DNA from: an uncultured Candidatus Saccharibacteria bacterium
Lineage (GTDB): Bacteria; Patescibacteriota; WWE3; 2-01-FULL-39-13
DNA length: 60,486 nt
NCBI GenBank assembly: GCA_964510925.1
Contig: CAZEDS010000002.1
Span: 32,482 to 92,967, forward strand
Direction of reading: 5' to 3'
Shown: positions 1-60,486 of the stretch, piece by piece
Layout: the number at the start of each line of letters is the position of its first letter
How positions within the stretch are numbered: the stretch's first letter is position 1
Translations under genes and position numbers: made by a program
Notes under the pieces: generated by a model
The model's database searches: none
The model's input: the letters and a program-made list of their open reading frames with translations, nothing else
What the model was told of the DNA's origin: nothing

Positions 1-69
1 TACAATGTTTGTTATTTTTTATAGAATTGTCTTTTGTTGGTTTTGCAGGACTTTTGCGGGTGCGACCTT

Positions 70-2121
70 CTATTTTTGTTTTTTGAGATCTTTGATTTTG
101 TCACGGATTTCGGCTGCAGTTTCAAAGTCGAGGATTTCGGCTGCCATTTTCATTTTATTTTCGAGCGTTTTTATGAGAGCTTTTTGCATTTTTCCGCTCA
201 TTGTTTTGAATTCATATTCCGGAACGTTTAGTTCTTTGATTTCTGAGTCGCTCTCGTCAACCGATTTTTCCATTATTCGTTCTCGAATTGGTTTGTGAAT
301 TGATTCAGGTGTGATTCCGTGTTCTGTGTTGTATGCAATTTGTGCGTCTCGTCTTCGTTTGACTTCATCCATCGCACGTTGCATTGATCTCGTGATTTTA
401 TCTGCGTACATTATTACTCGACCTTGAACATGTCTTGCTGCTCTACCCATTGTTTGGATTAATGCAGAATCGCTTCGCAAAAAGCCTTCTTTGTCTGCAT
501 CTAGAATTGCAACTAAAGATACTTCAGGTAAATCTAATCCTTCACGAAGCAAATTGATTCCTACTAAAATGTCGTAATCACCTTTTCTCAAATTGTCTAA
601 GATATCTGATCTTTCTAATGTTTGAATATCGCTATGTAAATAGGCAACTTTAAAACCTTTGCCTTCTAAATATTCTGAAAGTTCTTCGGCCATTCTTTTT
701 GTAAGTGTGGTGACTAAAACTCTTTCGTTTTTAGCTACGGTTTCTGAAATTTTTGACTCAAGATCTAAAATTTGACCTTTAGTTGGAAGGATTGTGATTT
801 CTGGATCTATTAATCCTGTCGGACGAACCAAAAGCTCTACAACTTGTTTGCTTTTAGAAAGTTCCCATTCAGATGGTGTTGCTGAAACATAAATTGTTTG
901 TCCCATTCGCCTTTCGAATTCGTCAAATTTTAAAGGTCTGTTATCTAGAGCCGAAGGCAATCTAAATCCGTAGTCGACTAATGTTTGTTTTCTAGCTTGG
1001 TCGCCATTGTACATTCCTCTAATTTGAGGAATTGAGATGTGTGATTCATCAATAATTAATAAGTAATCTTTTGGAAAAAAATCCAATAAAGAATATGGTG
1101 CGTCTCCAGGTTTTCGATTGTCAAAATAACGAGAATAATTCTCGATGCCTTTGCAGTAACCAATTTCTTTGATCATTTCGATATCGTAGTTTGTACGTTG
1201 TTCAATTCTGTATGCTTCAAGCTTTTTGCCTTGATTGTTTAAGGTTTCAACTCTTTGGGCTGCGTCGATTTTTATTTGAGCTAGAGCTTGTTCAAAGTTT
1301 TCTTCTGGTGCTACGTAATGTTTAGCTGGATAAATGACTAAATTGTTAACTTTTGTTGAGTGATTTTTAACAAAATCTTCTTGAGCTTTTGTGAGTTTAT
1401 TTGTTTCTGCTTTTACTTTATCAATATCTAAAAATTCGCCAGTTACAGGATCATAATGTCTAATTTTGCTTATTTTATCGCCTAAAAACTCAATTCGCAC
1501 GGCATAATTTTGATATGCTGGGAAAATATCAACTGTATCCCCTTTTATTCTGTATTTTCCACGTGAAAAATCGAGATCATTTCGTTCATAATATAGAGTC
1601 ACTAATCTTAGTGCTAAGTCTTGAATGCGAATTTTCATTCCAACGGTTAGCTCAATCAGTTGCTTTTGATATTCTACTGGTGAACCAAGGTTATAAATGC
1701 AAGAAACCGAAGCAATAACAATTACGTCTTTGCGTGTTATTAATGATGCGGTTGTTGATAATCTTAATCGGTCTATTTCTTGGTTTATGTCTGCATCCTT
1801 TTCAATGTAAGTATCGGTTGCAGGCATGTAGCTTTCTGGTTGGTAATAGTCGTAATAGCTTACAAAGTATTCAACAGCATTATCAGGGAAAAAATCTCTA
1901 AACTCTTGATAAAGCTGTCCTGCCAGCGTTTTGTTATGTGAAATAACCAAGGTTGGTTTATTTATCTCTTGAATAATATTTGCTGCGACATAGGTTTTTC
2001 CTGATCCAGTTACACCCAATAAGGTTTGGTCTTTGTACTTATTTTTAAGACCGTCTAGCAGCTTCGCAATTGCATCAGGCTGTCCTCCAGTTGGTTTGTA
2101 TGGGGCTTTGAGATTAAACAC
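70..2121 (-). CDS. uvrB: Excinuclease ABC subunit B
   Basis: 683 aa; Walker A GVTGSGKT, YYDYYQPE beta-hairpin, DESH, QTMGRAAR, C-terminal UVR domain; GTG start. Confidence 0.97.
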   Translation of the reverse strand: MFNLKAPYKPTGGQPDAIAKLLDGLKNKYKDQTLLGVTGSGKTYVAANIIQEINKPTLVISHNKTLAGQLYQEFRDFFPDNAVEYFVSYYDYYQPESYMPATDTYIEKDADINQEIDRLRLSTTASLITRKDVIVIASVSCIYNLGSPVEYQKQLIELTVGMKIRIQDLALRLVTLYYERNDLDFSRGKYRIKGDTVDIFPAYQNYAVRIEFLGDKISKIRHYDPVTGEFLDIDKVKAETNKLTKAQEDFVKNHSTKVNNLVIYPAKHYVAPEENFEQALAQIKIDAAQRVETLNNQGKKLEAYRIEQRTNYDIEMIKEIGYCKGIENYSRYFDNRKPGDAPYSLLDFFPKDYLLIIDESHISIPQIRGMYNGDQARKQTLVDYGFRLPSALDNRPLKFDEFERRMGQTIYVSATPSEWELSKSKQVVELLVRPTGLIDPEITILPTKGQILDLESKISETVAKNERVLVTTLTKRMAEELSEYLEGKGFKVAYLHSDIQTLERSDILDNLRKGDYDILVGINLLREGLDLPEVSLVAILDADKEGFLRSDSALIQTMGRAARHVQGRVIMYADKITRSMQRAMDEVKRRRDAQIAYNTEHGITPESIHKPIRERIMEKSVDESDSEIKELNVPEYEFKTMSGKMQKALIKTLENKMKMAAEILDFETAAEIRDKIKDLKKQK

Positions 2122-2153
2122 GCTTAGATTTTAACATTTTAAAGATGTTTATT

Positions 2154-2795
2154 TTAAGCTTTCTTCTTGGATGCGATTTGTGTCGTTTTGTTAGTTTCCC
2201 TCATTTTAAGGATCGCCACAATAATACAGGCATAGATATAAAAGATTATCGCGTTCCCAATGAATATGAAGCTTTGGAATATAGAATAATAATTAAAGTT
2301 CATTTCAAGAAAATATATAGGTTCAAAAATTAATAATATTAGATTAAAGAGTAGGCTTTGATCTGGGCAGCCTCCACCCATCGCACAAGCTGTTAGCATT
2401 ATAAAAAAGAAAATGCTTGAGATGGCGAATGCTACTGTCAAAGCAATTTTATTTTTTGTTGGCTTAAGGAATTCAGTTAAAAAATTTCCAATGTTTGTTT
2501 TAGATAAATTTATAACCAAAAATGATAGTGCTAAATAATATAGTGCTGATGCGATTATTCCAATTAATATTCCTGCTATAGAAAATTCTTGTTCTCCAAA
2601 AATTGCTGTGTAAACAAGATTTAACGGGAAATTTATGATGCCAGAAACTGCAAATAATATTAACTCAGAAAAATTTGTAGTGGTTATGCCAAGCTTATAG
2701 AATTTAATAATTGAATAAATGTATAACGCCGTATTCGAAATAAATAATCCGAAGAAAATTTGTAAGAATTTTTTGTCAATATTTATGTTAGTCAT
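2154..2795 (-). CDS. Hypothetical multi-pass membrane protein
   Basis: 213 aa with about 5-6 hydrophobic segments; no recognised family. Confidence 0.7.
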   Translation of the reverse strand: MTNINIDKKFLQIFFGLFISNTALYIYSIIKFYKLGITTTNFSELILFAVSGIINFPLNLVYTAIFGEQEFSIAGILIGIIASALYYLALSFLVINLSKTNIGNFLTEFLKPTKNKIALTVAFAISSIFFFIMLTACAMGGGCPDQSLLFNLILLIFEPIYFLEMNFNYYSIFQSFIFIGNAIIFYIYACIIVAILKMRETNKTTQIASKKKA

Positions 2796-2905
2796 AATAC
2801 AAGTTTACATGGTGTGTTTGCTTTGTCTATTTTAATTTTAGAGTTAGGGCGTATCCTATAGTCTCCGCTGTAGGTGGTTTTTAGAGGTTTTAGTAAAAAA
2901 TACTA

Positions 2906-2933
2906 TTGCATACACTAAAATATTATTTATAAT
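2906..2933 (+). promoter_or_regulatory. Sigma70-type promoter upstream of candidate ncRNA
   Basis: TTGCAT (2906-2911), 16 bp spacer, TATAAT (2928-2933). Confidence 0.55.
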
Positions 2934-2940
2934 TTATTTT

Positions 2941-3057
2941 AGGTTAGGATCTGAAAAGGATGGCAGCATCCTACCTCACCGAGAGTTTTGGTGAAAAAAT
3001 TTCTGAAAGTTCTTCAGAATATAAACTAAACCAAAACTCTCGGTGTCATCTCCTTTT
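2941..3057 (+). ncRNA. Candidate structured non-coding RNA or lexA leader
   Basis: Perfect 16-bp inverted repeat CACCGAGAGTTTTGGT (2977-2992)/ACCAAAACTCTCGGTG (3030-3045), inner TTCTGAA/TTCAGAA stem, AGGATG-GCAG-CATCCT hairpin, ends in a T-run; follows a promoter. Confidence 0.4.
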
Positions 3058-3120
3058 AAATTTCAAAATCAGTATAAATCACAATACTTTATATTCGTAA
3101 CCTATTTAGGAATTTGTTTG

Positions 3121-3163
3121 TTGACACTTCGGTATCGGTTCGGTATCTTCGTATTATGTTCGG
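3121..3163 (+). promoter_or_regulatory. lexA promoter with overlapping direct repeats (putative operator)
   Basis: TTGACA (3121-3126), 17 bp, TATCTT (3144-3149); TTCG at 3128, 3139, 3148, 3159. Confidence 0.65.
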
Positions 3164-3202
3164 TTTAGTTTTGCTTTAATTAATTTATTGCAACATATTT
3201 TT

Positions 3203-3826
3203 ATGGCCGTATATTTATATCAAAAACAAAGTGAGATTTACGATTTTATAAAACAGTATATTCAAAAAGTTGGTTCAGCCCCTACCCTAAAACAAATTGC
3301 TGAAGCAATGGGATTAAAATCTTTAGCTACGGTTTCTGAACATCTTGATGCATTAGAACGAAAAGGTTTGATTGAAAGAATTTTTGGTGAAGCTCGAGGT
3401 ATTCGTATTTTAGCTGAAAGCGATGCGTTTAAAGATCCTATGGATGTAATTGAAGTTCCAGTTGTTGGTTATATCGCCGCAGGTAAACCAATCGAAGCAA
3501 TCGAAAGTAACTCAAAAACAATAATGATTCCAGCTGAGTATGCAAGTCGTACCAAAAGAACTTTTGTATTGCAGGTCGTTGGTAATTCCATGATCGACGC
3601 ACATATTATGGATGGTGACCAAGTTATTTGTGAGCAAGTTAGCACTGTTAATGCTGGTGAAATTGTAGTTGCTATTGTTGATGGTGAATATGCCACTCTA
3701 AAACGATTCTATAAAGAAAAAGATCGTATTCGTTTACAACCTGAAAACTCAACTATGGAGCCAATATATGCTGTTAATGTTGAAATAAAAGGCCGGGTTA
3801 TCGGTGTTATTAGAAAATACGACTGA
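3203..3826 (+). CDS. lexA: SOS repressor LexA
   Basis: wHTH (APTLKQIAEAMG), Ala-Gly cleavage site IAAG, catalytic Ser (GNSM) and Lys (TLKRF); ATG at 3203 preferred over TTG at 3188. Confidence 0.95.
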   Translation: MAVYLYQKQSEIYDFIKQYIQKVGSAPTLKQIAEAMGLKSLATVSEHLDALERKGLIERIFGEARGIRILAESDAFKDPMDVIEVPVVGYIAAGKPIEAIESNSKTIMIPAEYASRTKRTFVLQVVGNSMIDAHIMDGDQVICEQVSTVNAGEIVVAIVDGEYATLKRFYKEKDRIRLQPENSTMEPIYAVNVEIKGRVIGVIRKYD

Positions 3827-3913
3827 TATCTTTGCAAGTTTTACAGGATTGATAACCGATCAGTTATTGATTTTGTAATAGTCTCTTTTTTTCGTTTTAA
3901 TTTAAATGAGCTC

Positions 3914-3948
3914 AAAACAAACCCTACTTAATTGTAGGGTTTTGTTTT
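3914..3948. terminator. Bidirectional intrinsic terminator
   Basis: AAAACAAACCCTAC-TTAATT-GTAGGGTTTTGTTTT between convergent lexA and dedA. Confidence 0.7.
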
Positions 3949-3988
3949 TATAATTACTTTTTGTGAGCGAATTGCTAACTATTTTGGC

Positions 3989-4651
3989 TTATGATTTGAA
4001 CTTTGAAAGGATTGATTTAACCATATCTAAAATATCTTTTCTTTTAAAGTAAGCAAAAGCTAAAGCACCTAAAACAATGAGGTATTTAACGAGAGTTTCA
4101 TATTCAGATGTGTATTCAGATATTACCGTATAATTTTCACCAAATGCATAGCCTAAATAGGTAAGAATAAAGCACCAAAGGTAAGTTCCAACAAATGTTA
4201 ATGCAATGAATAGCCAAATATTCATTTTAATGAAACCTGCTGGAATTGAAATAATAGTTCTACCTAGTGGGAGCATTCTTAAAAAGAATACAGTCCAAAC
4301 GCCATATTTTTTGAACCAAACTTCTGCGTTTTCGATTTCTTCTGGTTTAATAAAAAAGTATTTTGCGTATTTATTTATGAATTTTCTTGAATGATCTTGT
4401 GCAGATTTGTATCCAACATAATAAAGCACGAGAGCGGCTGCTAATGAACCTAACGCACCAAAAAATGCTACTAAAAATATATTGAATCTTCCTTGTGATG
4501 CTAAAAATCCTGCACTTGGAAATACAAATTCTGAAGGAATTGGTGGGATTACATTTTCAATAAAGGTTACGGCAAAAATACCGAAATAACCGAATTTATC
4601 GATTGTTTGATTTAATACTGATATTAACGTTTCTATAATGGAATTTAACAT
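3989..4651 (-). CDS. dedA: DedA family membrane protein
   Basis: ENVIPPIPSE..AGF and FLRMLPLGRT.ISIPAG motifs; start likely ATG 4651. Confidence 0.9.
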   Translation of the reverse strand: MLNSIIETLISVLNQTIDKFGYFGIFAVTFIENVIPPIPSEFVFPSAGFLASQGRFNIFLVAFFGALGSLAAALVLYYVGYKSAQDHSRKFINKYAKYFFIKPEEIENAEVWFKKYGVWTVFFLRMLPLGRTIISIPAGFIKMNIWLFIALTFVGTYLWCFILTYLGYAFGENYTVISEYTSEYETLVKYLIVLGALAFAYFKRKDILDMVKSILSKFKS

Positions 4652-4677
4652 AATTGTTTGCCAATTATCACACATGC

Positions 4678-4783
4678 GGGTCGCACCTTCAAATGTTTTG
4701 TAATATCAATGTTTTTTGAAATCGACAGAATTTAGATGTTTTCAAAAAACATTTAAAAATAAACACATTTGAAGGTGCGACCC
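4678..4783. repeat. REPIN/MITE-like palindromic element, copy 1
   Basis: Perfect 19-bp terminal IR GGGTCGCACCTTCAAATGT (4678-4696/4765-4783) plus 13-bp inner IR (4709-4721/4740-4752). Confidence 0.85.
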
Positions 4784-4806
4784 TAAATGAAGTAGAATTG
4801 CCTCAT

Positions 4807-5514
4807 ATGTCGACCTTGTATGTTGTTCCAACACCAATCGGAAATCTTGAGGATATTACTATTAGAGCTGTTAACGTTTTAAAATCTACAAACATTCTTT
4901 TGTGTGAAGATACGAGAAATACTCGCAAATTAATGGTTGCTTTAGGAATTGATCCTTCTGGAAAAATCATGATCCCCTATTTTGAGCATAATGAGCGTAA
5001 AAAGCTTTTAGAGGTTTTAAATATGCTTAAGAATGGTGAGGATCTTGCATTGGTTTCTGATGCTGGAATGCCATTGATTTCGGATCCAGGTTATCCTTTG
5101 ATTCGTGAGATTAGGCAGAATCATCCTGATATAAAACTTGAGATTTTGCCAGGTGCATCGTCGATTTTAAATGCATTGGTTGCAAGTGGGTTTCCTACGG
5201 ATAAATTTACGTTTTTGGGATTTGTGCCGAGAAAACCAAATGATAAAAAGCGTTTTTTTGGATCTGCTATTGAGTCTGCAAAAGTTTTAAAATCTACTTT
5301 TATATTTTTTGAATCACCGTTGCGATTTTCTGCCACAGCTGAGGTTTTAGTCGAATTGCTTCCAGCTGAGGCTGAAATTTGCGTTTGCCGAGAACTGACT
5401 AAAAAATTTGAGACTGTTTTTGTAACAAAAGCTTCAAATTTTGTGCAATATGTTAAAGATCATGAAAAAGCTTTAAAAGGTGAAACTGTTGTTCTCTTTC
5501 ATATTATAGATTAA
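4807..5514 (+). CDS. rsmI: 16S rRNA (C1402-2'-O)-methyltransferase
   Basis: LYVVPTPIGNLEDIT.RA, CEDTR, VSDAGMPLISDPG, FESP.R, RELTKKFE. Confidence 0.93.
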   Translation: MSTLYVVPTPIGNLEDITIRAVNVLKSTNILLCEDTRNTRKLMVALGIDPSGKIMIPYFEHNERKKLLEVLNMLKNGEDLALVSDAGMPLISDPGYPLIREIRQNHPDIKLEILPGASSILNALVASGFPTDKFTFLGFVPRKPNDKKRFFGSAIESAKVLKSTFIFFESPLRFSATAEVLVELLPAEAEICVCRELTKKFETVFVTKASNFVQYVKDHEKALKGETVVLFHIID

Positions 5515-5523
5515 CGTTTATAT

Positions 5524-6207
5524 ATGAATAAAAGTTTGTGGGAAAAAATCAAAAAAGCTGCTCAAGATTCTATTAAAAATCCAGGTAAAAATAATGTATC
5601 GTTGCCGAAATTTGAATCTGAAAGATATCCAGAAATTTATGTTTTTAGGCATGGTGAATCATATGATAATAGAAATAAGATTTTTTCAGGATGGCGAGAT
5701 TCCAAGTTAACTGATATTGGCGAACATCAGGCTCATGTTTTAGCTTCAAAGTTAAAATCAAAAGATATAAATTTGTGTATTACTTCCCCATTAACTAGAT
5801 CTAAAGAAACCGCAAAAATAGCTTTGGCAAATCATCCCGATATTATTTTCGAAGAAGATCAAAGAGTTATAGAGCGTTCATATGGTGATTTGCAGGGTAC
5901 GAGCAAGGAACGTTTGATGATGACACATCCGGATTTAGCAATAAAATACCGACGAGCATATGATTTTCCACCTCCAAATGGTGAATCTATGAAAATGGTC
6001 GAAAAAAGAGTTTTTAATTTTTGTGAAGAGCTTATTGAGCGAGTTAAAAAAAATAATATAAGCGTTGCAGTTTCTTGCCACGGAAATTCAATGCGGGCAA
6101 TCCGTAGATATTTTGAAAATTTATCAATTGTTGAAGAGCTCACCATCGAAAATCCATTAGCACAAGATTATGCTGAATACGTAGTAAAAACTAGTAAGTG
6201 GAATTAG
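5524..6207 (+). CDS. gpmA: Histidine-phosphatase family phosphoglycerate mutase (dPGM-like)
   Basis: RHGES, ERSYGDLQG, PPNGES, HGNSMRA; about 35-aa N-terminal extension. Confidence 0.8.
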   Translation: MNKSLWEKIKKAAQDSIKNPGKNNVSLPKFESERYPEIYVFRHGESYDNRNKIFSGWRDSKLTDIGEHQAHVLASKLKSKDINLCITSPLTRSKETAKIALANHPDIIFEEDQRVIERSYGDLQGTSKERLMMTHPDLAIKYRRAYDFPPPNGESMKMVEKRVFNFCEELIERVKKNNISVAVSCHGNSMRAIRRYFENLSIVEELTIENPLAQDYAEYVVKTSKWN

Positions 6208-6275
6208 GCTAGGTTAATATAATCGTACCGTTTTGCCCAAGTTCTGAAGTATTAAATGTTGGGTATGATTCCACT

Positions 6276-7418
6276 TCAATTTAAAATATTCCTTTGAATT
6301 TCAAGTAATCTATTATATTTTGCAATACGTTCGCCTCGAGCTGGAGCTCCGAACTTTGTGAACTGTGCACCAGAACCTACTGCCAAATCTGCAATAAAAT
6401 CGTCATTGGTATCTGTACCTCTGTGTGAAACTATGATGTGCCAGTCTTTGCTTTGTGCTAATTCGATTACGTCTAATGTTTCAGTGATCGTACCTATTTG
6501 ATTTGGTTTTATAATGATTGCATTCGCACAGTTTCGTCTCATTGCTTCTGCTAAATGTATTGGATTTGTTGTTGTTAAGTCGTCTGCAACTGTGATAACT
6601 TCGCTTCTATATGTTCTGTAGAAATTTTCCCATTCGTTCCATTGGTCTTCCATGTATGGGTCTTCAATAGATAAAATATTGTAGTCTGCGATTAATTCTT
6701 CATAATTTGGTAACTCTTTTTTTAGCTCGATAAAAGAATTTGCGGCGACATCTAGTGCAATTTTTTCATCCTTGATAACTCGAGTTAACGTGTCGAGCAC
6801 CATATTGTTGTCCATCCCTGCAGGAGAAAATGCTCCTTCTGCACCTAAATTTGTTGATTGCCCCATATCGTGCAAAACTTTCTTTGCCTTTTTATAAATA
6901 TCTACGGCTTGAGGAATTGTGTCGCATACGGCCATGAACTCTTGGATTGATGCCTCGCCTGAACCGTGGAGTCCACCTTCAAAAATTAAAACCATCATTT
7001 GTGGCATTGCAAATTTAATATCATTGAGTGGAATATCCGGATTTAGAATTGTGTGAATATGTTCATAAAGCTCAAGCTTTTTTGATTTTGCCTCTGCTCT
7101 ACAGAATGCGCCAGATAACGAGAGCATTGTGTTTGATCCCAATTCTGATTTGTCGTTTGTACCATCTTTTTCGATTAAAAAATCATCAAAGTCTGATTGG
7201 TTTTTAAAAGATTTTCCAATTAATTCTTCTTTTAAATCCTCTATTACAACAAGTGCATTATCTGGTGATATTGAAGTAGATTCTTTTCCACCTTTTGATA
7301 ATCCACCTGGAACTGAAAAGCTGCCTTTGTTGTCGTATTCATCAGTTATTGTTGTTTGAATTGTCCAACTTGCGTCGGAGTTAAGTATTTTGTTTGTTTC
7401 TATATTTTTTATTTTCAT
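6276..7418 (-). CDS. eno: Enolase (short, divergent)
   Basis: QEFM, ALDVAA, SIEDP, ADDL, IKPNQIGT, SHR, ERIAKYNRLL; 380 aa. Confidence 0.85.
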   Translation of the reverse strand: MKIKNIETNKILNSDASWTIQTTITDEYDNKGSFSVPGGLSKGGKESTSISPDNALVVIEDLKEELIGKSFKNQSDFDDFLIEKDGTNDKSELGSNTMLSLSGAFCRAEAKSKKLELYEHIHTILNPDIPLNDIKFAMPQMMVLIFEGGLHGSGEASIQEFMAVCDTIPQAVDIYKKAKKVLHDMGQSTNLGAEGAFSPAGMDNNMVLDTLTRVIKDEKIALDVAANSFIELKKELPNYEELIADYNILSIEDPYMEDQWNEWENFYRTYRSEVITVADDLTTTNPIHLAEAMRRNCANAIIIKPNQIGTITETLDVIELAQSKDWHIIVSHRGTDTNDDFIADLAVGSGAQFTKFGAPARGERIAKYNRLLEIQRNILN

Positions 7419-7466
7419 ATTTTTAAGTTACTTGATTTGAAGGAGAGATCTTCATTTTTTGGTTTT

Positions 7467-8258
7467 TTATCCGCGAGCATCAATTGCATATGGACTAAGA
7501 TCACTTGCTTCATCTAATTCTTGTAAAAATAGTTCTTTATACAAAACTTTTTTTGGATCTGCTCCTGCGGCTTCTGTAGCAGCATAGTGTAAGGTATTTA
7601 CTTGGTATTCACGAAAAGTTGGCAAATCAATTCTTCCAGTTTCCGCCGTAATTGCGACTGCAAGGGTTAATTTCCCTTTTCTTTCAAAATTTGCATCTAT
7701 TCCCTCTTGATCAACAAATAGTATATTATTTTCATTTAAACCTGGGTATTTTGATGATATTTGCATTTCAGTTGTATCATCATATGAATCTAAAATTTCG
7801 TTTCTTCGAAGTTCATCAATTATTGTAAATTTCACTCTTCCGCTTCCATCTCCTCTTAATGTGGCATCTGATATTTCATATTGATTAACACTTGGTTCTG
7901 TTTTAAGAACTTTCTCACCGTAACTTCTTTTTCCTTGAAGATCTTTGATGTTAACAGTAAGTGATCTTAATTCTGAAGATTGGACTCCTTTTGAAATTAA
8001 TCCAAGTACATCAACTTCGATTGCTGGTGCATGTAATAACTGCTCACCTGTTTTCTGATCCTCAATGGTTGTTGTACTAAAGAAAACATCTAATGGATCG
8101 ATTGCTTTATTTTTTTCTGAGGTAGTTGTTTCAGGCTTACCATCATTTTTTAAGAATGGATTTCCAAACAGCTTATTAAGCAGAAACATAGTTGACCCGA
8201 TTGCCGCTCCATTTTTAATGGCTTCAAGAGCTTGCCTTCTAGTAATTCCTTCTGACAT
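7467..8258 (-). CDS. Hypothetical protein with twin-arginine-like N-terminal anchor
   Basis: MSEGITRRQALE followed by a hydrophobic stretch; the rest is unrecognised. Confidence 0.7.
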   Translation of the reverse strand: MSEGITRRQALEAIKNGAAIGSTMFLLNKLFGNPFLKNDGKPETTTSEKNKAIDPLDVFFSTTTIEDQKTGEQLLHAPAIEVDVLGLISKGVQSSELRSLTVNIKDLQGKRSYGEKVLKTEPSVNQYEISDATLRGDGSGRVKFTIIDELRRNEILDSYDDTTEMQISSKYPGLNENNILFVDQEGIDANFERKGKLTLAVAITAETGRIDLPTFREYQVNTLHYAATEAAGADPKKVLYKELFLQELDEASDLSPYAIDARG

Positions 8259-8288
8259 GTTTTTTAAAATTAAAACTAAATATAAAAT

Positions 8289-10580
8289 TTACTTTTTCTT
8301 TTTTATCACTTCAATTTCGGCTTCGGTTATTATTTTTCTAGTCAGATAAGCGGTATCTGCTGAAACTGAAATTGATGAGATTCCCCATTTTACTAATTTT
8401 TCTGCTAGTTCTGGATAAGTTGTTGGTGCTTGTCCACAGATAGAAGATTTTATATTGTTAGCCTTTGCTGTTTTTATTGCTTTTTCTAATAGCCATAAAA
8501 CAGCTGGGTTTCTTTCATCATAAATGTGTGCGATTTTTTCGTTGTCTCTATCGATACCCAATGTTAGCATCGTTAAATCGTTTGAACCAATAGAAATTCC
8601 ATCGATGCCTTCTTTTATAAAATCATCTAGCATTAAAACACATGATGGAATTTCAACCATTAAATAAAGTTCGAAACTGCCTTTTCGAGTGAGTCCGAAT
8701 TTTGATAAGAGTTTTTTGACTTCTATAAGTTCTTCGACTGTTCTTACAAAAGGTAGCATTAAGTGCAAATTTTTATAACCAAGTTCGTTGCGAATTTTTT
8801 TGATGGCTTCGATTTCTAGCCTGAATACTTCTTGATCTATTAAATATCGAGAAACACCACGATAACCGATTAATGGGTTGTTTTCTTCGCCTTCGTATTT
8901 ATCGCCACCCTTTAGTGATCGATACTCGTTAGTTTTGAAATCTGTGGCACGATAAATAACAGGGCGTGGATCAAATTCTCTGACAAAAACTTCAAGACCT
9001 TTTACCAAGGCATCTGTGAATTGTGAACCTTTGCCTTCTTCGATAAATTTTTTTGGATGTTTGCCTATTTCTGCGATCATGAATTCAGCTCTTAAAAGCC
9101 CGACTCCGTCAACACCCATTTGTGCAATTTTTTTTGCTTGGTCTGGTTCTCCTAAATTCACATAAAGCTTTGTAGCAGTTTTTACGCTTCGGTATTCGGA
9201 ATAATCGCGGTCAACTTCTGCTGACTTTAATTCTTTTGCATAGTCTCCGGCGTAGATTTTTCCTTGGAATCCATTTACCGTTATTACTTCTCCATTTTTA
9301 AGCATTTTTGTTGCCATATCTGTACCTACAACGGCTGGGATTCCTAATTCTCTTGAAACGATTGCAGCATGCGATGTTGCGCCTCCTCGATCAGTTACAA
9401 TAGCGGATGCTCTTCTCATCGCTGGAACAAAATCAGGATTTGTCATTTGTGTTACAAGAATATCTCCTTGTTTGATTTTTGAAATTTCACTTGCCGCAGA
9501 AATTATTTTTACGGTTCCTGAAGCGATCCCAGGTGAAGCTGGCATTCCTTCAAGCAAAATATCTTGAATTGGTATTGAAAGCTCAACTTTTTGTTGTTTT
9601 GCGTTTTCTTTTGTATTTTTTTGTAGTGTGGTGATCGGTCTTGTTTGAACAATGTAAATTTTTCCACCTTGCATACCCCACTCAATATCTTGTGGTCTAC
9701 CATAATGTTTTTGGAGCTTTAGTCCAATTTGCGCCAACTCAATTATTTGTTTATCAGGTAATTTTTGCTTTTTTTGGTAAGCTTTTGAAATTGCGATTCT
9801 TCCCGCTTTAGTTAGCTGCCAGGTTTGCGGGACGATATATCTTTTTTCAATCTCGAATCCTTTTTTTGAAAGAATGTATTGATCTGGAGTGATTGTTCCT
9901 GAAACTACAGTTTCGCCTAGACCATATGCTGCTTCGACAGAAATTTCTTCTTCATTATTTGTCATTGGGTTAACTGTGAACATGATGCCTGAAACTTCAC
10001 TTTGAACCATTATTTGAACTGGTACAGCTATTCCAATTTTAAAGTGGTCATATTTTTGTTGCACCCTATAATAAATTGCTCTTGCTCCAAAAAGTGATGC
10101 CCAACATTTTTGTACATACTCAACTACATCTGACCATCCTGTGATATTTAAAAAAGTTTCTTGTTGCCCGGCAAAACTTGCGTCTGGCAAATCCTCTGCT
10201 GTTGCAGAAGATCTTACTGCTACATATTTATCTGTATTGCCACATAGCTCGTGATACGATTTTTTTATATCTGTTTTTATTGACTCTGGTATTTTTGCCT
10301 GAATGATTGCCTTTTTAATATTGTCTGATGCTTTTTGAAGTGCTTTGGAATTTTCTACATCCAAACCACTGAGTTCATCTTTGATGAATTCAGCGAGTTT
10401 TGTTTCTTTTATAAATCTATAATATGCGGTTGAAGTTACAACAAATCCATTTGGTACTGGAATTTTTGCGTTATACATTTCTCCCAAGTTCGCTCCTTTT
10501 CCACCTGCTAACTCGAGGTCATTTTTTGAAATCTCAGAAAAAAACAGGGTTGTTTTTTGAAACTTAGTTTGTATAGGCAT
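8289..10580 (-). CDS. ppsA: Phosphoenolpyruvate synthase
   Basis: GGKGANLGEM, AVRSSATAED, ASFAGQ, phospho-His TSHAAIVSRELGIP, GLLRAEF, IGSNDLT, ICGQ. Confidence 0.95.
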   Translation of the reverse strand: MPIQTKFQKTTLFFSEISKNDLELAGGKGANLGEMYNAKIPVPNGFVVTSTAYYRFIKETKLAEFIKDELSGLDVENSKALQKASDNIKKAIIQAKIPESIKTDIKKSYHELCGNTDKYVAVRSSATAEDLPDASFAGQQETFLNITGWSDVVEYVQKCWASLFGARAIYYRVQQKYDHFKIGIAVPVQIMVQSEVSGIMFTVNPMTNNEEEISVEAAYGLGETVVSGTITPDQYILSKKGFEIEKRYIVPQTWQLTKAGRIAISKAYQKKQKLPDKQIIELAQIGLKLQKHYGRPQDIEWGMQGGKIYIVQTRPITTLQKNTKENAKQQKVELSIPIQDILLEGMPASPGIASGTVKIISAASEISKIKQGDILVTQMTNPDFVPAMRRASAIVTDRGGATSHAAIVSRELGIPAVVGTDMATKMLKNGEVITVNGFQGKIYAGDYAKELKSAEVDRDYSEYRSVKTATKLYVNLGEPDQAKKIAQMGVDGVGLLRAEFMIAEIGKHPKKFIEEGKGSQFTDALVKGLEVFVREFDPRPVIYRATDFKTNEYRSLKGGDKYEGEENNPLIGYRGVSRYLIDQEVFRLEIEAIKKIRNELGYKNLHLMLPFVRTVEELIEVKKLLSKFGLTRKGSFELYLMVEIPSCVLMLDDFIKEGIDGISIGSNDLTMLTLGIDRDNEKIAHIYDERNPAVLWLLEKAIKTAKANNIKSSICGQAPTTYPELAEKLVKWGISSISVSADTAYLTRKIITEAEIEVIKKKK

Positions 10581-10613
10581 TAACAAAATGTTAGCACATT
10601 TCCGTTTATCCGT

Positions 10614-10718
10614 TTTGAAGGTCGCACCTTGATTTGTATTGATATTTCAACAAAAACATTTTTAGCCACAAAACATAAATGTTGAAATATCAACCATTAT
10701 AAAGGTGCGACCTTCAAA
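10614..10718. repeat. REPIN/MITE-like palindromic element, copy 2
   Basis: 17-bp IR TTTGAAGGTCGCACCTT (10614-10630/10702-10718) and 14-bp inner IR (10639-10652/10680-10693); same GGTCGCACC core and nearly the same length as copy 1. Confidence 0.85.
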
Positions 10719-10722
10719 TTTG

Positions 10723-11139
10723 CTAAAGCCATTTTTTTATGGCTTGTTTTAGGGTTTTATAGCTTGATTCCAAAGTAGGAGCTGACGGTGAAAAATCGAG
10801 CTCGTGTGCAATTTTGTTTCTGATTTTATGGGCTTCCCAAATTTTTTGGTAGTCGTTCCAGTCATAGTGTTTTGTTGCAGACATTAACCGCTCACCTAGC
10901 GTCTCACCTTTAATGTTATTCATTTTTAAAACATAGTCTAAAAGTTTGTCGGTTTCTGTTACTACGTTTTTTAAATGGATCGTATCCGAAGATTTGCTCA
11001 TTGCATCAAGTTCTGTAAGTTTTTGTGAAACTTTCAGTTTCCACTTTGTGTTTTTTGCTTTGCCTTTTAGAGCAATTGAAAAAAAGACGCCAAAAATAAA
11101 AACGAGAAAAAGTGATAAGAGCAGTATGGAATTTTCCAT
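10723..11139 (-). CDS. Hypothetical protein with N-terminal TM helix
   Basis: 138 aa; ETDKLLD..GETLGERL..WEAHKIRNKIAHE resembles a recurrent CPR family with an RxxxxH motif. Confidence 0.75.
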   Translation of the reverse strand: MENSILLLSLFLVFIFGVFFSIALKGKAKNTKWKLKVSQKLTELDAMSKSSDTIHLKNVVTETDKLLDYVLKMNNIKGETLGERLMSATKHYDWNDYQKIWEAHKIRNKIAHELDFSPSAPTLESSYKTLKQAIKKWL

Positions 11140-11144
11140 TTTTG

Positions 11145-12497
11145 TTAATTTGCTTTAATTATATTTTCGACTTCGCTTGTTATTTTTGCAACTAAATCTT
11201 GCGATTTGGCTTCAATGTTTAAACGGACAAGTGGCTCAGTGTTTGATTTTCGTAAGCTCATATGCCAATCTCGATCTTTATCAAAAGCGATTCCGTCGAG
11301 TTTGTCTGCTACTAATCCTTGTGATGTATAAAAATCTTCGACTTTTTGGATTGTGGTATCAGCATTTTGCACTGTGTAATTAATTTCTCCGCTTAAAAAG
11401 TATTTTTTCTTGTATTCAGTCATGATGTCTGAAAGGTTTAAGTTCTTTTTTTGTAAATTTTCTAACATTAATGCGATCGTTAAAAATGAGCTATCTGCAT
11501 ACGCAGTATCTTTGTAATAAAAATGTGATGAAGTTTCTCCTCCAAAAACTGAATCTTCTTGGCGCATTCGTGCTTTGATAAATGAATGACCAGTTTTTTC
11601 TAATAATGGTGTTCCACCGTTTTCACGGACTTTATCTTGGATTGCCCAGTAGACTTTTGGTTCGTGAACAATTTTTGAGTTTGGGTATTTTTTTAGCATT
11701 AGCTCTGCAATTATTGCTACAACAAAATATCCAAGAAATGCTTCGCCAGTATTATCTACAAAAAAGCAGCGGTCGGCATCTCCATCTAAACCAATGCCAA
11801 GGTCTGCATTTTCGGCTTTTACTCGAGCTGCTAAAGCTTGAACATTTTCTTCTTTCATTGGGTCTGGAATATGGTTTGGGAATGTTCCATCTGGTTCAAA
11901 ATACATAGGGATAATCTCAAGGTTTGTGTTATTGAGTATTCGTTCTAGCATGTATCCGCCCATGCCATTTCCTGCGTCTACAACAATTTTGAATTTTTTC
12001 AGAGATGAAAGATCAACTAATGAATTAATTTTTTCTCTGTATGCTGAAAAAACTTCTTGGGTTGTTATGCTTGGCTCAACATGTGTTGTTTGAGATTCTA
12101 ATGCTAACGCAATTTCGGAAATTTCCTTTAGGCCAGTCTCGATTCCTATTGGGTAAGCACCTTTTGAAACCATTTTCATTCCACAATATTGAGGTGGATT
12201 ATGTGAGGCTGTAAGCATAATTCCTGATTCGTAGTTAAAGTGTCCTACAGCAAAATACATCATCTCTGTTCCAATTAAGCCAAGGTCTACTATTGAAGCT
12301 CCTGCATCAGCAATTCCTTGGTAAAGGCTTGGTTTTAATTTGGGATTCATTGTACGCATGTCGTATGCAACAGCGACTTGTTTAACTTTTAGATGTTTTA
12401 CAAAGGCATAACCAATTTTATATACACCGTCTTCATCTAATTGGTCTGGGTATGTTCCTCGAATATCATAAGCTTTAAAAATACTTGGATTCAACAT
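11145..12497 (-). CDS. manB: Phosphomannomutase/phosphoglucomutase
   Basis: FKAYDIRG, TASHNP, DGDADR, GETSSHFY, SNTEPLVRLNIEA. Confidence 0.92.
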   Translation of the reverse strand: MLNPSIFKAYDIRGTYPDQLDEDGVYKIGYAFVKHLKVKQVAVAYDMRTMNPKLKPSLYQGIADAGASIVDLGLIGTEMMYFAVGHFNYESGIMLTASHNPPQYCGMKMVSKGAYPIGIETGLKEISEIALALESQTTHVEPSITTQEVFSAYREKINSLVDLSSLKKFKIVVDAGNGMGGYMLERILNNTNLEIIPMYFEPDGTFPNHIPDPMKEENVQALAARVKAENADLGIGLDGDADRCFFVDNTGEAFLGYFVVAIIAELMLKKYPNSKIVHEPKVYWAIQDKVRENGGTPLLEKTGHSFIKARMRQEDSVFGGETSSHFYYKDTAYADSSFLTIALMLENLQKKNLNLSDIMTEYKKKYFLSGEINYTVQNADTTIQKVEDFYTSQGLVADKLDGIAFDKDRDWHMSLRKSNTEPLVRLNIEAKSQDLVAKITSEVENIIKAN

Positions 12498-12667
12498 ATT
12501 TGTTCCTTTCTGTTTAAAAAATGACTAATATCACACCTATTGTGCGTTTTATAAATGTTATTTTACACCATTCTATCTTTATTTATTCAATAAAGTCCTT
12601 CAAAGTATTTAATTTTAATTATAAAATGTTCAAAGAGATTCCTCCTGCAACTCTTGCCTGAAAGTTT

Positions 12668-14809
12668 TTGATGTTATCCATATCTAAATCAATATTTTTA
12701 TTTTTAATATTCGCTTTATTGAGCGTTCATAAAGTTTACGCAATGCCAACTATTGGGTGTGTTGGAGGTACGAATATTAATATTGTCGCTCATGCGGATG
12801 ATGATTTGTTGTTTTTGAATCCTGATATTTTGCACGATATTAAGGCTGATATTTGTGTATTAACGCTAGTTGCAACTGCAGGTGATGCGAATCTTGATAG
12901 TTCATATTGGTTTTCTCGTGAATCTGGATTAAAAGCCGCATATGCAAATATGGCAAACGTCGAAAATACTTGGGTGCAATCAGATGATTCAATTAATAAT
13001 CATACAGTTAAGACTTTTAAGCTTGTTGATAAGCCGACTGTCTCTATCGGTTTTTTAAGATTGCCCGATGGAAATTGGGATGGCAGTGGGTTTTCAAATA
13101 ATGGCTATGAGAGCTTACAAAAGCTTTGGACTGGAAATATTAGTAGTATTAATACGTTGGATTCAAATAGTTCATATACAAAAGAATCTTTAATTGAAAC
13201 ACTCAATGGGCTTATGCAGTTGTATTCGACCCAAAATATTCGTACTCAAAATTACGTAGATTCCTATAGTGAAGCAGACCATAGTGATCATTATACGATT
13301 GCATATTTTGTAAATGAGGCTAGTAAAAGATATCAATCTCAACATAACTTATTGCCATATTTTGACTATGAAACACAAAATATGGAAGTTAATGTTTTTG
13401 GTGAAGACTTAGTCCAAAAGCAAAATGCATTTATGGCTTATGCAGCAAATGACAACCAATTGTGTCAAACATTATCTGAGTGTATGAATAGAAATTATGG
13501 CCAATGGTTGCAACGACAATATCAGATAAATAAAAATAATAATTCAAGCCCTAACGAACTTTTGCAAACTGGTTGGAATTTTTCTGCAAACAGCGGGTCA
13601 ATCGAAAAAGATTTGGCTTTGAATAACAGATCATTTTCGGGTACTTCGAGCCTCGAAATTAAGTTAAATTTACATGGAGCAACTTTTGGCACTGGTGAAG
13701 ATGAGGCTTCAATAATTTTTATTCAGGATAATTTATGGAAAGCAGTCAATATTACAAGGTTTGTTCAGAATGGTTCGGTTTCGGAGCAAACTGTTACGAT
13801 CCCATTAACGGCTTTTTCTGCAATAGGTGATCCAAATAATCGATTAGACATTAACCGTGCGATTTCTAATTTACATGTTAGATTTTGGAATAATAATTTT
13901 TATAATGTTGATATTTTGAGTATAAAATTATCAGATGAAGTTGTTTTTACACCAACACCGGTAGTGACCCCTACTCCAAGTCCTTTGCCTACACCTGTAT
14001 TTAGCAGACAGTTGATTCAGAGTCCATGGATTTTTAATGGAGACAATGGTTCAGTTGAGAAAGATCAGCAGATTAATAGCAATTCTTTGAGTGGTGTTAC
14101 AGGTGTTCGGATCAGAATAAATTTAAATGGTAATCGCTTTGGCCTTGGTGAAGACGAAGCATCATTAATTTTTATTCAAAACAATACGTGGAAAGCCTTA
14201 AATATTATTAATTATATTGAAAATGGATCAAGTAATATGCAACAGGTTGATATCCCGATTACTGCTTTTAGAGCGATTGGAAATTCTATCAATGTTTTAG
14301 ATGTTCAATCGAGTGTTTCGAATTTGCACGCAAGATTTTGGCATAATAATACTTTTAATGTTGTAATTGATGGTATTGAATTGATTACATCAGAAGTTGA
14401 TCAATCTCCTTCACCAACGAATAATTCCGTTCGCTTGATTAATTCAGATTGGAATTTATCCGCTAATAATGGTTCTTCAGAGCTTGATACTCAAATACCT
14501 GATAATGCATTTCAAAATAAATCAAAAGTAAAAATTAAGATTGATTTAAGAGGCAAAAGCTTTGGATCTGGTATTGATGAAGCTTCAATTATTTTTATAC
14601 AAAATGGAGATTGGTATGCTGTTAATATCACTGGGTATGTTGAAAATGGTAAAAATGGTTCGCAAGAAATAACTATTCCATTAGATAGATTTAAAAAAAT
14701 TAATGATTCATCTCAATTGGATCTTTCTAAAACAATTTCAAACTTGCATACAAGATTTTGGAGTGATTCAAGCTTTGATATTGAAATATCAGTAATTGAC
14801 CTTGAGTAA
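12668..14809 (+). CDS. Secreted PIG-L/LmbE-family deacetylase with three tandem beta-rich repeat domains
   Basis: Signal peptide; VAHADDDLLF, TAGD, DHSDH motifs; three repeats of about 125 aa at 13556-13936, 14009-14392, 14432-14806. Confidence 0.8.
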   Translation: MMLSISKSIFLFLIFALLSVHKVYAMPTIGCVGGTNINIVAHADDDLLFLNPDILHDIKADICVLTLVATAGDANLDSSYWFSRESGLKAAYANMANVENTWVQSDDSINNHTVKTFKLVDKPTVSIGFLRLPDGNWDGSGFSNNGYESLQKLWTGNISSINTLDSNSSYTKESLIETLNGLMQLYSTQNIRTQNYVDSYSEADHSDHYTIAYFVNEASKRYQSQHNLLPYFDYETQNMEVNVFGEDLVQKQNAFMAYAANDNQLCQTLSECMNRNYGQWLQRQYQINKNNNSSPNELLQTGWNFSANSGSIEKDLALNNRSFSGTSSLEIKLNLHGATFGTGEDEASIIFIQDNLWKAVNITRFVQNGSVSEQTVTIPLTAFSAIGDPNNRLDINRAISNLHVRFWNNNFYNVDILSIKLSDEVVFTPTPVVTPTPSPLPTPVFSRQLIQSPWIFNGDNGSVEKDQQINSNSLSGVTGVRIRINLNGNRFGLGEDEASLIFIQNNTWKALNIINYIENGSSNMQQVDIPITAFRAIGNSINVLDVQSSVSNLHARFWHNNTFNVVIDGIELITSEVDQSPSPTNNSVRLINSDWNLSANNGSSELDTQIPDNAFQNKSKVKIKIDLRGKSFGSGIDEASIIFIQNGDWYAVNITGYVENGKNGSQEITIPLDRFKKINDSSQLDLSKTISNLHTRFWSDSSFDIEISVIDLE

Positions 14810-14811
14810 TG

Positions 14812-17800
14812 TTAATCTACAAAATGTTTGCCTCGATTTAATAGCCAAACTCGTATAAATGGGAATGCTAACCAAAGCATTAATAGCCAATAGCGCTCTT
14901 GTTCAAATGCAGAATACAAGCCTATTACAAATGAAGTTATTGCAAAGAAATCAAAATAATATGCAAATTTTCTTTCAAAATTTAATTTTGCCATTTTGAG
15001 AATTGTAGGATTTTTTGAAGTTCTAAAATTATCTAATGGAATATTATAGTTTATAATTGTTTTTCCGCTTGTGTTAAATATTTCACCTAAGTAGTTATAG
15101 TCGGATGTATCTTTATTTGCTTTTATTATTGTTGATGGAAAGCTAAATCCGTTTTTTTCAACAAACATTTGGTAGATTCCTTTTTTAACCAAAAAAGAAT
15201 ATCTGCCTTTTTTTCCTGTTGTTTCAGTTGCTATTAATTTTTTGTTTTTATCAGTTAAGAATACTTTAGCTTCTGCTATTGGATCTTTTGATATTGAATC
15301 ATATACAAATCCAACTGCTTTGAAATATCCAATTATAGGTAAATATCTATGAATTTTATTTAAAATTTTCCAAAGTGTTTCATTTTTACTTAATAAAGGG
15401 ATTAGATTTACGTAATTAACTATTAATAACAAGATTAATAGTTTTGGCATGTATGCTGATAGTCCATTAATGAATGGGAATTTCTCATAAATTAATTTTG
15501 TTGTATTTGTTGCTACACCTAAAATTTTTCCAATTATAATTTTGGTGATTATTTCCGGATTTTGGTTCTCTGATTGCTCAATTTCAGTTGAGAAATTGTC
15601 TTCTGGAGTTGGTGTAATGCTTGGAGTTATTTCAGCCAATAAATCCGAATTTGACTCTGGAGTTGGTGTAACTAAAAGTCCGTCGTCTTCAGTTATTGTT
15701 GGTTCAATTGTCGGTGTTGGTGTTGGACTTGCACTTGCACTGATAACTGGTTCAGGTGTTGGTGTGATTGTTGGAGTTGGGTCGATTATTTCTGTGAATT
15801 TGGTATGGTTTCCGGCATTATCTCTTGCGTCTAATACTATACTTGCGATTGATCCAACCTGTACATTTTTAATTTCTAATAAATGTTCTTGAGCGTTTCC
15901 ATTGCTAAAAAATTCGGCAATTTTTTCTTTGTTCGTATTATAAACATCGCCGGATATATCAACTGATTTGTTTAAAATTACTACTGGGTTTGTAATGTTT
16001 TCAAACTTTGTAACTAAGAATTTAATTGGGGCTGTATCAATTGTAAATGCTACTTTGCAATCGTTATAACATGCAAAATCACTTTGATTTCCATGTTCAT
16101 CAATTGCTTTTACTTTTACATAGTAATCTCCATCTTCAAGCTCTTGCCCTTTTTTACCTTTGTCATATTGACCATTATCTAGGCTTTGTCCAACATTGAA
16201 AGAACGATTTTCATCTGAAGAATCTTTTGATCTGTATTCTACGACTATATTTTCGTCGTCGAATTGTGGTTTTGTTGAAATTAATATTTTAAAAGAGATT
16301 TCGTCAGCATCTGGATCCGTTAATTTAAATTTTAAAGTGGGTGTTTTATCTGAAAATGAACTACCGATTTTTTCGTCTTTTATTTTAAGTGATGAAGGTT
16401 TATTTGGATTATTTCCACTGCTTGGCGTTGGTGTTGGAGTAGGAGTTGGCGTCGGAGTTGGTGTTGGTGTTGGTTCTGATGATCCGCCATCATTTGAAAG
16501 AATTGTATACGTGTATACGGTATTGGCTCCAAGTGTTGCATTTGTAGGTGATGATATTGTGAATTCAATTGTTTCATCGTTTTCACCTGTTGCATCATCG
16601 AGAATGGTTAATGGTAAATATGCATAAATATCTTCTGCATAAATAGTTATGGTTGATCCTGATAATGTGTAGTCACTGCCTAAGGTTGCTGTACCTCCAG
16701 TAACGGTAAATGTTACTGATACATCTTGATTTGATATTAATGTTGATTCTAATTGTATTGTTGGTGCTGTAACTGATTCGGCTCCAGATACTGATGTATT
16801 TGTGAATTGTGTTACGGGAGTTTCCGTAGAGCCGTCACCAAATTGTCCGAATCCAAATTGTCCATATTGAGTTAGTGTGTCTCCATTTATTGAATAATAT
16901 AAACCGGAAGAATATAAAGTATCAAAAAAGACTTCAATATCATATGTGCTTGGATAATCATCGACACCTGAATCCCATGAAGTTATAGCCCCAGTCGTTT
17001 TGTTAACTTCGGCTAATGAAAATCTTGTAGCACTATTTAGGGTCGTATAATAACCACCTAAAAATATCGAATTACCATCGGCTGCAACATCGATTGCTAC
17101 AATTCCATCATCAGCTTGTGGGTCCCATGCTGTAATTGTTGGTGGATTATTTGTTGTGTCGTATGCTGCACCGTAGCCTCTAGTGTTTCCAGAAAAATCA
17201 GTGTCATAATCAGAGCCAACATACAATAAATTGTTAAAAGGGTTGAAGGCAATTGCATTGATGTCATATACGCCGGGGTTCCAGCTTGTAATTGTGTATG
17301 ATGGCAATGAAAATCCAGCTGCACCTCCTCTTAATTCAGCTCCAACCTGTGTAAAAAAACCGCCAACATATAAAATATCGTGGTTTGTATCTACGTCAAA
17401 TGTTAAAACGGTAAAGTCAAAATTGGGATCCCAAGAATGTAATGAATTATCTGCAAGATCGAATGCAGCTCCATAATTTCTTATTGTACTTGCGATATTA
17501 TTGAAATCACCTCCAACGTATAATATGTCTTTATATACTTTTAAGGCTTTAACAGTTGAATCCGGTGCTGGAGAAAATGAACCGACTGTACCTGTTGTTG
17601 CTGAAATGACTGCTAAATTAGTTCTAGCAGTAGCCCCATTGTTGAGCGAGGTTATATCGCCTCCGATAAAAATATCGTCATCATTTGAATCGATTGCATA
17701 CACAATATCGTTAGGTGCTAAATCTGGATTCCAAGTTGAATCGACTACTCCACTTTGATTTAATCTTGCGATACCATACCTGGCGGCACCTCCAATACTT

Positions 17801-19083
17801 GGTGGTCCCATTGCCATTAGATTATTTTGCGATTTTATTACTTTGTACCCAACATAATCTGATGTTCCACTAAAATCCCAACTCAGTGCTAATCCTGTTG
17901 ACCTTGATAATGATGCAAATGAAATTCTATGTTGTCCCCCTATTTTTATGAATCCTCCGCTTACATAAACTTCAGTCCCGTCATCTGATATCGCTACACC
18001 ATAAATACCTCCGACATTTGGTGTAGGATTCGGATTAAAACTTGTTGCTGTTCCGTTTGTTAAATCAACTTCTACTATATATTTTCTTGTTGTTCCTCCA
18101 TTAACTGTTGTGAAATCACCCGCGATAAATGCGGAGCTTGAATCTGCTTCAATGTATGTTGCATTTGTTGCAATGTTAGGGTTCCACGCAGTGGCTACTC
18201 CTGTTCGAGATGAACCTGCGAGTTCGAATGCAGCTGCATTGTTTCGTGTAACTGTTCCTCCTGTGACCCTATCGAAAGCTCCAACTGAATAAATTGTTGA
18301 GCCTTGTATTTTAATTGATTTGACATCTGCGGCTGGGAATCCTGCTGCAACCGTGACGTTTGGATTCCAGGATGCGTCTACTGTTTTTGATGTAAGGTTT
18401 ATTGCGGCGAAACCCCTTCTTGTTGTTCCATTTACTGTAGTGAAAGAACCTGAAATATATAAAAACCCATTATGGACTTTCATATCTGAAACTTTGCCAT
18501 TAACAGTGGCTGTATATGAAGTGTCTTGTACTCCGGTTGTTGCATTAAATGCTCTTACTTCTCCCAAGCCATTTCCGTGTGCCATAAAAACTAAATTTGT
18601 GACTGAATCATACGTTATCGATTCAGGTTCAAATGTAAATGCAGGATTTGCGGTCCAAGCTGGGTCAACGCTTCCGTCTGATAATATGTGAACTGAATAT
18701 TGATTTGTAGTTGATCCTTGAATTTGTGTGAAAGATCCAATTACATAAAATCCCCCAGAGCTATCTGGTGCTGCGTTATGAAAATATAAACCGCCTGTGG
18801 GTTCATAACTTGGTGAAATCGTTGCTTTTGTTGTAAGGTCAAATATTGCCATTGGACCAGAGTTTGGACCTACATAATTGAAGTCTCCACCTATGTATGT
18901 ATAGTTTCCTGCTCTGTGTACGGCGTAAGCTGTGTGGTCTGGCTGCCATGCACTAGTACTTAAAGTGCTTGAATATGTATAATACGCACTGACTTTGCTA
19001 ACTATTATTAAAAAAAGAAACAGAGAAAAAATTCCAGATATAAATTTAAAATATTTGTTGCGGAGTTTATAAAAAATACCCAT
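14812..19083 (-). CDS. Large surface protein (beta-propeller repeats, Calx-beta, FnIII-like, PT linkers, TM, carboxypeptidase-regulatory-like domain)
   Basis: Repeated YIGGDF..VNG..R / WNP blades; Calx-beta GTATLGSDY..TILDD...ENDETI; VYDSISKDPIAEAKVFL near the C-terminus. Confidence 0.75.
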   Translation of the reverse strand: MGIFYKLRNKYFKFISGIFSLFLFLIIVSKVSAYYTYSSTLSTSAWQPDHTAYAVHRAGNYTYIGGDFNYVGPNSGPMAIFDLTTKATISPSYEPTGGLYFHNAAPDSSGGFYVIGSFTQIQGSTTNQYSVHILSDGSVDPAWTANPAFTFEPESITYDSVTNLVFMAHGNGLGEVRAFNATTGVQDTSYTATVNGKVSDMKVHNGFLYISGSFTTVNGTTRRGFAAINLTSKTVDASWNPNVTVAAGFPAADVKSIKIQGSTIYSVGAFDRVTGGTVTRNNAAAFELAGSSRTGVATAWNPNIATNATYIEADSSSAFIAGDFTTVNGGTTRKYIVEVDLTNGTATSFNPNPTPNVGGIYGVAISDDGTEVYVSGGFIKIGGQHRISFASLSRSTGLALSWDFSGTSDYVGYKVIKSQNNLMAMGPPSIGGAARYGIARLNQSGVVDSTWNPDLAPNDIVYAIDSNDDDIFIGGDITSLNNGATARTNLAVISATTGTVGSFSPAPDSTVKALKVYKDILYVGGDFNNIASTIRNYGAAFDLADNSLHSWDPNFDFTVLTFDVDTNHDILYVGGFFTQVGAELRGGAAGFSLPSYTITSWNPGVYDINAIAFNPFNNLLYVGSDYDTDFSGNTRGYGAAYDTTNNPPTITAWDPQADDGIVAIDVAADGNSIFLGGYYTTLNSATRFSLAEVNKTTGAITSWDSGVDDYPSTYDIEVFFDTLYSSGLYYSINGDTLTQYGQFGFGQFGDGSTETPVTQFTNTSVSGAESVTAPTIQLESTLISNQDVSVTFTVTGGTATLGSDYTLSGSTITIYAEDIYAYLPLTILDDATGENDETIEFTISSPTNATLGANTVYTYTILSNDGGSSEPTPTPTPTPTPTPTPTPSSGNNPNKPSSLKIKDEKIGSSFSDKTPTLKFKLTDPDADEISFKILISTKPQFDDENIVVEYRSKDSSDENRSFNVGQSLDNGQYDKGKKGQELEDGDYYVKVKAIDEHGNQSDFACYNDCKVAFTIDTAPIKFLVTKFENITNPVVILNKSVDISGDVYNTNKEKIAEFFSNGNAQEHLLEIKNVQVGSIASIVLDARDNAGNHTKFTEIIDPTPTITPTPEPVISASASPTPTPTIEPTITEDDGLLVTPTPESNSDLLAEITPSITPTPEDNFSTEIEQSENQNPEIITKIIIGKILGVATNTTKLIYEKFPFINGLSAYMPKLLILLLIVNYVNLIPLLSKNETLWKILNKIHRYLPIIGYFKAVGFVYDSISKDPIAEAKVFLTDKNKKLIATETTGKKGRYSFLVKKGIYQMFVEKNGFSFPSTIIKANKDTSDYNYLGEIFNTSGKTIINYNIPLDNFRTSKNPTILKMAKLNFERKFAYYFDFFAITSFVIGLYSAFEQERYWLLMLWLAFPFIRVWLLNRGKHFVD

Positions 19084-19138
19084 CAAAATAAATGTTAATG
19101 CGTTTTATTTGTCTTTACAATGAGATTCGCAAAATTTT

Positions 19139-20101
19139 TTAAGGAAAGATTTTATTATCAACACTCCAATTTGGTGTTGAATATTTTCCCCATACGTTAT
19201 CAGTATCTTTTGCGTTAAAGTAGACCACCGTTTTTAAAAGAGGATACTTATCAAAATTATTTTGCATGTTATATAACCATGCTGTTTGATCAACATTTAC
19301 ACCAAGTTCTGCTATCATGATTGGTTTTTGGTAGTTTTTAAAGCGGTCATATCTTTCAGAAAATGCTTCATCAAAGCTCCGGACTTTTTTATAAAAATCT
19401 AGTTCAAATTCTTTATTTATATAAAGCGATAATCCAATGTAATCAACGTTTTGAGGGTCTGGCCAATAAAGATTTGCATTAGATTCCCCAGCTGGTGACC
19501 AGATATAGTATGCATTTTTTGTTTGGCTTTTACATTTATTAACAAAGTAGTTGTAGCCATCAATAAATTTTTGTGGAGTGTCCACAGCCCATGGATATCT
19601 ACCTGTAACACGTTCCATTTCATGTCCCCATCTTACAAAGACTGGCGTAGATGATCGATTTATATGTGAGCAGATTTCAATGATTTTGTTATCGTCTTTT
19701 CCAGCTTGGATTTCTGAAAATAGATCGTCATTTGTTGGATATGGTTCAATTGTTAGTATTACCCACCTATTTTTTTCTTTCGCTTTTTCGAAAAGATAAG
19801 AAAGGTTATTTATTTCTGATTGGTTTTTCCAATCAAAAAAATAATGATTAAATGCTAAAAGATTGTTGTCGAATGTTTTATTAAAATCGTATACACCCCA
19901 GTTAACTTGACCTGGCTCTTTTAGCTTACAAGCATTTGTGTCTATTTTGCAAAACAAAATATCTTTTTCCAATTCTAATTGTGATTTATTTACATCCCAA
20001 AAAAGGCCTTTAATTGCATCTTCTCCTTTTTTGAATATAAAAAGCCCAGCTAGTAGTATTGCTAACGATAGGATTGTTATTTGAAGATAAATATTTTTCA
20101 T
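19139..20101 (-). CDS. Glycoside hydrolase family 26 protein, membrane-anchored
   Basis: VFVRWGHEME (acid/base), YWP....VDYIGLSLY, KPIMIAELG (nucleophile); ATGA overlap with GT2. Confidence 0.85.
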   Translation of the reverse strand: MKNIYLQITILSLAILLAGLFIFKKGEDAIKGLFWDVNKSQLELEKDILFCKIDTNACKLKEPGQVNWGVYDFNKTFDNNLLAFNHYFFDWKNQSEINNLSYLFEKAKEKNRWVILTIEPYPTNDDLFSEIQAGKDDNKIIEICSHINRSSTPVFVRWGHEMERVTGRYPWAVDTPQKFIDGYNYFVNKCKSQTKNAYYIWSPAGESNANLYWPDPQNVDYIGLSLYINKEFELDFYKKVRSFDEAFSERYDRFKNYQKPIMIAELGVNVDQTAWLYNMQNNFDKYPLLKTVVYFNAKDTDNVWGKYSTPNWSVDNKIFP

Positions 20102-21654
20102 GAGTTTTGTTCCTTTTCGTGCTTTATAACAATTGTTGCGAGTGTAAAAATGTACATTAATAATCCTGAGATCACAAAATAGTAATAGCCTTCTACTTGA
20201 GTTGAGTTACTCCAGACAATTCCAACCGTAACATATGTAAATATTATCAAAATATAAGGCATTAAAACTTTTGTAGGTAATGGTATATATCCAGTTTTGT
20301 TTTTTGGTGTGACTTTGAATGCAAATTCCGATTTAGTAATAAAATCAGACACTGAAGATAAAACCCCTAATAGTGTCCATGGCCATCGTGAAAGTTGAAA
20401 AACTATAATTTCCCAGCTTAATATTTTTGCATTAGTTGGTCTTAATAATTTAAGTTTTTTTAGGAAAATCATGATTGATAGTGTGATTGAAATATTAAAA
20501 AAGTTAAGTATTAAAAATACCGGATAAGAAACTGAAACCATTGGTTTGTTAGTGATTATTGTGAAAATTGGCATAAATAATCCTAAGCACATTATTGATG
20601 AATATAGTGGATACCACATTTGGGCAAATACAAATTCGATTTTTAAACGCCAAGGTAATTTTGCAATATATTTTGGTGTCCACATTAATAATAGGTTTGT
20701 TAAACTTCGTGACCATTGAAATTCTTGTGTCATAGCATCAGCAAATGTTGCAGGTCCGTCACCGATTGCGATTGCATCAATTGCATGCATACCGCTCCAA
20801 CCATTTGCATTCATAATCATTGTGGTTGAGTGGTCCTCAGCAAGTTCGGGTCCTAATCCGCCTATTTCTTTTAAAGCTTTTGCTCTTACTGCATAGTGCG
20901 AACCAAAACAAAGAGGTGCAAATTTATTTGCATGGCCTGATTGTTGAGCTCCATGTAATAATCCTTCAGCATAAAGCCTGGCACGTGCGCTCCAACTTTC
21001 GTTTGCATTGCTTGAGCAAATGCTAGGTGCACTTACATAGCCGATTTTTTCATCAGCAAAAGGTTTTATCATTTCTTCTAGATAGTTTTCTTGAGGAATG
21101 TGGTCGGCATCGAGTTGAACGACAATATCGTAGTTATCATAACCATATTTATCGTAAAAATATGCAAGATTGCCTTCTTTGCATTTTGTTCGCCTTGGCC
21201 ATGTTTTTCGGTTGTATTCTTCGATACCTTTTCGGCAAGATATCTTTATGCCATGTTTTGATGCCCAGTCTAATAATTCAGGTGTAGGATCTTCGTCTGC
21301 GATCCAGTTATCGTGTGGATATTTTTGAGCGATCATTCCTTGCATTGTCTTTTTTATTAATTCAAAAGGTTCGCTTGGAGCTTTTGTTACTACAATTGCC
21401 ACTCTAAGACCGTCAGGTATTTTTAGCTCTGGATTTGTTTTTTTCATTCTTGCTACAAAAAAGAAAAAATAAGCAGGTAATAAGTACGTCCAGCTAAGGA
21501 ATAAAGTATTAATTATGAATAACGTTGGGTTCACTATATGGCTTTTTTGGAACCACCAAACAAAAAACACGATGTTTGTTATAGCCCATAGGCTTAAAAG
21601 CATATAAAAGATCGATTTTTGTTTTTTTGTGAATATATCTATTGAATATTGCAT
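20098..21654 (-). CDS. Processive GT2 polysaccharide synthase (cellulose-synthase-like)
   Basis: KEGNL, DADH, LAEDH, QEFQW (QxxRW variant), N- and C-terminal TM helices; AGGAG SD. Confidence 0.88.
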   Translation of the reverse strand: MQYSIDIFTKKQKSIFYMLLSLWAITNIVFFVWWFQKSHIVNPTLFIINTLFLSWTYLLPAYFFFFVARMKKTNPELKIPDGLRVAIVVTKAPSEPFELIKKTMQGMIAQKYPHDNWIADEDPTPELLDWASKHGIKISCRKGIEEYNRKTWPRRTKCKEGNLAYFYDKYGYDNYDIVVQLDADHIPQENYLEEMIKPFADEKIGYVSAPSICSSNANESWSARARLYAEGLLHGAQQSGHANKFAPLCFGSHYAVRAKALKEIGGLGPELAEDHSTTMIMNANGWSGMHAIDAIAIGDGPATFADAMTQEFQWSRSLTNLLLMWTPKYIAKLPWRLKIEFVFAQMWYPLYSSIMCLGLFMPIFTIITNKPMVSVSYPVFLILNFFNISITLSIMIFLKKLKLLRPTNAKILSWEIIVFQLSRWPWTLLGVLSSVSDFITKSEFAFKVTPKNKTGYIPLPTKVLMPYILIIFTYVTVGIVWSNSTQVEGYYYFVISGLLMYIFTLATIVIKHEKEQNS

Positions 21655-21777
21655 AAATCTCCTGATATTGAAGCCTTTTACTAATGTGTCGATACTCTAT
21701 CGGCTTGGCTTAACTGCGTATTATACACTAGATATTTAAATTGGTATCAATTAATTTAACATGATTCACTTGATAAA

Positions 21778-22512
21778 ATGGGCATAAAAGCACATAATGC
21801 TCCAATGCAATTTCAACAAGAATCGGTACCAACACTCGACTTCGAATTAGAACCTATTAGCGATGGAGTTTCAATCCTTACACCACAAGAGCTTTTTGAG
21901 AATCCTGGGCTTATGGTAGCGGCTTCCAATTTGCTGATCAGTGGAATTGATACTGCAAGTCATTTTTATCCTGCACAAAATATCAAGGATTCATTACGCA
22001 ATTATAGTTTGGATGATAATGCATCTTATCACCCTACTTTTTCATTATGGAAAGAATTACAAGATAAACCTGAAATAGAACCTTTTTTGGCTTTTGAGTT
22101 AGCGAATGAAGAGCTTTTGTCTGTCGCCATAGGTAAGATTTTTGAAGAAGGTAATAATGAACACCGTGCAAAACGTCTCCATATTAATTGGGTGGTCTCG
22201 CAAACTGGACTCAAACATGGAAATCCATTAGCAAAAGGATCTGCTTCAAGGGTTTATTCTCTTTTGGAAACATATGGCAAAGCTACAAAATGTGATTTTA
22301 TGAGTGCTGCGGTAGTCGATATTAATAAACCTTCGTTAAAGTTACACGAAAAATTTGGCTTTACTAAGATTCCAAATACACCAGAAATGGCTGCGAGTGG
22401 TTTGTTTATGATCAATGGATCATTTAAACCATTTTTCACTTTGGGTGGACTCGATATTAATGGAGCTGAAATAGCTCCTGCAAAGCTCGAATATTATTGG
22501 AAGCATCTATAA
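21778..22512 (+). CDS. GNAT-family N-acetyltransferase
   Basis: C-terminal KGSASRVYSLL..V.DINKPSLKLHEKFGF matches GNAT motifs A/B. Confidence 0.65.
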   Translation: MGIKAHNAPMQFQQESVPTLDFELEPISDGVSILTPQELFENPGLMVAASNLLISGIDTASHFYPAQNIKDSLRNYSLDDNASYHPTFSLWKELQDKPEIEPFLAFELANEELLSVAIGKIFEEGNNEHRAKRLHINWVVSQTGLKHGNPLAKGSASRVYSLLETYGKATKCDFMSAAVVDINKPSLKLHEKFGFTKIPNTPEMAASGLFMINGSFKPFFTLGGLDINGAEIAPAKLEYYWKHL

Positions 22513-22539
22513 AACTATTGTGCTAACATTCTATTAATT

Positions 22540-22866
22540 ATGAATTTTAATCTTAGACTTACCTATTTGTATTTAGTTTCTTTTATCGCACTTATCATTT
22601 GCGTAATTGCTTCCGTGCAATTAATCGATCTTGGTTTAAAAGCATTTGTGTTTAAGGATGCAGACAAATTTGAGTATTACGCTGCACCGCTAAAAGATGA
22701 GCAATCTCAGTATGATGTAGAACAAGCAAAACTCACCGCAGAACGTGAGCAATCAAGATCAAGACAGAGAACAGCTTCAAATGCAATTGCAATGATAATT
22801 ATCGGTTTGCCTCTTTACGTATATCACTGGAAAGTTATCCAAAAAGAATCTAAAAGCCTTTCATAA
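22540..22866 (+). CDS. Two-TM hypothetical protein (DUF5671-like)
   Basis: RLTYLYLVSFIAL...IIGLPLYVYHWK pattern. Confidence 0.65.
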   Translation: MNFNLRLTYLYLVSFIALIICVIASVQLIDLGLKAFVFKDADKFEYYAAPLKDEQSQYDVEQAKLTAEREQSRSRQRTASNAIAMIIIGLPLYVYHWKVIQKESKSLS

Positions 22867-22959
22867 AAATAACAAAGTATCCCCTTGCCTTTTATCTTTT
22901 TTACTTTAGACTTACTCAAGTTACTTTTTGTAACTAAGTTTTTAATTCGAATTTTAAAT

Positions 22960-24459
22960 ATGGAAAATTTTATGGATGGATCTAGTGATCTTAATTCTGT
23001 TGATTCTTATCAACAATATGTCGAAGAACAACAATTGTTTGAGGCTGAACAAATGTTTCTAGGGAAAAAAACAGCAGCTGCAATGTTTGCGGTATCAGTC
23101 GTATTAACTCCATTCCAAGCTTATTCGCAAGATATTCAGCCTAATAATGCCAATAGTGAAACTAGCGAATCTAGTAGCCCTTTTCGTGTTTATTTGCCTT
23201 TGGTAGAAGCATCCAAAGCTCCAGCTGAGGTTGTAAAGGATGCCGTTACTAAAACTTATGGCGACTTATCTATTCCTGTTGAAAATATTAATGTTGTTAG
23301 GCCATTCACAGTTGATGAGGCTAAAACTTTAGAATTAACTTTTGCAAGTGGTGTAGAACACGCAAAGATTGTTAATAGTTTATTACCTACGGATAATCCA
23401 ATCTTTAAAGGTATCAAAAATTTTTCAATCTATGCTGGAGATCCAAGATTGTTGAATTCAGGAGCTGCACAATTGGTTGATTCAGATACAAATGGTGTAC
23501 CGGAATATTTGAATGTTTTTTACACTAAATTTTCTGATACAGCTAAAATGCCACCGATATTGTCTAATGAGCTTTTTGCATCAATTTGGGGTTTTGGTAA
23601 CGAAGCAAGAAAAACAGCGTCAGACAGGTCTTCTGCTCCTTTTACATATGAGGCAGCATCAGACATTTTTGAAATATTAAATACTTCGTATCCAAGAGCA
23701 AGTTTAGAAGTTGATGGAAATGAGGCTTTATCGAGCCAGTTAAAAGTTGACCGAAAATGGGGTATTACAACTTTGCCTTCAAAAGATAGACAAGTTTTAA
23801 ATGCATTATATGCACTTGGACTTGTAAATATTGACCAAGCACAATTATTATCAGAGCATACAGCTGCAGTTTTAGCTTCTAAAGTTTTAGCTGGTTTTAG
23901 TAAAGATGAAGCTGGTAGACAAGCTGCATTGGCTGATGTTTTATCATATTTCCCGGGATATTTTGAAGTTAACGCAGCTCAAGCTGATAATTCAGTAACA
24001 AGTAAAGCGGTTAATTCATTAAGAGATGATTTGTATCTAGTTGCATCTAAAGTAGATTTAAATGACCCTGCTACACGAGTAAAAGAGCTTGTTGGTGATT
24101 ATCGCTTTGGCTTTGGTGGAAGTATTGATGGTCTTTTGATTGATGGTGTGCAGAAGGTACGTGTAACACCTTTTACAATGCGTGTAAAAAAGAATTCTGC
24201 AGGAACTGATATTGATCCTAATATAGAATTTGAGGATGATGCAAGATTTAAAGTAAATCAGATAAGTGTACGACATGCAGATGGGAGTGTCACTGAAGTC
24301 CTTTCAAGTGATGTTAGCATGGTAAAAGAAAATGGCGTTTTGTCATCATTATATATTCCAAAAGAAAAATATAATTTAGCTGAAGGTGATGAATTTGCTC
24401 TTGAATATAAAAATGGCTTAGTTTTATATGTATTGATTGCGCCAAGTCTTATAAAATAA
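22960..24459 (+). CDS. Hypothetical exported protein
   Basis: Long ORF; internal signal-like segment KKTAAAMFAVSVVLTPFQAYSQ then RVYLPLV; start 22960 is a guess (ORF open from 22885). Confidence 0.7.
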   Translation: MENFMDGSSDLNSVDSYQQYVEEQQLFEAEQMFLGKKTAAAMFAVSVVLTPFQAYSQDIQPNNANSETSESSSPFRVYLPLVEASKAPAEVVKDAVTKTYGDLSIPVENINVVRPFTVDEAKTLELTFASGVEHAKIVNSLLPTDNPIFKGIKNFSIYAGDPRLLNSGAAQLVDSDTNGVPEYLNVFYTKFSDTAKMPPILSNELFASIWGFGNEARKTASDRSSAPFTYEAASDIFEILNTSYPRASLEVDGNEALSSQLKVDRKWGITTLPSKDRQVLNALYALGLVNIDQAQLLSEHTAAVLASKVLAGFSKDEAGRQAALADVLSYFPGYFEVNAAQADNSVTSKAVNSLRDDLYLVASKVDLNDPATRVKELVGDYRFGFGGSIDGLLIDGVQKVRVTPFTMRVKKNSAGTDIDPNIEFEDDARFKVNQISVRHADGSVTEVLSSDVSMVKENGVLSSLYIPKEKYNLAEGDEFALEYKNGLVLYVLIAPSLIK

Positions 24460-24479
24460 TAGTTTTGATTAAATTAATT

Positions 24480-25418
24480 TCACAGCCTGTTCTGTGAGAT
24501 TAATTTATCAGATATTAAACTAGCAGCAATTGCTCCAGACATTATAAAAAGTATTATTAAAAAAGAAATTACGGAGTTGATTTCAATAGCAAAAATCCCA
24601 GCAACCATTTTCAATCCGATAAAAAGTAGAATAAACGCTAATCCAGTTTGTAAGTATTTTAATTTGGATATTAGCCCTTCGAATAAAAAGAATAAAGATC
24701 TTAATCCCAGTATCGCGAAAATATTTGAAGTAAACACGACAAAGATATCTTGAGAGATTGATAGTACCGCTGGAATTGAATCGATTGCAAACAAAATATC
24801 AGTAATTTCAATCATACATAAAGTTAAAAATAAGGTTGTGAATGCGAATTTGCCGTTAGCTCTATGAATAAATTTTCCGTGGTGGTCCCCTTTTGATATC
24901 GGGAGATACTGTTCTAATAGATTAAGTGATTTGCTTTCATTAAAATTTTGTTTTTCATCTTTGCCTTTGCTAAGAAATAATTTAATTGAGGTGTAAATTA
25001 AAATTCCGCCTAAAACATATAGAGCAAAATGAAAATGCGATAAAATAACAGCTCCAAGGCCGATAAAAATTGCTCTAAAGATCATAGCACCTAAAATTCC
25101 CCAAAAGAGAACTCGGTGATAGTACTTTTTATCTAGTTTGAAAAATTTAAAGATAAGCAAAATAACAAATAAGTTATCGATTGATAGTGCTTCTTCTGTT
25201 AAATATGCTGACATGAATTCAAATGATTTTGTTTTGCTGTCGAATAAATATATTAATACTGCAAAAAGTAGTGCAGCGACAAACAATAATATTGTGCGAA
25301 ATAATGCGGTTTTAAATGAGATTTTATGTGCTTTAGTTTGAAAAATACCGAGGTCGATTATTAGGAATGTGAATAAACAGATAACAAATACAATAAAAAG
25401 AGCTAGCTCAGTCCCCAT
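24480..25418 (-). CDS. terC: TerC/Alx family membrane protein
   Basis: YLTEEALSIDNLFV, RVLFWGILGAMIFR, IEITDILFAIDSIPA, TSNIFAILGLRSLFF. Confidence 0.92.
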   Translation of the reverse strand: MGTELALFIVFVICLFTFLIIDLGIFQTKAHKISFKTALFRTILLFVAALLFAVLIYLFDSKTKSFEFMSAYLTEEALSIDNLFVILLIFKFFKLDKKYYHRVLFWGILGAMIFRAIFIGLGAVILSHFHFALYVLGGILIYTSIKLFLSKGKDEKQNFNESKSLNLLEQYLPISKGDHHGKFIHRANGKFAFTTLFLTLCMIEITDILFAIDSIPAVLSISQDIFVVFTSNIFAILGLRSLFFLFEGLISKLKYLQTGLAFILLFIGLKMVAGIFAIEINSVISFLIILFIMSGAIAASLISDKLISQNRL

Positions 25419-25466
25419 ACCATCGATTATACATTAATAGTTAGGCATATTATTTAGTTCGGCTTG

Positions 25467-25754
25467 TTATTTAAATTGTTTGATGTCAACGCCTTCATTT
25501 TTTAGGAGTTCAAGTTTTTTTTGTACTCCACCTACCCCTGAGTAGCCACCTATTTTTCCATCGCTTCTAATTACTCTGTGACATGGTACTTGTGGTGCAT
25601 AGGGGTTTTTTCCTACTGCATTAGCTACTGCTCTTATTGCTTTTGGTTTCCCAATCATGATTGCTAGTTCTTTGTATGTGATTACGCTCCCTTGAGGGAT
25701 AGTTTTTAGTGCTTCCCAGACTTTTTTTTGAAATTCTGTGCCTTGATGCATCAT
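25467..25754 (-). CDS. ogt: Single-domain methylated-DNA-protein-cysteine methyltransferase
   Basis: FQKKVWEAL..IP.G...TY..LA, RAVANA, PCHRV (active Cys), GGY. Confidence 0.9.
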   Translation of the reverse strand: MMHQGTEFQKKVWEALKTIPQGSVITYKELAIMIGKPKAIRAVANAVGKNPYAPQVPCHRVIRSDGKIGGYSGVGGVQKKLELLKNEGVDIKQFK

Positions 25755-25786
25755 TGTAAGTTAAATCTTACCAAAACATATAAAAG

Positions 25787-25916
25787 AAAAACGGGTCTGA
25801 CCCATTTTATTAAAATTTAATTAACTTTTAGCTCTAGGGTATGTCTTTGTACAAATGTCGATATCGCAAACTCGCATAGTTTTTAATATTAACAGTTCAT
25901 AAAACGGGTCAGACCC
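25787..25916. repeat. Pair of AAAACGGGTC(T/A)GACCC palindromes (REP-like)
   Basis: Copies at 25788-25803 and 25901-25916; the 11-bp cores are reverse complements of each other. Confidence 0.75.
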
Positions 25917-25963
25917 TTTTTTTTCAGGTTTGCACACCATCAATAATTAGTTACACTGTATAT

Positions 25964-26530
25964 ATGAACAAAACAATTCTTGCCGTCTTAATAACATTCG
26001 TTATAATCATTGCTTCCGCTGCCTTCATCTTGAAAAACAAAGAGCTTGGTGGCATTAGACAAATTGGTAACAACAATCCAAGCACTGGTGAATCAATGTT
26101 GGGTGATGATAAATATTATGAATCAGGCAAACTTTCTTTTTCGTATCCAGGAAATGTGATGAAGGTTGGCGAAGCCAAAGATGCGATCAATCCTAATATG
26201 GTTATGGCAAACGAAACTAGTACAAAGATAATTTATGGTGACGATGATAATATAATCTCAATTACAGAACACAAAGAAACTATGGATGATATTATCAATA
26301 TGGTTGAAGCAAAAGGTTTTACGGAAACTGACATTCTAAAATCTGGTGATTTAAGATGGACTATTTTTTATGGTGACCCAGTAAAAACTAAAATGAAATA
26401 TGATTCATACGTTCTAGTAACTGCTTTGGATGGCGTTACATATACGATCGATATTGATGGTTATGAAGGTTGGAATCCTGATGAACCTACCGTTCTTAAA
26501 ATTTTAACTTCTATCAAGATTACTAAATAA
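25964..26530 (+). CDS. Hypothetical membrane-anchored protein (PsbP/Mog1-like fold possible)
   Basis: N-terminal TM, LSFSYP motif, ends ILTSIKIT; promoter TTGCAC-16-TACACT ends 6 nt before the ATG. Confidence 0.7.
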   Translation: MNKTILAVLITFVIIIASAAFILKNKELGGIRQIGNNNPSTGESMLGDDKYYESGKLSFSYPGNVMKVGEAKDAINPNMVMANETSTKIIYGDDDNIISITEHKETMDDIINMVEAKGFTETDILKSGDLRWTIFYGDPVKTKMKYDSYVLVTALDGVTYTIDIDGYEGWNPDEPTVLKILTSIKITK

Positions 26531-26551
26531 AATTTTAATTTAAATTAAAAC

Positions 26552-26583
26552 AAAAAAAGCGACATTTTATTGTCGCTTTTTTT
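26552..26583. terminator. Bidirectional intrinsic terminator
   Basis: AAAAAAAGCGACA-TTTTAT-TGTCGCTTTTTTT. Confidence 0.8.
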
Positions 26584-26588
26584 TATAG

Positions 26589-26678
26589 TTTCAAACCCTA
26601 CTATCTAAAGAGAGTAGGATTTCAATCTACTATCCAAGAGATTCAAAACGCTACACACTTTGGTAGCGCTTTGAATCT
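26589..26678. repeat. Degenerate tandem repeat plus GTAG-type hairpin
   Basis: TTTCAA..CTACTATC.AAGAGA twice, then AGATTCAAAACGCTAC (26639-26654)/GTAGCGCTTTGAATCT (26663-26678). Confidence 0.55.
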
Positions 26679-26691
26679 AGGTATTTAAATA

Positions 26692-27936
26692 TTAATTAAA
26701 TTCTATATATAAATATGGTTTATAAGTTGAAGTTCCTTCTCTTGAATAATAGTGCGCAGCACTTGTCGATGTTGATGATCCTCTAAAGCTATAGATACCA
26801 TCTGCTTTGATTATCGAAGTAACATCAAAGTCAATCCATTTATTTGCACTGATAGCACCGACTGAAGCCACAGGCGAACCTTGTGATGCTGGAGCTGTAT
26901 TCCATGTAACTTTTGGTTCTGTCCAATCATTTGTTACTTTATATAAATCTCCACCTTTTGAGCTAGAGTATTTTGAATAAAGTCTAATAGTAGCTTTTTT
27001 GATTGTTTTTTGTCCTAAATTTTGAACATTAAACTTAAGAAGAAAATTTTCGTTTGCACCAGTACTTGCGTCAACTCTTAGTGAATATCCCGCATTATGA
27101 TTTTTGTCAGGTGATGAGCTTTCAATTCTAACGTCATCACTTGGTGAAATCTGCAAATTACCACTCGTTGTTGGCACTACTGTTGGAGTAGGAGTTGGCG
27201 TTGCCGTAAGTGTCGGAGTCGGTGTTGGTGTTGGTGTAATCGTTGGTTTTGGAGTCGCTGTTACCGTCGGAGTTGGCGTAGGCGTTGCTGTTGGTGTCGA
27301 TGTAGGCGTTGGTGTCATAGTTGCCGTCGGTGTCGGCGTCGCTGTTGGAGTAGCCGTAGGTGTTGGTGTTAATGTTGGAGTTGTAATGACTGCGGCGATT
27401 ACAGAATCTGAAAATGTAGCTTGTGCAATTGAAAGATCTTCGTAAACAATTTGGTAATCTATTTTGTCCCAGTTTACTTGTGTTGAGGTTAGATTCTTTG
27501 GGGAAAAATAAATATCTCCAATCTTAAAGTTGCCAGATGGTTTGCTGGCAACAGATGTCGGTTCTACACCTAAAACAAATACAAATTTACCGGTAGTGTT
27601 CGCTCTATCAATCGTTGTTTCGTCGATAATTCTATTCAGAGTACTTGTTGGGGTTAGTACAGAATCCATTTTAAGTTGGTTTGTATCAAATGTAATTACA
27701 CCTCGTATAAAAGAGATTTTGTTTCCAGCGTTTGCCCAAATCTCAAACTTTTTACTTACACTTAATGTTGTATTGTTTGGAACTATTGATAAGCTAGTTG
27801 GCGCACCGATTGTTGTTCCTTTTACTGAATTGTAAAAATAATAATTTCGGTAGAATACAAAAGTTACCAAAAAAATTAATACGGTGAATGAAATAAAAAA
27901 TAAAGGAGATTTGATTTTGTTTAGTATGTTTTCCAT
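26692..27936 (-). CDS. Membrane-anchored cohesin-like + PT linker + DNRLRE/CBM96-like protein
   Basis: N-terminal TM; cohesin-like beta-sandwich (about 27410-27795); long PT linker; [38 protein letters not shown] domain. Confidence 0.75.
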
Positions 27937-30900
27937 TATTTTGCCTCCCTGAAACTAAATGCATAATCGGTGTTATTTATTTCCATAGATTGAGTAATTT
28001 GTGTTTTTCCGTAATTATTTAACCAGATTGAATAATCAATACCGTCATTTTTTCCATCTCCATTAAAGTCCCCTTCTTTAGCTCCGTTTATTGTTGTTGT
28101 GTTATAAAATTCAAACCAATAATCAAAATCTAAATTATCGACTTTATTATCACCATTCGCATCGCCTTGCAAAGGAGCAACTGTAACAGTTGGAGTTGGC
28201 GTTGCAGTGACTGTAATATTGGCGACATCTGTATCAAATAAATAGTTATAACCTGTGGTTGCATTCCAAATATTTGCATTAGCAAGTCTTACCGCATATT
28301 CAGGTGTGTTTTGAATACTTGAACTAGCATCAGGCAGCCATAAATATACTTTGTATGAACCAATTGCTAAATTTGCGGTTGATACATTTGCATCAATTAT
28401 ATTAGTTGCAATATCTTTTGTTGGAAGCCATCTTCTAGGATCAAATCCATCTACTTTTATTGTAGTTTTCACACCTGTTTGTTTGTTTTCAAAAACTAAA
28501 TATGTAGGTCTTTCGTTATACATCGGAGCATACCCTTCGTTTTTAATTTCTGCATGAAAATTAAACGATGAATTTGTAGGTAAAACATTTGGAACGGTAA
28601 TTTTGTTAAGTACAAAACGGTAGCCTAAGTTTTTATGAATATCGTTATAGCAACCTTGAGTCTTTAATGCTGACAAAACAGTTGGTTCCCAATCATTACT
28701 TAAGGCAGTCCAGTGCATATATTTTAGATCTGCAAGTGCTACTGAACAGGTTGAATAAGTTGCTGAATAAGCACAGCTTTCTCCAGTCATCGGCACATAT
28801 CTAGTTTGATTTGCCATATAGTCTTTAACCTGTTGAGGTGTTTGACCTGTAACATTATAAGTTCCACCGTCAGTTTTATCTGATGCAAAACAATCATTGT
28901 GAAAACCGGTTCTTGAAAGTGGAGAACCATTGAATGCATTTGAAGATGTAATTTCTGATGGTGAGATTAATCCTTTATGAAATGCAGCATATCTTAGTGC
29001 AGTGAATCTGTTTGAAGGAACTGCATTGAGTATTCCATCAAAAATTGGTTTGAGTGTTGTAAAATCTGCACCGTTTCCGTCAATTCCAGTATTAAAGTTT
29101 GTTGAAGAATGCCATTCACCCCAAGCTCCTACAAAACCAGCTTGAACCATATAAATGACATCTTTATTCTTTTCTAGAATTGGTTTTAATTGTGCTAAGT
29201 GCTTTGCAATCCATGCGGCGGATGCATCTGTAGAAGTCTCATCAAAATTATATGTGAATCTTAAAATAGTTTTGATTTTTGCGCTTCTTAGTTTTGTAAA
29301 TCCGCCATCAATGTCAGTCAACAGTGTACTAGGTAAATCCGTGGTTTTGTAATTATCAAGCCTAATATATGTATGAACTAATGTTGATCCATTTGCTCTT
29401 ACTGAAGAATAATCTGATGAAGCAGTTAAGTTTTTATCATTATAAAAACCGCGTTCAGGATTCAAGAAATCTTCAGCTGTTGGTTGGAATAATATATCTC
29501 TGTTTGTAACTGTGCCACTTGGTATTGGTGTTGGTGTTGGTGTAATCGTTGGAGTTATCGTAACAGTTGGTGTCGGTGTTATTGTTGTCGTTGGGATAAC
29601 TGTTGGAGTTGGTGTTGGAGTCGGTGTACCTGATTTTGTTAATGTAACTTGGTCAAGAATTGTAGTTGAAGTTGGCGTTTGCAACTTGAATGCAATTGAT
29701 TGATTGTCTGCAGTTACTATAACTGCTGCTGGTCCTGCGTTGTATCTAAATTTGCTGTCAGCATCTGGTTGTGTGCTAAATGAATAAATACCTGCTCCGC
29801 CTAATCCGTTTGTGATATATGGAACACCCGCTTTGTCATGTCTTTCATAAACATGATTGTGACCAGCAATTACTGCATTTGCTCCCCATTCTTTAAATGG
29901 CCATTGCATATATGTACTTGGCCCATGTTGTGAAGTTGTGTTGTATGGCGTATGGTGGAACATGACTATTTTCCATGGTGAAGTTGAGGCTGCAAGTTTA
30001 TTTTTTAACCACATTGCTTGGACTGAATCTTGTTTGTATCCGTCTGGTTCTCTTCCATCGCTATCAATCATGAACATATGCACTGGTCCTCTTACAATAT
30101 CGTAATAGCGCTCGTTACCTGGCAAATCAAAGTAATCAAAATGTGGTCCAGTAACTGTTGTTCCACTTTTTGTTAATCCGTCCCAATCATGGTTTCCTAA
30201 TGTTGGCCAAAATCTATTGTAATTTGTTGTTGGAGCTGGTGTGATACCTGATTTTGTTGTTGCGGTTCCGACAAATGGATAGATAAATGATTTGTAGTAT
30301 GCTCCTACGTAGCTTTCCATTGTTGCCATTGAGCCTAATGGATAATTATTATCTCCAACTGTTGCGATAAAATCAGGGTTCATATTGTTTAACCATTTTG
30401 CAACGGCTAATTCGTTTGAGCTTCCATCTCCAAAATCTCCAATTATTGCAAAGTTGATTAATGAAGCATTACTTGGAGTTGGTGTCGGACTTGGTGTTGG
30501 TGTAGGCGTTGGCACTACGGTTGGAGTTGGACTTGGCGTAGGAGTTGGTGTTGGTGTTGGTGTACCACCATATTCGAGGTAACCCATTTCTGGTGCTGTA
30601 CCTGTGAATGAAATATTAAAAGTTTCACCATTCATTGTTAAAGTTTTTGCACCTTTGTCGATTGCTGGTGATGTGCTTTTTAGTGAGAAGTCACCTGTAG
30701 ATGCGTTATTAAATTGAGGGTCAACTTTTAAGATATTTGTTTCACTAATAAATGATGCTGGTGTGTAATTTGCAGTGTTTCCGAAAAACAATGAATTTGA
30801 AACAGAAGTATTTGCAGTTGAAGCCGTCGTGTATTTATAAGCTAAAACAGAAATGTTTGAAAATATATTATTAGCAATGATTACTCCATCACCTGTTGTG

Positions 30901-31775
30901 TTTGGAGATGGTCTTCTTCCACTTCCTGTTATTCCGTATTGACCGCCATAAAATGTGTTATTAAAGATTCTGACTTTTTCATCAAGTGTTGCTGCACTAA
31001 ATTTTTCTGAAGTTTCCGTTTCTGGGCTAATTGCGATACCAACATATGCGTTTGCGTTAAATAAGTTTCGATCTACATAAACGGTTGTTTTTGGAGTTGT
31101 GTATTGTGAATATTCTAAAAATTGAATACCGTTTTGGCCACTACGCTCAAATGTATTGTTTCTAATGGTCATTGTAGCTGCAGTTGTATATTCAAAAAAT
31201 CTTTGTTCTATTCCATCTTGGCCGCTATTTCTAATTTTATTGTTTTCGACTAAAAGATTTTTATTTAAGCCATCAATGTCGATACCATCGTCACCAGAGT
31301 TTGTAAAAACATTGCCACGAATCGTGCCTCCGCATCCAGGTTCGCAACCTATTAAGTCTTTTCCGTTGTCTCTAAGATAGTTATATTCTGCGGTAAAAGT
31401 TGTGCTTACAGATATACCATCATTACCGCCGGCAATAACCAAGCCCCTGATTACTGTTCCTGTTGCACTAATTGTTAGTGCATTGCTTGAACTTGAGCCA
31501 TTAATTATTGTTGTATTTTTTGTTGGATCAGCTGAGTTATATGTGGCACCTTCTAATGTGACTGCTTTATTTATAATTAAGCTTTCATTATATGTATTTG
31601 GTGCTATTTTGATTGTGTCATTTGTTAAAACTTTTGATGAGTCTATTGCTCCTTGTATTGTGAGTCCAGAAAAATCGTTTGGATAATTCCATGTCGCTGC
31701 TTGAGCTTTTGCGATCGGTTTAAAAAGGAATCCTAAACATAGAATCAAACTGGTAAGCAAGATAAATTTTTTCAT
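27936..31775 (-). CDS. Secreted modular enzyme: beta-helix + metallophosphoesterase + DUF4874/DUF4832 + dockerin
   Basis: Signal peptide; parallel beta-helix; IGDFG, VGDNNY, LGNHDW, AGHNH; NPERGFY, GAWGEWH, GFHNDCF, LGYRF; duplicated GDANGD/GDFNGDG dockerin at about 28008-28166. Confidence 0.82.
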
Positions 31776-31833
31776 ATTAATATATCATTAGCTTTGCGAG
31801 TGTCAGAGTCAACCCTTTTCTGTGTTTTTGCTT

Positions 31834-33468
31834 TTATAAATTATAGCCTAGTGCTTTTAATGCATTACTGCCTTTTTCAAAAGTTAGATTTTTAGCTTTA
31901 AGTTCTTTATAAACTTTTGAAGTTTCTAATAATGGTTCAATGATTGGACTAACGCCTGATACTAATACTTTTTTCCCGTCCGCAAGTAAATGTTCAACGA
32001 TTTCATCAAAAATTTCGATGCCATCTAGATCAATAAAATATACGCCTCTGAATCTAAATATAATATTTTTAAATGGTTTCTTAAATCCTGTTTCAAATCG
32101 TAGCAGATGAGCTTGGCCGTTTACATACGCAAGTTGACCTTTAAAAGTGTATACAAGAGTATCGGCTGGTATTTCAACAAGATCTTGACCCTCATCACCT
32201 TCTCCTTCGTATTTTTTTGTCATTGCTTTGTTTGTATCGTTTATTATGAGTTCGTATTGACCTTTTGATAATTTTTCTACAAATATCAATAATGATATTG
32301 TTACTCCAAATAAAATTCCGACAATTGGGTCTTCGTAAACCGTTATAAAAGCAACCAAAAGACTAACAATGAATGATTTTTTATCTTCTGCAAACATCTT
32401 GTTAAAGTGTTCGGTTTCAATCATTTTGATCGCAACATTAACGAGGATGGCAGCAATTACTGCCATTGGGATAAATTTAAAAGATGTTAAAAATATAAAA
32501 GATATAACAATAATCGATAAACTACTTATTGTTGCTGATATTTTATTTGTTGCGCCTGATTTTATATTTAGAGAAGTTCTAGCAAGTGCAGCGGTTGCAG
32601 GGATTCCTCCCATTGCCCCGCAAACTAGATTTGCAAGACCTAGGCCAAACATTTCTTTTCTTTTGCTATGTTTGGTTTTGGTCATACCATCGGCAATTTT
32701 GGCGGATATCATTGTTTCAAGTATTGCTACGAATGAAACGACCAGTGCCGTTGTGAAAATTTCATAACTTAATTTAAAGCTCCATGGCATAAATAATTGT
32801 GGATTTATGTCTTGAAAGCGCATTCCTAAGGTTTGTGTTTGAATAGGTATTTGATGTGTAGTTGATAAGTATCCTAGCAAAATTCCTACAGGTGCTAATA
32901 TAATCGCACCAGGAATTTGCTTAGAAATTTTTGGCCAAAAAATTAATAGCGATAAAAAGATAAAAAAGATGGCTGCTGTTGGTAAATCAATAAGATGCAA
33001 ATTTTTAAAGGATTCCTCCATGTTTGCTATTAAATTTTCATGAGTTTTTATACCATTAATGCCAAAGGCTGAGTTAAATTGGTTTAGTGCAATAATGAAT
33101 GCTACTCCAAGTGTGAATCCATGTATTGTACTTGCAGGTACAAAAACAAGGTATTTCTCCAGCTTTAATAAATACGCTACCAATATCATTAAACCTGTAA
33201 CAATCGATAAGGTTGGAAGTGCTTCAGCTCCATTTGTTATTGCAAATGTCGCTAGAATTCCAGAAAGTGCACCTGTTGGGCCTACAATATTAAAATTGCT
33301 TCCACCAAAGATTGAGGCAATTAATCCAGCCCAAATTGCTGTAATAATACCAGCAATTGGTGACGTTTGTGAGGCAACTGCTAATGAAACTGATAAAGGA
33401 ATAGATACTAGTGATACTGTAATACCTGATTTCCAGTTGTGTTTTAAGTTATTTAATAATTCTTGCAT
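31834..33468 (-). CDS. sulP: SulP family anion transporter with STAS domain
   Basis: GITVSLVSIPLS...A, IVGPTGA, GFTLGVA, GGIPATAALART, C-terminal STAS (VYFIDLDG). Confidence 0.92.
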   Translation of the reverse strand: MQELLNNLKHNWKSGITVSLVSIPLSVSLAVASQTSPIAGIITAIWAGLIASIFGGSNFNIVGPTGALSGILATFAITNGAEALPTLSIVTGLMILVAYLLKLEKYLVFVPASTIHGFTLGVAFIIALNQFNSAFGINGIKTHENLIANMEESFKNLHLIDLPTAAIFFIFLSLLIFWPKISKQIPGAIILAPVGILLGYLSTTHQIPIQTQTLGMRFQDINPQLFMPWSFKLSYEIFTTALVVSFVAILETMISAKIADGMTKTKHSKRKEMFGLGLANLVCGAMGGIPATAALARTSLNIKSGATNKISATISSLSIIVISFIFLTSFKFIPMAVIAAILVNVAIKMIETEHFNKMFAEDKKSFIVSLLVAFITVYEDPIVGILFGVTISLLIFVEKLSKGQYELIINDTNKAMTKKYEGEGDEGQDLVEIPADTLVYTFKGQLAYVNGQAHLLRFETGFKKPFKNIIFRFRGVYFIDLDGIEIFDEIVEHLLADGKKVLVSGVSPIIEPLLETSKVYKELKAKNLTFEKGSNALKALGYNL

Positions 33469-33671
33469 ATGCTGAGAACTAAATTGGAGCGATTATTTTG
33501 ATCAACATTATATACCTATTTTTTAAATTGTAATGATGCGTTGGCAAGTCGGTAATTGTTAAGATTTTGAAAGCAATTTAACGTATGCACCAAATAAGCC
33601 TCTTTCTGGTAAATATTCATTGATTTGTTTCTCAAAGCTTTTTTTCAGTTCGAGTTGATTTAATCATCTTT

Positions 33672-33863
33672 ATGAAAAATATAAAGCTAATAACACTGGT
33701 AACTTCTTCACTCATTTTGTTAATAAGCATTTTTGGTGAGGTATACTGGCGGCAAAAATCGACACAAGAAACTCAGGCAAAAGCTTCTACCGAGCAACCT
33801 GGCTTTGGTAATAAAGAACGAGTTCGTGGCCAACCTTCAACAAGAACGACTAGATCTTCATGA
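33672..33863 (+). CDS. Small hypothetical protein with signal/TM (possibly truncated)
   Basis: 63 aa, hydrophobic N-terminus only. Confidence 0.35.
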   Translation: MKNIKLITLVTSSLILLISIFGEVYWRQKSTQETQAKASTEQPGFGNKERVRGQPSTRTTRSS

Positions 33864-33876
33864 TTTGTTCTATCGA

Positions 33877-34623
33877 TTATTCGCCTTGAGGTTGGATTAT
33901 TGAATTACCAACAATTATTTCAATATCATTTTTATATTCGCCTTTATAGTCAGCATCCCAGTTAAAAATATAGATGGAATCATTAGCAAGGACTACAAAA
34001 TTAGATGAATTTTTATAACCAGCATATTCGAAATATTGACCAGTATAGTTACCTATTGTTTTGCTTGAAAGATTTTGAACCTTAACAATTGGGTCCTGTA
34101 CGAGTTCTAGTTCAGTTATATAGTCCTCAATTGAGTTAATTACTGTTCCATGATAGGACTCTGTTCCTAATTTTATCTTTGCAATACCTAGGATTACACC
34201 TTCATTCATCTCTGAATTAATAGTCTTGTAGTCTGGTGAACGAAAAACCCCACATTCTTTAAAATTTTCTTGCGTCTTAGATTTTAAACTTAAATTTGCT
34301 GATGTCGTTCCATCAGCGCTAAGTGCTGACCAATTTTCTGGAATTATTACTTTTAGATTGCATTCTGTTGTATATGCGAGCCCTACTCCTCTTTTTTGGG
34401 TATTATTTACTTTTGTATCGATGGTTTCAGTTTGCTTTTCTGGAATTATTTCTGGATTCGTATTGCTGTTGAGATCTGTTGAATATCCTGATCTAAATAA
34501 AACAGGACTAGCGATTAGTCCTAAAACAAACGAGATCAAGATTATTAACCATGTTTGGGTTTCTTTTAGTCTTGATTGAAATTGAGGGGCATCTGTTTGG
34601 TTTGTAACATTTTTATTATCCAT
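33877..34623 (-). CDS. Hypothetical membrane-anchored protein (PsbP-like C-terminus possible)
   Basis: N-terminal TM; LKVIIPENW motif; 248 aa. Confidence 0.7.
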   Translation of the reverse strand: MDNKNVTNQTDAPQFQSRLKETQTWLIILISFVLGLIASPVLFRSGYSTDLNSNTNPEIIPEKQTETIDTKVNNTQKRGVGLAYTTECNLKVIIPENWSALSADGTTSANLSLKSKTQENFKECGVFRSPDYKTINSEMNEGVILGIAKIKLGTESYHGTVINSIEDYITELELVQDPIVKVQNLSSKTIGNYTGQYFEYAGYKNSSNFVVLANDSIYIFNWDADYKGEYKNDIEIIVGNSIIQPQGE

Positions 34624-34706
34624 TACTTTAGTATGGGGTATTTTATATGTCTGGTAAAGATTTATTGTATTGGATTATTTTTGTATCTGAATTAAAATGC
34701 CAGGTT

Positions 34707-35498
34707 ATGACAGATGCATTATTATCAGAATCAATAGTTCGGGACGAACAGCTTACACTTAATGGTGTCGATTTAATAGAAATCGGTTTGGATGAGACTG
34801 AAAAATTAGCTCTGCTTGGAGCTAAAAGAGATCTTTTAGATTATTCGCCACAAAATATTAGTGCAAATCCGTATATTTTACCTATGAGTGTTAAGAGATA
34901 TCTTGTTTCACCCGATTGTATTCGTAACCTTAAAAAAGGAGTCGAAAAATTAGGTATTGGCGATTCTTTTAAATTGGGTATTGTAAGACAACAGTTGGGT
35001 TCAGAAAGCTTTATTCCTTTGCATTTTATTTCGATGTTTGAATACAATGGTTTTAACTTTGTTTCCCCTATTTTTATTTCAACATTGCACCATGTGATGA
35101 AATCAACTGTTGCACTTGAGAAAAAAGCATCTGTAATTTCTTATTATCTTAATAATTATTTTGTGCAAAACAAACAATTTGATTTCAACATAATGGGAAT
35201 GCCAAGCTTAAAACCAGGTTCTAATACTAAAGATTTGCTTACAAGTATTTCAGGATCACCGGTTCAAACCTTATTTGATGGTTATGTTTCGAGAGATTTA
35301 TTTTTTTTCGCTAATAATTTTAATGCTCAAGCTTATAGACAAGCATTTATGAATGACCCTGATCTTTTGACTATTAATGCAGGAATATTAGGTGCATGGT
35401 CAGAAAATTTAGCGATGAGTAAAGATTTAGATATTGAGGACATTCCTATAATCAAATCTCAAATTGATAGTGTAGTTTGGTCATTGTTGGCTATTTAG
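34707..35498 (+). CDS. Hypothetical protein
   Basis: Long ORF, no recognised motif; start 34707 is a guess (open from 34647). Confidence 0.65.
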   Translation: MTDALLSESIVRDEQLTLNGVDLIEIGLDETEKLALLGAKRDLLDYSPQNISANPYILPMSVKRYLVSPDCIRNLKKGVEKLGIGDSFKLGIVRQQLGSESFIPLHFISMFEYNGFNFVSPIFISTLHHVMKSTVALEKKASVISYYLNNYFVQNKQFDFNIMGMPSLKPGSNTKDLLTSISGSPVQTLFDGYVSRDLFFFANNFNAQAYRQAFMNDPDLLTINAGILGAWSENLAMSKDLDIEDIPIIKSQIDSVVWSLLAI

Positions 35499-35751
35499 AA
35501 TACTTATGCACGTTTTCTGGGCTTAATTCATCCGCTTTGGGTGCACAAATTCCCATTCTTGTGACAATCCAGTTTGGTTTTCCTTCAGTATGAAATCTGG
35601 CAAAACATATTTTTAGTATTGAAAAAAGCCCGATTATTAAAGTTTCACACTAATAAAAAAAGAGGATTGATTCGATTGTCCAATCCCAAAACAACACGCC
35701 AAATAATGGAATAAAGTTTGAACCTATTAATAACGCATTTTTGAGAAACAT
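35491..35751 (-). pseudogene. DUF6498-like membrane protein pseudogene
   Basis: Manual translation: MFLKNALLIGSNFIPLFGVLFWDWTIESILFFY*CETLIIGLFSILKICFA; TAG at 35650-35652 where the family has YW; truncated at 35491. Confidence 0.6.
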
Positions 35752-35755
35752 TAGG

Positions 35756-35929
35756 TTATTTTTTTGTCTTTAAAAAAAGATAAATGCTTATAATTGCGCC
35801 GATTGCAATTATGAAGCCATCTAAAATTCCTATGCCAGTGTCTAAATTTCCAAGCCCTTTGCCTAATGACAAAATTGATATTGTAAAAATTCCAATGGCT
35901 ATTATCTGTTGTTGTTCTTTTTGTTGCAT
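35756..35929 (-). CDS. Small two-TM protein (57 aa, below the ORF-track cutoff)
   Basis: MQQKEQQQIIAIGIFTISILSLGKGLGNLDTGIGILDGFIIAIGAIISIYLFLKTKK. Confidence 0.55.
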   Translation of the reverse strand: MQQKEQQQIIAIGIFTISILSLGKGLGNLDTGIGILDGFIIAIGAIISIYLFLKTKK

Positions 35930-35997
35930 ATTATAAGGGTAAAGGCTTTTGAAGGTATATTAAAATGGTTTTTGGAAAGTTAATGAATAAAAAAAAT

Positions 35998-36041
35998 AGC
36001 TTGGATAGTCAAACTTTTGTGAAATTTGAGCTATCCAAGCT
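35998..36041 (-). terminator. Intrinsic terminator
   Basis: AGCTTGGATAG(C)TCAAA stem with one bulge, followed by a U-tract on the minus strand. Confidence 0.65.
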
Positions 36042-36049
36042 TAGTGAGT

Positions 36050-36235
36050 TTAGCAACCTCCGCCTGTGCAAATAATTGCACTGACATAGATGAAAAACGC
36101 ACCTAATACTATTGCTACGGCCAATAGTAGCCACATACATCCTCCTAGTCCTTCGTTTTCCTGATTCCTTTCTTCTGCGTGTGTGGTTTCGTCAATTTCA
36201 TCATCCGTTTTCCCACCGAGGATTGTCCTTTTCAT
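36050..36235 (-). CDS. Small single-TM protein (61 aa)
   Basis: AGGAG SD before ATG 36235; acidic N-terminus, C-terminal TM. Confidence 0.6.
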   Translation of the reverse strand: MKRTILGGKTDDEIDETTHAEERNQENEGLGGCMWLLLAVAIVLGAFFIYVSAIICTGGGC

Positions 36236-36296
36236 GTTAAATCTCCTAGTTTCTTTTATCATCTTTACAGACGCAGTGTCTGTTTAGTGACTGGTG

Positions 36297-36325
36297 AGTG
36301 TATCGTGCTTTGTCTAGCGCGTCAA
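36297..36325 (-). promoter_or_regulatory. Sigma70 promoter
   Basis: TTGACG-17 bp-TACACT on the minus strand. Confidence 0.65.
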
Positions 36326-36515
36326 GTACTATGGGATATCTGCGGAAAGCTGTTTTAGGGCGGTTGTAGATACAGAAAAGTAAAGATATATTCTGATTCT
36401 CTTTATTTCATTCTACCTTTCATCGTAATCCGTTTGATTAAGCATTGAAACGGCTGCTCCATTCGAATCATAACGTTTGAGATTCTATATTCGATAAAGA
36501 AAGTGAAATTCAGAG

Positions 36516-36583
36516 TGGCTATCCAAGTTGGACTTGAACCACCGACACTCCCGATTAAAAATCGGGATGCTCTAACCACTGAG
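36516..36583 (-). pseudogene. 5'-truncated degenerate tRNA-Lys(UUU) copy
   Basis: CTCAGTGGTTAGAGCATCCCGATTTTTAATCGGGAGTGTCGGTGGTTCAAGTCCAACTTGGATAGCCA; lacks the 5' acceptor strand. Confidence 0.75.
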
Positions 36584-36604
36584 TATATTTGTGAATTTAA
36601 AAAA

Positions 36605-36680
36605 TGGTGATCCAGGGTGGACTTGAACCACCGACACCCTGCTTAAAAGGCAGGTGCTCTAACCACTGAGCTACTGGACC
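36605..36680 (-). tRNA. trnK: tRNA-Lys(UUU)
   Basis: 76 nt; acceptor GGTCCAG/CTGGATC, anticodon arm CCTGC-CTTTTAA-GCAGG, GTTCAAG T-loop, encoded CCA. Confidence 0.95.
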
Positions 36681-36681
36681 A

Positions 36682-36930
36682 TTAATAAGGTCTTTCGATT
36701 AGCTTTTGAATATATTTGTGGCTTTTATAACGCTTGATTTCCTTTTCACGTTTTAGTGCCAACGACTTTGTTTCAAAAGTTTCGAAATATATTAAATCTA
36801 CAGGCAATATAGAGCTAGTATACTTCGATCTTCCATGTTTGTGGCGGTTTATTCGATCTTCTAGATTCGATGTGTATCCGATATAGAATTTGTCGAACTT
36901 TTCACTTTTTAAAATATAAACGTAAAACAT
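36682..36930 (-). CDS. Small GIY-YIG nuclease
   Basis: YVYIL..KFYIGYTSNLEDRINRH..G.SKYT..ALKREKEIK; stop codon lies 1 nt before the tRNA. Confidence 0.9.
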   Translation of the reverse strand: MFYVYILKSEKFDKFYIGYTSNLEDRINRHKHGRSKYTSSILPVDLIYFETFETKSLALKREKEIKRYKSHKYIQKLIERPY

Positions 36931-36945
36931 TTATATTGCTAATTT

Positions 36946-37001
36946 ACCACCGACACTTCCGATTAAAAATCGGAATGCTCTAACCACTGAGCTACTGGAC
37001 C
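36946..37001 (-). pseudogene. 3'-truncated tRNA-Lys(UUU) copy
   Basis: GGTCCAGTAGCTCAGTGGTTAGAGCATTCCGATTTTTAATCGGAAGTGTCGGTGGT; stops at the T-loop. Confidence 0.8.
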
Positions 37002-37155
37002 AAAGATTTTGGCTGTTTTGAGCTTTAAGATGTGCTCGTAAAACAACCTGATAATGACTCTCATTATTATACATATAATGCGGGATTCACGGAAGCGGTT
37101 ATCCTACTATTCTTACCATTTATTGATCTCTTTGCTATAATGTCAGGCATAACTT

Positions 37156-38274
37156 ATGTCTGAGCAATTTCCAATTGAATCCGATTTATCGGAACAAGGT
37201 CAATATCAATATCCATATATCGAATTTAATAGCGGATCGTTTGTTGATGGATTAGCTGCGATTGAAGGTGCTGCTGGATTTGTTGAATTATCTACAAAAC
37301 GGACAACTCAAGCTTTTTATAAAATTCGTGAATCTCTTGCGAAAAACCTACACAAACAAGGGATAAAAGATCCACAAATTGGTTTGAGCGTTTTGGGTAG
37401 CCGTTTGTTTGAGCCTAATTATGCAATGGGTTGGACTACGTTTATGCGTGACGGTAATTCATTAGTACCAACAAGTTTTGATATGCCAGATATATCAACT
37501 CTTGGTGATTTAGCTAGTTCTTCAGTTAAAACGGCATCAAATTTTCCACGAGATGGTATGAGTACAATTGGAAACTTAGCTAAAACCTTAGGTTGGCATT
37601 TGCTTTGTGTTAAAGATCAGGAAGAACAATCAGCGATGTTGAATAATACTTTGTTGCATTGGCATGATATTGGAAACGCCATTCATCGAATGCGTTTTGG
37701 TATTAGGGTTCATTCTGAGCAAATTAGTAAGTCGCCACAATTATTAACTGAAATTTATGATGGTTTGAATCGTAATCAATTATTGAAGAAAGCATACTTA
37801 TCCGTCGAAATTTCACATTGGATGCAAAGTCCAAGCGAATGGATTGAGTTTGTAAAAACTATTCAAAGAGATAAGCCATATTTAAAAGTTGTTGCTTCTG
37901 GTGATATTTCACATGTTCAGCAAAGTATGGATAGCCGCAATATGGATGGAACAGCATTTGAGACTCTTCGCAGAATTATGGAAGATCCTAGCGCACCAGA
38001 GTTTTCAGGTATTGAACTACATAGCTGGGACGGAAATAGCGAACATGCACATGGCAGTTTGCAAGAACTTAATCCAAATGGTTTATCAGATTTATTTTTA
38101 GCCTATGGAGCTTCGGCTGCACGTAAATCTCAGGCTGTAATCAGGGTCCCAAGCAATGCAATTATTGAGACAGCACCTCTAAGTGAAACTAAGTTCTTAG
38201 GAATTCCTCAAGGTGCATCATGGTTAATGCATAATGTTATGAATCCTTACCGCAGAGGTTTTAAGGGTAAGTAA
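37156..38274 (+). CDS. Hypothetical protein, possible xylose-isomerase-like/AP-endonuclease-2 TIM barrel
   Basis: Order of possible metal ligands SVEISH, GDISH, ELHSWD, HGS, IIE fits that fold. Confidence 0.5.
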   Translation: MSEQFPIESDLSEQGQYQYPYIEFNSGSFVDGLAAIEGAAGFVELSTKRTTQAFYKIRESLAKNLHKQGIKDPQIGLSVLGSRLFEPNYAMGWTTFMRDGNSLVPTSFDMPDISTLGDLASSSVKTASNFPRDGMSTIGNLAKTLGWHLLCVKDQEEQSAMLNNTLLHWHDIGNAIHRMRFGIRVHSEQISKSPQLLTEIYDGLNRNQLLKKAYLSVEISHWMQSPSEWIEFVKTIQRDKPYLKVVASGDISHVQQSMDSRNMDGTAFETLRRIMEDPSAPEFSGIELHSWDGNSEHAHGSLQELNPNGLSDLFLAYGASAARKSQAVIRVPSNAIIETAPLSETKFLGIPQGASWLMHNVMNPYRRGFKGK

Positions 38275-38357
38275 TAGCTTTAACTACTATCTGGTTTTAC
38301 ACAAATAATCTCCAATCAAATTTAGTCTACTAATAATGTATTTTTATATGGAATTCT

Positions 38358-38430
38358 CGACAGGTCTAAAAGTGTTTTTCATTTTTTTGAATGCGATTGC
38401 ATCCAAATGATTAACATTTTAGACCTGTCG
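38358..38430. repeat. Palindromic element
   Basis: CGACAGGTCTAAAA(G)TGTT (38358-38376)/AACATTTTAGACCTGTCG (38413-38430). Confidence 0.75.
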
Positions 38431-38457
38431 GTGCGGCGGCGGTGTTAGTTTAGATGA

Positions 38458-38916
38458 TTATTGATATCCGGTGAATACGTAGTTTTTGGGGTCGTTTGCA
38501 CCTGAGGTTGTTGCTCCCCAGCTCGATTTCATCGAGACTGTGTAGAAGCATTCTTCCTGTGGATGCCAAAGGCCAACTGCGGGGATTCTGTCGATGTTTT
38601 CCCAGTTTAAAGGGTAGTAATCACCCTTAAATCTGAGATACATCGGTTGAGGACTATTGCAGTCGACGGCTGCAGACCAGATGTTCCAGTCCCCGAACAG
38701 AAAACAATTTTTGCAGTCTTTCCCATCGATTTCCCACCATGTTACGGTTGGCATGGGGGTGGGTGTGATTACAATTGGCGTTGGGATCGAGGCCGGATCC
38801 AAACTTGAAACCAGCGGTAACCAAATGTTGTTATCTTGTGCCAAACAGGCTTTGTAGACTAGAAACGAAATCAACATTGCCACTACAGACAAAATTACTT
38901 TTTTGAATTTTCTCAT
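38458..38916 (-). CDS. Secreted hypothetical protein, GC-richer than its flanks
   Basis: AAGGAG SD before ATG 38916; signal peptide, IWLPLV motif, PT linker, Trp/Cys-rich domain. Confidence 0.7.
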   Translation of the reverse strand: MRKFKKVILSVVAMLISFLVYKACLAQDNNIWLPLVSSLDPASIPTPIVITPTPMPTVTWWEIDGKDCKNCFLFGDWNIWSAAVDCNSPQPMYLRFKGDYYPLNWENIDRIPAVGLWHPQEECFYTVSMKSSWGATTSGANDPKNYVFTGYQ

Positions 38917-38998
38917 TTTTTTCTCCTTATTCCGCCGCTTTTTGCTGTCTTGGCGTGTGTTTTTTAAAAGTAGCAGTCTTAACCTATAATGAGTTAAA

Positions 38999-40084
38999 AT
39001 GATGGGACAAATGCACGATTTCAACCCTAAAATTACAAAAATCCAAAATGTGTTGGGCGATTCTGTGCCTAGGTTTCGTTTGGATCAGATCGCTGAGGCG
39101 ATTTACAAAAAACATATATCTAAGTTTTCGGATATTAGTACCTTGCCTATTTTTTCTAGAGAAAAACTAGAAGAAACCGTTGGCGATACGTTATCTTTGA
39201 CCATTGCACGTGAATCTATTGGTCAGCAATCTCACAAGGTTTTGTTTTCTACTAAAGAAGGAGATCAAAAGATTGAAGCCGTGCGAATGACTTATTTGCC
39301 GAATGCCAATAGAAAACATGTTCATTATTCATTGTGTGTTTCGAGCCAGTCGGGTTGTGCATTGGGTTGTACATTTTGTGCGACTGGTGCAGTTGGTTTC
39401 AAAAAAAATCTTACGGCCGAAGAAATCACTGACCAAGTTTTGTATTTTTTACAAAAGGGTTTGCCAATCGATAGCATTGTTTTTATGGGAATGGGAGAAC
39501 CGTTTTCGAATCCGCATCTTTTTGATGCATTAAAAATTTTAACGCATGAAGATTTTTTTGCGATGAGCCCAAGGCGGATTAGTGTTTCGACGGTTGGAAT
39601 TATTCCTGGTATTGAGAGATTGATTAAAGAATATCCGCAGATGAATTTGGCTTTTTCGCTTCACTCGCCTTTTAATGAAGAGCGTTTATCGATCATGCCG
39701 GTTAATCAATCTTATCCGATAGAATCTGTAATGCAGACGATTAATAAATATGTTGTCGAAACAAATAATCGTGTTTTTATTGCTTATATTTTATTAAAAG
39801 GCGTTAATGATTCTCCAAAACATGCAGAAGCTCTTGCTGATCTTATAAAAGGACAAGGTTCAAAGAGTTATCTTTATCATGTTAATTTGATTAGATTTCA
39901 TCCAGGTTCAACTTTAGAAACTTATCAAAAACCTGAAGATTCCTCCGTGAATAAATTTATGTCAATCTTGACTAATCATGGTGTTAAAAATACTTTGCGA
40001 CAAAGTTTTGGTTTAGACATTGATGGTGCTTGCGGGCAACTTTATGGAGAGTATGAATCCAAAAATAAAAAGGTTATAGACTGA
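38999..40084 (+). CDS. cfr: Cfr-like (RlmN/Cfr family) radical-SAM 23S rRNA A2503 methyltransferase
   Basis: CALGCTFC, FMGMGE, SLHSP, ACGQL; Cfr-type segments KKNLTAEEITDQVLYF, SPRRISVSTVGIIP, YHVNLIR, FGLDIDGACGQLYG. Family certain; clade judged by eye. Confidence 0.75.
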   Translation: MMGQMHDFNPKITKIQNVLGDSVPRFRLDQIAEAIYKKHISKFSDISTLPIFSREKLEETVGDTLSLTIARESIGQQSHKVLFSTKEGDQKIEAVRMTYLPNANRKHVHYSLCVSSQSGCALGCTFCATGAVGFKKNLTAEEITDQVLYFLQKGLPIDSIVFMGMGEPFSNPHLFDALKILTHEDFFAMSPRRISVSTVGIIPGIERLIKEYPQMNLAFSLHSPFNEERLSIMPVNQSYPIESVMQTINKYVVETNNRVFIAYILLKGVNDSPKHAEALADLIKGQGSKSYLYHVNLIRFHPGSTLETYQKPEDSSVNKFMSILTNHGVKNTLRQSFGLDIDGACGQLYGEYESKNKKVID

Positions 40085-41174
40085 TTTCTTTTAGATACTC
40101 GATTTGATTTTTATATTCATTCGAATTATTTTTCAAAATGTGTGGTTGTCCAAAATCTTCAATTAACGTTGGATATATATTGATTGCTTCAATTTTTTTT
40201 GAAGCTTTATCTATTGTTGTTTTAACGATTATTCCTTCACGAGTTTTTTTTGACCACATTTGGTCAAAAATTGTGTTTCCATGAGAATAAACGATTAGTT
40301 TATCTTTGTAGATTTCGAGTGGTTGAATCCAATGCGGATGGTTTCCCAAAATCATATCTGCCCCGTCGTTGATTGCTTGATATGCAATATCGATTTGGTT
40401 CTGTGTAGGTTTTGCTTGATATTCGACTCCCCAGTGAAACATTATCACCACAAATTCTGAGTTTTGTTTTGTGATTGCAATCTCATTTTTGATTTTTGTT
40501 GAATCAATGCAATCAGGGCGTTTTTGAGTGCATTCAATTTGGTTGTAAGCTAAAAGTGCAATTTTGACGCCATTTTTTGTGATGTATTTTGGATTTTCCA
40601 TTCCTACCGGAACAATATCTGCATCTTCTAAAATTTTTATTGTGTCGGAGATTCCTTTTTCGCCATAATTAAATGTGTGGTTGTTGGATAAACTTGCAGC
40701 ATCAATTCCTGCCAAAAGCAGACCTTGTGTATGCTTTTCAGACGCACAAAAAATCATGCCGGTATTTTTTGAAGGGCAGTTTTCAAATAATGGATTTTCT
40801 AAATTAATAAATGTTAAGTCGCTATCTTTTAAGGTTTCAGAAATATTTTTGAAAGCCCAACTAAAATCTTTATGCTCAATTGTTTTTATGTTTACAGCAC
40901 GGCCAAGCATAATGTCACCGGTTGAAGTTATTGTGAATGAGTCGTTAGTTTGAACTTGCGGTTGTTGTTCAAATATTTGGCTTGTGTTTGTTATAAATGT
41001 TTTGGTTTTAGCGGGTTTTTGTGGTTTTCGGTTTTGAATGCTTTGATCTATGACTTCTGTTTTTGATTGATAATGTGTTTGATTTAACTCGCTTTTTTTA
41101 TGAAAGTATTTATAGATAAAGATGGCTTCAACTATAAGAGCGATTAATGCTAAAGAATAAATGTATTTTTTCAC
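40074..41174 (-). CDS. capA: CapA/PGA_cap family metallophosphatase-like protein
   Basis: TGDIMLGR, NLENP, SLSNNH.FNYG, FHWGVEY, ILGNHPHWIQ, YSHGN. Confidence 0.88.
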   Translation of the reverse strand: MKKYIYSLALIALIVEAIFIYKYFHKKSELNQTHYQSKTEVIDQSIQNRKPQKPAKTKTFITNTSQIFEQQPQVQTNDSFTITSTGDIMLGRAVNIKTIEHKDFSWAFKNISETLKDSDLTFINLENPLFENCPSKNTGMIFCASEKHTQGLLLAGIDAASLSNNHTFNYGEKGISDTIKILEDADIVPVGMENPKYITKNGVKIALLAYNQIECTQKRPDCIDSTKIKNEIAITKQNSEFVVIMFHWGVEYQAKPTQNQIDIAYQAINDGADMILGNHPHWIQPLEIYKDKLIVYSHGNTIFDQMWSKKTREGIIVKTTIDKASKKIEAINIYPTLIEDFGQPHILKNNSNEYKNQIEYLKEISL

Positions 41175-41914
41175 TTAATGCTTCGTGTGAACTTTTCAAA
41201 AATTATATTTTGTTCTGGAATTTTATTTGCCCAAAGAGTTTTTTCGCATTCGTCGACCATTGCTGGATGACCGCACAAATAATAATGCGCATGATTATCA
41301 AATTTGCTTGTATCTGAGATTGCTAAAGTTATTCGTCCTGCATTATATGGAAAAGTTTCATCTTGCTGTGGCTGCGAAAAATATACTTTGCAAACAAAAT
41401 TTTTGAGGATTGTTCCAATTTTGCGGATTTCTTCGGCATAAAACATTTCGGTGCTATTTCGAACTCCAAAAAATAAGTTTATAGAACCTTCATAGGTTAT
41501 GTCAGAAAGCTTATGTAACATCGGTATAAATGGCGCAAGGCCAGTGCCTGTAGCAAAAAAATTAATTTGAGGAACTGCAGTGTTTTTTAGTCTAAGCATT
41601 CCAGCTGGTCCAATAAAGTTTACTTCGTCACCTATTTTGAGCTGACGCAAATAATTTGAACCGACGCCTTCGTGTGCAGCTGTAACAATTATCTTTAATT
41701 GTTCCTTGTTTTTATAGTCTGATGCTATTGAATATGTTCGATACGCCATTGGTGATACTTTGAGTGAGATAAATTGACCAGGTTCAAAATTTAAAATTGG
41801 CGGATTTATATGCCTAAAAGTGAATTCCCAAACACGGTCATTTAGACGTGCGATGTTCAAAACTTCAGATTTATATTGTTTTGGTACGTTTGCATTTTTT
41901 ATCAAAGTTGCCAT
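41171..41914 (-). CDS. Ferredoxin-NADP reductase family FAD/NAD oxidoreductase
   Basis: PGQFI, RTYSIAS, GVGSNYL, ATGTGLAPF, LFFGVR, YLCGHPAM. Confidence 0.88.
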   Translation of the reverse strand: MATLIKNANVPKQYKSEVLNIARLNDRVWEFTFRHINPPILNFEPGQFISLKVSPMAYRTYSIASDYKNKEQLKIIVTAAHEGVGSNYLRQLKIGDEVNFIGPAGMLRLKNTAVPQINFFATGTGLAPFIPMLHKLSDITYEGSINLFFGVRNSTEMFYAEEIRKIGTILKNFVCKVYFSQPQQDETFPYNAGRITLAISDTSKFDNHAHYYLCGHPAMVDECEKTLWANKIPEQNIIFEKFTRSIK

Positions 41915-41965
41915 ATAAATTTAATTCAATCGTAACATACCATGTGTTTATGGTAGGCTCAATTA

Positions 41966-43174
41966 ATGTCACGTATTAATAAAATTGTAAAGTCGCCTAT
42001 TTTTATAGTATTTATCATTTTGATCGGCACTTTGTTACCTATTATTTATTTTTTGAGCATAAAGTTTAAGAATCTAAATCCGGTGGATTATATTCCTCAA
42101 GCTTCATGCAAAAGCTCAATAAAAAAGCACATGATTCATAGTCAAGACGAATTAAACAAATATCCATTTGCAATATTTGCTGGTGGTTGTTTTTGGTGTA
42201 CTGAAGCCGATTTTCAAAAAATGGACGGCGTTTTAGAAGTGATTTCGGGTTATACAGGTGGAAAGCTCGAAAATCCAACCTATTCTGATGTTACAAGTGA
42301 AACATCCGGTCACCGTGAAGGAGTCAAAGTTTATTATGATCCATCAAAAGTTAGCTACGAACAGTTAGTTCGAAACTTTTTAAAACATATTGATCCAACA
42401 GATGCTTTTGGCCAATTTTATGATCGAGGCGAAAGCTATGAGACAGTTATTTTCTACTTAAATGATACAGAAAAGCTTACAGCTCAAAAGAATTTAGACG
42501 AATTAAATAATGCAAAGATCTTTGAAAAACCAGTTGCCGTAAAACTTATTGCCTTTACTAATTTTTATAATGCAGAAGAATATCACCAAAATTTTGCAGA
42601 AAATAACACAACAAGATATTGTGCATATAGAAATGCTTCAGGCAAAGATACTTTTTTAGACAAATATTGGAAAAACCGAGACTGGGTCGATTCAAATAGT
42701 AGCTCGGGTTCAAAGTCGTCGACCAATGTTTACACAAAACCTTCACAAGAAGAAATCAAAGCAAAGCTAACTCAGCTTCAGTATGATGTTACACAAAACG
42801 AAGCAACCGAACGTGCTTTTAATAATGAATACTGGGACAAAAAAGATGCCGGTATTTATGTCGATATTGTAAGTGGCGAACCACTTTTCAGCTCAACCGA
42901 TAAGTTTGATTCAGGTACAGGCTGGCCAAGTTTCACAAAAGTTTTAGATCCAACATATATAGTAGAGAAAAAAGATAACCGATTATTTTTTTCAAGGACC
43001 GAAGTCAAAAGCAAAATTGCAGACTCCCATTTAGGTCATGTTTTTAATGACGGACCAAAAGACAAAGGAGGTTTGCGTTATTGTATGAATTCGGCTTCCC
43101 TAAAATTTATTCCAAAGGCACAGATGGAAGCCATGGGTTACGGCGATTATCTTGACCAAATATCGGAAAACTAG
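41966..43174 (+). CDS. msrAB: Membrane-anchored MsrA-MsrB fusion
   Basis: N-terminal TM; AGGCFWC, AEEYHQ; [23 protein letters not shown]. Confidence 0.93.
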
Positions 43175-43805
43175 GATTCGGAAACGACCACCTATTTTCA
43201 GGCTTTGTTTTATTTGAATTTATATATCCATGTAGTTCTAATAAGTTGAATTCTTGTGTTTGCTGTTGTGGATATTCAGACGCACATGAAATCGCAGTTA
43301 GCTCTAGATTTGGATCGTTTTCAATCCCCAAAAATAAGATTTCTGGCGTACGTTGACCTTTATAACCATGAGGTTTGTTCTTAAAAGTTAAATTAATCGC
43401 ACCTTGCGCTTCTCTCGCTAATGAGATCGCATTAACATTGTGCCCTATTTGGTTTCTAACGAATTTAACATTTTTCTGCCATTCAGATAATCTATATAGC
43501 AATGCGTCGCATAATAATTTTTCATTGTTACTAAAAACCGAAATTTGTGTAACGTTATTCCATTGCTTTAAAGGATTAATCAAAAATGCCAAAGTATCAG
43601 CAAGTTGAGCACGATTAAACCTTTGTTCCCAATCATTTAAATCTTTGGCATCAGGTTCAATTAATATTATTGATGTTGGATTTTTTGCTATTAGCTCAGC
43701 AGTTTCGTGTATTTTATATATTTGATCTGCTTCAGGTTGTTCACCTTCAGTATAAAATCTTGTAATTGAAGTCTCTTCTTCTAGGTGAAATTTATCTATC
43801 ATCAA
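43107..43805 (-). CDS. Hypothetical protein
   Basis: 232 aa ORF with TATAAT just upstream; overlaps the msrAB 3' end; no family recognised. Confidence 0.55.
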
Positions 43806-43918
43806 GAGATGATTATACTATAGGACAAGGTTGCAGGATATATCGCAATATATATGTTTTATCTTGATAATATACCGAAATTGGCCGAATTCCCTTATAG
43901 ACCGGACAAATCAATGCT

Positions 43919-43927
43919 TGGTATAAT
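43919..43927 (+). promoter_or_regulatory. Extended -10 promoter for tRNA-Glu
   Basis: TG-G-TATAAT ending 12 nt before the tRNA. Confidence 0.65.
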
Positions 43928-43939
43928 TACCATCAGTTT

Positions 43940-44014
43940 GGCCCTATCGTCTATCGGTTAGGACAGCAGGTTTTCATCCTGTAAAGCGGGGTTCGATTCC
44001 CCGTAGGGTCACCA
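43940..44014 (+). tRNA. trnE: tRNA-Glu(UUC)
   Basis: 75 nt; acceptor GGCCCTA/TAGGGTC, anticodon arm GCAGG-TTTTCAT-CCTGT, GTTCGAT T-loop, encoded CCA. Confidence 0.95.
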
Positions 44015-44020
44015 AAAAAT

Positions 44021-44053
44021 AGCCAGCACCTAAAAGGTGGTGGCTTTTTTTTT
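44021..44053 (+). terminator. Intrinsic terminator after tRNA-Glu
   Basis: AGCCAGCACC-TAAAA-GGTGGTGGCT followed by a T-run. Confidence 0.8.
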
Positions 44054-44131
44054 TGATCCTACAACGGAATTTAACTTTCTGTTGCGATAGCACAGAGGTT
44101 CTGGGCGAAGCCTAGCGAACGCAGTGAGCGC

Positions 44132-44149
44132 TTCCCCGTAGGGTCACCA
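44132..44149 (+). repeat. 18-bp direct repeat of the tRNA-Glu 3' end (att-like)
   Basis: TTCCCCGTAGGGTCACCA, identical to 43997-44014. Confidence 0.85.
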
Positions 44150-44254
44150 TTTGTCCTTCACTCACATCAAATTCACGTTTTAGCTCTATAAATGGGGCTA
44201 ATTGTGGTGTTCCATACTTTAATTCATCGTAGGTAGGAAGACCTTCAAAAATAA

Positions 44255-44515
44255 GACTCTCAAGCATACACACATTTTGTTGAAACTCTTGGAATCAAAA
44301 TCTCTATGAGTAAAAAATCAAGCCCATGGGAAAATGGCTTTCAGGAATCTTTCTATTCACATTTTAAATCAGAATTTGGTGACTTTAATAGGTTTGACGA
44401 TATTGCCTCTTTAATCGAAAATATTTACAGGCAAATTTGGTATCACAATAATCAAAGAATTCACACTGCTTTAAAAATGAGCCCACTTAGTTATAGAGAA
44501 TTCCATTCCAAATAA
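44255..44515 (+). mobile_element. IS3-family transposase remnant (integrase-core C-terminus)
   Basis: Frame open from 44255: ..LGIKISMSKKSSPWENGFQESFYSHFKSE..YHNNQRIHTALKMSP; the upstream part is missing. Confidence 0.75.
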
Positions 44516-44810
44516 TTGGGTACTTGCCATTTAGTATTGATTCTTTTTCAGTTTCCTCTATTGCTCTTAATCCACCTTCAACCATTGTTACTGATTTATT
44601 ATTATTTGCTTTTGGTAAAAACTCATCAAAGAATGATTTTAATTGATCAAATTGTGAATGGTCAGAATCAAACGTATGAATAGATCCAAAATAATAAAGA
44701 AATTGATTATCCTTTTCTATTTTAAAAGTTATAGGTTTGCCAGTTAGTCGAGAGATTAAATTGTTGTCCCATTTTGATAGTAGCGATTTAATTTCATTTA
44801 ATTTATTCAT
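44487..44810 (-). CDS. Hypothetical protein, probably truncated
   Basis: 107 aa; the C-terminus runs into the antisense of the IS remnant. Confidence 0.4.
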   Translation of the reverse strand: MNKLNEIKSLLSKWDNNLISRLTGKPITFKIEKDNQFLYYFGSIHTFDSDHSQFDQLKSFFDEFLPKANNNKSVTMVEGGLRAIEETEKESILNGKYPIIWNGILYN

Positions 44811-44889
44811 TAGGATTCTATGCTTATTAACTTGAAATAATAATTTTCTTCTATATTATATCTTTATTACACAATTATATTCACATGGT

Positions 44890-45603
44890 ATGACTAAACA
44901 AGGGCTAGAGAAAATATTCGAAAATAATAAGGATTTACAAAAAAGAATAGAAATACTTAAGCTTGCTTCAAATTTGAATCCAGGTTTTAAACAACCTCAT
45001 ATAGTTGGTGGATTTTTAAGAGACCTAGTTCTAGATAACAAGCCCTCTGACTGTGATGTAATTTTTGAAGGTAATATAAAAAATCAGCCAGGGATCTTAG
45101 AGTGTGTTATTGAGGCAGCAAAGACTTTGGGCTACGAACCGTACAATGATTGGGAATTTGAAAACTTTAAAACATGGGATTTGTCAGATAATATAATTGA
45201 GGATTCCATTGGATTCTATTCTAATCATACCGACTATTTATCCCAAATTACCTATGATACAGAAAAAAGAGTGTCTATTGGTTCTGATAGAGTTTTATAT
45301 TGCTTAGAAAATAGACTATATGATGTTAGATATGATGGAATTTTAGTCTGGGTTGGCTTCAGAGGACGAAGTTATTTTAGATCTTTGGCTGGTCTTTGCG
45401 TTAGAGGGCTTTATCTTTGTCATAAGCTTAACCTAAGCACATCGGAAGCTTCAACTAAATTATTTAAGAAATTTGATGAATTATATGAGAAATTAACTAA
45501 TAAAGAACAAGAGGATGTACTAGAACAATGGAAAAGAAAAACAATAAACCTGAGTAATTTAGAAGTAACGCTTTCAAAATACGAAATAAAAAAGTTAAAG
45601 TGA
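44890..45603 (+). CDS. Nucleotidyltransferase (CCA/poly(A)-polymerase-like head, Pol-beta fold)
   Basis: IVGGFLRDLVL...SDCDVIF (GGxxRD and DxD); no HD domain. Confidence 0.7.
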   Translation: MTKQGLEKIFENNKDLQKRIEILKLASNLNPGFKQPHIVGGFLRDLVLDNKPSDCDVIFEGNIKNQPGILECVIEAAKTLGYEPYNDWEFENFKTWDLSDNIIEDSIGFYSNHTDYLSQITYDTEKRVSIGSDRVLYCLENRLYDVRYDGILVWVGFRGRSYFRSLAGLCVRGLYLCHKLNLSTSEASTKLFKKFDELYEKLTNKEQEDVLEQWKRKTINLSNLEVTLSKYEIKKLK

Positions 45604-46542
45604 ATTTATAATTAAATCGGCCTCTACCACAAATTTCTTTAACATTTCATAGTTCCTTACCTTTTTAGATTCTGAGTACTCTATACCGTCCAATATTTTC
45701 CCCGCATAAAAGTTTATTTTGTTCAATAACATTAGAACTCTTGTCTGATTTAATAATCTATGAAAATCATAGCCCGTATATAGTTGCTCAAATGCTTCTA
45801 AATTTATATCGGTCTTTGCCATTACCTCTACATAGTTTTCTATATATTGATTTATGTCGACGAGTCCGCTTCCAAATCTCGTATTAACCCAATCTAAAAC
45901 TTTAATTTGCCCTGTAATTCGATTGACCAATAAATTCTGAGTTTCCAAATCTCCGTGTTCAAGTATATTGGGTAATTCATCATTTTCCTTTAAAAATAAT
46001 AAATATTGTTCTTCCCTATTCTTTAGATTGAGCAGCATATCGTTAAGTTCTTCGAATTTACCTCCCATTAATAATTTTTCAATTATATTCAAAGGTTTGA
46101 GAATTAAATATTTTTTTTGAATATCAACTGGTTCTTTATATAATGTAGTATCTACTTTGAATGTAATTTGATGTTTATTTATTATCCAAGTCTTTAATTT
46201 AGATAGGTCGTTTCTATCAAAATTTCTATAATTATCAGAAGATAGGTATTCCATGATGATAAGGTTATTCGAGGAATATAATATTTTAGGGGCGGATAGG
46301 GCATCATGAGTATTAAGTATTTCGGTATATGTCTTAACCTCTCTTGTATGCCAATCTTCTAAATACTCTTTAACAATGAATCTTTTATTTACAACTTCTA
46401 TCAAAAAAACATTGTCTGTAAAACCACTTGGTATGTGCTTTGATTTTATTACACCAATATCTTCTTGAAGAATATTCCTTAAAGCTTTTTTTATTTCTTC
46501 AATATCATTTAGCTCTCCCCATACAAGCTTATTCTTTTCCAT
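45595..46542 (-). CDS. Aminoglycoside-phosphotransferase/choline-kinase family kinase
   Basis: SGFTDNVF, FIVKEY, Brenner motif HGDLETQN, VLDW. Confidence 0.82.
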   Translation of the reverse strand: MEKNKLVWGELNDIEEIKKALRNILQEDIGVIKSKHIPSGFTDNVFLIEVVNKRFIVKEYLEDWHTREVKTYTEILNTHDALSAPKILYSSNNLIIMEYLSSDNYRNFDRNDLSKLKTWIINKHQITFKVDTTLYKEPVDIQKKYLILKPLNIIEKLLMGGKFEELNDMLLNLKNREEQYLLFLKENDELPNILEHGDLETQNLLVNRITGQIKVLDWVNTRFGSGLVDINQYIENYVEVMAKTDINLEAFEQLYTGYDFHRLLNQTRVLMLLNKINFYAGKILDGIEYSESKKVRNYEMLKKFVVEADLIINSL

Positions 46543-47374
46543 ATTTTTCTATTAAGTGGTCAAGAATAGTTACACCTTTATTTTCTAGCTCTATTCTCGG
46601 TGTATATTTTGTAACAATATTATTATGCCAAGTTTGATCCTTTAAAAAATCTTTCTTTCCGTGTAATTCATATACGTTATTAATTGAATCTATTATTTTT
46701 TTATAAGTTGCTTTGCTACAAAGACTATCTTTACCATAACTTCTAGTATAGTTAACTAGTACTTGAGGTATATATGAAAAAGCATTGGGGAAGAATTCAG
46801 CATGTCTTAATAAAAATTCAAAGTCTTCATAGAGGTCAAGTTCTTCATTCCAATAACCTACTTTATTTATTGTTTCACGACTATGAATCATTCCATTCGT
46901 ATCACATTGTATTTTTAAACTTATTATATTTTCATAGCTAAAGATATCTTTTTCAAATAGTAATGATTCAATAAAAGTTTTTTGAACAGTTCCATCATTA
47001 TTCAACAAATTAACCTTAAAATTTTTATTAGGCATAAAAATTTTTTTATCAGGCTCTTTTTTTATATGGGAGTCAATAGTTGATAGCCAATCAGTATAAA
47101 CAAAATCATCGCTATCCAAATAAGCTATATATTCACCTCTAGCCATTTTAATTCCCATATTTCTTGCACTTGAAACACCTGTGTCATTTTCATTTAGGAT
47201 ATATTTAACCCTTTGATCATTAAAAGCCGTAACTAACTTATCAGTACCATCCTTAGACTTTCCATCAACTATTAATAACTCCCAATCCGAGAAATCTTGG
47301 TTAATAACACTTCGAATGGATTTCCATATAATGTTCGCTCTGTTTTTTGTTGGAGTAATTATTGTGTATTTCAT
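46529..47374 (-). CDS. GT2 family glycosyltransferase
   Basis: IITPTKNR, IVDGKS.DGT, GVSSARNMG, YLDSDD, YEDFEFLLR. Confidence 0.9.
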   Translation of the reverse strand: MKYTIITPTKNRANIIWKSIRSVINQDFSDWELLIVDGKSKDGTDKLVTAFNDQRVKYILNENDTGVSSARNMGIKMARGEYIAYLDSDDFVYTDWLSTIDSHIKKEPDKKIFMPNKNFKVNLLNNDGTVQKTFIESLLFEKDIFSYENIISLKIQCDTNGMIHSRETINKVGYWNEELDLYEDFEFLLRHAEFFPNAFSYIPQVLVNYTRSYGKDSLCSKATYKKIIDSINNVYELHGKKDFLKDQTWHNNIVTKYTPRIELENKGVTILDHLIEKYGKE

Positions 47375-47868
47375 TCTATCTTAATTATATTTTTCCTAGC
47401 TAGAAAATCAAAAAATAACTCTTGGCTATCAAAAACATGTAAATTGTTTACCATTATGAATCTATAATATTGAGATGTTTTATTTGCTATATCTTCTTCT
47501 GTAACCTCCGTACTGTTATATTTGGTACGCAGTCCAGTTCTTTGTTCCTTATTACCTTTAATTCGGTGTAATAAATCTATTGATTCCTCTGGTCGCAAAT
47601 TTTCATGTCTTAAAGCTATTAATTTAGCTGCTTTCCCAGATAAATAACCCAATAATTTTTTTCTGCCAACAGGGTGAGTTATTTCTTTTGGATATAAAGT
47701 TTCAACATCTTCGTCCGTTAAAATTATTTCTAGGTTAAAAATGATTTCATATCCACTTTGAACTATATCTGCTAATAACAACTCTTCTTGGCTTAGTTCT
47801 AAAGTATCTGGTTTTATCATTATTCCTGAACTATCTTCTATAGTTGTTCGGTCAATATTTTCTATCAT
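47371..47868 (-). CDS. Nucleoside-diphosphate-kinase-like protein
   Basis: IMIKPD, GYEII, LT.EDVETLY, GLRTKY, NNLHVFDS (compare NAVHGSDS). Confidence 0.65.
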   Translation of the reverse strand: MIENIDRTTIEDSSGIMIKPDTLELSQEELLLADIVQSGYEIIFNLEIILTDEDVETLYPKEITHPVGRKKLLGYLSGKAAKLIALRHENLRPEESIDLLHRIKGNKEQRTGLRTKYNSTEVTEEDIANKTSQYYRFIMVNNLHVFDSQELFFDFLARKNIIKIE

Positions 47869-47927
47869 AAACGGGAACTTATTGTAACATAATGATCTTC
47901 TTTTACTTTTAATCTATAATCAGGTCT

Positions 47928-48371
47928 ATGAATCACTTAGCTATTTATAGCAGAAACAGAAGTAAAGATTACATCACGATGATGCTGTTAGGTACAAAAA
48001 CAGTCGATGTAAAACTTAGCTATAGGAAAATGGCACCATATAAAAAATTGGCCGAGGGTGATGTTGTTTATATAAAAGAATCTGCTGGCCCAATTGTTGG
48101 AAGATTTACGATTAACAAAGTAAAGGATGTAGAGATTATAAACCCTAATCAAATACTAGATATGCTATTTGATATTCGCGATGAAGTAGGATTAGAGACC
48201 GATGAAGCTGTCTTAAAAATGTATAACAAAGTTATGTATAAAAAATATATGACAATTTTTTGGTTTGAAAATCCTGAAAAATTAGTACCTCCAATTAAAA
48301 TAATAAAATCTGATAGACGAGTTTGGGTTCCTGACTATAATATTCCTGATGAAATTTATTACTCCTTCTGA
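47928..48371 (+). CDS. ASCH/PUA-like domain protein
   Basis: HLAIY..YITMMLLGTKTVDVK..PYKKLAEGDVVYIKESAGPIVGRFTI. Confidence 0.72.
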   Translation: MNHLAIYSRNRSKDYITMMLLGTKTVDVKLSYRKMAPYKKLAEGDVVYIKESAGPIVGRFTINKVKDVEIINPNQILDMLFDIRDEVGLETDEAVLKMYNKVMYKKYMTIFWFENPEKLVPPIKIIKSDRRVWVPDYNIPDEIYYSF

Positions 48372-48416
48372 TTTTCTTATACATAAATTGTATAAGGAAG
48401 TGTTGGCGCTTTATAC

Positions 48417-49700
48417 ATGATAGGTATAAGATTTCTTAGTATGCAAAATATCAAAAAGTTGAGAATCAACTTGCATAGTAAACAAATAGAGGCTAATTGG
48501 GATTTATATCAGAAAAGATATTTAGAAATCGAAGCACAGCTACAGAAGCCTCTTACCCTACTTTTCTCAACAAACTTAAAAAAATATATACATAGTACTG
48601 GATCCTTCCAAATTAATAGCAAAGAGTATGAATTAATTGATGACAAATTAAAAAATTTCTTTGAAACAGACCAAAGTGTTATAAGAATGAAAACAAAGAT
48701 TATTTTTAGAGGTAAAAATTATTATCCAGGATTGTATGAAGACTTGAATGATGAAAGCAAATTTAAACTAATTTTTTCAGAAATTAACGAAATCAAAAGT
48801 AGTTTAAGTAACCTAGATTTAAAGTCTAATCTAATATTATTCTTAGTTTTGGCTGATTATCTTAAAAATTATTATTTGATTATTTTAAATGCCTTTGATG
48901 AATCGTTAAGAACTGTTTGCCCAAATGATATTGATGACAAAATTTATTTTAATTTAATAGAAACAATACAAAGAATTGAATATTGTACATTTAAATCAAT
49001 TAATGATGAAGTAATACATTGGGATAAAGATATATTAAACTACAATATTCGTAAGATTGAGAAGCATCTATTGGAAATATCTAAATTAAAAATAGTATTT
49101 AACAAACCTTTAATTAGAAATATAAGGGAGTGTAATCATATAATAAAAATCCTAGATTTCGCAAATAGGATCTCGGACGAATACTTACCTAGAAATACTC
49201 TCTTAGTAAGCTTTGCCTATGGTGGAATAGAACTTCCATTTTCTATTAATGCTTTGAGAGCTATTCGGGGAAAAAGCACCTTGCCAATCTGTATTTGTCG
49301 CCTATCTAATTATTCTTCTGGAACGATAGATAAAATACAGGATTTATCTGATACGCTGTCTCATTTCTATTCAGAGAAATACATTGAACAATTTGAAAAT
49401 ATAATGATTTTAGATGATTCAATAACAACGGGAAAAACTATTCAAAACTTTGTAGACTTACTTCCTAATAAACTAAAAAAGCTTTATTTGGGGATTGTCT
49501 CATTTAAAAATAGTAACAGATATCACCATTTAGTAATGCCTTACCATGGGGGTGTTAATCCCGAAGTCTTAAAAAATGCGGTTATAACTTCAACTAGTAA
49601 TTTTGCTAAGACGTACAAGAAATTTAGTTATACAAATAAAAATGGTGTTTTTGATAAAGAAAAAACAAAAATATACAAATTATTAAATATTTATAAATAA
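48417..49700 (+). CDS. Type I phosphoribosyltransferase-domain protein with unknown N-terminal domain
   Basis: LVSFAYGGIELP loop and PRPP-binding ILDDSITTGKTI. Confidence 0.75.
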   Translation: MIGIRFLSMQNIKKLRINLHSKQIEANWDLYQKRYLEIEAQLQKPLTLLFSTNLKKYIHSTGSFQINSKEYELIDDKLKNFFETDQSVIRMKTKIIFRGKNYYPGLYEDLNDESKFKLIFSEINEIKSSLSNLDLKSNLILFLVLADYLKNYYLIILNAFDESLRTVCPNDIDDKIYFNLIETIQRIEYCTFKSINDEVIHWDKDILNYNIRKIEKHLLEISKLKIVFNKPLIRNIRECNHIIKILDFANRISDEYLPRNTLLVSFAYGGIELPFSINALRAIRGKSTLPICICRLSNYSSGTIDKIQDLSDTLSHFYSEKYIEQFENIMILDDSITTGKTIQNFVDLLPNKLKKLYLGIVSFKNSNRYHHLVMPYHGGVNPEVLKNAVITSTSNFAKTYKKFSYTNKNGVFDKEKTKIYKLLNIYK

Positions 49701-49702
49701 AA

Positions 49703-50377
49703 ATGACAATTATATTCGACTTTGATGGGACTATAATCAAGTCCTCACAATTACATAAAAAGGGATGGGATCTAGCCCTTAAGCAATTAAATATTGATGA
49801 TTCATTGGATATTTTGCTTCCGTATGAGCCTAATTTAAAAGAACGTTTCGATAGCTATAGAAGAATTAAATCTGGATTTATTGAAAATAAAAAAATATTC
49901 AACAAGGTAAGTGGATACTTCCAAAGTAACGATAAGTCTTTTTTGGTTAAATCTATTATGGATTTAAAAGAAAACATGACAATTTCAAACGTAATGAATA
50001 TGGATACATATGATTTGATATCTCTTTGTGCGGTAAATTTAACCCCTGCTCTAATGGAGTTGAAAGATAATAAAAATACTCTTGGAATAATTAGTTCTAC
50101 AAGGAAAACTATTATAACGTCTATTCTAACAAAGCTTAATTTAGTAGACCTTTTCGACGAAATAGTTGGAGAAGAGAGCATGTATAAACAGGATATATTA
50201 ATGGATAAGCCGGATCGATATTCAGGAGATATATTTAGTAGCAAAACCAATAAAAAGATAGATGTATATGTAGGCGACAATGATTTAATAGATAGAGAAT
50301 TTTCAAACAACTATCGCTGTAAATTTATACTAATGGATTACAAGTTTGATATGTTTAATTTAAAAAATTTAATATGA
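49703..50377 (+). CDS. HAD-superfamily phosphatase
   Basis: IIFDFDGT (motif I), IISST, DKP, YVGDN.ID. Confidence 0.85.
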   Translation: MTIIFDFDGTIIKSSQLHKKGWDLALKQLNIDDSLDILLPYEPNLKERFDSYRRIKSGFIENKKIFNKVSGYFQSNDKSFLVKSIMDLKENMTISNVMNMDTYDLISLCAVNLTPALMELKDNKNTLGIISSTRKTIITSILTKLNLVDLFDEIVGEESMYKQDILMDKPDRYSGDIFSSKTNKKIDVYVGDNDLIDREFSNNYRCKFILMDYKFDMFNLKNLI

Positions 50378-51693
50378 AAAAACTTAAAATATGTAATATA
50401 AAAAATCTATATGAGACTCGCAGTGCTGCAACTCTAGGCGTTGATTATCTCGGTTATCATTTAATTTCTGAAAGTGATTTCAACAGATCGAAAGAAATAA
50501 AAAATTGTATCTCTGAATTAAGAGATTTCTACCCTAAAACAAAAAGTGTTCTAGTAACAAAAGAGAAAAACATAGAAATATTAGAAAAGACAATTGATTT
50601 ATTTGAATTCGATGCAGTTCAGCTTCATTATGAGGAATCGAAGGAAGTAATAGCTCATTTACGAGGTAAGTATGGAGATGTAATAGAGATATTTCAAGTA
50701 TTAACAGTAGATTCAAGCGCAGTTGATATATCTGCAGAAGCGGACTATCACATACTTGATAAGTCATTCTTAGGAGGAACGGGAAAAGAGATAGGTTTAG
50801 AAACAATTGAAAATTATATTAAAAAGCTAGGGAACGTAAAGTTATTTTTGGCTGGTGGGTTATCTCCTGAGAATGTTCATAAATATATAAATCTTGAAGT
50901 ATTGGGTTTTGATATACAATCTGGTATGAAGGCAGATATTACTAGCGAGTATGAAAATACTTCTTTCATAAAAATAAAAAAAATAACTACTTTGTTGGGA
51001 AAAGAGCTTCAAGTTAAATCAAATCAAATTGGCTTTGCTATTCAAGATATAAATCAAAAAAATTCAGACCTATTAAAAGAAGCCATCGCAGCAGGAATTG
51101 ATTTCTTTCATTTAGATATTAGTGATGGCTTTATTGGTGATATTACTGATTTAACAAAAACAGTAAGCTTGATTTCTGGATTAAATGAATTATCATCTCA
51201 TTTCCCTATTCATTACCATTTCTTTACTAAATCATTTGAAAAATTCATTGAACTTAATAACGAGTTATGGATTGATAAGTTAGATAACGCACATTTTTTT
51301 GTTCATATAAATCGGGATAATTATAAATATTTTACATCATTAGAACGAGATCATAAGAATATATTTTTCGCCTTAGATGTTAAAGATTTGATTGATGAAT
51401 CTTTTCCTTGGGAAAATTTTGTTAAAGAATCATTATTGATTTGTTTTCAATCTGAATCTCATGCTGAAAGGATAGATAACTATAATAAAGCTAGAAAAAT
51501 GATAAATTATTCAACAAAGAAAAATCCGATGATTATAATAGATAGAAGCATTAGTATAGATGTAGTAGAGCAAATTGATCAAATTCGTAACTTAAGTATA
51601 GTGAGTGGAAGTTACTTAAAACAAGATATTAATAAGAATTATAATATCTTAAAAAATTATTTAAATGAAAGGATTAAATATGAAAAACAATAA
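50374..51693 (+). CDS. TrpF-like isomerase fused to a ribulose-phosphate-3-epimerase-like domain
   Basis: N-half KICNI, AVQLH, ILDK..GGTG, LAGGLSPENV, DIQSG; C-half HLDISDG, HYH, IIDR, VSGS. Confidence 0.72.
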   Translation: MKKLKICNIKNLYETRSAATLGVDYLGYHLISESDFNRSKEIKNCISELRDFYPKTKSVLVTKEKNIEILEKTIDLFEFDAVQLHYEESKEVIAHLRGKYGDVIEIFQVLTVDSSAVDISAEADYHILDKSFLGGTGKEIGLETIENYIKKLGNVKLFLAGGLSPENVHKYINLEVLGFDIQSGMKADITSEYENTSFIKIKKITTLLGKELQVKSNQIGFAIQDINQKNSDLLKEAIAAGIDFFHLDISDGFIGDITDLTKTVSLISGLNELSSHFPIHYHFFTKSFEKFIELNNELWIDKLDNAHFFVHINRDNYKYFTSLERDHKNIFFALDVKDLIDESFPWENFVKESLLICFQSESHAERIDNYNKARKMINYSTKKNPMIIIDRSISIDVVEQIDQIRNLSIVSGSYLKQDINKNYNILKNYLNERIKYEKQ

Positions 51694-52630
51694 AATTAGA
51701 ACTGCTGTTATAGATGTAGGGACTTTGAAATCCAAATTCGAGATTCGTGAATTCGATGAAAATCTTAATTCAAAAGTTTTATATAAAGATAAACAATTAA
51801 CTGTTTTAGGCCGGGACCTAGATAAAACAGATAATATGATTATAGAAAAATCGGTAGTTAAAACTATTGAAGCATTAAAAGATTTTAAGAATAAATTAGA
51901 GGAGCATAAAGTTGATAAGTATATAGCTGTTACAACAGAAGCTATTAGAAAGGCGAAAAATGCAAACGAAGTTATAGATAGGATATATAATGAAACAGGT
52001 ATAAATTTAACAACTTTGTCTCATGAGGATGAAGCTAAGCTATATTTCTATTCAGTCTCTAAAGATTTTAAAGATAAAACAATCGCCGTCTCTGACATCG
52101 GTGGTGGAAGCGTCCAAGTAGTTGTGGGTAAAAATAATGATATACATGAAATTCATTTGTTTAAAACTGGCACTTATTATCTACAAGAAGGCTTTTCTAA
52201 AACGCATCATCCAACATTAGAAGAGGTTGAAAATGCATTTAAGTATGTAAAAAAAGAATTGGAATCATTACTTGAAACAAAGCATACTCCTGAATATTTG
52301 ATTTATGGAACGACAAATATAGTAGATTTTTTTAAGAGCATGAACTTAGAACTAAGCCCCTTGGACGGTGAAAATAATGATCACAGTTATTATCTGGAGG
52401 TGAAAAAGCTAATCCCTCTATACGAGAAATTAATAGGTCTAAGCTATGAAGATAGAATGCCTTTATATCCAGAAGAACCATATTATATGTGGGCCGCTGA
52501 TAAAGCATTAATGAATATATTTGCTATTTCTGAGCATTTAAAGGTTAAAAATGTAGTGCCAAGCAATAACAATATCTCTACAGGTTTATTAATTGATTTG
52601 GCAAGACAACTAAGAGATGCAAAAGAATAA
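51680..52630 (+). CDS. Ppx/GppA family phosphatase (ASKHA fold, no HD domain)
   Basis: AVIDVGT, TTEAIRKAKNA, LSHEDEA, DIGGGSVQ; AAAGGA SD before ATG 51680. Confidence 0.85.
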   Translation: MKNNKIRTAVIDVGTLKSKFEIREFDENLNSKVLYKDKQLTVLGRDLDKTDNMIIEKSVVKTIEALKDFKNKLEEHKVDKYIAVTTEAIRKAKNANEVIDRIYNETGINLTTLSHEDEAKLYFYSVSKDFKDKTIAVSDIGGGSVQVVVGKNNDIHEIHLFKTGTYYLQEGFSKTHHPTLEEVENAFKYVKKELESLLETKHTPEYLIYGTTNIVDFFKSMNLELSPLDGENNDHSYYLEVKKLIPLYEKLIGLSYEDRMPLYPEEPYYMWAADKALMNIFAISEHLKVKNVVPSNNNISTGLLIDLARQLRDAKE

Positions 52631-53411
52631 TATAAAGAAAATTTTAATAACTGGAATTAGTAGCGGTATAGGCAAAGAGATTGTAAGAACTCTATCTAAA
52701 GATCCGAACTTATACATTATTGGTTGTAGTCGTAAAAACATAGACATAGATTTTAAAAATTTTGAATATCATTATTTGGATTTAGAAAATCAAGAAAGCT
52801 GTAGAAATCTCGCAAATAAACTAAAGAATATCGATGCGATAGATGTTTATATTAACAATGCATCCTTAGGTTATAAAGGGACGGTAGAAGATTTGGATTT
52901 AAATTTTATAAGGCAACAATTTGAAGTTAATCTTTTCGGACCACTTGCCATATTAAAATCAATAATTTCAAGTTTAGAAAAAAACAAAGGAATGATTATA
53001 AATATAGATGCATTAGGTAGTGTTATAGACACCCCTACTTTTGGGTATTATGCTTCATCGAAATTAGCTTTTAATAAACTGTTAAATATTTTAGCGATGG
53101 AAACAAATATAAGCTTTCATAATATATATCTTGGAGCTGTTAAATCAAATTTTGGTAGAAATATACAATCAAATATTGATATAGAAAATAGTAGATATAA
53201 AAATTTATATGAAGAATGGCAAGAAAGATTCATTAATTTCTTTAAGGCGAGAAATAAAGCAGAGGATGTTGCAACTTTAGTAGAAAAACTAATAAACGGT
53301 GAATCAAATAAATCATTTATATCTATCAGGGATCATATCTTATTCTTAAGTAAGATATATTTGCCTCAAAGTCTATATAAGTTAGTATTATTTCATTTCT
53401 ATAAATTATGA
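52617..53411 (+). CDS. Short-chain dehydrogenase/reductase
   Basis: ITGISSGIG, INNAS, FEVNLFG, YASSK (YxxxK). Confidence 0.9.
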   Translation: MQKNNIKKILITGISSGIGKEIVRTLSKDPNLYIIGCSRKNIDIDFKNFEYHYLDLENQESCRNLANKLKNIDAIDVYINNASLGYKGTVEDLDLNFIRQQFEVNLFGPLAILKSIISSLEKNKGMIINIDALGSVIDTPTFGYYASSKLAFNKLLNILAMETNISFHNIYLGAVKSNFGRNIQSNIDIENSRYKNLYEEWQERFINFFKARNKAEDVATLVEKLINGESNKSFISIRDHILFLSKIYLPQSLYKLVLFHFYKL

Positions 53412-53989
53412 AACCTAAAAGATTTGGGCTATTTGCCTCCATTAAGTATATCGATAAGAACATAGATACATATAAAAAGATTGCGGATGTTATTAGAAAA
53501 GAAGGGATTGATATGTATAAGCCAGAGTTCGTAGACGATTACCCTAATTCAAAGAAAAAAACAGCAACCAAGAATGATTCAATTGTTGAAGGAACTCAAA
53601 AACAAATAAGATATATAGATTTTGCGGTTGCTTTCTTTTCTGATAAATCTAGGACAGTGTTTTTTCAAACGATATTAGCACTTGAAAATAAAATCCCTGT
53701 TCTATGTGTTATACACGAAAATTCTTATGAAAACTTTCCTGAAACGTTGTTATCCTATGGAGAAGATTTTATTACCGTAAGAAAATACAAGAACCTTAAT
53801 GACTTAGAGGAAATATTAACTGATTATATTAATGAGATCGAACCTCCCAAAAGGCGCTTTAATGTAGTATTGAAAACAACAACTCTAAAACAAATGGAGC
53901 AACTCTCTTCAAAAATGGATTATAGTAAAGCCGAGCTCATAAGATTCTTAGTAGAAAAGGAGTATAAGCGAATTTTTGGATCTAGATAA
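53408..53989 (+). CDS. Nucleoside-2'-deoxyribosyltransferase-like domain + C-terminal ribbon-helix-helix
   Basis: IDFAVAFFS..LALENKIPVLCV; C-terminal RRFNVVL..LKQMEQLS..SKAELIR.LV. Confidence 0.6.
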   Translation: MKPKRFGLFASIKYIDKNIDTYKKIADVIRKEGIDMYKPEFVDDYPNSKKKTATKNDSIVEGTQKQIRYIDFAVAFFSDKSRTVFFQTILALENKIPVLCVIHENSYENFPETLLSYGEDFITVRKYKNLNDLEEILTDYINEIEPPKRRFNVVLKTTTLKQMEQLSSKMDYSKAELIRFLVEKEYKRIFGSR

Positions 53990-54051
53990 TAAAATAGCTA
54001 TCTTTTCTATAAGGGATCTTTCAAATAATATTTATCTAAAGTATATAAATA

Positions 54052-54457
54052 TTATTTGAGTAAGTTCGCTTTTTGAATCTGAAACTCTTTTTCTGTTAAT
54101 ATTCCACTTTCTTTAAGTTTTGCTAGCTTTGCCAGTTCATCTGCAATACTAGTATTACTATTATCGCTCTTTACATTCATTATTGCTTCTTGTGCTTTAT
54201 AAATAGCCTCTTTTACCTCTTTTTTCTTATTTGTTGGTATTTTATATTTTATTCCGCCTGAAGTTTCAATTATTATTTGCATGTATCCCATCATCCCTAA
54301 TTGAATACTAGCAACTTGATTAATTGGAACATTTTGAGTCCCAGCCTGCTTTGAACTCAACTCTTGCGGGATAAACTTTTATCCAAAAACCAAGATAGCC
54401 TGTTTCGAAAATAGGTTTATCAACATTAGCATTGTGATTATTTTTGAAAAAATTCAT
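54052..54457 (-). pseudogene. Frameshifted PH-like/SHOCT protein
   Basis: Frame from ATG 54457 (..FWIKVYPARVEFKAG) stops at 54320; a +1 frame continues GTQNVPINQVASI..SIADELAKLAKLKESGILTEKEF (SHOCT). Confidence 0.6.
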
Positions 54458-54485
54458 ATATCAATTTTAACTTATAATACTATAC

Positions 54486-57400
54486 CTAATTAAATTTCCC
54501 ATTCGAAATATCAAAGAATCGTTCAAAAAATCCAGTCAGTTTATCGATTACTGTTTCTCTCTTTTTTGTGCGATCACCGGTTGGCGAGAAAAGTGACATT
54601 GGAGGCAGTACTTTGGTAATAGCCGTACCGGTTGTCGTTACAGATCCATCCCTAAATGCATTTTTTATGAAATTATATGTTGCTGTTGTATCTAGCGATT
54701 CATTCTTTATAATTGCATCTAACTCTTCGATCTTTTCTTTTTCGATAAAAGTTCGCCAATCATTTTCAATTTCTGAATGAACATCTAAAGTTGATATAAA
54801 TTTGTTAATAAGGTCTTTTTTGTTTCTAAGTTCAACGCTTGAATCTACGGCTTTGTTAATATCTACTAATATTTCTCGGTTTTTTGTGTGGTCTTCGTGA
54901 TATTTTTTAATGAGGCTTAAAATATAATCGATATTAATTTCTATCTGTTTTATTAGTTCCATTTCAAAAATCAGATCATCGTTTATATTTTCCTTTTCTT
55001 CATTTTTTCCTTTTCTAAATTCTTTATAAAGATCAATATAAATGCTGTGATAATCTTGTATATCACGATCTGTTAAGATTTCGTTACCAGTAAATTCATC
55101 AAAGCTTGTTAGTATATTTCTTAATCTCAAAATTGAGTTATACAATTTAATAAAATCTTTTTGATTTTGTTCACCAACAATTCTTTCACCAATTGGAAAT
55201 TTTTGTAAAAGCTCACCTACCAAGCTTGCATAGCCTCGAATATCTTTTTCATCTTCTTTATAACCATTGTAATAATCTGAATAAGATTTAAGCAAAACAA
55301 TACCGCAAGCTTCTTTGTCTCCAAAGAGTGAGATTGAATCGTTTGTTGCTTTTTCTAAATTTCGGAAGCAGACAATATTTCCAAAAGTTTTTACACTATT
55401 TAATATACGATTGGTTCGGGAAAATGCTTGTAATAGACCGTGCATTTGTAAGTTTTTATCTACCCATAAAGTATTAAGCGTCGTCGCATCAAAGCCGGTT
55501 AAAAACATATTAACAACAATCAAAATATCGAGTTCTCGATTTTTAACTCGTTCGCTTACATCTTTATAGTAATTTTGGAATTTATCAGCTGATGTATCAA
55601 ATGAAGTTCCAAACATTTTATTATAATCTTCGATGGCTTTTTCAAGAAAATCTCTTGAACTTGCATCTAAACCGCTCGTATCTTCGGAGTTTTCGTCCGT
55701 CATTCCATCTGAATCTTCATCATTTACTCCAAAACTATAAATAGTTGCGATTTTAAGTTGTTTGTCGCTTGGCACTTGGGCTAATTGATTTTTAAATTCT
55801 GAATAATATTTTTTTGCCATTTCAATTGATGAAACAGCAAATATAGAATTAAAACCTGCAAGTCTACGATCTTTAAGTTGATAGAAAATATTTCGTTTAG
55901 TTTTTTGATCAAAATGTTTTAAGATATAACCTACAATATTTGATAATCTAGCAGGTGAAGATAAAACTGCTTCCCTATCAATATCTTTTATTTGGGCGTC
56001 TTCGATATTTTCCGCTTCACGCACTGTTGATACATAATCAACCTTAAATGGTAAAACATTTTTATCTGCAATTGCATCAACAATTGTATAGGTATGCAAC
56101 TTAGCTCCAAAAGCTTGTTCAGTTGTTTTTAATTGAGACTTACTATTAGATGAAGCATTATTTGCAAATATTGGAGTACCTGTAAAGCCAAAAATATGAT
56201 AATTCTTGAAAGCTTTGGTAATAGCTGTATGCATATTACCAAATTGAGAACGATGGCACTCATCAAAAATTAATACTACATGGCCATTAAAAACAGTATG
56301 TCCAAGATTTTTTGATATAAATCGATCAAGTTTTTGAATTGTTGTGATGATAATTTTCGCGTTTGAGTCTTCAAGCTGTTTCTTTAAGATTGATGTACTT
56401 TTATTACTATTTGCAGCTCCTTTTTCAAACTTATCGTACTCTCTCATTGTTTGGTAATCTAAGTCTTTTCTATCAACTACAAAGATTACCTTATCGATCA
56501 TTTTTAATTTGCTAGCCAATTGAGAGGTTTTAAAACTGGTTAAAGTTTTACCAGAGCCGGTTGTGTGCCAAATATATCCACCGGCATCTACAGTACCAAG
56601 CTTTTTATAATTGGTGCTGATTTCTATTCGATTTAATATTTTTTCGGTTGCAACTATTTGATAAGGCCTCATGACTAAAAGTTGGCGATCAGCAGTAAAT
56701 ACACAGTATTTAGTTAATATATTAAGTAGCGTATGTTTTGCAAAAAAAGTTTTAGCAAAATCTATTAAATCAGTTATTGGCCTATTAGTTTCATCTGCCC
56801 ACCAACTTGTAAATTCAAAACTGTTGCTTGATTGTTTACCTTTTTTTACTTTGGAAGAACCTGATTCTTTAATATGTTGAAAGCGCGTTGTATTACTATA
56901 ATATTTGGTATGAGTACCATTTGAGATAATAAACAATTGAATGTATTCATATAAACCAGATAAAGCCCAAAAGCTTTCGCGCTGATATCTATTAATTTGA
57001 TTAAAAGCCTCTTGGATTGAAACCCCTCGCCTTTTAAGTTCAATATGAACAAGTGGTAAACCATTTACCAAAACAGTTACATCGTAACGATTCGCACGCT
57101 GACCATCTTCGGTTGCATATTGATTAATAACCTGCAAAGTATTGTCGTGAATATTGTTTTTATTTAGAAAATAGATATTTCGTATGAGTCCATTATCAAG
57201 TGTTAAGTTTTTAACATGATCCTCTTGAATAGTTGCTGTTTTGTCTTTAATACTCTGATTTGGATTTGCGATTTCGCCGGTAAAGAATCTATCCCATTCA
57301 CTATCTGTAAAAGTAAAATTATTCAGCTTTTCTAGCTGCTTGCGTAAATTTAAAATTAAATCGGCTTCTGATTTTATCTTAAAAAATTCATAACCTTGGT

Positions 57401-57551
57401 TTTTTAACTGCTCAATAAATTCCTGCTCTAACTCTGATTCGCTCTGATAACCTTTATCACGAACAGATAAAGTATCAGGAAAATACTGTGCGACGACCGT
57501 ACTCTTATTGTTTTGTGCAACAGTTTCATAACCAATAGATTTATTTGCCAT
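54486..57551 (-). CDS. hsdR: Type I restriction endonuclease subunit R (EcoR124I-like)
   Basis: RYDVTVLVNGLPLVHIELK nuclease, HTTGSGKT, DECH, FTGTP, MFLTGFD, QAFSRTNR. Confidence 0.96.
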   Translation of the reverse strand: MANKSIGYETVAQNNKSTVVAQYFPDTLSVRDKGYQSESELEQEFIEQLKNQGYEFFKIKSEADLILNLRKQLEKLNNFTFTDSEWDRFFTGEIANPNQSIKDKTATIQEDHVKNLTLDNGLIRNIYFLNKNNIHDNTLQVINQYATEDGQRANRYDVTVLVNGLPLVHIELKRRGVSIQEAFNQINRYQRESFWALSGLYEYIQLFIISNGTHTKYYSNTTRFQHIKESGSSKVKKGKQSSNSFEFTSWWADETNRPITDLIDFAKTFFAKHTLLNILTKYCVFTADRQLLVMRPYQIVATEKILNRIEISTNYKKLGTVDAGGYIWHTTGSGKTLTSFKTSQLASKLKMIDKVIFVVDRKDLDYQTMREYDKFEKGAANSNKSTSILKKQLEDSNAKIIITTIQKLDRFISKNLGHTVFNGHVVLIFDECHRSQFGNMHTAITKAFKNYHIFGFTGTPIFANNASSNSKSQLKTTEQAFGAKLHTYTIVDAIADKNVLPFKVDYVSTVREAENIEDAQIKDIDREAVLSSPARLSNIVGYILKHFDQKTKRNIFYQLKDRRLAGFNSIFAVSSIEMAKKYYSEFKNQLAQVPSDKQLKIATIYSFGVNDEDSDGMTDENSEDTSGLDASSRDFLEKAIEDYNKMFGTSFDTSADKFQNYYKDVSERVKNRELDILIVVNMFLTGFDATTLNTLWVDKNLQMHGLLQAFSRTNRILNSVKTFGNIVCFRNLEKATNDSISLFGDKEACGIVLLKSYSDYYNGYKEDEKDIRGYASLVGELLQKFPIGERIVGEQNQKDFIKLYNSILRLRNILTSFDEFTGNEILTDRDIQDYHSIYIDLYKEFRKGKNEEKENINDDLIFEMELIKQIEINIDYILSLIKKYHEDHTKNREILVDINKAVDSSVELRNKKDLINKFISTLDVHSEIENDWRTFIEKEKIEELDAIIKNESLDTTATYNFIKNAFRDGSVTTTGTAITKVLPPMSLFSPTGDRTKKRETVIDKLTGFFERFFDISNGKFN

Positions 57552-58716
57552 ATTCCTTAAAACTCAACAACTTATCACGATAATACTCGTACTGTTTTCT
57601 GCGTGCGTCAAGTTCTGCCGGTAAACCGATTGAAATATCGTTTACCAATGCGTCAAATTTATCGAGGATGGAGACGATGCGGGATTGTTCTGGGAGAGAA
57701 GGTAATAAAATTGGATATTTAAGAAACATTGGTCTTCTCAATGAAGAGACAGAAGCATGAACAGAAATTTGTTGTAAATATTTACCAAAGTTAGTCAACA
57801 TATAATGATAGATAAATTTTACATTCACATCCTTATTTGGAACTATACGATAAGCTCGTTGATGTAATGCATATTTGCCATTAGCAAAATGAAAAACCTT
57901 TCCTACACCCACACCATCACCAGCTGTAATAATTGCACTTTCATCGAAATCATAAGTGTTCAGAGATAAGGGTTCTCTACCTCGTGCATAAAAAATATTT
58001 TTACCATTCTCAATTGCCTCTTTTGTATCATGAGATCCTGTACCAATTGTCGCTATATCACCAAGTAATACTTCTTTAGATTCTTTGCTAGAAAAAAGTA
58101 TTCTATCTCGATAATATTCATATTGCACTTTTCTTGTTTCTAGTTCTGTTTCTAGTTCTGTTTCTAGTTCTGTAAAAGTATCAAGGATTTTTACTATTTC
58201 TTCTTGGATGGGTAGAGGTGGAACGGGGATTTTAATTTTTGATAGGTCATTAGCCGAAATATCAATAACTTTTGTCCCTTTTGCAAACTTTGTTTTCTCG
58301 CTGGAAAAGATTGCAGTTTGAAAATAATAAGCTAAGTATTTAGGATTTTCATGATGCCTAAATATAATTGCATGACCACCTGTTACAATCTCATCGTCAC
58401 CGAGCCATGCAACAGCCTTACATACATCCTGAATATTTTCGCTGGTGCTAGTAATTATCAAATCACCTTTTGCTACTTTTTTTAATTTATTAGCGGTTTC
58501 AACAGAAACGAATGATTTAGTTTTTTCTGTGAATGTCCTATAAAAAGTATATATTTGTCCATAATGAATACATCCTACTCCACTTTCAACGAAATCCGTT
58601 TTAGGTAATCCATTACCACGTATTAAATTTCCAACTGATCCGAGTGGTTTATATTCAACACCATTCGGACAAAAGTTATTGATTAATTTTTCGATTTTAT
58701 TTATTTGTTTAGCCAT
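57541..58716 (-). CDS. hsdS: Type I R-M specificity subunit S (type IC-like)
   Basis: Two TRDs; PVPPLPIQEEIVKILD and PSLPEQSRIVSILD; RKxQYEYYRD; TELE repeats. Confidence 0.93.
   Translation of the reverse strand: MAKQINKIEKLINNFCPNGVEYKPLGSVGNLIRGNGLPKTDFVESGVGCIHYGQIYTFYRTFTEKTKSFVSVETANKLKKVAKGDLIITSTSENIQDVCKAVAWLGDDEIVTGGHAIIFRHHENPKYLAYYFQTAIFSSEKTKFAKGTKVIDISANDLSKIKIPVPPLPIQEEIVKILDTFTELETELETELETRKVQYEYYRDRILFSSKESKEVLLGDIATIGTGSHDTKEAIENGKNIFYARGREPLSLNTYDFDESAIITAGDGVGVGKVFHFANGKYALHQRAYRIVPNKDVNVKFIYHYMLTNFGKYLQQISVHASVSSLRRPMFLKYPILLPSLPEQSRIVSILDKFDALVNDISIGLPAELDARRKQYEYYRDKLLSFKEYGK
58135..58173. repeat. 12-bp tandem repeat x3 in the hsdS central conserved region
   Basis: TGTTTCTAGTTC at 58135, 58147, 58159; encodes TELE-TELE-TELE. 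Confidence 0.9.
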
Positions 58717-60188
58717 ATTAACAACTGTATTAGCGAATTAGTTGAGCTCTCTAAATCCTCTTCATTAAATTTTTTATTATGCGTGTTTTCTGGATGATGA
58801 ATTATATTTCTGATATAAGTGGGAAGTGTGGTGTTGTATTCTATGGTATTCCCATCTTTAAGTAACCGTATATATTTTATATCTTTCCCTAATTTGTGAC
58901 TCACGTTTTGAGTCTCCGCTACCAACCAATCATCAAAATTTTTTTCCTCATAATAATTTTCATTCAACAAAGTCGCTTTGGCCTGAATAAACCCATATAG
59001 TTCGTTATGGAATTCAACTGATCCAACACCAAATGCATAATAATTGATTTCGCCCCAAGTCGGGCTCGAATCACCAAAGAGATTTAATTCTTGACTTGGC
59101 GCCACTTTATTTAAACCATTATTCTTTGAAAATATATTTATCGAATGGGTGCCTTTTTTATATTTCCTTAATAAATATGGTGAATGTGTGATGATAAATA
59201 CTTGCGATTTATTCGATATTTTTTCAAGAGCATTTATCAATTTATTTTGTGCTTTAGGATGTAAAAAAGTTTCAGGCTCATCAATGAAAAACATTATTGG
59301 TTTTGAAACCGTCTCAGCGTTAATAGAGGTTATTTCAGCATATACCTGAATAAGCGCAAGTGCTAATGATCTTTGCATACCAGTACCTTTTTCCGCACTT
59401 TTTGTCTCAATTCCACTTTCAGATAACTCTATATTTCCTGTTTTAAAAAAACTCTCTATTTCAGGCAAGGAAAAACTGAATCTAACTTCAGTTTCACCAT
59501 ATTGTTCCGATAAAATTGTTTTTAACTTTTCTTCAACGGGTCTTAAAATCCTACAAATACTTTCTTCACCATCTCCAAACGCTTTTGCATGTGATTCCCT
59601 AAATTCCCTCCATGCTGGAGATTTAGTAAAATCTTTTGTAATGGCATTAATAATTTTCCCGCATATCTTGGTTTTTGAAAAATCTGATACATCATTTGAA
59701 TCGGTATCAGCCCAAACAAATTGAGCATCAAATAATGCGGAAATAGTAGTATCTACCCCCGTGGGATTCTTAAAGTCCCTAGTCGTAGGATTAAAAAACC
59801 GAACATCCGCTATAGATAAGCATCTACTTCTGTTGTTTTGTATAACTTCATCCTCCTTACTAGAACGCATTACACGTATACTTTTTTGACCATCATTATC
59901 AATTACATATGATTGATATTTCTTAAGTCCCACTTTAACAAGAAGATCCTCGATATCATCTCCCTTGAATTCAATTTCTACGGAAACAAAACCTGAACCA
60001 TTAATCTCTGTTTTTGTAATTACCTCTTCTCTTAATTTTTTACTCCGGATAAAATCAATGGCTTCAAAAACTGTCGATTTTCCACAATTGTTATCACCTA
60101 CAAATAGGTTTACACCTTTTTCAAAATCTATTTCATGATCACCCTTATAGCCTTTGAAATTATGAAGTTTGATTTTCGATATATACAT
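58701..60188 (-). CDS. ABC/OLD-type ATPase with C-terminal HEPN-like domain
   Basis: GDNNCGKST, GTGMQR, FIDEPETFLHP, ITHS; no TOPRIM; C-terminal FHNELYG..IRNIIHHPEN (RxxxxH). Confidence 0.75.
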   Translation of the reverse strand: MYISKIKLHNFKGYKGDHEIDFEKGVNLFVGDNNCGKSTVFEAIDFIRSKKLREEVITKTEINGSGFVSVEIEFKGDDIEDLLVKVGLKKYQSYVIDNDGQKSIRVMRSSKEDEVIQNNRSRCLSIADVRFFNPTTRDFKNPTGVDTTISALFDAQFVWADTDSNDVSDFSKTKICGKIINAITKDFTKSPAWREFRESHAKAFGDGEESICRILRPVEEKLKTILSEQYGETEVRFSFSLPEIESFFKTGNIELSESGIETKSAEKGTGMQRSLALALIQVYAEITSINAETVSKPIMFFIDEPETFLHPKAQNKLINALEKISNKSQVFIITHSPYLLRKYKKGTHSINIFSKNNGLNKVAPSQELNLFGDSSPTWGEINYYAFGVGSVEFHNELYGFIQAKATLLNENYYEEKNFDDWLVAETQNVSHKLGKDIKYIRLLKDGNTIEYNTTLPTYIRNIIHHPENTHNKKFNEEDLESSTNSLIQLLIWLNK

Positions 60189-60223
60189 AATTTTTATTTA
60201 TTACCTCAAATATTTAATCATTT

Positions 60224-60486
60224 TCATTCACTTAACTTTTTTGTAACATTCTTCTCCACTTTCTTAATATTCTCCAAATATTCTTTTTCCACCTCAGATA
60301 ATGTTTTTGTCTGGTATTTTTTATATTCTGTGTGGGCTTTTGCTTCGGCTTCAATTTTGCTAATTGTGCCAGCATCTTTTAGAACTTTTCTGTCCATCGA
60401 AGCAATAAGATTATCTAATTGGTTGAGGTAATCTTGCATGTGTGTTTCTTTTTGATCTAAGGCTCTTAATTCTGCTATATCAAAAT
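60224..60486 (-). CDS. RhuM-family protein, C-terminal part (continues beyond the window)
   Basis: Frame open to the edge: FDIAELRALDQKETHMQDYLNQLD..AGTISKIEAEAKAHTEYKKY. Confidence 0.75.
   Translation of the reverse strand, partial: FDIAELRALDQKETHMQDYLNQLDNLIASMDRKVLKDAGTISKIEAEAKAHTEYKKYQTKTLSEVEKEYLENIKKVEKNVTKKLSE

Follow-up and report, generated by a model that had tools for sequence, protein, structure and literature searches.

What is a nuclease gene doing inside a tRNA locus? In the window, the whole 60,486-nucleotide stretch of DNA that was analysed, a 486-bp unit on the minus strand consists of two broken tRNA-Lys copies that enclose a small GIY-YIG nuclease gene and a working tRNA-Lys(UUU). 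The first-pass annotation had read this arrangement as a resident tRNA gene that was invaded by a selfish element and replaced by the tRNA that the element brought along. Our results favor a different reading: the locus is probably a member of a family of minimal cassettes that occurs widely and resides within tRNA gene loci. Such a cassette would consist of a gene for a GIY-YIG protein of about 80 aa and an intact tRNA of the host type, enclosed by one or two partial tRNA copies, each with one arm swapped for a conserved YCCG...CGGR hairpin.

Layout of the unit and its nuclease

All parts lie on the minus strand and are described here in that direction. The 5′ pseudo-tRNA-Lys piece (psi5′; 36946 to 37001) covers tRNA positions 1 to 54, with its end in the T loop. 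Positions 1 to 26 and 44 to 54 match the intact tRNA-Lys without a difference (100% identity; E = 5e-11), and the Rfam tRNA match of the piece is partial, at 20.8 bits. Between the identical segments, its 17-nt anticodon arm is replaced by a 19-nt hairpin with a 6-bp stem, TTCCGA-TTTTTAA-TCGGAA (36957 to 36975). A 15-nt linker (36931 to 36945) leads to the start codon of the nuclease gene (36682 to 36930), which encodes a single-domain, UPF0213/Slx1-like protein of 82 aa that matches PF01541. The intact tRNA-Lys(UUU), found by ARAGORN and Rfam (36605 to 36680; 73.1 bits, full cloverleaf), begins 1 nt past the stop codon; noncoding DNA next to the nuclease reading frame is thus 15 nt on one side and 1 nt on the other. 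An AT-rich spacer of 21 nt (36584 to 36604) separates this tRNA from the 3′ pseudo-tRNA-Lys piece (psi3′; 36516 to 36583), which covers positions 11 to 76 and carries a second copy of the hairpin, TCCCGA-TTTTTAA-TCGGGA (36549 to 36567). The 3′ end of psi3′ has decayed: the last 14 nt contain four changes, the T stem and pair 1-72 are mismatched, the 5′ acceptor strand is missing, and the Rfam score is 23.9 bits, below the gathering score of 29. Its start at C11 is the same as that in the tRNA-Lys cassette of another genome (G028, locus L004). On the layout, the first-pass annotation was accurate; its four parts lie where it had put them, the 5′ piece stops at the T loop, the 3′ piece lacks the 5′ acceptor strand, and the nuclease and tRNA cassette stays under 0.5 kb.

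The two pieces share a 46-nt repeat with 95.7% identity (E = 3e-18 within the locus), corresponding to positions 11 to 54 of the hairpin-patched tRNA-Lys. The only two differences between the copies form one compensatory pair, T-A versus C-G. As direct repeats, these 46 bp bracket a core of 362 bp (linker, nuclease gene, tRNA-Lys, and spacer), and psi5′ and psi3′ sum to exactly one split pseudo-tRNA.

Could the repeats have been created by the assembler, or could they be the att-site scar of an integrase-type island? The source genome assembly is fragmented (45 contigs, 892 kb), tRNA repeats can confuse assemblers, and partial tRNA repeats are classic traces of islands that carry an integrase; at another place in the window, an 18-nt repeat of a tRNA-Glu 3′ end resembles such a trace. 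Misassembly is nevertheless unlikely, because the 46-nt repeats are shorter than the reads and the same layout is seen in assemblies made independently (L003, L004, and others), among them complete genomes of isolates, for example that of a Flavobacterium (L060). Against an island, no open reading frame for a tyrosine or serine recombinase was found in or beside the 486 bp, and the repeat is internal to the tRNA rather than a 3′-end att site. We give an artifact or an island scar almost no credence.

A TATAAT sequence at 37066 to 37071 on the minus strand may be the −10 box from which the tRNA was originally expressed. The annotation had called it a promoter; the sequence is there, but a consensus promoter scan did not list it. 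No terminator was found within the unit by the promoter and terminator scan. We infer that the TATAAT serves as the promoter of the unit. In that case, psi5′, the nuclease gene, and tRNA-Lys would probably be made as one transcript from the original tRNA promoter, and tRNA-Lys would then be cut out of the joint transcript.

The protein is a member of the GIY-YIG superfamily by profile, conserved residues, and predicted fold. Residues 1 to 71 align with positions 1 to 74 of the 78 in the PF01541 profile (E = 1e-15; 58.2 bits against a cut-off of 22.6). Six residues (Y3, Y5, Y16, G18, H30, and E50) are invariant in 30 homologues, while conservation of R26 and E62 reaches 90% or more in the same set; by analogy with I-TevI and UvrC, the conserved Tyr, Tyr, Arg, His, and Glu would be the catalytic positions. 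The AF2 model (pLDDT 88.7) predicts a three-stranded sheet plus helices. Foldseek matched the model to UPF0213 (1zg2), Slx1 (6seh; rmsd, 2.3 Å over 71 columns), the I-TevI catalytic domain, and the UvrC N-terminal domain, with 1zg2 and 6seh at the top, and UPF0213 structures were matched by sequence as well (PDB 1zg2, E = 6e-7; 1ywl, E = 2e-6). The protein is a stand-alone catalytic domain of the UPF0213/Slx1-like branch with no DNA-binding extension; in both the profile match and the AF2 model, the catalytic domain alone fills the 82 residues. Given the missing DNA-binding domain, sequence-specific homing as carried out by the Seg or I-TevI enzymes is doubtful.

The resident tRNA and the hairpin arms

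That leaves the question of which tRNA-Lys was there first. The first-pass annotation had proposed that a resident tRNA-Lys with a (T/C)CCGA stem was invaded and that the cassette supplied a possibly cleavage-resistant replacement with the CCTGC stem. Several features of the locus itself speak for this; the pieces sum to one split tRNA-like gene around a core with an intact tRNA, the arm difference between pieces and intact copy is fully compensated, and the compensatory pair that distinguishes one piece from the other is what one would expect of two alleles that once folded. However, tRNA-Lys has the CCTGC/GCAGG anticodon stem in 12 of 12 family genomes, those with the nuclease as well as those lacking it, and therefore the intact copy is of the host type. 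A CCCGA stem was found in none of the tRNA-Lys(UUU) genes recovered from 40 relatives. The uninterrupted CCGA-stem gene that the annotation had expected in relatives thus did not turn up, an outcome that it had itself named as refuting its proposal.

The arm of the pieces points in the same direction. The stem shared by the two pieces, (T/C)CCGA/TCGG(A/G), is present as annotated, but it does not belong to an anticodon arm: with its 6-bp stem and 7-nt loop, the arm is 19 nt long, 2 nt more than the 17 nt of a real tRNA, and is therefore not a canonical anticodon arm. In addition, the same hairpin, including its T-rich loop, occurs in pseudo-copies of Val, Met, Arg, Ser, and Asp tRNAs of other phyla. 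Replacement of a resident tRNA-Lys by an imported one is, in our view, very unlikely; the (T/C)CCGA arms belong to the cassette and not to a resident allele.

The intact copy is the sole tRNA-Lys(UUU) of the 892-kb genome, and its identity to tRNA-Lys in each of the other 11 family genomes is 88 to 97%. It has in common with one of the relatives, G005, a lineage-specific acceptor stem, GGTCCAG/CTGGATC, and the lineage-specific T3/A70 acceptor pair is present in G005 and in all three tRNA copies of the locus. Since the three copies share T3/A70 with G005, it seems that the duplication arose, or was homogenized, within the lineage.

The hairpin itself is widespread. It replaces the anticodon, T, or D arm of partial tRNA copies of many isotypes and phyla; patched pseudo-copies of Val, Met, Arg, Ser, Asp, and Ala tRNAs were found, and they occur in Bacteroidota, Ignavibacteriota, and other Patescibacteria. 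One example is the arm in a Flavobacterium tRNA-Val copy, TTCCGATTTTTCATCGGAA. Near homologous GIY-YIG genes, the density of the hairpin is 1.96 per kb, compared to 0.10 per kb elsewhere, a 19-fold enrichment, and in at least 16 loci, hairpins lie on both sides of the core. Within the source genome, the motif has seven matches, two of which are those in psi5′ and psi3′ while the others look like chance; with so few copies, we rejected the idea that it is a genome-wide repeat. The spacing between the two hairpin cores varies from 5 to 15 nt, which would fit a folded hairpin rather than a fixed duplex site. ARAGORN calls the hairpin-patched copies tRNA-Lys, tRNA-Cys, or tRNA-Pyl.

Cassettes at other tRNA genes and the case for mobility

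We defined a cassette as a small GIY-YIG gene with a same-strand tRNA at 0 to 60 nt and, at its flanks, partial copies of that tRNA in which one arm is the YCCG...CGGR hairpin. All of these features were found at the window locus and in dozens of loci elsewhere. The annotation had suggested a survey of small GIY-YIG genes adjoining tRNAs, and such a survey bore out the linkage: of 80 homologous loci from other species-representative genomes, 58 lie no more than 260 nt from a tRNA on their own strand and none is that close to one on the other strand, against a background of 0.043 tRNA per kb. Within the window's own class, a same-strand tRNA follows 0 to 62 nt downstream in 15 of 31 nuclease loci. 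Partial tRNA copies flank most of the tRNA-linked loci, and about a quarter of the homologues elsewhere have no nearby tRNA. The same design recurs at tRNA genes of more than 15 isotypes and in several phyla, and nearly all of the approximately 120 homologous reading frames in relatives are open. In the literature searched, which left most subscription journals outside, neither tRNA-nested UPF0213 nucleases nor hairpin-patched pseudo-tRNAs are described; the cassette family is apparently undescribed there, although this is no proof of novelty.

Presence is patchy among close relatives. Two of the 12 family genomes (G000 and G008) have the cassette at tRNA-Lys, and the nuclease is found in 0 to 10 copies per genome. 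Within one genus, G008 is filled and G001 has an empty site; a TATAAT-containing region common to both, taken as the native promoter region, precedes the 5′ piece in G008 and the native tRNA in G001. For the window locus itself, 7 kb around it were compared in translation with the tRNA-Lys loci of 11 family genomes; no syntenic relative emerged, and matches were confined to the tRNA and, for G008, the cassette. A 34-nt pattern spanning the flank/tRNA junction, used to look for an empty or variant allele of the exact locus, had no matches in metagenome contigs. No near-identical copy of the locus was found in the collections searched, and the nearest of 5.8 billion proteins is 60% identical; it is encoded at a tRNA-Arg(UCU), with a hairpin overlapping the stop codon. 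With identity this low, recent transfer cannot be shown for the window copy.

In the nuclease tree, the window's protein pairs with that of the tRNA-Lys cassette of G008. Overall, tRNA isotype is clustered on the tree, with 44 changes compared to 64.2 for shuffled labels (none of 200 shuffles was as low), a signal that is confounded with taxonomy. The tree also has isotype switches and cross-phylum clades.

Might this be no more than a housekeeping UPF0213 gene residing in tRNA operons, with the tRNA pieces as debris of local duplication and decay? UPF0213 genes are present in many genomes with no obvious mobility, the window copy has no documented recent transfer, and neither a tRNA or tRNA fragment nor a hairpin lies near the second GIY-YIG gene in the source genome (C4:10807-11043). 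Such an explanation fits poorly with the copy numbers among close relatives, the filled and empty sites within a genus, a hairpin patch that is nonrandom and conserved, and a design that recurs across isotypes and phyla and crosses phyla in the protein tree. We therefore hold it to be most improbable. As far as sequence comparison can tell, the cassette is selfish looking and nested in tRNA genes, and it behaves like a selfish element. This much of the annotation's proposal agrees with the patchy distribution and the many isotypes, while the direction of invasion that it assumed does not agree with a CCTGC stem of the host type.

How might a cassette of this kind spread? Most likely, it would do so by break-stimulated homologous recombination, a homing-like form of copying. 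We imagine that the tRNA-identical segments, positions 1 to 26 and 44 onward, act as homology arms, and thus any related tRNA-Lys gene could take the cassette and keep its tRNA function. The hairpin would be a selected folded structure and may provide a handle for the nuclease or mark the pseudo-copies. Given that the intact tRNA resembles a naive target, the kind of immunity in which insertion destroys the target does not obviously apply.

A more radical and tentative idea, which we consider unlikely, is that the nuclease and the YCCG hairpin together make up a new minimal mobile element in which the Slx1-like enzyme reads folded DNA rather than sequence. The enzyme would act on tRNA genes in their cloverleaf or cruciform form and on the element's own hairpin. 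If this is true, one tiny protein family can colonize almost any tRNA gene across phyla and leave a working tRNA behind. One can envision a specific version of a two-part, hairpin-based system: a structure-specific Slx1-like nuclease would make staggered cuts near 10/11 and 54/55, fill-in would yield the 46-bp duplication, and the hairpins would be functional ends or a handle of the element and not a by-product. Consistent with this, the bare catalytic domain is nearest in fold to UPF0213 and to Slx1, a nuclease of branched DNA; the sequence of the hairpin is kept from one isotype and phylum to another, and the spacing of its cores varies in a way that suits a folded form; the core lies between hairpins in at least 16 loci; arms are swapped exactly at stem boundaries; and the C11 boundary of psi3′ is identical in G000 and G028. 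However, the scheme is purely inferential, UPF0213 proteins offer no biochemical precedent, junction positions vary between loci, and the hairpin might just as well work in RNA, through processing or autoregulation. We regard this version as doubtful.

For the cassette family as we prefer to see it, mobility would have several consequences. At about 0.35 to 0.5 kb, these would be among the smallest autonomous genetic elements in bacteria, and they would follow a safe-harbor strategy, living inside an essential single-copy tRNA gene while an intact copy is kept. They would give the orphan UPF0213 nucleases a first biological context, explain a common source of pseudo-tRNA calls, and provide reduced genomes, such as those of CPR bacteria, with a route for shuffling tRNA genes and the DNA that flanks them. 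A very small enzyme that targets tRNA genes by their structure, if that is what it is, could also be a practical tool.

Comparison with known systems

Like integrase islands and phages in tRNA genes, the unit combines insertion at a tRNA with a working tRNA that is kept and a partial tRNA repeat that is left. It differs from them in its size of 486 bp and in its repeat, which is internal and carries a foreign hairpin instead of being a 3′-end att core. I-TevI and the group I introns of tRNA genes also place a GIY-YIG gene within or beside an interrupted conserved gene, and the catalytic domain of I-TevI matches the protein found here in fold. Unlike the case of a group I intron, the broken tRNA gene is not restored by splicing; its function falls to a separate, intact tRNA. 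An intron was looked for and rejected: Rfam, with E up to 1, gave only tRNA matches and spurious antisense ones and no ribozyme, and the intron endonuclease model TIGR01453 scored 16 bits against a cut-off of 56.

By both sequence and fold, the best matches are UPF0213 (BH0048, EF2693; PDB 1zg2, 1ywl) and the Slx1 domain, with which the protein shares a single GIY-YIG domain of 80 to 100 aa and the conserved catalytic positions. Slx1 has an extra zinc-finger domain and needs Slx4, whereas the protein here is a bare domain. The literature searched has no description of the function, tRNA linkage, or mobility of UPF0213.

As a system, the closest known relative is SegB of phage T4. SegB is a phage protein of about 220 aa, much longer than the 82-aa bare catalytic domain of the UPF0213/Slx1 branch that is encoded here on a bacterial chromosome. 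PHROG homing-endonuclease families match the window's protein weakly (E = 4e-4 to 8e-3). The presence/absence pattern of Seg-type elements is seen in the filled G008 and empty G001 of one genus; the joining of the nuclease to a DNA-binding domain, also typical of Seg enzymes, is not.

SegB of phages T4 and T6 is a free-standing GIY-YIG homing endonuclease located in a tRNA gene cluster; its 27-bp site includes the conserved T-loop motif of tRNA genes, and it promotes its own inheritance together with that of flanking tRNA genes (PMC2330249; PMC13096335). Recombination with SegB also yields duplicated segments of nuclease gene and tRNA, and on overexpression, the full-length protein is toxic while a C-terminally truncated form is not (PMC2330249; PMC13096335). 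Hairpin-patched pseudo-tRNAs, present here, are undescribed for SegB. In both systems, a GIY-YIG gene lies among tRNA genes and outside any intron, and the T-loop motif within the SegB site has its counterpart in psi5′, which ends in the T loop.

Anatomy of the tRNA-Lys locus

The locus lies on the minus strand, in the order described by the first-pass annotation; coordinates, ARAGORN, Rfam and PF01541 agree. A TATAAT box read from the sequence (37071-37066) is followed by a 56-nt 5' tRNA piece (psi5', 37001-36946, tRNA positions 1-54), a 15-nt linker, an 82-codon GIY-YIG reading frame (36930-36682; PF01541, E 1e-15), a single base, a complete tRNA-Lys(UUU) (36680-36605; ARAGORN and Rfam, 73.1 bits), a 21-nt spacer and a 68-nt 3' piece (psi3', 36583-36516, tRNA positions 11-76). 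In Rfam, psi5' (20.8 bits) and psi3' (23.9 bits) both fall under the tRNA gathering score of 29, and the intact gene is the sole tRNA-Lys(UUU) of the genome (46 tRNA calls; 892 kb, 97% complete). The overlap of the two pieces forms a 46-nt direct repeat (95.7% identity, E 3e-18) bracketing a 362-bp core of nuclease gene and tRNA; its two differences compensate each other, forming one base pair at the foot of a hairpin stem. Rfam matches to the 'Plastid-ycf2 5'UTR' on the plus strand, antisense of the tRNA (36607-36680, 30.4 bits) and of psi3' (36521-36592, 19.7 bits), fall below the gathering score of 65.7 and are spurious echoes of the tRNA-like fold.

The nuclease, at 82 aa, consists of the catalytic domain alone. 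Its best sequence matches are UPF0213 proteins (1zg2 and 1ywl), and for its AF2 model (pLDDT 88.7) the nearest folds are UPF0213 and the branched-DNA endonuclease Slx1, whose nuclease domain (6seh) superposes with an rmsd of 2.3 A over 71 columns; the catalytic domains of I-TevI and UvrC come next. Homologues of the protein conserve the Tyr, Tyr-x-Gly, Arg, His and Glu positions. Site specificity in Seg enzymes and I-TevI comes from a DNA-binding domain, and a protein of 82 aa has no room for one of that style.

Elsewhere in the window, a tRNA-Glu(UUC) (43940-44014) is followed by a terminator hairpin and, about 118 nt further on, by an exact 18-nt repeat of its own 3' end (CCCCGTAGGGTCACCA..., 44132-44149), with no ORF or YCCG hairpin between gene and repeat. 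Apart from the Lys pieces, this is the only tRNA fragment in the whole genome, and it resembles either an att-type scar or the remains of a decayed element.

Origin of the intact tRNA and of the CCGA arm

In the first-pass annotation, the pieces were the remains of a resident CCGA-stem gene and the CCTGC copy was an import. Comparison with relatives reverses these roles. The tRNA-Lys(UUU) of each of the 12 family genomes, with or without a neighbouring nuclease gene, has a CCTGC/GCAGG stem; in more distant relatives the stem is CCTGC, CCTGG, CCGGC or TCTGC, and CCCGA was absent from the tRNA-Lys(UUU) of every relative compared. The intact copy shares its derived acceptor stem, GGTCCAG/CTGGATC, with a single relative (G005), so it is of the type passed down vertically. 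In the pieces, the arm measures 19 nt (6-bp stem, 7-nt loop); a tRNA anticodon arm needs 17 nt. Since the same hairpin recurs in other pseudo-tRNAs, the 'UUU anticodon' of the pieces is largely a property of its T-rich loop. The CCTGC tRNA is the host's own type and the CCGA arm is a cassette-type hairpin, not a tRNA-Lys allele. The first-pass reading, a selfish cassette joining a nuclease and a tRNA in less than 0.5 kb, is right about the kind of element but wrong about the direction of replacement.

Within the family, the cassette occupies tRNA-Lys in only two of the 12 genomes, the window's own (G000) and G008. The latter belongs to one genus with G001, in which the site is empty and the native tRNA has ATGAATGCTATAATATTTCGGTACTTTTA about 25 nt upstream. 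The matching region of G008 is found about 30 nt before psi5', and the intact tRNA comes only after some 309 nt of additional DNA (the remainder of the piece plus the nuclease gene). By sequence, this filled/empty pair is compatible with gain or with loss; a crossover within a 26-nt repeat would remove the cassette precisely. The hairpin and the nuclease are common to G000 and G008 (proteins 60% identical and sisters in the tree), and the non-hairpin parts of the pieces match each genome's own tRNA (GGTCCAG and T stem GGTGG in G000; GGGCCAG and GAAGG in G008). This suggests either separate entries, each rebuilt on the local tRNA, or gene conversion that keeps the copies alike.

No terminator was found between the old tRNA promoter and the intact tRNA, which starts 1 nt past the nuclease stop codon, so transcription probably runs from that promoter through psi5' and the nuclease gene into the tRNA. 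Most likely, the tRNA-identical stretches serve as homology arms: when a naive tRNA-Lys gene is broken, or by plain recombination after DNA uptake, hairpin, nuclease gene and tRNA would be copied into it. Such copying would reproduce exactly the split-piece layout of the locus. A difficulty for any homing model is that the cassette's intact tRNA looks identical to the naive target.

The cassette family and its hairpin

Forty relatives carry 0 to 10 nuclease homologues per genome, and nearly all of the approximately 120 reading frames are open. Among loci of the window's class, 15 of 31 have a same-strand tRNA beginning 0-62 nt past the stop codon. In species-representative genomes (80 loci, from Chitinophagaceae, Flavobacterium, Ignavibacteria, many Patescibacteria and some Clostridia), a tRNA lies within 260 nt on the same strand at 58 loci and on the opposite strand at none, against a background density of 0.043 tRNA per kb. 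Not every family member is tRNA-linked: around a second GIY-YIG gene of G000, outside the window (L002, contig C4:10807-11043; an intact 115-aa frame at 44% identity), the 500 nt on each side contain neither a tRNA or part of one nor a YCCG hairpin.

The layout is mostly piece, nuclease, tRNA in Patescibacteria, the window's locus included, and mostly tRNA, terminator, nuclease, piece in Bacteroidota and Ignavibacteriota. In both, outer pieces often enclose the pair: a 5' one that begins with position 1 and a 3' one that runs to position 75/76. Four Bacteroidota loci (L032, L092, L103, L067) have two to three tandem 5' pieces, spanning positions 1-27 to 1-31 and 74-120 nt apart, upstream of the intact tRNA; these resemble the traces of successive insertion or amplification events at one tRNA. 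tRNA isotypes cluster on the protein tree (44 changes versus 64.2 with shuffled labels; none of 200 shuffles as low), a signal partly confounded with taxonomy, and isotype switches are evident. The nearest protein in a 5.8-billion-sequence collection (60% identity) sits at a tRNA-Arg(UCU), with a hairpin over its stop codon.

Pseudo-copies of other tRNAs, in other phyla, carry the YCCG...CGGR hairpin as TTCCGATTTTTCATCGGAA (tRNA-Val, Flavobacterium L060 and L097), TCCCGATGCATATCGGGA (tRNA-Met, L076), TCCCGATTTTAATCGGGA (tRNA-Arg, L034) and, in place of the T arm, TCCCGAATGAAATTCGGGA (tRNA-Asp, Ignavibacteria). Within 200 nt of the gene its density is 1.96 per kb, compared with 0.10 per kb in the remainder of the same loci, and at no fewer than 16 loci hairpins occur on both sides. 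The two cores are separated by a variable 5 to 15 nt, which argues for a folded hairpin over a fixed duplex binding site. From its conservation across phyla, and from pairing maintained through compensatory changes, we infer that the hairpin is functional. Its role may be that of a nuclease handle, of an RNA element, or of a mark rendering pseudo-copies uncuttable or less prone to recombination.

In the ENA metagenome contig that encodes the nearest protein relative (L142), the TGA stop codon of the nuclease gene falls in the loop of hairpin TCCCGAttgaGTCGGGA, and the tRNA-Arg(UCU) runs right up to the start codon, leaving a cassette with essentially no non-coding DNA. ARAGORN labels patched tRNA-Val and tRNA-Ser pseudo-copies in Flavobacterium and other Bacteroidota (L060, L097, L054, L061) as tRNA-Lys(ttt), tRNA-Cys(aca) or tRNA-Pyl(cta); the cassettes thus probably give rise to spurious tRNA annotations, suppressor and pyrrolysine tRNAs among them.

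Comparison with known systems

At the window's locus, a group I intron and an integrase island each fail their defining tests. The full-text literature searched yielded no description of tRNA-nested nuclease/hairpin cassettes, a widespread kind of element to which the locus adds a new member. The closest described system is phage SegB, a protein of about 220 aa. SegB is a free-standing GIY-YIG endonuclease of the T4/T6 tRNA cluster; its recognition site includes the tRNA T-loop motif, and it promotes inheritance and recombinational amplification of itself together with adjacent tRNA genes (PMC2330249; PMC13096335). Unlike SegB, the present cassettes are chromosomal, their enzyme is a bare, far shorter UPF0213/Slx1-type domain, and they are distinguished by hairpin-patched pseudo-tRNAs.

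What the first reader, a model, noticed from the sequence alone, without database searches (positions are those of the whole stretch)
38999..40084. Cfr-clade rRNA methyltransferase in a CPR chromosome
Beyond the shared RlmN/Cfr motifs, long stretches match my recollection of staphylococcal Cfr (KKNLTxxEITDQVLYF, ALSPRRLSISTIGIIP, EYPQVNLTFSLHSP, YHVNLIRY, FGIDIDAACGQLYG) better than housekeeping RlmN. Cfr methylates C8 of 23S A2503 and confers PhLOPSA multidrug resistance. A chromosomal, non-mobile-looking copy in an environmental lineage could be a reservoir or an ancestral form.
Basis: partly seen in the sequence, partly recalled or inferred. Interest (0 to 1): 0.75.

Follow-up and report, generated by a model that had tools for sequence, protein, structure and literature searches.

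The report
Cfr-lineage rRNA methyltransferase in CPR bacterium
This ultra-small (CPR) bacterium carries, as its only enzyme of the RlmN/Cfr type, an intact gene from a CPR-specific branch lying next to the Cfr multidrug-resistance methyltransferases; whether it makes the resistance mark (m8A2503) is untested, but the branch bears on where Cfr came from.

Summary
It is closer to Cfr than to RlmN: Cfr(D) 51%, Cfr 47%, Cfr(C) 43% identity, against RlmNs at 31-38%; Cfr HMMs score about 430 bits and the RlmN HMM 279.

In ML trees it falls in a strongly supported "Cfr superclade" (100/98). It sits in a CPR-specific group, not in the clade of experimentally validated Cfr enzymes. It misses every curated Cfr cut-off and, narrowly, the RlmN cut-off.

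It keeps the radical-SAM cysteines and most Cfr-type active-site residues. It replaces W101 with His inside a 6-residue longer loop and Q329 with Ser.

It is the only RlmN/Cfr homologue in this 0.89-Mb genome. In its class, 29 of 134 genomes have the Cfr-like type, about 11 an RlmN-like type, none both, and the rest neither.

Neighbourhoods are not conserved. Copies from one family are not monophyletic (AU p=0.00016). dN/dS against a near-identical strain is 0.04.

Most likely it is an accessory A2503 methyltransferase exchanged among CPR bacteria. C8 specificity and resistance are plausible but unproven. CPR resistome surveys have already counted "cfr" hits, so this is a new member of a known kind.

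The parts
38999..40084 (+). Complete gene for a 361-aa radical-SAM RNA methylsynthase of the Cfr lineage (CPR branch). It is the only RlmN/Cfr homologue in the genome.
   Evidence: ORF. Family and PDB scores. ML trees. Single copy. dN/dS of 0.04 against a 95.6%-identical strain.
38963..38990 (+). Promoter-like site, TTTAAA-16 nt-TATAAT, ending 8 nt before the ATG. It lies in the roughly 80-bp divergent intergenic space. The mRNA would be almost leaderless, with no room for a leader peptide or attenuator.
   Evidence: Consensus scan (10 of 12 matches); sequence. This is a pattern match only and is not evidence of function.
39356..39379 (+). CX3CX2C motif (C120, C124, C127) that binds the [4Fe-4S] cluster. 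Equivalent to Cfr C112/C116/C119.
   Evidence: Invariant in all aligned sequences. Pfam PF04055, 63 bits.
39335..39337 (+). C113, equivalent to Cfr C105 and RlmN C118, the cysteine that resolves the enzyme-RNA crosslink.
   Evidence: Invariant column. Role taken from the cryo-EM paper.
40031..40033 (+). C345, equivalent to Cfr C338 and RlmN C355, the cysteine that carries the methyl group.
   Evidence: Invariant column within the GACGQL motif. Role.
39296..39325 (+). Lengthened beta-hairpin loop L100-H109 (LPNANRKHVH). It is 6 residues longer than in Cfr and has His109 where Cfr has Trp101 and RlmN has Arg. This is the signature of the CPR branch.
   Evidence: Alignment: H in 46 of 56 CPR-branch rows, W in 24 of 25 classical Cfr rows, R in 38 of 44 RlmN-like rows. 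Modelled with pLDDT of about 93. W101 inserts into the rRNA U-turn, and W101R abolishes Cfr activity.
39998..40009 (+). R334-Q335-S336-F337, equivalent to Cfr R327-S328-Q329-F330, the C-terminal strand that reads the adenine. Arg and Phe are kept; Ser-Gln is inverted to Gln-Ser.
   Evidence: Q329T shifts Cfr towards mono-methylation and lowers resistance. RQSF also occurs in untested classical-clade members from Ktedonosporobacter, Longimicrobiaceae and Seinonella.

Best explanation
The gene encodes a working radical-SAM methylsynthase of the Cfr lineage.

Shown:
- The catalytic apparatus is complete: the cluster cysteines C120/C124/C127, the methyl-carrying C345 and the resolving C113.
- The predicted fold is confident and is of the Cfr/RlmN type.
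- The gene is under strong purifying selection.
- It is the only RlmN/Cfr homologue in the genome.
- It belongs to a CPR-specific branch that is sister or basal to the classical Cfr clade.

Inferred:
- It uses the known Cfr/RlmN mechanism. A methyl group passes from SAM to the cysteine. A 5'-deoxyadenosyl radical abstracts a hydrogen. [quoted passage not shown] The second cysteine then resolves the crosslink.
- It acts on A2503 of the cell's own naked 23S rRNA, whose Cfr-contact nucleotides are conserved.
- It most probably methylates C8, possibly also C2 as Cfr does. That would give the host intrinsic protection against antibiotics that bind the peptidyl-transferase centre.
- It behaves as an accessory gene that is gained, lost and exchanged among CPR bacteria, not as a housekeeping gene.
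For: Lineage:
- The Cfr superclade has 100/99 and 100/98 support with a stem of about 0.3. It survives the addition of 16 Clostridia paralogues and of representatives from an exhaustive search.
- Cfr HMMs score about 150 bits above the RlmN HMM.

Cfr-type residues kept (Cfr numbering):
- Q76, M95, Y97, S103, D150, S151, S182, R184, R185, N208, H286, N288, T325, R327 and F330.
- The motifs IAY, LYHVNLIR and QLYGxY.
- R and F at positions 250 and 252, where bulky residues are proposed to exclude tRNA.

Substrate:
- The cell's own 23S rRNA is identical to E. coli at 2498-2506, 2522-2524, 2543, 2565 and 2577-2582. Only G2576U differs.

Functional gene:
- dN/dS is 0.04 (25 synonymous and 4 non-synonymous differences), similar to the neighbouring housekeeping genes.
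- The AF2 model has pLDDT 92.4, and its best PDB match is Cfr 9p0p.

Accessory behaviour:
- 316 of 401 sampled Patescibacteria genomes have no homologue at all.
- In the window's class, 29 of 134 have the Cfr-like type, about 11 the RlmN-like type, and none has both.
- No shared neighbours were found in 11 CPR loci.
- The three copies from the window's own family are not monophyletic (AU p=0.00016).
Against: - No biochemical data exist for any member of the CPR branch.
- The protein lies outside the validated clade and below every curated Cfr cut-off: 431 against 530, 428.5 against 468, and 426 against 550.
- W101 is replaced by His in a longer loop, and Q329 by Ser. Both positions matter in S. 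aureus Cfr: W101R is inactive, and Q329T loses resistance.
- S153 is Val, as in RlmN, and T210 is Ala.
- A clostridial clade once called 'Cfr-like' (ClCp, C. sporogenes) showed no A2503 methylation. Closeness to Cfr therefore does not guarantee the activity.
- Mutual exclusion with RlmN-like genes could instead mean the two types are functionally equivalent.
Confidence: 0.5

Rival explanations
1. It is a functional replacement for RlmN. Despite its Cfr-like sequence, it would make m2A2503 (perhaps also m2A37 in tRNA) as the cell's ordinary A2503 modification, with no effect on resistance.
For: - It is the only homologue in the genome.
[quoted passage not shown] Firmicutes that carry a Cfr-clade gene keep RlmN as well.
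- Val at the S153 position and Ala at T210 are as in RlmN, and W101 and Q329 are missing.
- The RlmN HMM score is just under its cut-off (279 against 290). One CPR relative, L015, passes it.
- NCBI names some members of the branch RlmN.
Against: - Only 1 of the 10 positions that differ between Cfr and E. coli RlmN near the adenine is of RlmN type. Six are of Cfr type.
- Bulky residues at 250, 252 and 325, proposed to clash with tRNA, are kept.
- About 79% of sampled CPR genomes have neither enzyme, so there is no housekeeping requirement to fill.
- The patchy, horizontally exchanged pattern suits an accessory trait.
Confidence: 0.25
2. It methylates another RNA target, or is inactive on A2503, as reported for the clostridial 'Cfr-like' enzymes. 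The longer His-bearing loop would then reflect a different substrate.
For: - ClCp and the C. sporogenes enzyme, described as the clade closest to Cfr in Firmicutes-only trees, gave no A2503 methylation in vivo or in vitro.
- The loop that inserts into the 2502-2505 U-turn is remodelled across the whole CPR branch.
Against: - The residues that contact A2503, U2504 and helices 90 and 91 are largely conserved, and the rRNA site is unchanged.
- In 300 Clostridia genomes nothing scored between 284 and 564 bits on the Cfr HMM. The CPR branch scores 415-436, so it is much closer to Cfr than any clostridial paralogue sampled, and those paralogues fall outside the superclade.
- I could not identify ClCp itself among them.
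Confidence: 0.2
3. It is a recently acquired mobile cfr gene from Firmicutes, or a binning contaminant.
For: - G+C is slightly raised: the gene is at 35.8% (84th percentile; GC3 at the 96th), and the two upstream hypothetical genes are at 37-45%.
- A tRNA-Lys locus disrupted by a GIY-YIG cassette lies 2 kb upstream.
Against: - The nearest relatives are all CPR sequences at 53-67% identity; named Cfrs reach at most 51%.
- The same gene in the same context sits on an independent contig from another sample, at 95.6% DNA identity and with a dS comparable to its neighbours.
- It lies on a 93-kb contig among ordinary CPR genes.
- No integrase, transposase or flanking direct repeats were found.
- The GIY-YIG insertion spans only about 36.68-36.98 kb.
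Confidence: 0.03

Closest known systems
Cfr, 23S rRNA (adenine2503-C8)-methyltransferase of staphylococci (PDB 9P0P; cryo-EM complex with an 87-nt rRNA fragment)
   Same: 47% identity over 95% of the length. Same fold: Foldseek TM 0.90 normalised to the target. Same cysteines. Same N-terminal HhH2 contacts (F/Y24, R25, Q28). Cfr-type residues Q76, Y97, S103, D150, S151, S182, R184, R185, H286, N288, T325, R327 and F330. The longer alpha5/beta6 loop and the LYHVNLIR motif are shared.
   Different: His in a loop 6 residues longer replaces W101. The Ser-Gln pair at 328-329 is inverted to Gln-Ser. S153 is Val and T210 is Ala. It is chromosomal in a CPR genome with no RlmN partner. It scores below the curated Cfr cut-offs. 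Its function is untested.
Cfr(D) of enterococci, and Cfr(C) of Campylobacter and Clostridioides
   Same: Cfr(D) is the most similar named resistance protein at 51.1% identity; Cfr(C) is at 42.6%. All belong to the same superclade.
   Different: Both are plasmid- or transposon-borne, lie inside the classical clade and pass the NCBIfam cut-offs (Cfr(C) 585 against 530). Both keep W101 and Q329.
Chromosomal Cfr-family genes of Bacillales (ClbA/ClbC-type proteins, CipA of Paenibacillus)
   Same: These are chromosomal, environmental, apparently intrinsic copies of the Cfr lineage, and are the accepted 'reservoir' model.
   Different: They are 57-75% identical to Cfr, score 600-640 bits on the Cfr HMMs and sit inside the classical clade. 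Of hosts with a classical-clade gene, only the two Clostridia genomes (Flavonifractor porci, Tissierella simiarum) were checked here, and both also keep RlmN; Bacillales hosts were not checked.
RlmN (E. coli 3RFA/5HR7; TIGR00048), the dual-specificity m2A2503 / m2A37 methyltransferase
   Same: Same mechanism, fold and target nucleotide. 33-38% identity. Like RlmN in most bacteria, this is the only copy in the genome.
   Different: The tree separates them with full support. Only one of the ten distinguishing active-site positions is of RlmN type. It has IAY where RlmN has FEY. Its HMM score is below the cut-off, 279 against 290.
Clostridial 'Cfr-like' enzymes (ClCp of C. phytofermentans; the C. 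sporogenes enzyme)
   Same: They are relatives of Cfr with all catalytic cysteines and an unknown role.
   Different: They were reported to be inactive on A2503 (PMC5062987). The second paralogues I found in Clostridia fall among the RlmNs, far from the CPR branch. I could not confirm that these include ClCp.

Membership tests
Radical SAM superfamily (PF04055) / RlmN-Cfr methylsynthases | CX3CX2C cluster motif plus the two conserved catalytic cysteines (methyl carrier and resolving Cys) | tested here: met
   C120/C124/C127, C345 and C113 are present and invariant in the alignments. PF04055 scores 63 bits against a cut-off of 29.5.
Cfr family (NCBIfam NF000424, NF011024, TIGR04432) | Score at or above the curated whole-protein cut-off | tested here: not met
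   Scores are 431 against 530, 428.5 against 468, and 425.6 against 550. As calibration, Cfr(C), CipA and a ClbC-type protein pass, while five other CPR-branch proteins score 415-436 and fail.
Cfr family | Placement inside the clade that holds the experimentally validated C8-methyltransferases | tested here: not met
   The classical clade (99/98 and 100/94) excludes the window protein, which sits in a CPR group. Both belong to one superclade with 100/98 support.
Cfr family | Active-site residues whose change to the RlmN residue lowers Cfr activity (Y97, W101, S103, S151, Q329, F330) | tested here: inconclusive
   Four of six are kept: Y99, S111, S159 and F337 in the window protein's numbering. 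W101 becomes His109 and Q329 becomes Ser336; neither is the E. coli RlmN residue.
Cfr family | Makes m8A2503 and confers PhLOPSA resistance | not testable with these tools
   This needs expression or an in vitro assay with mass spectrometry and MIC measurements.
RlmN (TIGR00048 equivalog) | Score at or above the curated cut-off | tested here: not met
   278.8-279.2 bits against 290. The other RlmN models score far below their cut-offs.
RlmN | Branches with RlmNs and carries RlmN-type residues near the adenine (E. coli I109, E111, R114, T116, T171, N172, V174, K345, T346, R347) | tested here: not met
   It is separated from all RlmN-like rows with 100/98 support. Only Val at the V174 position is of RlmN type.
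Mobile cfr elements | Association with a plasmid, transposon, IS element or integrase | tested here: not met
   The neighbours are SulP, PGA_cap, an FNR-like reductase, MsrAB and hypothetical proteins. There are no flanking repeats. A 66%-identical homologue lies among PBP, PheST, L20/L35 and IF3 genes.

The most novel reading that the evidence does not exclude
The Cfr lineage arose within CPR/Patescibacteria from a CPR-type RlmN. On this reading, CPR bacteria carry the ancestral, still diversifying pool of C8-methylating enzymes. There these enzymes work alone, giving m8A2503 as the only A2503 mark and intrinsic PhLOPSA-type resistance. The classical Cfr family of Firmicutes, and hence clinical cfr, would descend from a transfer out of this pool.
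Probability: 0.25. Interest if true: 0.75.

Novelty: new member of a known kind. Interest (0 to 1): 0.45.

Why it matters
Cfr is one of the most worrying transferable resistance enzymes, and papers up to 2026 still call its origin unclear. Earlier phylogenies used Firmicutes only, and one concluded that Cfr did not come from Firmicutes RlmN.

The window gene represents a large, untested CPR branch. In my trees this branch is sister or basal to classical Cfr, and its nearest RlmN-type relatives are also CPR.

If these enzymes make m8A2503, CPR bacteria would be a big, overlooked environmental pool of Cfr-type resistance and a candidate cradle of the family. They would also show cells living with m8A2503 and without m2A2503.

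If instead they make m2A, the branch gives natural sequence intermediates for working out what sets C2 against C8 specificity. Either outcome can be tested with established assays.

For annotation, the case shows that public pipelines disagree on these proteins: IMG calls them C8-methyltransferases, while NCBI calls them RlmN or plain radical SAM proteins.

Tried and rejected
- **Synteny as a test of insertion.** None of the window's neighbours within about 12 kb recurs near the Cfr-like gene in 10 other CPR genomes, and those loci share no neighbours with each other. Of the flanking genes, only PGA_cap has orthologues in family relatives, and nothing else around it is syntenic. These genomes are too diverged for an empty-site test.
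- **Island boundaries.** No direct repeats flank the gene. The split tRNA-Lys upstream is explained by a roughly 294-bp GIY-YIG cassette that does not reach the gene.
- **Placing the inactive clostridial 'Cfr-like' clade (ClCp).** A scan of 300 Clostridia genomes and five genomes with two paralogues gave only RlmN-type sequences outside the superclade. I could not tell which of these, if any, is ClCp.
- **Naming clade members.** Three cluster look-ups returned almost no names.
- **Structure comparison.** The model is confident, but Foldseek does not separate Cfr from RlmN (TM 0.77-0.90 for both).
- **Nestedness of classical Cfr inside CPR lineages.** The ML tree shows it, but an AU test does not reject a simple sister relation (p=0.33).
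- **First family search.** It failed on accession syntax.

Full report
**1.
- Window 38999-40084 (+) is an uninterrupted 361-codon ORF.
- Pfam sees a radical SAM domain.
- The protein is measurably nearer to Cfr than to RlmN. Against PDB sequences it scores 345 bits for Cfr, 211 for the RlmN-like 6fz6 and 170 for E. coli RlmN. Against NCBIfam, the Cfr models score 426-431 bits and the RlmN model 279. By tblastn against plasmids, Cfr(D) is 51.1% identical, Cfr 47.5%, Cfr(C) 42.6% and annotated RlmNs 31-38%.
- The host genome has 892 kb in 45 contigs, is 97% complete and has 33% G+C. Its relatives are small Patescibacteria genomes.
- I could not name its class. Relatives carry the labels WWE3, 'Saccharibacteria' and Microgenomates.

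**2. Position in the family.** I built ML trees (LG+C20 PMSF) from these sources:
- Cfr, Cfr(C) and Cfr(D), taken from plasmids.
- Named chromosomal Cfr-family proteins of Bacillales and other phyla.
- RlmNs of E. coli, S. aureus, Listeria, Pseudoalteromonas, Rhizobium, Fusobacterium, Nocardia and Nonomuraea.
- Clostridia homologues: 13 in the final tree, 16 in the quick tree.
- CPR homologues from three searches.
- Cluster representatives from an exhaustive HMMER search of 1.84 billion proteins.

The trees show the following:
- In every tree a 'Cfr superclade' is recovered with a long stem: 100/99, SH-aLRT 99-100, and 100/98 with a stem of 0.33.
- The superclade contains the classical Cfr clade (Cfr, Cfr(C), Cfr(D), Bacillales proteins, CipA; 99/98 and 100/94) and many CPR lineages.
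- The window protein sits in a CPR group with three metagenomic proteins at 66-67% identity. It is never inside the classical clade.
- Rooted on RlmNs, the CPR lineages form a basal grade and the classical clade is nested. An AU test does not reject a plain sister relation (p=0.33).
- The closest outgroups are RlmN-like proteins of CPR bacteria: a Moranbacteria and 'Elusimicrobia' MAG pair at 97/94, then a 15-row group made up mostly of Parcubacteria and other CPR sequences.
- Forcing the superclade next to the Firmicutes RlmNs costs 47 log-likelihood units (AU p=0.028).
- Caveat: the RlmN-like rows from MAGs were chosen by similarity to a CPR query, and several rows have odd composition. The attachment point is therefore suggestive, not settled.

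**3. Curated family limits.**
- The window protein and five other CPR-branch proteins score 415-436 bits on the Cfr models, below all three cut-offs (468, 530, 550).
- They score about 279-307 bits on the RlmN model, whose cut-off is 290.
- Cfr(C) passes two of the three Cfr cut-offs (585 and 532 bits); CipA and a ClbC-type protein pass all three.
- This explains why NCBI calls members RlmN, 'radical SAM protein' or hypothetical, while IMG calls them adenine-C8 methyltransferases.
- In 300 Clostridia genomes nothing scores between 284 and 564 bits on the Cfr model. The CPR branch fills a gap that is empty in that sample.

**4. Residues.** Two 2025-26 structure papers list the Cfr residues around A2503 and the rRNA, and their RlmN counterparts.
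- The window protein keeps Cfr-type Q76, M95, Y97, S103, D150, S151, S182, R184, R185, N208, H286, N288, T325, R327 and F330.
- It also keeps the motifs IAY (RlmN has FEY), LYHVNLIR and QLYGxY, and the longer alpha5/beta6 loop.
- It differs at four places:
  - Cfr W101 is His109, inside a hairpin 6 residues longer (LPNANRKHVH). His occupies this column in 46 of 56 CPR-branch rows, Trp in 24 of 25 classical rows and Arg in 38 of 44 RlmN-like rows.
  - Q329 is Ser, with Gln moved one position back (RQSF). This arrangement is also seen in untested classical members.
  - S153 is Val, as in RlmN.
  - T210 is Ala.
- W101R abolishes Cfr activity, and Q329T lowers resistance and shifts the product towards mono-methylation. 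The regiospecificity of the CPR branch therefore cannot be read from sequence.
- The AF2 model is confident (pLDDT 92.4). Its best PDB match is Cfr, with the RlmNs close behind.

**5. Substrate.** The genome's single 23S rRNA gene has the canonical CCUCGAUGUCGGCU. It is identical to E. coli at every nucleotide that contacts Cfr in the cryo-EM complex, except G2576U.

**6. Genomic behaviour.**
- The gene is the only RlmN/Cfr homologue in the assembly. This is shown by an HMM search, a protein search and tblastn with eight queries.
- Among 401 Patescibacteria genomes, 316 have no homologue, about 75 have an RlmN-like one and 8 have a Cfr-like one. Seven of those eight are in the window's class.
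- In that class of 134 genomes, 29 have the Cfr-like type (25 in one family), about 11 have the RlmN-like type, none has both and 92 have none.
- By contrast, two Firmicutes genomes carrying a classical-clade gene also keep a true RlmN.
- Neighbourhoods are not conserved.
- The three copies in the window's own family fall in three subclades, and their monophyly is rejected (delta lnL 152, AU p=0.00016). I named that group after seeing the tree.
- An independent contig from another sample carries the same gene in the same context at 95.6% DNA identity. dN/dS is 0.04, similar to the neighbouring MsrAB (0.035), the FNR-like gene (0.012) and PGA_cap (0.08).
- No mobile-element genes or flanking repeats are present.
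- G+C is only mildly raised, at the 84th percentile.
- A promoter-like site ends 8 nt before the ATG, and there is no room for an attenuator.

**7. Reading.**
- What is shown: this is an intact, constrained, single-copy enzyme of the Cfr lineage in a CPR chromosome. It belongs to a sizeable CPR branch that behaves as an accessory gene exchanged within the group.
- What is inferred: it methylates A2503 of 23S rRNA, probably at C8, and so protects against antibiotics that bind the peptidyl-transferase centre.
- I put about 0.5 on that full statement.
- About 0.25 goes to an RlmN-like m2A role, which the mutual exclusion with RlmN-like genes suggests.
- About 0.2 goes to another target or no activity on A2503, as reported for the clostridial 'Cfr-like' enzymes.

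**8. Novelty.**
- Two CPR resistome surveys already list 'cfr' hits: 648 in 4,062 genomes, and 1,252 in a later set. Neither separated them from RlmN, built a phylogeny or tested them.
- Recent cfr-family phylogenies do not mention CPR.
- The gene is therefore a new, divergent member of a known kind.
- What is new here is the structure of the family around it, the lack of an RlmN partner and the remodelled W101 loop.

Noticed in passing
window 36516-37001 (minus strand); L116 1-46 and 20-2001: A tRNA-Lys(UUU) gene is split by a cassette of a GIY-YIG nuclease ORF (36682-36930) plus a complete replacement tRNA-Lys. The 95%-identical strain contig L116 lacks window 36682-36975, so it appears to be the empty site. 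This supports a mobile GIY-YIG/tRNA cassette.
   Followed up: partly
window 44015 onward; L116 7193 onward: Similarity to the near-identical strain contig stops exactly at the 3' end of tRNA-Glu (43940-44014). Downstream, L116 encodes a 1137-aa protein instead of the window's gene cluster. The region after tRNA-Glu is therefore a strain-specific island.
   Followed up: partly
window 37156-38274 (+) and 38458-38916 (-): These two hypothetical genes lie just upstream of the methyltransferase. Their G+C is unusually high for this genome (37.4% and 45.1%, the 96th and 100th percentiles). The 372-aa protein has no homologue in 11 genomes of the same family, and its dN/dS against the sister strain is 0.46.
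   Followed up: partly
proteins P0270 and P0277: Proteins from the apicomplexans Digyalum oweni and Cardiosporidium cionae (KAF8822641) form a well-supported group inside the Cfr superclade, nearer to classical Cfr than to any RlmN. They could be organelle-targeted enzymes, or contamination from a symbiont.
   Followed up: no
L163 (Rhodobacter xanthinilyticus pEJ02) and L164 (Paraclostridium bifermentans plasmid): These plasmid-borne genes are annotated rlmN. They align only from about residue 75-110 of the query, so their N-terminal region does not match, and they group together in the tree away from their hosts' phyla. The Rhodobacter copy sits between TetR and LysR regulator genes on a mobilizable plasmid.
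   Followed up: no
G059, G086, G161, G173: In several Patescibacteria genomes the RlmN-like gene matches in two pieces within one 373-432-aa open frame. This implies an insertion after about residue 150 of the query, downstream of the cluster-binding motif.
   Followed up: no
P0243/P0074, P0038, P0013 against P0002, P0007, P0239: Members of the same CPR branch are named '(adenine2503-C2)-methyltransferase RlmN', 'radical SAM protein' or 'hypothetical' by NCBI, and 'adenine-C8-methyltransferase' by IMG. This is a systematic annotation conflict, explained by scores that fall between the curated cut-offs.
   Followed up: yes

What the first reader, a model, noticed from the sequence alone, without database searches (positions are those of the whole stretch)
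44890..53989. Eleven-gene nucleotide/sugar-phosphate enzyme cluster in a defence island: candidate undescribed nucleoside-modification or small-molecule system
Two divergent, tightly overlapped operons (NDK-like, GT2, APH kinase | ASCH, PRTase, HAD, TrpF-Rpe, Ppx/GppA, SDR, NDT-RHH) plus a convergent nucleotidyltransferase. Every enzyme acts on nucleotides, PRPP or sugar phosphates, yet the set matches no pathway I know, and CPR generally lack such biosynthesis. Partial precedents: PRTase+HAD pairs in toyocamycin synthesis (ToyH/ToyI), the NDT-family base-releasing hydrolase BlsM plus a glycosyltransferase in blasticidin S, and PRTase/HAD/TIM-barrel clusters proposed to make a nucleoside-like metabolite in Ter systems. 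Its position between a tRNA att site and an R-M locus suggests chemical anti-phage defence, a host-directed toxin, or glycosylated-base modification (inference).
Basis: partly seen in the sequence, partly recalled or inferred. Interest (0 to 1): 0.9.

Follow-up and report, generated by a model that had tools for sequence, protein, structure and literature searches.

The report
Mobile ribose-chemistry operon in CPR bacteria
A tightly packed, self-regulated set of about ten sugar-phosphate and nucleotide enzymes recurs in the same order in many tiny parasitic (CPR) bacteria that otherwise lack such chemistry; it matched nothing in the family libraries and papers I searched, often sits beside anti-phage genes, and probably turns a phosphoribosyl-amine into an unusual sugar-alcohol compound.

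Summary
I found the same cluster in at least 15 non-identical loci from Saccharibacteria and other Patescibacteria.

- **Conserved core:** PRTase, HAD, TrpF-Rpe fusion, Ppx/GppA, SDR and a 193-aa protein, always in that order, at 30-71% identity.
- **Usual extras:** a GT2 plus APH-like kinase pair in most loci, an ASCH-type gene in many, and variable nucleotide or sugar kinases.
- **Not part of it:** the convergent nucleotidyltransferase (44890-45603) has no counterpart in any other locus.

New findings:
1. The 193-aa protein has a DNPH1/MilB-like fold joined to a CopG-type RHH domain. The nucleophile Glu appears replaced by an invariant Gln, so I read it as a ligand-sensing repressor, not a hydrolase.
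2. A palindrome, TTATAC-N7-GTATAA, sits on the operon promoter in 17 fetched loci. It also precedes GT2 or an adenylate-kinase-like gene in some.
3. All seven cluster-bearing genomes tested lack PRPP synthetase; the six tested lack TrpC and TrpD.
4. Seven of about 16 loci abut defence or candidate-defence genes (type I R-M, OLD-like, Gabija-like, SoFic, Avs4).

Best reading: a mobile metabolic operon converting an N-phosphoribosyl amine to an N-pentityl product. Product and role are unproven; a defence role remains possible.

The parts
44890..45603 (+). Nucleotidyltransferase-like ORF (237 aa). It is probably NOT part of the conserved cluster.
   Evidence: It gives a weak PolyA_pol head match (20.9 bits, cut-off 23) and a weak hit to tRNA nucleotidyltransferase-related PDB entries. 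No homologue appears in any of the related loci.
45595..46542 (-). APH/EcKL-type small-molecule kinase (315 aa), family F6.
   Evidence: Pfam EcKL and APH are above cut-off. K58, E68, the H196-G-D198-x4-N203 motif and D217 are invariant. The nearest PDB relatives are APH(2'') and choline kinase. It is present and paired with GT2 in 10 of 12 loci, and in more loci.
46529..47374 (-). GT2 glycosyltransferase (281 aa), family F7, with no obvious membrane segment.
   Evidence: Pfam Glycos_transf_2 scores 105 bits. The nearest PDB relatives are chondroitin synthase, TarP (full length, E 1e-11), SpsA and TarS. It is 35-54% identical to the GT2 of other loci. In L003/L010 it has its own copy of the operator.
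47371..47868 (-). NDK-like protein (165 aa), family F14.
   Evidence: Pfam NDK is sub-threshold at 17.8 bits. A homologue sits in L016 directly after the regulator gene and scores 24.9 bits against NDK. It is absent from the other loci, which carry other phosphate-to-phosphate kinases instead.
47928..48371 (+). The fold is unconfirmed.
   Evidence: It is 50-53% identical to counterparts in L001, L003, L007 and L017. It has no Pfam hit, and hhalign against the true ASCH neighbours (family F12) gives probability 1%. Family F12 occupies the equivalent position in L008, L009, L015, L016, L027 and L029 and passes the Pfam ASCH cut-off.
48377..48395 (.). Operator O1: palindrome TTATACATAAATTGTATAA.
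   Evidence: An exact TTATAC-N7-GTATAA lies at the homologous place upstream of the PRTase gene in 17 fetched loci. In several loci it lies between TTGAC(T/A) and TGTATAAT. At up to one mismatch the whole window holds 2 matches against a chance mean of 0.32 (4 of 100 shuffles reach 2), so the case rests on recurrence at the homologous site.
48411..48429 (.). Operator O2: second palindrome TTATACATGATAGGTATAA, 34 bp after O1.
   Evidence: It was found. It overlaps the mechanical ATG at 48417 and lies upstream of the likely true start at 48441.
48417..49700 (+). Two-domain phosphoribosyltransferase, family F0. A novel helical N-domain of about 240 aa precedes a type I PRTase domain. The likely true start is M9 at 48441.
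   Evidence: The PRPP loop is invariant, and M9 aligns with the start of the homologues. The database copy is 419 aa. The AF2 model has pLDDT 88.6. Foldseek matches only the C-domain, to APRT, HGPRT and PyrR, with no PDB match for the N-domain. Only 25 homologues were found among 5.8 billion proteins.
49703..50377 (+). HAD phosphatase of the beta-PGM/HAD_2 subfamily (224 aa), family F4.
   Evidence: Pfam HAD_2 scores 53 bits, and the N-terminus carries the FDFDGT motif. NCBIfam hits the beta-phosphoglucomutase-family hydrolase model. It is present in every locus.
50374..51693 (+). TrpF (PRA isomerase)-Rpe-like double-barrel fusion (439 aa), family F1.
   Evidence: PRAI scores 74 bits and Ribul_P_3_epim 25 bits. 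Alignment to T. maritima TrpF puts C7, R38, H85 and D129 on C7, R36, H83 and D126. H246-x-D248, H282 and D390 are invariant in the second barrel. About 30 fusion homologues were found, all about 430 aa.
51665..52630 (+). Short Ppx/GppA-family protein (321 aa) with a variant phosphate-2 motif DIGGGSVQ, family F2.
   Evidence: Pfam scores 120 bits. The closest structure is Aquifex Ppx/GppA, PDB 1T6C. In all 11 aligned members the Glu of DxGGGSTE is replaced by an invariant Gln. It is the best-conserved protein of the cluster (51-71% identity) and the only Ppx in this genome.
52617..53411 (+). Classical SDR oxidoreductase (264 aa), family F5.
   Evidence: adh_short scores 91 bits. The sequence carries TGxxxGIG, an Arg/Lys after strand 2, and YxxxK. 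The best named NCBIfam neighbours are keto-reductases such as KdsR, all below cut-off.
53408..53989 (+). Predicted operon regulator (193 aa), family F3: an NDT/DNPH1-like ligand-binding domain without the catalytic Glu, followed by a C-terminal ribbon-helix-helix.
   Evidence: Foldseek top hits are DNPH1, BcmB and MilB, with TM (target-normalised) about 0.8. The C-terminus matches CopG at E 0.04. K80-S81-R82 and Q87 are invariant. I placed Q87 at the nucleophile position by motif alignment from memory, which is inference. The family has 72 members, all found inside this cluster type where I looked. In L018 the same kind of domain appears fused to the PRTase; I read this from the sequence by eye.

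Best explanation
This is a horizontally mobile, self-regulated metabolic operon found so far only in Patescibacteria (CPR).

**Shown**
- Six genes form a fixed, translationally coupled core: PRTase, HAD, TrpF-Rpe, Ppx/GppA, SDR and the NDT-like-RHH protein.
- A GT2 plus APH-like kinase pair, and in some loci an adenylate-kinase-like gene, carry the same upstream palindrome.

**Inferred mechanism**
1. The two-domain PRTase joins a phosphoribosyl group to an amine acceptor. The acceptor is probably an aryl or heteroaryl amine with an anionic group, because the TrpF Arg36 equivalent is kept.
2. The TrpF barrel performs the Amadori rearrangement to a 1-amino-1-deoxy-ribulose 5-phosphate.
3. The fused Rpe-like metal barrel epimerises C3.
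4. The SDR reduces the 2-keto group, giving an N-pentityl 5-phosphate.
5. The HAD enzyme removes the phosphate.
6. GT2 and the kinase then decorate or activate the pentityl product.
7. The 193-aa protein sits on TTATAC-N7-GTATAA over the promoter. It responds to a phosphorylated ribosyl ligand through its catalytically dead NDT-like domain.

**Open points**
- The Ppx variant and the changeable kinases (NDK-like, PfkB, guanylate-kinase-like, adenylate-kinase-like) either supply the phosphoribosyl donor in hosts without PRPP synthetase or process a nucleotide substrate.
- The final product and its use are unknown. Candidates are an antimetabolite, chemical defence, or host interaction.
For: - **Fixed order:** gene order and identity are conserved over at least 15 non-identical loci at 30-71% identity.
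- **Catalytic residues intact:** PRPP loop; TrpF C7, R38, H85 and D129 against T. maritima TrpF; Rpe-type HxD, H and D ligands; HAD DxD motif and SDR YxxxK; kinase HGDxxxxN plus D217.
- **Sequential chemistry:** the TrpF-Rpe fusion implies consecutive steps on one ketose-phosphate scaffold.
- **Not tryptophan synthesis:** all six tested cluster-bearing genomes lack TrpC and TrpD.
- **Regulator:** DNPH1/MilB-like fold plus RHH, with an invariant Gln where I place the nucleophile.
- **Operator:** the palindrome lies at the homologous promoter position in 17 fetched loci. Extra copies precede GT2 (L003/L010) and the adenylate-kinase-like gene (L005, L011, L024).
- **Pentitol acceptor is plausible:** the GT2 aligns over its full length with TarP, which glycosylates ribitol phosphate.
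- **Accessory and mobile:** low GC, a tRNA and integrase remnant alongside, and only 1 of 61 relatives carries it.
Against: - No product, substrate or activity has been observed; the acceptor is unknown.
- All seven cluster-bearing genomes tested lack canonical PRPP synthetase. The same is reported for a closed Saccharibacteria genome (PMC6031116). The donor for a PRTase is therefore unexplained, although the window's genome also keeps an orphan PurF-like PRTase.
- The Ppx/GppA protein is the most conserved member yet has no necessary role in the proposed route.
- The HAD gene follows the PRTase gene directly, which does not match the proposed order of steps.
- Type B loci (L005, L011, L024) lack GT2 and the kinase, so decoration is optional.
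- The Rpe-like domain matches Pfam over only about 65 residues.
- Placing Gln87 at the nucleophile position rests on my recollection of the DNPH1 motif, not on a computed structural alignment.
Confidence: 0.4

Rival explanations
1. Salvage, sanitation or catabolism of scavenged nucleotides, possibly non-canonical ones. The dead NDT-like sensor detects a nucleoside monophosphate and induces the operon. Ppx removes terminal phosphates, the PRTase works on the N-ribosyl bond, and the barrels, SDR and HAD dispose of or recycle the ribose phosphate. The ASCH or EVE proteins and the nucleoside and nucleotide kinases handle modified nucleosides.
For: - The hosts live on imported nucleotides and lack Prs, Rpe and Ppx (PMC6031116).
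- The sensor's structural relatives bind NMPs, including hmdUMP.
- The accessory genes resemble a ribokinase, nucleoside kinase or ribose-1-phosphate kinase, a guanylate kinase, an adenylate kinase and NDK.
- True ASCH or EVE domains recur in the cluster.
- The HAD belongs to the subfamily that includes sugar-bisphosphate phosphatases (the subfamily content is my own knowledge).
Against: - The window's genome has no transketolase or phosphoketolase to receive a pentulose phosphate.
- SDR, GT2 and the APH-like kinase have no role in this scheme, yet GT2 shares the operator.
- Only 1 of 61 relatives with the same lifestyle carries the cluster.
- PRTases strongly favour nucleotide formation (my own knowledge).
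Confidence: 0.2
2. Anti-phage chemical defence. The operon makes a nucleoside-like or aminopentitol antimetabolite that blocks phage replication, or it depletes nucleotides. It may be switched on when the NDT-like sensor meets a phage-type nucleotide.
For: - Seven of about 16 distinct loci abut defence or candidate-defence genes. These are type I R-M plus an OLD/AriA-like ATPase (window), hsdR remnants (L001), a GajA-like protein (L007/L017), SoFic (L015), a full-length Avs4 (L016), HerA plus a methyltransferase (L018), and PDC-S05 plus PDC-S22 (L008/L027).
- The cluster is patchy, low in GC and lies in a mobile context.
- Nucleotide kinases accompany the cluster. My recollection is that they also accompany prokaryotic viperins.
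Against: - No cluster protein hits PADLOC.
- Nine loci have ordinary or unknown neighbours.
- Variable islands in tiny genomes collect all kinds of cargo, so adjacency is weak evidence.
- No infection sensor or effector is recognisable.
- No phage-borne relatives or counter-genes were found.
Confidence: 0.17
3. Cell-surface glycan or teichoic-acid-type decoration. The core makes a pentitol phosphate or unusual pentose. A kinase and a nucleotidyltransferase activate it, and GT2 transfers it or a sugar to a wall polymer.
For: - A GT2 plus kinase pair is present in most loci.
- RfaE-domain-II-like adenylyltransferase and PfkB genes in L001, L007, L012 and L017 recall HldE of ADP-heptose synthesis.
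- SDR reduction of a pentulose 5-phosphate resembles CDP-ribitol synthesis (my own knowledge).
- The GT2 is related to TarP and TarS.
- Surface-variation genes also live in variable islands.
Against: - No flippase, polymerase, priming transferase or membrane protein is in the conserved set.
- Type B loci lack GT2 altogether.
- The PRTase, the TrpF chemistry, Ppx and a nucleotide-type sensor are unnecessary for known pentitol-phosphate routes.
- The nucleotidyltransferase differs between loci or is absent.
Confidence: 0.13

Closest known systems
Early tryptophan and histidine steps (TrpD-TrpF; HisG-HisE-HisI-HisA) and the coformycin/pentostatin branch (HisA-type Amadori product, then an SDR CofB/PenB and dephosphorylation). 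The coformycin details are from my own recollection; I did not read the one paper that one search returned.
   Same: - A phosphoribosyl group is put on a nitrogen and then undergoes a TrpF/HisA-type Amadori rearrangement.
- In the coformycin branch an SDR reduction and a phosphatase follow.
- A triphosphate or pyrophosphate hydrolase (HisE) parallels a possible Ppx role.
- The TrpF catalytic residues are conserved.
   Different: - The PRTase is type I with a novel N-domain, not TrpD or HisG.
- There is no TrpC, TrpD, HisI-like or SAICAR-synthetase-like gene (cluster content).
- The TrpF barrel is fused to an Rpe-like barrel.
- The hosts lack Prs.
Ter-associated PRTase/HAD/TIM-barrel clusters proposed to make a nucleoside-like metabolite (Anantharaman, Iyer and Aravind 2012; from memory, known to me only through citing papers).
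   Same: A PRTase, a HAD phosphatase and a barrel enzyme travel together as an accessory cluster of unknown product.
   Different: - The match to PRTase_2 is only E 0.007-0.02, below cut-off.
- The barrel here is TrpF-Rpe, not a citrate-lyase or aldolase type.
- There are no TerD, ATP-grasp or TelA genes.
- This cluster has a different regulator.
NDT-superfamily nucleotide N-glycosidases: DNPH1/Rcl, MilB, BcmB and BlsM.
   Same: The fold of residues 1-145 of the 193-aa protein matches them, with TM (target-normalised) about 0.8. A Ser-containing loop precedes the active-site helix.
   Different: - The nucleophile Glu position is an invariant Gln (a Leu in the L018 fusion, by my reading).
- The domain is fused to a DNA-binding RHH.
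- A conserved operator is present.
- It therefore works as a sensor-regulator, not as a base-releasing enzyme.
ADP-heptose (HldE/GmhB/HldD) and CDP-ribitol (TarI/TarJ, Bcs1) activation pathways.
   Same: PfkB-type kinase, HAD phosphatase, RfaE-II-like adenylyltransferase, SDR and a glycosyltransferase occur together in some loci.
   Different: - Those accessory genes are missing from the window and from many loci.
- All scores are far below equivalog cut-offs.
- Those pathways have no PRTase, TrpF or Ppx.
Archaeal and CPR pentose-bisphosphate nucleotide salvage (AMP phosphorylase, ribose-1,5-bisphosphate isomerase, RuBisCO).
   Same: It has a nucleotide-derived ribose phosphate as input, an aldose-to-ketose isomerisation, and PfkB-type ribose-1-phosphate kinases.
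   Different: - PF00591 (the AMP phosphorylase family) is absent from six cluster-bearing genomes.
- The isomerase is of a different family.
- No RuBisCO gene is in the cluster or its flanks (I did not search the genomes for one).
- SDR and GT2 remain unexplained.

Membership tests
Type I phosphoribosyltransferase | PRPP-binding loop (two acidic residues, hydrophobic residues, then T-T/S-G-x-T) in a Rossmann-like core. | tested here: met
   ILDDSxTTG(K/R)T is invariant in 20 sequences. Foldseek matches the C-domain to APRT, HGPRT and PyrR. Relatives hit PF00156.
Type I phosphoribosyltransferase | PRPP-dependent transfer to a nitrogen acceptor, with PRPP available in the cell. | not testable with these tools
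   Activity cannot be computed. Prs (PF13793) is absent from all 7 cluster-bearing genomes tested and from 38 of 41 relatives.
TrpF (phosphoribosylanthranilate isomerase) | Catalytic Cys and Asp, plus the phosphate-binding GGxGK and LAGG loops. | tested here: met
   C7, D129, GGTGK and LAGG are invariant and align with T. maritima TrpF C7 and D126. PF00697 scores 74 bits.
TrpF (phosphoribosylanthranilate isomerase) | Works within tryptophan biosynthesis, with TrpD upstream and TrpC downstream. | tested here: not met
   No hit reaches the cut-off for PF00218 (IGPS) or PF00591 (TrpD) in the own genome or in five other cluster-bearing genomes.
Ribulose-phosphate 3-epimerase | Metal ligands HxD, H and D on a ribulose-phosphate-binding barrel. 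| tested here: inconclusive
   PF00834 scores 25 bits over residues 229-296 only. H246-x-D248, H282 and D390 are invariant. I assigned them to the Rpe ligands by motif comparison, not by a structural alignment.
Ppx/GppA exopolyphosphatase / pppGpp phosphohydrolase | ASKHA phosphate-1 motif, a DxGGGSTE phosphate-2 motif, and a catalytic Glu equivalent to Aquifex E119. | tested here: inconclusive
   PF02541 scores 120 bits, and E123 aligns with the EGR Glu of 1T6C. The motif is DIGGGSVQ in all 11 members, with Glu replaced by Gln. NCBIfam exo_poly_only scores 139 bits against a cut-off of 307.
NDT-superfamily N-glycosidase (DNPH1/MilB/BlsM) | The NDT fold. | tested here: met
   Foldseek gives E 9e-6 and TM (target-normalised) 0.82 to DNPH1, and also matches BcmB and MilB.
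NDT-superfamily N-glycosidase (DNPH1/MilB/BlsM) | A catalytic nucleophile Glu at the start of the helix after strand 4. | tested here: not met
   The position is an invariant Gln87 in 9 sequences. I placed it by aligning S81-x5-Q87...P97-V-L-C with the recalled DNPH1 motif S-x5-E...P-I-L-C. This is inference, not a computed structural alignment.
Ribbon-helix-helix (CopG/MetJ/Arc) repressor | An N-terminal beta-strand followed by two helices, binding repeated operator half-sites. | tested here: inconclusive
   The CopG match has E 0.04 over residues 148-180. The model shows two helices at 157-170 and 174-190. A conserved palindrome sits on the promoter in 17 loci. Binding has not been tested.
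Known anti-phage defence systems (PADLOC 2.0) | Cluster proteins match a defence-system model. | tested here: not met
   The ten proteins scanned gave no hit below E 0.005; the 193-aa regulator was not scanned. Only the neighbours hit defence models.
ASCH domain (for the 147-aa ORF at 47928-48371) | Sequence or profile match to PF04266. | tested here: inconclusive
   There is no Pfam hit, and hhalign probability is 1% against ASCH-positive neighbours from other loci. Those neighbours pass PF04266 and occupy the same slot.

The most novel reading that the evidence does not exclude
This would be a new kind of inducible chemical defence or antimetabolite system, carried on CPR defence islands. 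A catalytically dead nucleotide N-glycosidase fold, wired to an RHH repressor, senses a non-canonical nucleoside monophosphate, for example a phage-type hydroxymethylated one. It then de-represses an operon that builds its own phosphoribosyl donor without PRPP synthetase, using the Glu-to-Gln Ppx variant and the swappable phosphate-to-phosphate kinases. The operon converts an N-phosphoribosyl compound, through a TrpF-Rpe fusion, into an N-pentityl nucleoside-like product.
Probability: 0.12. Interest if true: 0.9.

Novelty: new variant of a known kind. Interest (0 to 1): 0.68.

Why it matters
CPR/Patescibacteria are thought to have almost no biosynthetic capacity and to live on their hosts' building blocks. 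Here a complete, co-regulated pathway of 8-10 enzymes moves between lineages. It contains four unusual parts:
- a PRTase with a new N-terminal domain;
- a TrpF-Rpe fusion outside tryptophan synthesis;
- a Ppx/GppA variant lacking a conserved Glu;
- a nucleotide-hydrolase fold apparently recruited as the sensor of a repressor with a readable operator.

It also raises a concrete puzzle: a PRPP-type enzyme in genomes without PRPP synthetase. If the product is an antimetabolite or a defence compound, this would be among the first specialised-metabolite pathways assigned to Saccharibacteria. It would also be a new chemical route from phosphoribosyl-amine to pentityl-amine. The operator and regulator pair is immediately testable and could serve as a ligand-screening tool to identify the pathway's metabolite.

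Tried and rejected
- **Tryptophan or histidine biosynthesis:** rejected. TrpC and TrpD are absent from six cluster-bearing genomes, and no his-type genes are in the cluster.
- **Replacement of the missing pentose-phosphate enzymes:** unlikely. The own genome also lacks transketolase and phosphoketolase, and 11 same-family relatives do without the cluster.
- **Housekeeping Ppx merely linked by chance:** rejected. It is present in every locus, is the most conserved member, and has a family-specific Glu-to-Gln change.
- **NDT-like protein as a BlsM/MilB-type hydrolase:** rejected on the Gln at the nucleophile position, the RHH fusion and the operator.
- **NTase (44890-45603) as a cluster member:** rejected, because it has no counterpart elsewhere.
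- **Phage origin:** no relatives of the fusion or of the Ppx in IMG/VR.
- **att-flanked island:** the tRNA-Glu 3' end recurs only once, 135 bp downstream, and not beyond the cluster.
- **F11 as PhnN (PRPP-forming kinase):** weaker than guanylate kinase (28-41 against 93-98 bits), so left open.
- **Profile searches that found nothing useful:** the PRTase N-domain, the 147-aa protein and the 193-aa protein against PDB sequences.
- **Literature:** the two searches aimed at a prior description found none.

Full report
**1. Observation**

The region 44890-53989 holds eleven ORFs exactly as described. A left arm lies on the minus strand: NDK-like 47371-47868, GT2 46529-47374 and an APH-type kinase 45595-46542. 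A right arm lies on the plus strand: a 147-aa ORF 47928-48371, PRTase 48417-49700, HAD 49703-50377, TrpF-Rpe 50374-51693, Ppx/GppA 51665-52630, SDR 52617-53411 and a 193-aa ORF 53408-53989. A convergent NTase-like ORF at 44890-45603 overlaps the kinase gene by 9 nt.

Pfam supports GT2, APH/EcKL, HAD_2, PRAI plus Ribul_P_3_epim, Ppx-GppA and adh_short above their cut-offs. The NDK-like, NTase and PRTase calls are sub-threshold by Pfam. The 147-aa and 193-aa ORFs have no Pfam hit. The ten proteins scanned against PADLOC give nothing below E 0.005, and every NCBIfam hit is far below its equivalog cut-off.

The window is part of a 0.89-Mb, 97%-complete genome. Related loci come from records titled Candidatus Saccharibacteria or Patescibacteria. 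Cluster GC is 0.286 against 0.331 genome-wide. To the left lie tRNA-Glu, a 16-nt exact repeat of its 3' end 135 bp further on, and a 69-aa integrase-core remnant. To the right lie a SHOCT protein and a type I R-M locus with an embedded OLD/AriA-like ATPase.

**2. The cluster recurs**

The PRTase has only 25 homologues among 5.8 billion proteins. The TrpF-Rpe fusion has about 30, and the 193-aa protein has 72.

Every contig long enough to show it carries PRTase, HAD, TrpF-Rpe, Ppx, SDR and the 193-aa gene in that order. In three 'type B' loci the last two genes are inverted. These loci are L001, L003/L010, L005, L007, L008, L009, L011, L012, L015, L016, L017, L020-L024 and L027-L029. Identity to the window ranges from 30-49% (PRTase) to 51-71% (Ppx).

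The GT2 and APH-like kinase pair is present in all loci except type B (L005, L011, L024). The 147-aa family (F8) occurs in five loci. In others a true ASCH-domain protein (F12, which passes the Pfam cut-off) takes the same slot.

Accessory genes vary between loci:
- PfkB (ribokinase- or nucleoside-kinase-like) together with a guanylate-kinase-like gene;
- an RfaE-domain-II-like adenylyltransferase;
- an archaeal-type adenylate-kinase-like gene in type B loci;
- an NDK-like gene in the window and L016.

The NTase of the window has no counterpart anywhere. A reduced variant, L018, has a 571-aa PRTase, the double barrel, a HAD-like gene and an EVE-domain gene. The C-terminus of that PRTase looks, by eye, like the NDT-like domain.

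Only the window's own genome among 61 relatives has the fusion. Seven of 185,579 species genomes matched the PRTase: five with the full-length gene, one cut off by a contig end, and one weak partial match. Some carrier contigs are labelled WWE3 or Gribaldobacteria. Nothing related was found in viral contigs. The cluster is therefore a real, rare, laterally moving unit found so far only in CPR.

**3. Anatomy of the proteins**

*PRTase.* The PRPP loop ILDDSxTTG(K/R)T is invariant, as are many residues of an N-terminal region of about 240 aa. The AF2 model is confident (pLDDT 88.6). Foldseek matches only the C-domain, to APRT, HGPRT and PyrR, and finds no solved relative for the helical N-domain. 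Met9 aligns with the start of all homologues, and the database copy is 419 aa, so the true start is probably 48441.

*TrpF-Rpe.* Alignment to T. maritima TrpF places C7, R38, H85 and D129 on C7, R36, H83 and D126. GGTGK and LAGG are kept. The second barrel keeps HxD, H and D in an Rpe-like pattern.

*Ppx/GppA.* The closest structure is Aquifex 1T6C. All 11 aligned members read DIGGGSVQ where the family has DxGGGSTE.

*SDR, HAD and kinase.* Their catalytic motifs are intact. The kinase is nearest to APH(2'') and choline kinase. The GT2 is nearest to chondroitin synthase, TarP, SpsA and TarS.

*193-aa protein.* The AF2 model (pLDDT 79.6) matches DNPH1/Rcl, BcmB and MilB at TM about 0.8. The C-terminal 45 residues match CopG (E 0.04). 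I aligned S81-x5-Q87...P97-V-L-C with the DNPH1 active-site motif as I recall it. This puts an invariant Gln where the nucleophile Glu should be, and it is inference.

**4. A conserved operator**

The 130 bp upstream of the PRTase gene contain TTATAC-N7-GTATAA at the homologous place in 17 fetched loci. In several loci it lies between TTGAC(T/A) and TGTATAAT, that is, on the promoter.

The window has two copies, at 48377-48395 and 48411-48429. It found 2 matches in the whole window against a shuffle mean of 0.32, and 4 of 100 shuffles also reached 2. The in-window count alone is therefore only mildly unusual. The weight of the evidence is the recurrence at the same position across loci whose proteins are only 30-50% identical.

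Extra copies precede GT2 in L003/L010. They also lie between the SDR gene and the adenylate-kinase-like gene in L005, L011 and L024. Where GT2 is divergent from the PRTase gene, the single copy lies in the shared intergenic region.

With an RHH protein encoded at the end of every operon, the simplest reading is an autoregulated regulon. It would comprise the core, the GT2 and kinase pair, and the adenylate-kinase-like gene, all controlled by a repressor whose NDT-like domain binds a phosphorylated ribosyl ligand. The invariant K80-S81-R82 would fit phosphate binding.

**5. Host background**

PRPP synthetase (PF13793) is absent from the own genome, from 38 of 41 class relatives and from six other cluster-bearing genomes. 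Starr et al. report the same for a closed Saccharibacteria genome (PMC6031116).

The own family also lacks canonical Rpe and Ppx. The own genome lacks transketolase and phosphoketolase. TrpC and TrpD/PF00591 are absent from six carriers. No paralogue of any core gene exists elsewhere in the genome. An orphan PurF-like amidophosphoribosyltransferase is present on another contig. This hints that PRPP is obtainable by some unknown route.

**6. Neighbourhoods**

PADLOC finds defence or candidate-defence genes beside the cluster in 7 of about 16 distinct loci:
- the window: type I R-M plus an Old/AriA-like ATPase;
- L001: hsdR remnants;
- L007/L017: a GajA-like protein beside a PLD-SNF2 helicase;
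- L015: SoFic;
- L016: a full-length Avs4 at 2177 bits;
- L018: HerA plus a methyltransferase;
- L008/L027: PDC-S05 and PDC-S22 beside an IS1595 transposase.

The other nine loci have ordinary or unknown neighbours.

**7. Interpretation**

The best-supported mechanism is the following, and it is inferred apart from the conserved residues:
1. The PRTase makes an N-(5-phosphoribosyl) amine.
2. The TrpF barrel converts it to the 1-amino-1-deoxy-ribulose 5-phosphate.
3. The fused Rpe-like barrel epimerises C3.
4. The SDR reduces the ketone to an N-pentityl 5-phosphate.
5. HAD dephosphorylates it.
6. GT2 and the kinase decorate or activate the product.

The fusion of the two barrels, the retention of the TrpF Arg36 equivalent and the absence of TrpC and TrpD favour this route. 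The missing PRPP source and the unexplained, highly conserved Ppx variant are the main weaknesses. One way out is that the Ppx variant and the interchangeable phosphate-to-phosphate kinases supply the donor. Another is that the substrate is a nucleotide triphosphate, as in the HisG/HisE logic.

The rivals are nucleotide salvage or sanitation, anti-phage chemical defence, and wall-glycan decoration. Each explains part of the gene set and fails on other parts, as set out in the Rival explanations section.

I put 0.4 on the biosynthetic Amadori-pentitol reading. Conservation of the cluster is directly shown. The regulator-operator assignment is a strong inference that still needs a binding test.

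**8. Novelty and verdict**

The enzyme families are all known, and the chemistry resembles the early Trp/His steps and the coformycin branch. The combination, three of the protein architectures and the regulator are, as far as my searches reach, undescribed. I rate it a new variant of a known kind, with interest 0.68.

Its interpretation is partly supported. The cluster is conserved, unnamed and often lies in defence islands. However, the NDT-like protein is a regulator rather than a hydrolase, and a defence function remains an inference.

Noticed in passing
window 43999-44014 and 44134-44149; 44306-44515: The last 16 nt of tRNA-Glu(UUC) recur exactly 135 bp downstream, and nowhere else in the window. 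A 69-aa integrase-core (rve_3) remnant follows. This looks like the scar of an integration and excision at the tRNA. The metabolic cluster itself is not flanked by a second repeat.
   Followed up: partly
window 54486-60188: This is a type I R-M locus (hsdR, and hsdS with two target-recognition domains). An embedded 495-aa ABC-type ATPase scores 170 bits against the PADLOC Old model and also matches AriA and GajA models. The gene overlaps hsdS.
   Followed up: partly
G000 contig C12, L030:6710-8095 (minus strand): This is an orphan PurF-like amidophosphoribosyltransferase (GATase plus PRTase domains) with no other pur genes nearby. The genome has no PRPP synthetase, so a PRPP-using enzyme has no evident PRPP source.
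   Followed up: partly
L016:1073-5770 (minus strand): A full-length Avs4 antiviral STAND NTPase (PADLOC 2177 bits over all 1565 residues), with an HTH gene, lies about 1.2 kb from the cluster's ASCH gene on a CPR-type contig.
   Followed up: no
L018:5318-9366: This minimal variant has a 571-aa PRTase whose C-terminal extension looks (by eye) like the NDT-like domain without an RHH. It also has the double barrel, a HAD-like gene whose second motif-I Asp appears replaced, and an EVE-domain gene. It lies beside HerA, NurA and a DNA methyltransferase, and the palindromic operator is absent.
   Followed up: partly
L001:2734-3792 and 17536-17916: Fragments of a type I restriction R subunit lie on both sides of the cluster in this 105-kb contig. 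The longer fragment is 76% identical to the window's hsdR. The cluster may therefore repeatedly land in or next to R-M loci.
   Followed up: no
window 44487-44810 (minus strand): This 107-aa ORF has no family hit, but it has a 54%-identical paralogue on contig C11 of the same genome.
   Followed up: no
L005:17347-18852 and L011:10018-11559: In two of the three type B loci (L005 and L011) an MFS transporter of about 500 aa follows the adenylate-kinase-like gene. This hints at export of a small molecule.
   Followed up: no

What the first reader, a model, noticed from the sequence alone, without database searches (positions are those of the whole stretch)
50374..51693. TrpF-Rpe double-barrel fusion outside tryptophan biosynthesis
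The N-domain retains the TrpF catalytic Cys (KIC) and Asp (ILD) and its phosphate loops; the C-domain retains Rpe metal ligands (HxD, H, D). No other trp gene is present. With the upstream PRTase this gives a coherent route: phosphoribosylate an amine, Amadori-rearrange it to a 1-amino-1-deoxyribulose-5-P, epimerise C3, then reduce (SDR) and dephosphorylate (HAD). I know of no described TrpF-Rpe fusion.
Basis: partly seen in the sequence, partly recalled or inferred. Interest (0 to 1): 0.7.

Follow-up and report, generated by a model that had tools for sequence, protein, structure and literature searches.

The report
TrpF–Rpe-like double-barrel enzyme cassette
A tiny-genome (candidate phyla radiation) bacterium that cannot make tryptophan carries a real fusion of a tryptophan-pathway-type sugar-amine isomerase with a pentose-phosphate-type epimerase, inside a rare, horizontally moving gene cassette that most likely builds an undescribed sugar-amine or nucleoside-like compound.

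Summary
ORF 50374-51693 (+) encodes a 439-aa protein of two (βα)8 barrels (AlphaFold pLDDT 91.7).

- **N half:** TrpF/PRAI-like (Pfam E 1.6e-20). The catalytic Cys7 and Asp129 and the GGTG/AGG phosphate loops are conserved.
- **C half:** a very divergent Rpe-like barrel. All four Rpe metal/catalytic ligands (H246, D248, H282, D390) and the β8 Gly-Ser are conserved down to 20% identity. The Met cushion and the DGG loop are lost.

The join is not an assembly artefact. At least 76 sequence clusters from independent assemblies share the architecture. HAD+TrpF+Rpe-like triple fusions and split, permuted versions also exist.

The host is a 0.89-Mb Patescibacteria genome. It has no IGPS, no second TrpF, no canonical Rpe and no transketolase. 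The gene lies in a low-GC cassette (44.9-54.0 kb) found in 1 of 134 genomes of its class and 3 of 401 of its phylum. The cassette always carries a PRTase-like gene, HAD, SDR, Ppx/GppA, GT2 and an APH-like kinase.

It leaves out Ppx/GppA and the nucleotide-handling genes. No PRPP synthetase is detectable in the genome. I found no published description.

The parts
50374..51693 (+). TrpF-like + Rpe-like double (βα)8-barrel fusion protein, 439 aa (P0001)
   Evidence: ORF. Pfam PRAI and Ribul_P_3_epim. AlphaFold pLDDT 91.7. Foldseek finds TrpF and Rpe. About 30 full-length homologues at 38-52% identity.
50374..50958 (+). N-terminal TrpF/PRAI-like barrel (residues 1-195). Catalytic C7 and D129; phosphate loops GGTG 134-137 and AGG 160-162; family-specific H29, T62, K63.
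51019..51690 (+). C-terminal divergent Rpe-like barrel (residues 216-439). Metal/catalytic ligands H246, D248, H282, D390; β8 G412-S413; family-specific H311, N313, N316, D335, D338, Q359, S360, R366, R391, K427.
48417..49700 (+). 427-aa protein: N-terminal helical domain of unknown fold plus C-terminal type I PRTase-like domain with the PRPP-loop motif ILDDSITTGKT
   Evidence: Weak Pfam PRTase_2/Pribosyltran. Profile against PDB finds HGPRT at E 0.002. AlphaFold pLDDT 79 and Foldseek hits to APRT/OPRT/HGPRT. Conserved upstream of the fusion.
49703..50377 (+). HAD-superfamily phosphatase, 224 aa; its stop overlaps the fusion's start by 4 bp
   Evidence: Pfam HAD_2 E 5.6e-14. Fused to TrpF+Rpe-like in P0069 and P0090.
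51665..52630 (+). Short two-domain Ppx/GppA-family phosphohydrolase, 321 aa. It is the most conserved gene of the cassette (57-70% identity) and is cassette-specific.
   Evidence: Pfam E 1.6e-34. Aquifex Ppx/GppA 1t6c E 8e-28. Found in 1 of 12 family genomes. Synteny.
52617..53411 (+). Short-chain dehydrogenase/reductase, 264 aa
   Evidence: Pfam adh_short E 9e-26. Synteny.
53408..53989 (+). 193-aa protein: α/β N-domain plus C-terminal ribbon-helix-helix. Candidate ligand-sensing regulator. Highly conserved (mean column identity 71%).
   Evidence: Alignment. Weak CopG match on residues 148-183.
47928..48371 (+). 147-aa conserved small protein, first gene of the + operon. The ASCH-like assignment rests only on Pfam E 0.16.
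47371..47868 (-). 165-aa NDK-like protein (weak), first gene of the divergent arm
   Evidence: Pfam NDK E 0.003. A homologue in L014 also gives a weak NDK hit.
46529..47374 (-). Family 2 glycosyltransferase, 281 aa
   Evidence: Pfam E 3.6e-30. Conserved with the cassette.
45595..46542 (-). APH / EcKL / choline-kinase-like small-molecule kinase, 315 aa
   Evidence: Pfam EcKL E 6.7e-8, APH E 1e-6. Conserved with the cassette.
44890..45603 (+). 237-aa nucleotidyltransferase-like protein (weak). Membership in the cassette is uncertain.
   Evidence: Pfam PolyA_pol head E 5e-4. PHROG nucleotidyltransferase E 1e-5. No homologue found in the related loci.

Best explanation
P0001 is a bifunctional enzyme of a specialised, horizontally transferred pathway. 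It is neither a tryptophan enzyme nor a pentose-phosphate enzyme.

Proposed steps:
1. The N barrel performs a TrpF-type Amadori rearrangement. Asp129 acts as acid on the ring oxygen and Cys7 as base at C2'. The substrate is an N-(5-phosphoribosyl)amine and the product is a 1-amino-1-deoxy-ribulose 5-phosphate.
2. The C barrel binds a divalent metal through H246, D248, H282 and D390. It uses the two Asp residues as Rpe does, inverting C3 of that 2-ketose through a metal-stabilised 2,3-enediolate.
3. The N-ribosylamine is supplied by the adjacent PRTase-like protein. In some lineages a PNP/UDP-phosphorylase-like domain takes that role.
4. The ketone is then reduced by the SDR and the 5-phosphate is removed by the HAD phosphatase. 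This gives an N-(1-deoxypentityl) compound.
5. The GT2 and the APH-like kinase decorate that compound further.

The cassette-specific Ppx/GppA, together with the Gmk, PfkB, NDK-like, MazG and NUDIX genes in relatives, suggests that the amine partner or an intermediate is a nucleotide or a polyphosphorylated species.

Shown: the fold, the conserved catalytic residues, the conserved gene order, the fusion, fission and permutation of the domains, and the absence of the trp and pentose-phosphate contexts.

Inferred: every chemical step, the substrate and the end product.
For: - Two confident barrels, structurally nearest to TrpF and Rpe.
- C7, D129, H246, D248 and H282 are invariant, and D390 and G412 at least 90% conserved, across 22 fusions down to 20% identity. 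All four Rpe ligands align with E. coli Rpe.
- The order PRTase-like, HAD, fusion, Ppx, SDR, 193-aa gene, with GT2 and APH nearby, is kept in 8 independent Patescibacteria loci.
- A HAD+TrpF+Rpe-like triple fusion lies beside a PRTase and an SDR.
- A distant 476-aa fusion lies beside a PRTase-CE gene and two HAD genes.
- Split, permuted versions keep the two barrels adjacent.
- Genes of the + operon overlap or abut, with no terminator between them.
- The genome lacks IGPS, any other TrpF, canonical Rpe and transketolase.
- The cassette is in 1 of 134 genomes of the class and 3 of 401 of the phylum sample.
- Chemically, the Amadori product is a 2-ketose 5-phosphate, which is the substrate class of Rpe (established mechanisms of TrpF and Rpe; my knowledge).
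Against: - No activity data exist.
- No PRPP synthetase N-domain is detectable in this genome or its family. A PurF-like PRPP-dependent enzyme is present, however.
- The PRTase assignment is weak: Pfam is below cut-off and Foldseek E-values are about 1e-2.
- The Rpe half has lost the Met cushion and the DGG loop. It scores 20.7 bits against a cut-off of 212.6 for the Rpe equivalog, so its reaction could differ from C3 epimerisation.
- The route gives no necessary role to Ppx/GppA.
- The identity of the amine is unknown.
Confidence: 0.5

Rival explanations
1. Pentose scavenging for an envelope glycopolymer. The PRTase-like or PNP-like enzyme frees ribose 5-phosphate (or PRPP) from host-derived nucleotides. 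The TrpF-like half acts as a plain aldose-ketose isomerase and the Rpe-like half makes xylulose 5-phosphate. The SDR reduces it to a pentitol phosphate, which is CDP-activated and built into a teichoic-acid- or capsule-like polymer by the GT2.
For: - GT2 and a choline-kinase/APH-like kinase are always present. A TagD-type cytidylyltransferase (PF01467) is in the cassette in L001 and L010.
- No Prs is found, so a PRPP-consuming step is awkward.
- A PNP/UDP-phosphorylase-like domain replaces the PRTase in L013 and L017.
- The lineage lacks Rpe and transketolase.
- CDP-ribitol and CDP-arabinitol pathways from ketopentose phosphates are known in Gram-positive bacteria (my knowledge).
Against: - The genome already has RpiB.
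- The TrpF-specific Cys/Asp pair is strictly kept.
- A HAD phosphatase fused to the isomerase-epimerase would destroy the phosphate needed for CDP activation.
- Gmk, MazG, NUDIX and NDK-like genes are not explained.
- The window's own cassette has no cytidylyltransferase.
Confidence: 0.2
2. The cassette is a conflict or defence module. It makes, or is triggered to make, a toxic or signalling nucleotide analogue. The fusion remodels the ribose of a nucleotide-derived N-riboside, and the RHH protein and small conserved proteins act as regulator or immunity factor.
For: - In the window the cassette abuts a type I R-M system with an embedded OLD/AriA-like ATPase. It lies in a low-GC island beside tRNA-Glu.
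- The distant 476-aa fusion sits with a PRTase-CE (a domain associated with type III retrons, PMC13712802), a CAP12-PCTIR TIR protein, Fic and TraG.
- Nucleotide kinases and house-cleaning hydrolases (Gmk, NDK-like, MazG, NUDIX, PfkB) recur.
- Distribution is patchy, as expected for horizontal transfer.
Against: - No cassette protein reaches significance against any PADLOC model; the two hits, for Ppx/GppA and the SDR, are at E about 0.007.
- Other loci have no defence neighbours.
- No effector-like or sensor-like domain was recognised.
- A seven-to-eleven-enzyme pathway is unusual for a defence system.
Confidence: 0.15
3. Housekeeping replacement: the protein supplies ordinary TrpF and/or Rpe activity to the cell.
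For: It is the only PRAI hit and the only Rpe-family hit in the genome.
Against: - No IGPS and no transketolase are present.
- None of the 11 other genomes of the family has Rpe or the fusion, so the lineage lives without either.
- Scores are far below the equivalog cut-offs.
- Prevalence is 1 of 134 and 3 of 401.
Confidence: 0.03
4. Assembly or gene-calling artefact that joins two neighbouring genes.
For: None, beyond the fact that the genome is a 45-contig assembly.
Against: The same 420-440-aa architecture is found without a stop in about 30 homologues at 38-52% identity from NCBI, JGI, ENA and Logan assemblies, and in at least 76 clusters overall. The inter-domain packing is predicted with confidence (pTM 0.91).
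Confidence: 0.01

Closest known systems
Phosphoribosylanthranilate isomerase TrpF (PF00697; e.g. T. maritima 1nsj/1lbm, E. coli 1pii)
   Same: (βα)8 fold with TM 0.8-0.85. Catalytic Cys on β1 and Asp on β6, the QLH motif, and the GGTG, AGG and S-G phosphate loops.
   Different: There is no trp pathway in the genome. Scores are far below the TrpF equivalog cut-offs. β2/β3 carry the family-specific residues H29, T62 and K63, so the aglycone pocket is different and probably polar. It is always joined to, or adjacent to, an Rpe-like barrel.
Ribulose-phosphate 3-epimerase Rpe / allulose-6-phosphate 3-epimerase AlsE (PF00834)
   Same: (βα)8 fold. H-x-D, His and Asp metal/catalytic ligands and the β8 Gly-Ser phosphate site are kept. 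PF00834 is the only Pfam family that recurs.
   Different: About 19% identity. The Pfam hit is partial. TIGR01163 scores 20.7 against a cut-off of 212.6. The Met cushion is lost and DGG has become D-R-S. Many extra invariant polar residues are present. There is no transketolase partner.
TrpC-TrpF (IGPS-PRAI) fusion of E. coli, and other double-barrel fusions of consecutive steps
   Same: Two ribulose-phosphate-binding barrels for consecutive steps on one 5-phosphopentose-amine scaffold in a single chain.
   Different: The partner barrel here is an epimerase-type metal enzyme, not a decarboxylating cyclase. The domain order is TrpF first.
HisG-HisA logic reused in coformycin/pentostatin biosynthesis (PRTase, then Amadori isomerase, then SDR reduction, then dephosphorylation) - from my knowledge, not tested here
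   Same: The same kinds of enzymes in sequence: phosphoribosyl transfer to a nitrogen, an Amadori rearrangement by a TrpF/HisA-class barrel, an SDR ketoreduction and a phosphatase.
   Different: The PRTase here is type I, not HisG-type. There is no SAICAR-synthetase-like gene. An added Rpe-like epimerase, Ppx/GppA, GT2 and APH-like kinase are present.
Angustmycin/psicofuranine pathway (Rpe-family epimerase AgmD, APRT-like AgmA, HAD phosphatase AgmE) - from my knowledge, not tested here
   Same: It combines an Rpe-family ketose-phosphate 3-epimerase, a type I PRTase homologue and a HAD phosphatase to make an unusual-sugar nucleoside.
   Different: That pathway epimerises before glycosyl transfer, needs a Prs-like pyrophosphokinase and has no TrpF-like barrel.

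Membership tests
TrpF / PRAI (EC 5.3.1.24) | (βα)8 barrel matching PF00697 above the gathering score | tested here: met
   74.1 bits against 22.7. Foldseek TM 0.74-0.85 to TrpF structures.
TrpF / PRAI (EC 5.3.1.24) | Catalytic Cys (β1) and Asp (β6) plus the phosphate-binding loops | tested here: met
   C7 and D129 are invariant in A5. D129 aligns to the E. coli PRAI Asp.
TrpF / PRAI (EC 5.3.1.24) | Orthology-level score (NCBIfam equivalog models) | tested here: not met
   Best score is 69.9 bits against a cut-off of 215 (NF002298). All 14 TrpF-containing models are far below cut-off.
TrpF / PRAI (EC 5.3.1.24) | Works within tryptophan biosynthesis (TrpD and TrpC partners) | tested here: not met
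   No IGPS in the genome. No trp genes in any of the neighbourhoods.
TrpF / PRAI (EC 5.3.1.24) | Isomerises N-(5-phosphoribosyl)anthranilate | not testable with these tools
   Needs an enzyme assay or trpF complementation.
Ribulose-phosphate 3-epimerase (EC 5.1.3.1) | (βα)8 barrel matching PF00834 | tested here: inconclusive
   25.3 bits against 21.1, but only profile positions 13-77 are matched. 13 of 14 members hit. Full-length coverage in P0050, P0059 and P0069. Foldseek TM 0.62-0.72.
Ribulose-phosphate 3-epimerase (EC 5.1.3.1) | Metal/catalytic ligands H-x-D (β2), His (β3), Asp (β7) | tested here: met
   H246, D248 and H282 are invariant and D390 is at least 90% conserved. All align to E. 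coli Rpe.
Ribulose-phosphate 3-epimerase (EC 5.1.3.1) | Met cushion around the enediolate and the DGG phosphate loop | tested here: not met
   HLDISDG against HFDVMDN, HYHFF against HLMV, IDRS against VDGG.
Ribulose-phosphate 3-epimerase (EC 5.1.3.1) | Orthology-level score and pentose-phosphate-pathway context | tested here: not met
   TIGR01163 scores 20.7 against 212.6. No transketolase N-domain in the genome.
Type I phosphoribosyltransferase (neighbouring P0003) | PRTase fold with the acidic-hydrophobic PRPP loop followed by T-T-G-x-T | tested here: inconclusive
   The motif ILDDSITTGKT is present and conserved. Pfam is below cut-off. HGPRT E 0.002. Foldseek E 4e-3 to 1e-2 with prob 1.0.
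Known anti-phage defence systems (PADLOC 2.0) | Any cassette protein matching a defence-system model | tested here: not met
   No significant hit for the seven proteins of the + operon. Only the neighbouring type I R-M and OLD-like genes match.

The most novel reading that the evidence does not exclude
The cassette encodes a previously undescribed way to hang a pentitol (ribityl-like, but C3-epimerised) side chain on a nitrogen. The steps are phosphoribosyl transfer to an exocyclic amine of a nucleobase or nucleotide, an enzymatic Amadori rearrangement, metal-dependent C3 epimerisation inside the same polypeptide, ketoreduction and dephosphorylation. This chemistry is distinct from the RibD-type reduction used for riboflavin. 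The product would be a new N-pentityl nucleobase or nucleoside-like metabolite that episymbiotic Patescibacteria glycosylate or phosphorylate and use against, or in exchange with, their host or phages.
Probability: 0.3. Interest if true: 0.8.

Novelty: new variant of a known kind. Interest (0 to 1): 0.6.

Why it matters
- TrpF and Rpe are textbook enzymes of central metabolism. Here both scaffolds, with intact catalytic residues, are welded together and recruited into an accessory pathway. The host organisms have neither tryptophan synthesis nor a pentose-phosphate pathway.
- If the proposed sequence of reactions is right, it defines a new enzymatic route to 1-amino-1-deoxy-ketopentose and pentitol derivatives. 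It would also assign a first function to a conserved cassette of about ten genes in candidate-phyla-radiation bacteria, which are thought to make very few metabolites of their own.
- It gives a concrete, testable set of proteins: soluble, small and with a confidently predicted fold.
- It corrects automatic annotation. Relatives are labelled 'phosphoribosylanthranilate isomerase', which would wrongly suggest tryptophan biosynthesis in these genomes.

Tried and rejected
- **Housekeeping Rpe gap-filler.** Rejected because no genome of the family has Rpe or transketolase, and only 1 of 12 has the fusion.
- **Ppx/GppA as a chance housekeeping neighbour.** Rejected because it occurs only in the cassette-bearing genome of the family.
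- **PADLOC and PHROGs scans of the cassette.** Nothing useful.
- **Profile-against-PDB searches.** For the 147-aa protein they gave only spurious talin hits, so its ASCH label stays unsupported. For the 193-aa protein they gave only a weak CopG-type RHH match.
- **N-terminal helical half of the PRTase-like protein.** No structural match.
- **Quick FastTree of TrpF domains.** Fusion-type domains cluster far more than chance (13 changes against 54 in shuffles) but do not form one clean clade. Some 'solo' rows are fragments, so I draw no conclusion about a single origin.
- **The listing of cluster members.** It returned an obviously unrelated 43-aa HTH cluster for P0001, which I ignored.
- **Six literature searches.** No description of the fusion or the cassette was found.
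- **Promoter scan.** At chance level.
Full report
**What is there**

The ORF at 50374-51693 (+) is intact. It has an ATG start and encodes 439 aa. Its start overlaps the stop of the upstream HAD gene by 4 bp, and the next gene starts 29 bp before its stop.

N half:
- Pfam places a PRAI (TrpF) domain on residues 5-185 (E 1.6e-20, 74 bits against a cut-off of 22.7).
K5-I6-C7 is on β1 and I127-L128-D129 on β6, followed by GGTG (134-137), AGG (160-162) and Q-S (182-183).
- A profile-to-PDB alignment puts D129 on the catalytic Asp of the E. coli PRAI domain.

C half:
- Pfam gives a weak, partial Ribul_P_3_epim match on residues 229-296 (E 1.1e-5, 25.3 bits against 21.1; profile positions 13-77 only).
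- NCBIfam agrees on both halves, but every score is far below the equivalog cut-offs (TrpF 69.9 against 215; Rpe 20.7 against 212.6). Neither half is an ortholog of the housekeeping enzyme.
- Scanned alone, 13 of 14 C-domains hit PF00834 and no other family recurs. In more distant relatives the match covers the whole Rpe profile.
- hhalign of the C-domain profile against E. coli Rpe aligns 169 columns. H246-x-D248 falls on the Rpe H-x-D, H282 on the β3 His, D390 on the β7 Asp and G412-S413 on the β8 Gly-Ser.
- The same alignment shows what is not kept. The methionines that cushion the enediolate in Rpe are Ser and Phe here, and the DGG loop is D-R-S.

Fold:
- An AlphaFold2 model built on 25 homologues is confident (pLDDT 91.7, pTM 0.91). 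It shows two eight-stranded β/α barrels.
- Foldseek against the PDB returns TrpF structures first (TM 0.74-0.85 on the target). Rpe, ThiE and KDPG-aldolase-type barrels follow (Rpe TM 0.62-0.72).

**Not an artefact, and wider than one genome**

- A word-indexed search found about 30 full-length homologues (415-439 aa, 38-52% identity) from NCBI, JGI, ENA and Logan assemblies.
- In their alignment D129, H246, D248, H282 and D390 are invariant and C7 is at least 90% conserved. A set of extra C-domain residues is also invariant: H311, N313, N316, D335, D338, Q359, S360, R366, R391 and K427.
- An exhaustive HMMER search of 1.8 billion representatives found further, more distant fusions of about 420-490 aa. 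It also found 717-721-aa proteins with a HAD domain in front of TrpF+Rpe-like, and 655-673-aa proteins in which the Rpe-like barrel follows a PNP/UDP-phosphorylase-like region.
- With HMMs of the two halves, 76 of the 185 proteins collected carry both.
- Across 22 fusions down to 20% identity, C7, D129, H246, D248 and H282 remain invariant. D390 and G412 are at least 90% conserved. H29, T62 and K63 emerge as signatures of the fusion-type TrpF half.
- In Shapirobacteria-type loci (L013, L017) the two barrels are separate, adjacent genes in the opposite order.
- Fusion, fission and permutation with retained catalytic residues is the pattern expected of two active enzymes that work on the same pathway.

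**Genome and neighbourhood**

The window belongs to an 892-kb, 45-contig genome rated 97% complete. Related loci carry the titles Candidatus Saccharibacteria, Patescibacteria group and Candidatus Shapirobacteria.

What the genome has and lacks:
- This ORF is the only PRAI hit and the only Rpe-family hit.
- There is no IGPS and no transketolase N-domain.
- RpiB is present.
- None of the other 11 genomes of the same GTDB family has Rpe or the fusion.
- The fusion is in 1 of 134 genomes of the class and 3 of 401 sampled from the phylum.

The region 46-54 kb has 28-29% G+C, against 32-38% elsewhere in the window. It starts just after tRNA-Glu (43940-44014). It ends at a type I R-M operon with an embedded OLD/AriA-like ATPase.

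The gene is therefore part of a rare, horizontally acquired island. It does not fill a housekeeping gap.

**The cassette**

tblastn of the window's proteins against all fetched loci, together with the gene tables, shows a conserved set. Window coordinates are given for each gene.
- GT2 (46529-47374, −).
- APH/EcKL/choline-kinase-like kinase (45595-46542, −).
- A 147-aa protein (47928-48371).
- A 427-aa PRTase-like protein (48417-49700).
- HAD (49703-50377).
- The fusion.
- Ppx/GppA (51665-52630).
- SDR (52617-53411).
- A 193-aa protein (53408-53989).

Notes on individual members:
- Ppx/GppA and the 193-aa protein are the most conserved members (57-71% identity, against 33-55% for the rest).
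- Ppx/GppA is absent from the other 11 genomes of the family, so it travels with the cassette. Its nearest solved relative is the short Aquifex Ppx/GppA.
- The 193-aa protein ends in a ribbon-helix-helix and is a plausible ligand-responsive regulator.
- The PRTase-like protein has the PRPP-loop motif ILDDSITTGKT, which is conserved. It gives a profile hit to HGPRT (E 0.002). Its C-terminal fold matches APRT, OPRT and HGPRT, while its N-terminal helical half matches nothing.
- Variable extras in relatives are PfkB kinase, guanylate kinase, a TagD-type cytidylyltransferase, MazG-like, two NUDIX genes and the NDK-like protein.
- A very distant 476-aa fusion lies with a PRTase-CE gene, two HAD genes and two unknown genes, next to a CAP12-PCTIR TIR protein, Fic and TraG. 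The one paper that names PRTase-CE lists it among type III retron partners (PMC13712802).
- In L013 the neighbours are a PLP decarboxylase, an aminotransferase, an amidohydrolase and a nucleotidyltransferase.

**How it most likely works**

The minimal recurrent module is an N-glycosyl-bond enzyme (PRTase-like or PNP-like), the TrpF-like barrel, the Rpe-like barrel and a HAD phosphatase, usually with an SDR.

TrpF chemistry needs an N-(5-phosphoribosyl)amine and yields a 1-amino-1-deoxy-ribulose 5-phosphate. That product is a 2-ketose 5-phosphate, the substrate class that an Rpe-type metal site epimerises at C3. These are the established mechanisms of both families and come from my own knowledge.

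It is the most economical reading of the conserved residues, the synteny and the Rosetta-stone fusions. I hold it at about 0.5.

What the route does not explain:
- the cassette-specific Ppx/GppA;
- the nucleotide kinases and hydrolases;
- the GT2 and the kinase.

These suggest that the amine partner or an intermediate is a nucleotide or polyphosphate species, and that the product is further decorated.

A real difficulty is that no PRPP synthetase N-domain is detectable in this genome or in any of the 12 genomes of its family (the control rang in 14 of 14 genomes). Yet the genome encodes a PurF-like GATase+PRTase protein. Either PRPP has an unrecognised source, or these PRTase-fold enzymes use another donor or run in reverse.

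**Rivals**

1. Pentose scavenging to a pentitol phosphate or CDP-pentitol for an envelope polymer (0.2). It is favoured by the GT2, the choline-kinase-like kinase, the occasional cytidylyltransferase, the lack of Prs and the PNP-like replacement of the PRTase. It is disfavoured by the existing RpiB, the retained TrpF-specific Cys/Asp pair, the HAD fusion and the nucleotide genes.
2. A conflict or defence module making a nucleotide analogue (0.15). It is favoured by the island context here and by the TIR/PRTase-CE context in L015. It is disfavoured by the absence of any significant PADLOC hit and by neutral contexts elsewhere.
3. Housekeeping TrpF or Rpe (0.03).
4. Artefact (0.01).

**Novelty**

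Six full-text searches found no description of a PRAI+Rpe-like fusion or of this cassette. Where a source names relatives at all, it calls them 'phosphoribosylanthranilate isomerase' or 'hypothetical protein'.

The folds and the chemistry are of known kinds. The architecture, its pathway context and its occurrence in organisms lacking both parent pathways are new. I rate it a new variant of a known kind, with interest 0.6.

An earlier first-stage note from this scan reports the same architecture in another genome (e1-1315448). Another note flags the whole cluster here (e1-5224126). I treated both as leads only.

Noticed in passing
window 54486-60188 (− strand): A type I restriction-modification operon: HsdR 54486-57551 and HsdS 57541-58716. 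A 495-aa OLD/AriA/GajA-like ABC-type ATPase (58701-60188) is embedded upstream of hsdS and overlaps it (PADLOC Old E 3e-50, AriA E 4e-34).
   Followed up: partly
whole genome G000 and its GTDB family (12 genomes): No PRPP synthetase N-domain (PF13793) is detectable in any of the 12 genomes, including a single-contig one. The control rang in 14 of 14 genomes. Yet G000 encodes a PurF-like GATase+PRTase protein (461 aa, contig C12) and another PRTase fragment at a contig end (C14). The source of PRPP in this lineage is unexplained.
   Followed up: partly
whole genome G000 and its family: The lineage has RpiB but no Rpe and no transketolase N-domain, so no recognisable non-oxidative pentose-phosphate pathway. 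The RpiB gene of G000 is split across two contig ends (C32, C44).
   Followed up: partly
window 43940-44014 and 44000-54000: tRNA-Glu(UUC) lies at the left border of a low-GC stretch (28-29% against 32-38% elsewhere in the window) that holds the cassette. This is consistent with an island inserted beside a tRNA gene. No integrase was looked for.
   Followed up: no
window 36516-36680 (− strand): Two adjacent tRNA-Lys(UUU) calls. One is only 70 nt long, with the anticodon at position 27, which suggests a truncated or rearranged copy.
   Followed up: no
L013 8627-11826 and L017 1826-4982: A split and permuted version of the finding. A 660-673-aa protein (unknown N region + PNP/UDP-phosphorylase-like + Rpe-like barrel) is followed by a separate 385-393-aa TrpF-like protein with a C-terminal extension. 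In L013 it is flanked by a PLP decarboxylase, a nucleotidyltransferase, an aminotransferase and an amidohydrolase.
   Followed up: partly
protein P0082 (1417 aa): A giant multidomain relative with a TrpF-like segment near residues 866-952 and the Rpe-like barrel at 1152-1410. Its other domains were not examined.
   Followed up: no
L015 3701-4126 and 5543-11544: A distant 476-aa TrpF+Rpe-like fusion sits in an operon with a PRTase-CE (a domain linked to type III retrons), two HAD genes and two unknown genes. It lies next to a CAP12-PCTIR TIR protein, Fic, DUF2958 and TraG, which looks like a mobile-element or defence setting.
   Followed up: partly
window 38999-43174: Neighbouring genes outside the island: a radical-SAM enzyme (38999-40084), a PGA_cap capsule-synthesis-type protein (40074-41174, −), an FAD/NAD oxidoreductase (41171-41914, −) and a fused MsrA-MsrB methionine sulfoxide reductase (41966-43174).
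   Followed up: no
tool output: the listing of cluster members placed P0001 in a cluster of 43-aa helix-turn-helix proteins from Ruminococcus. This is clearly unrelated, probably an indexing collision, and was ignored.
   Followed up: no
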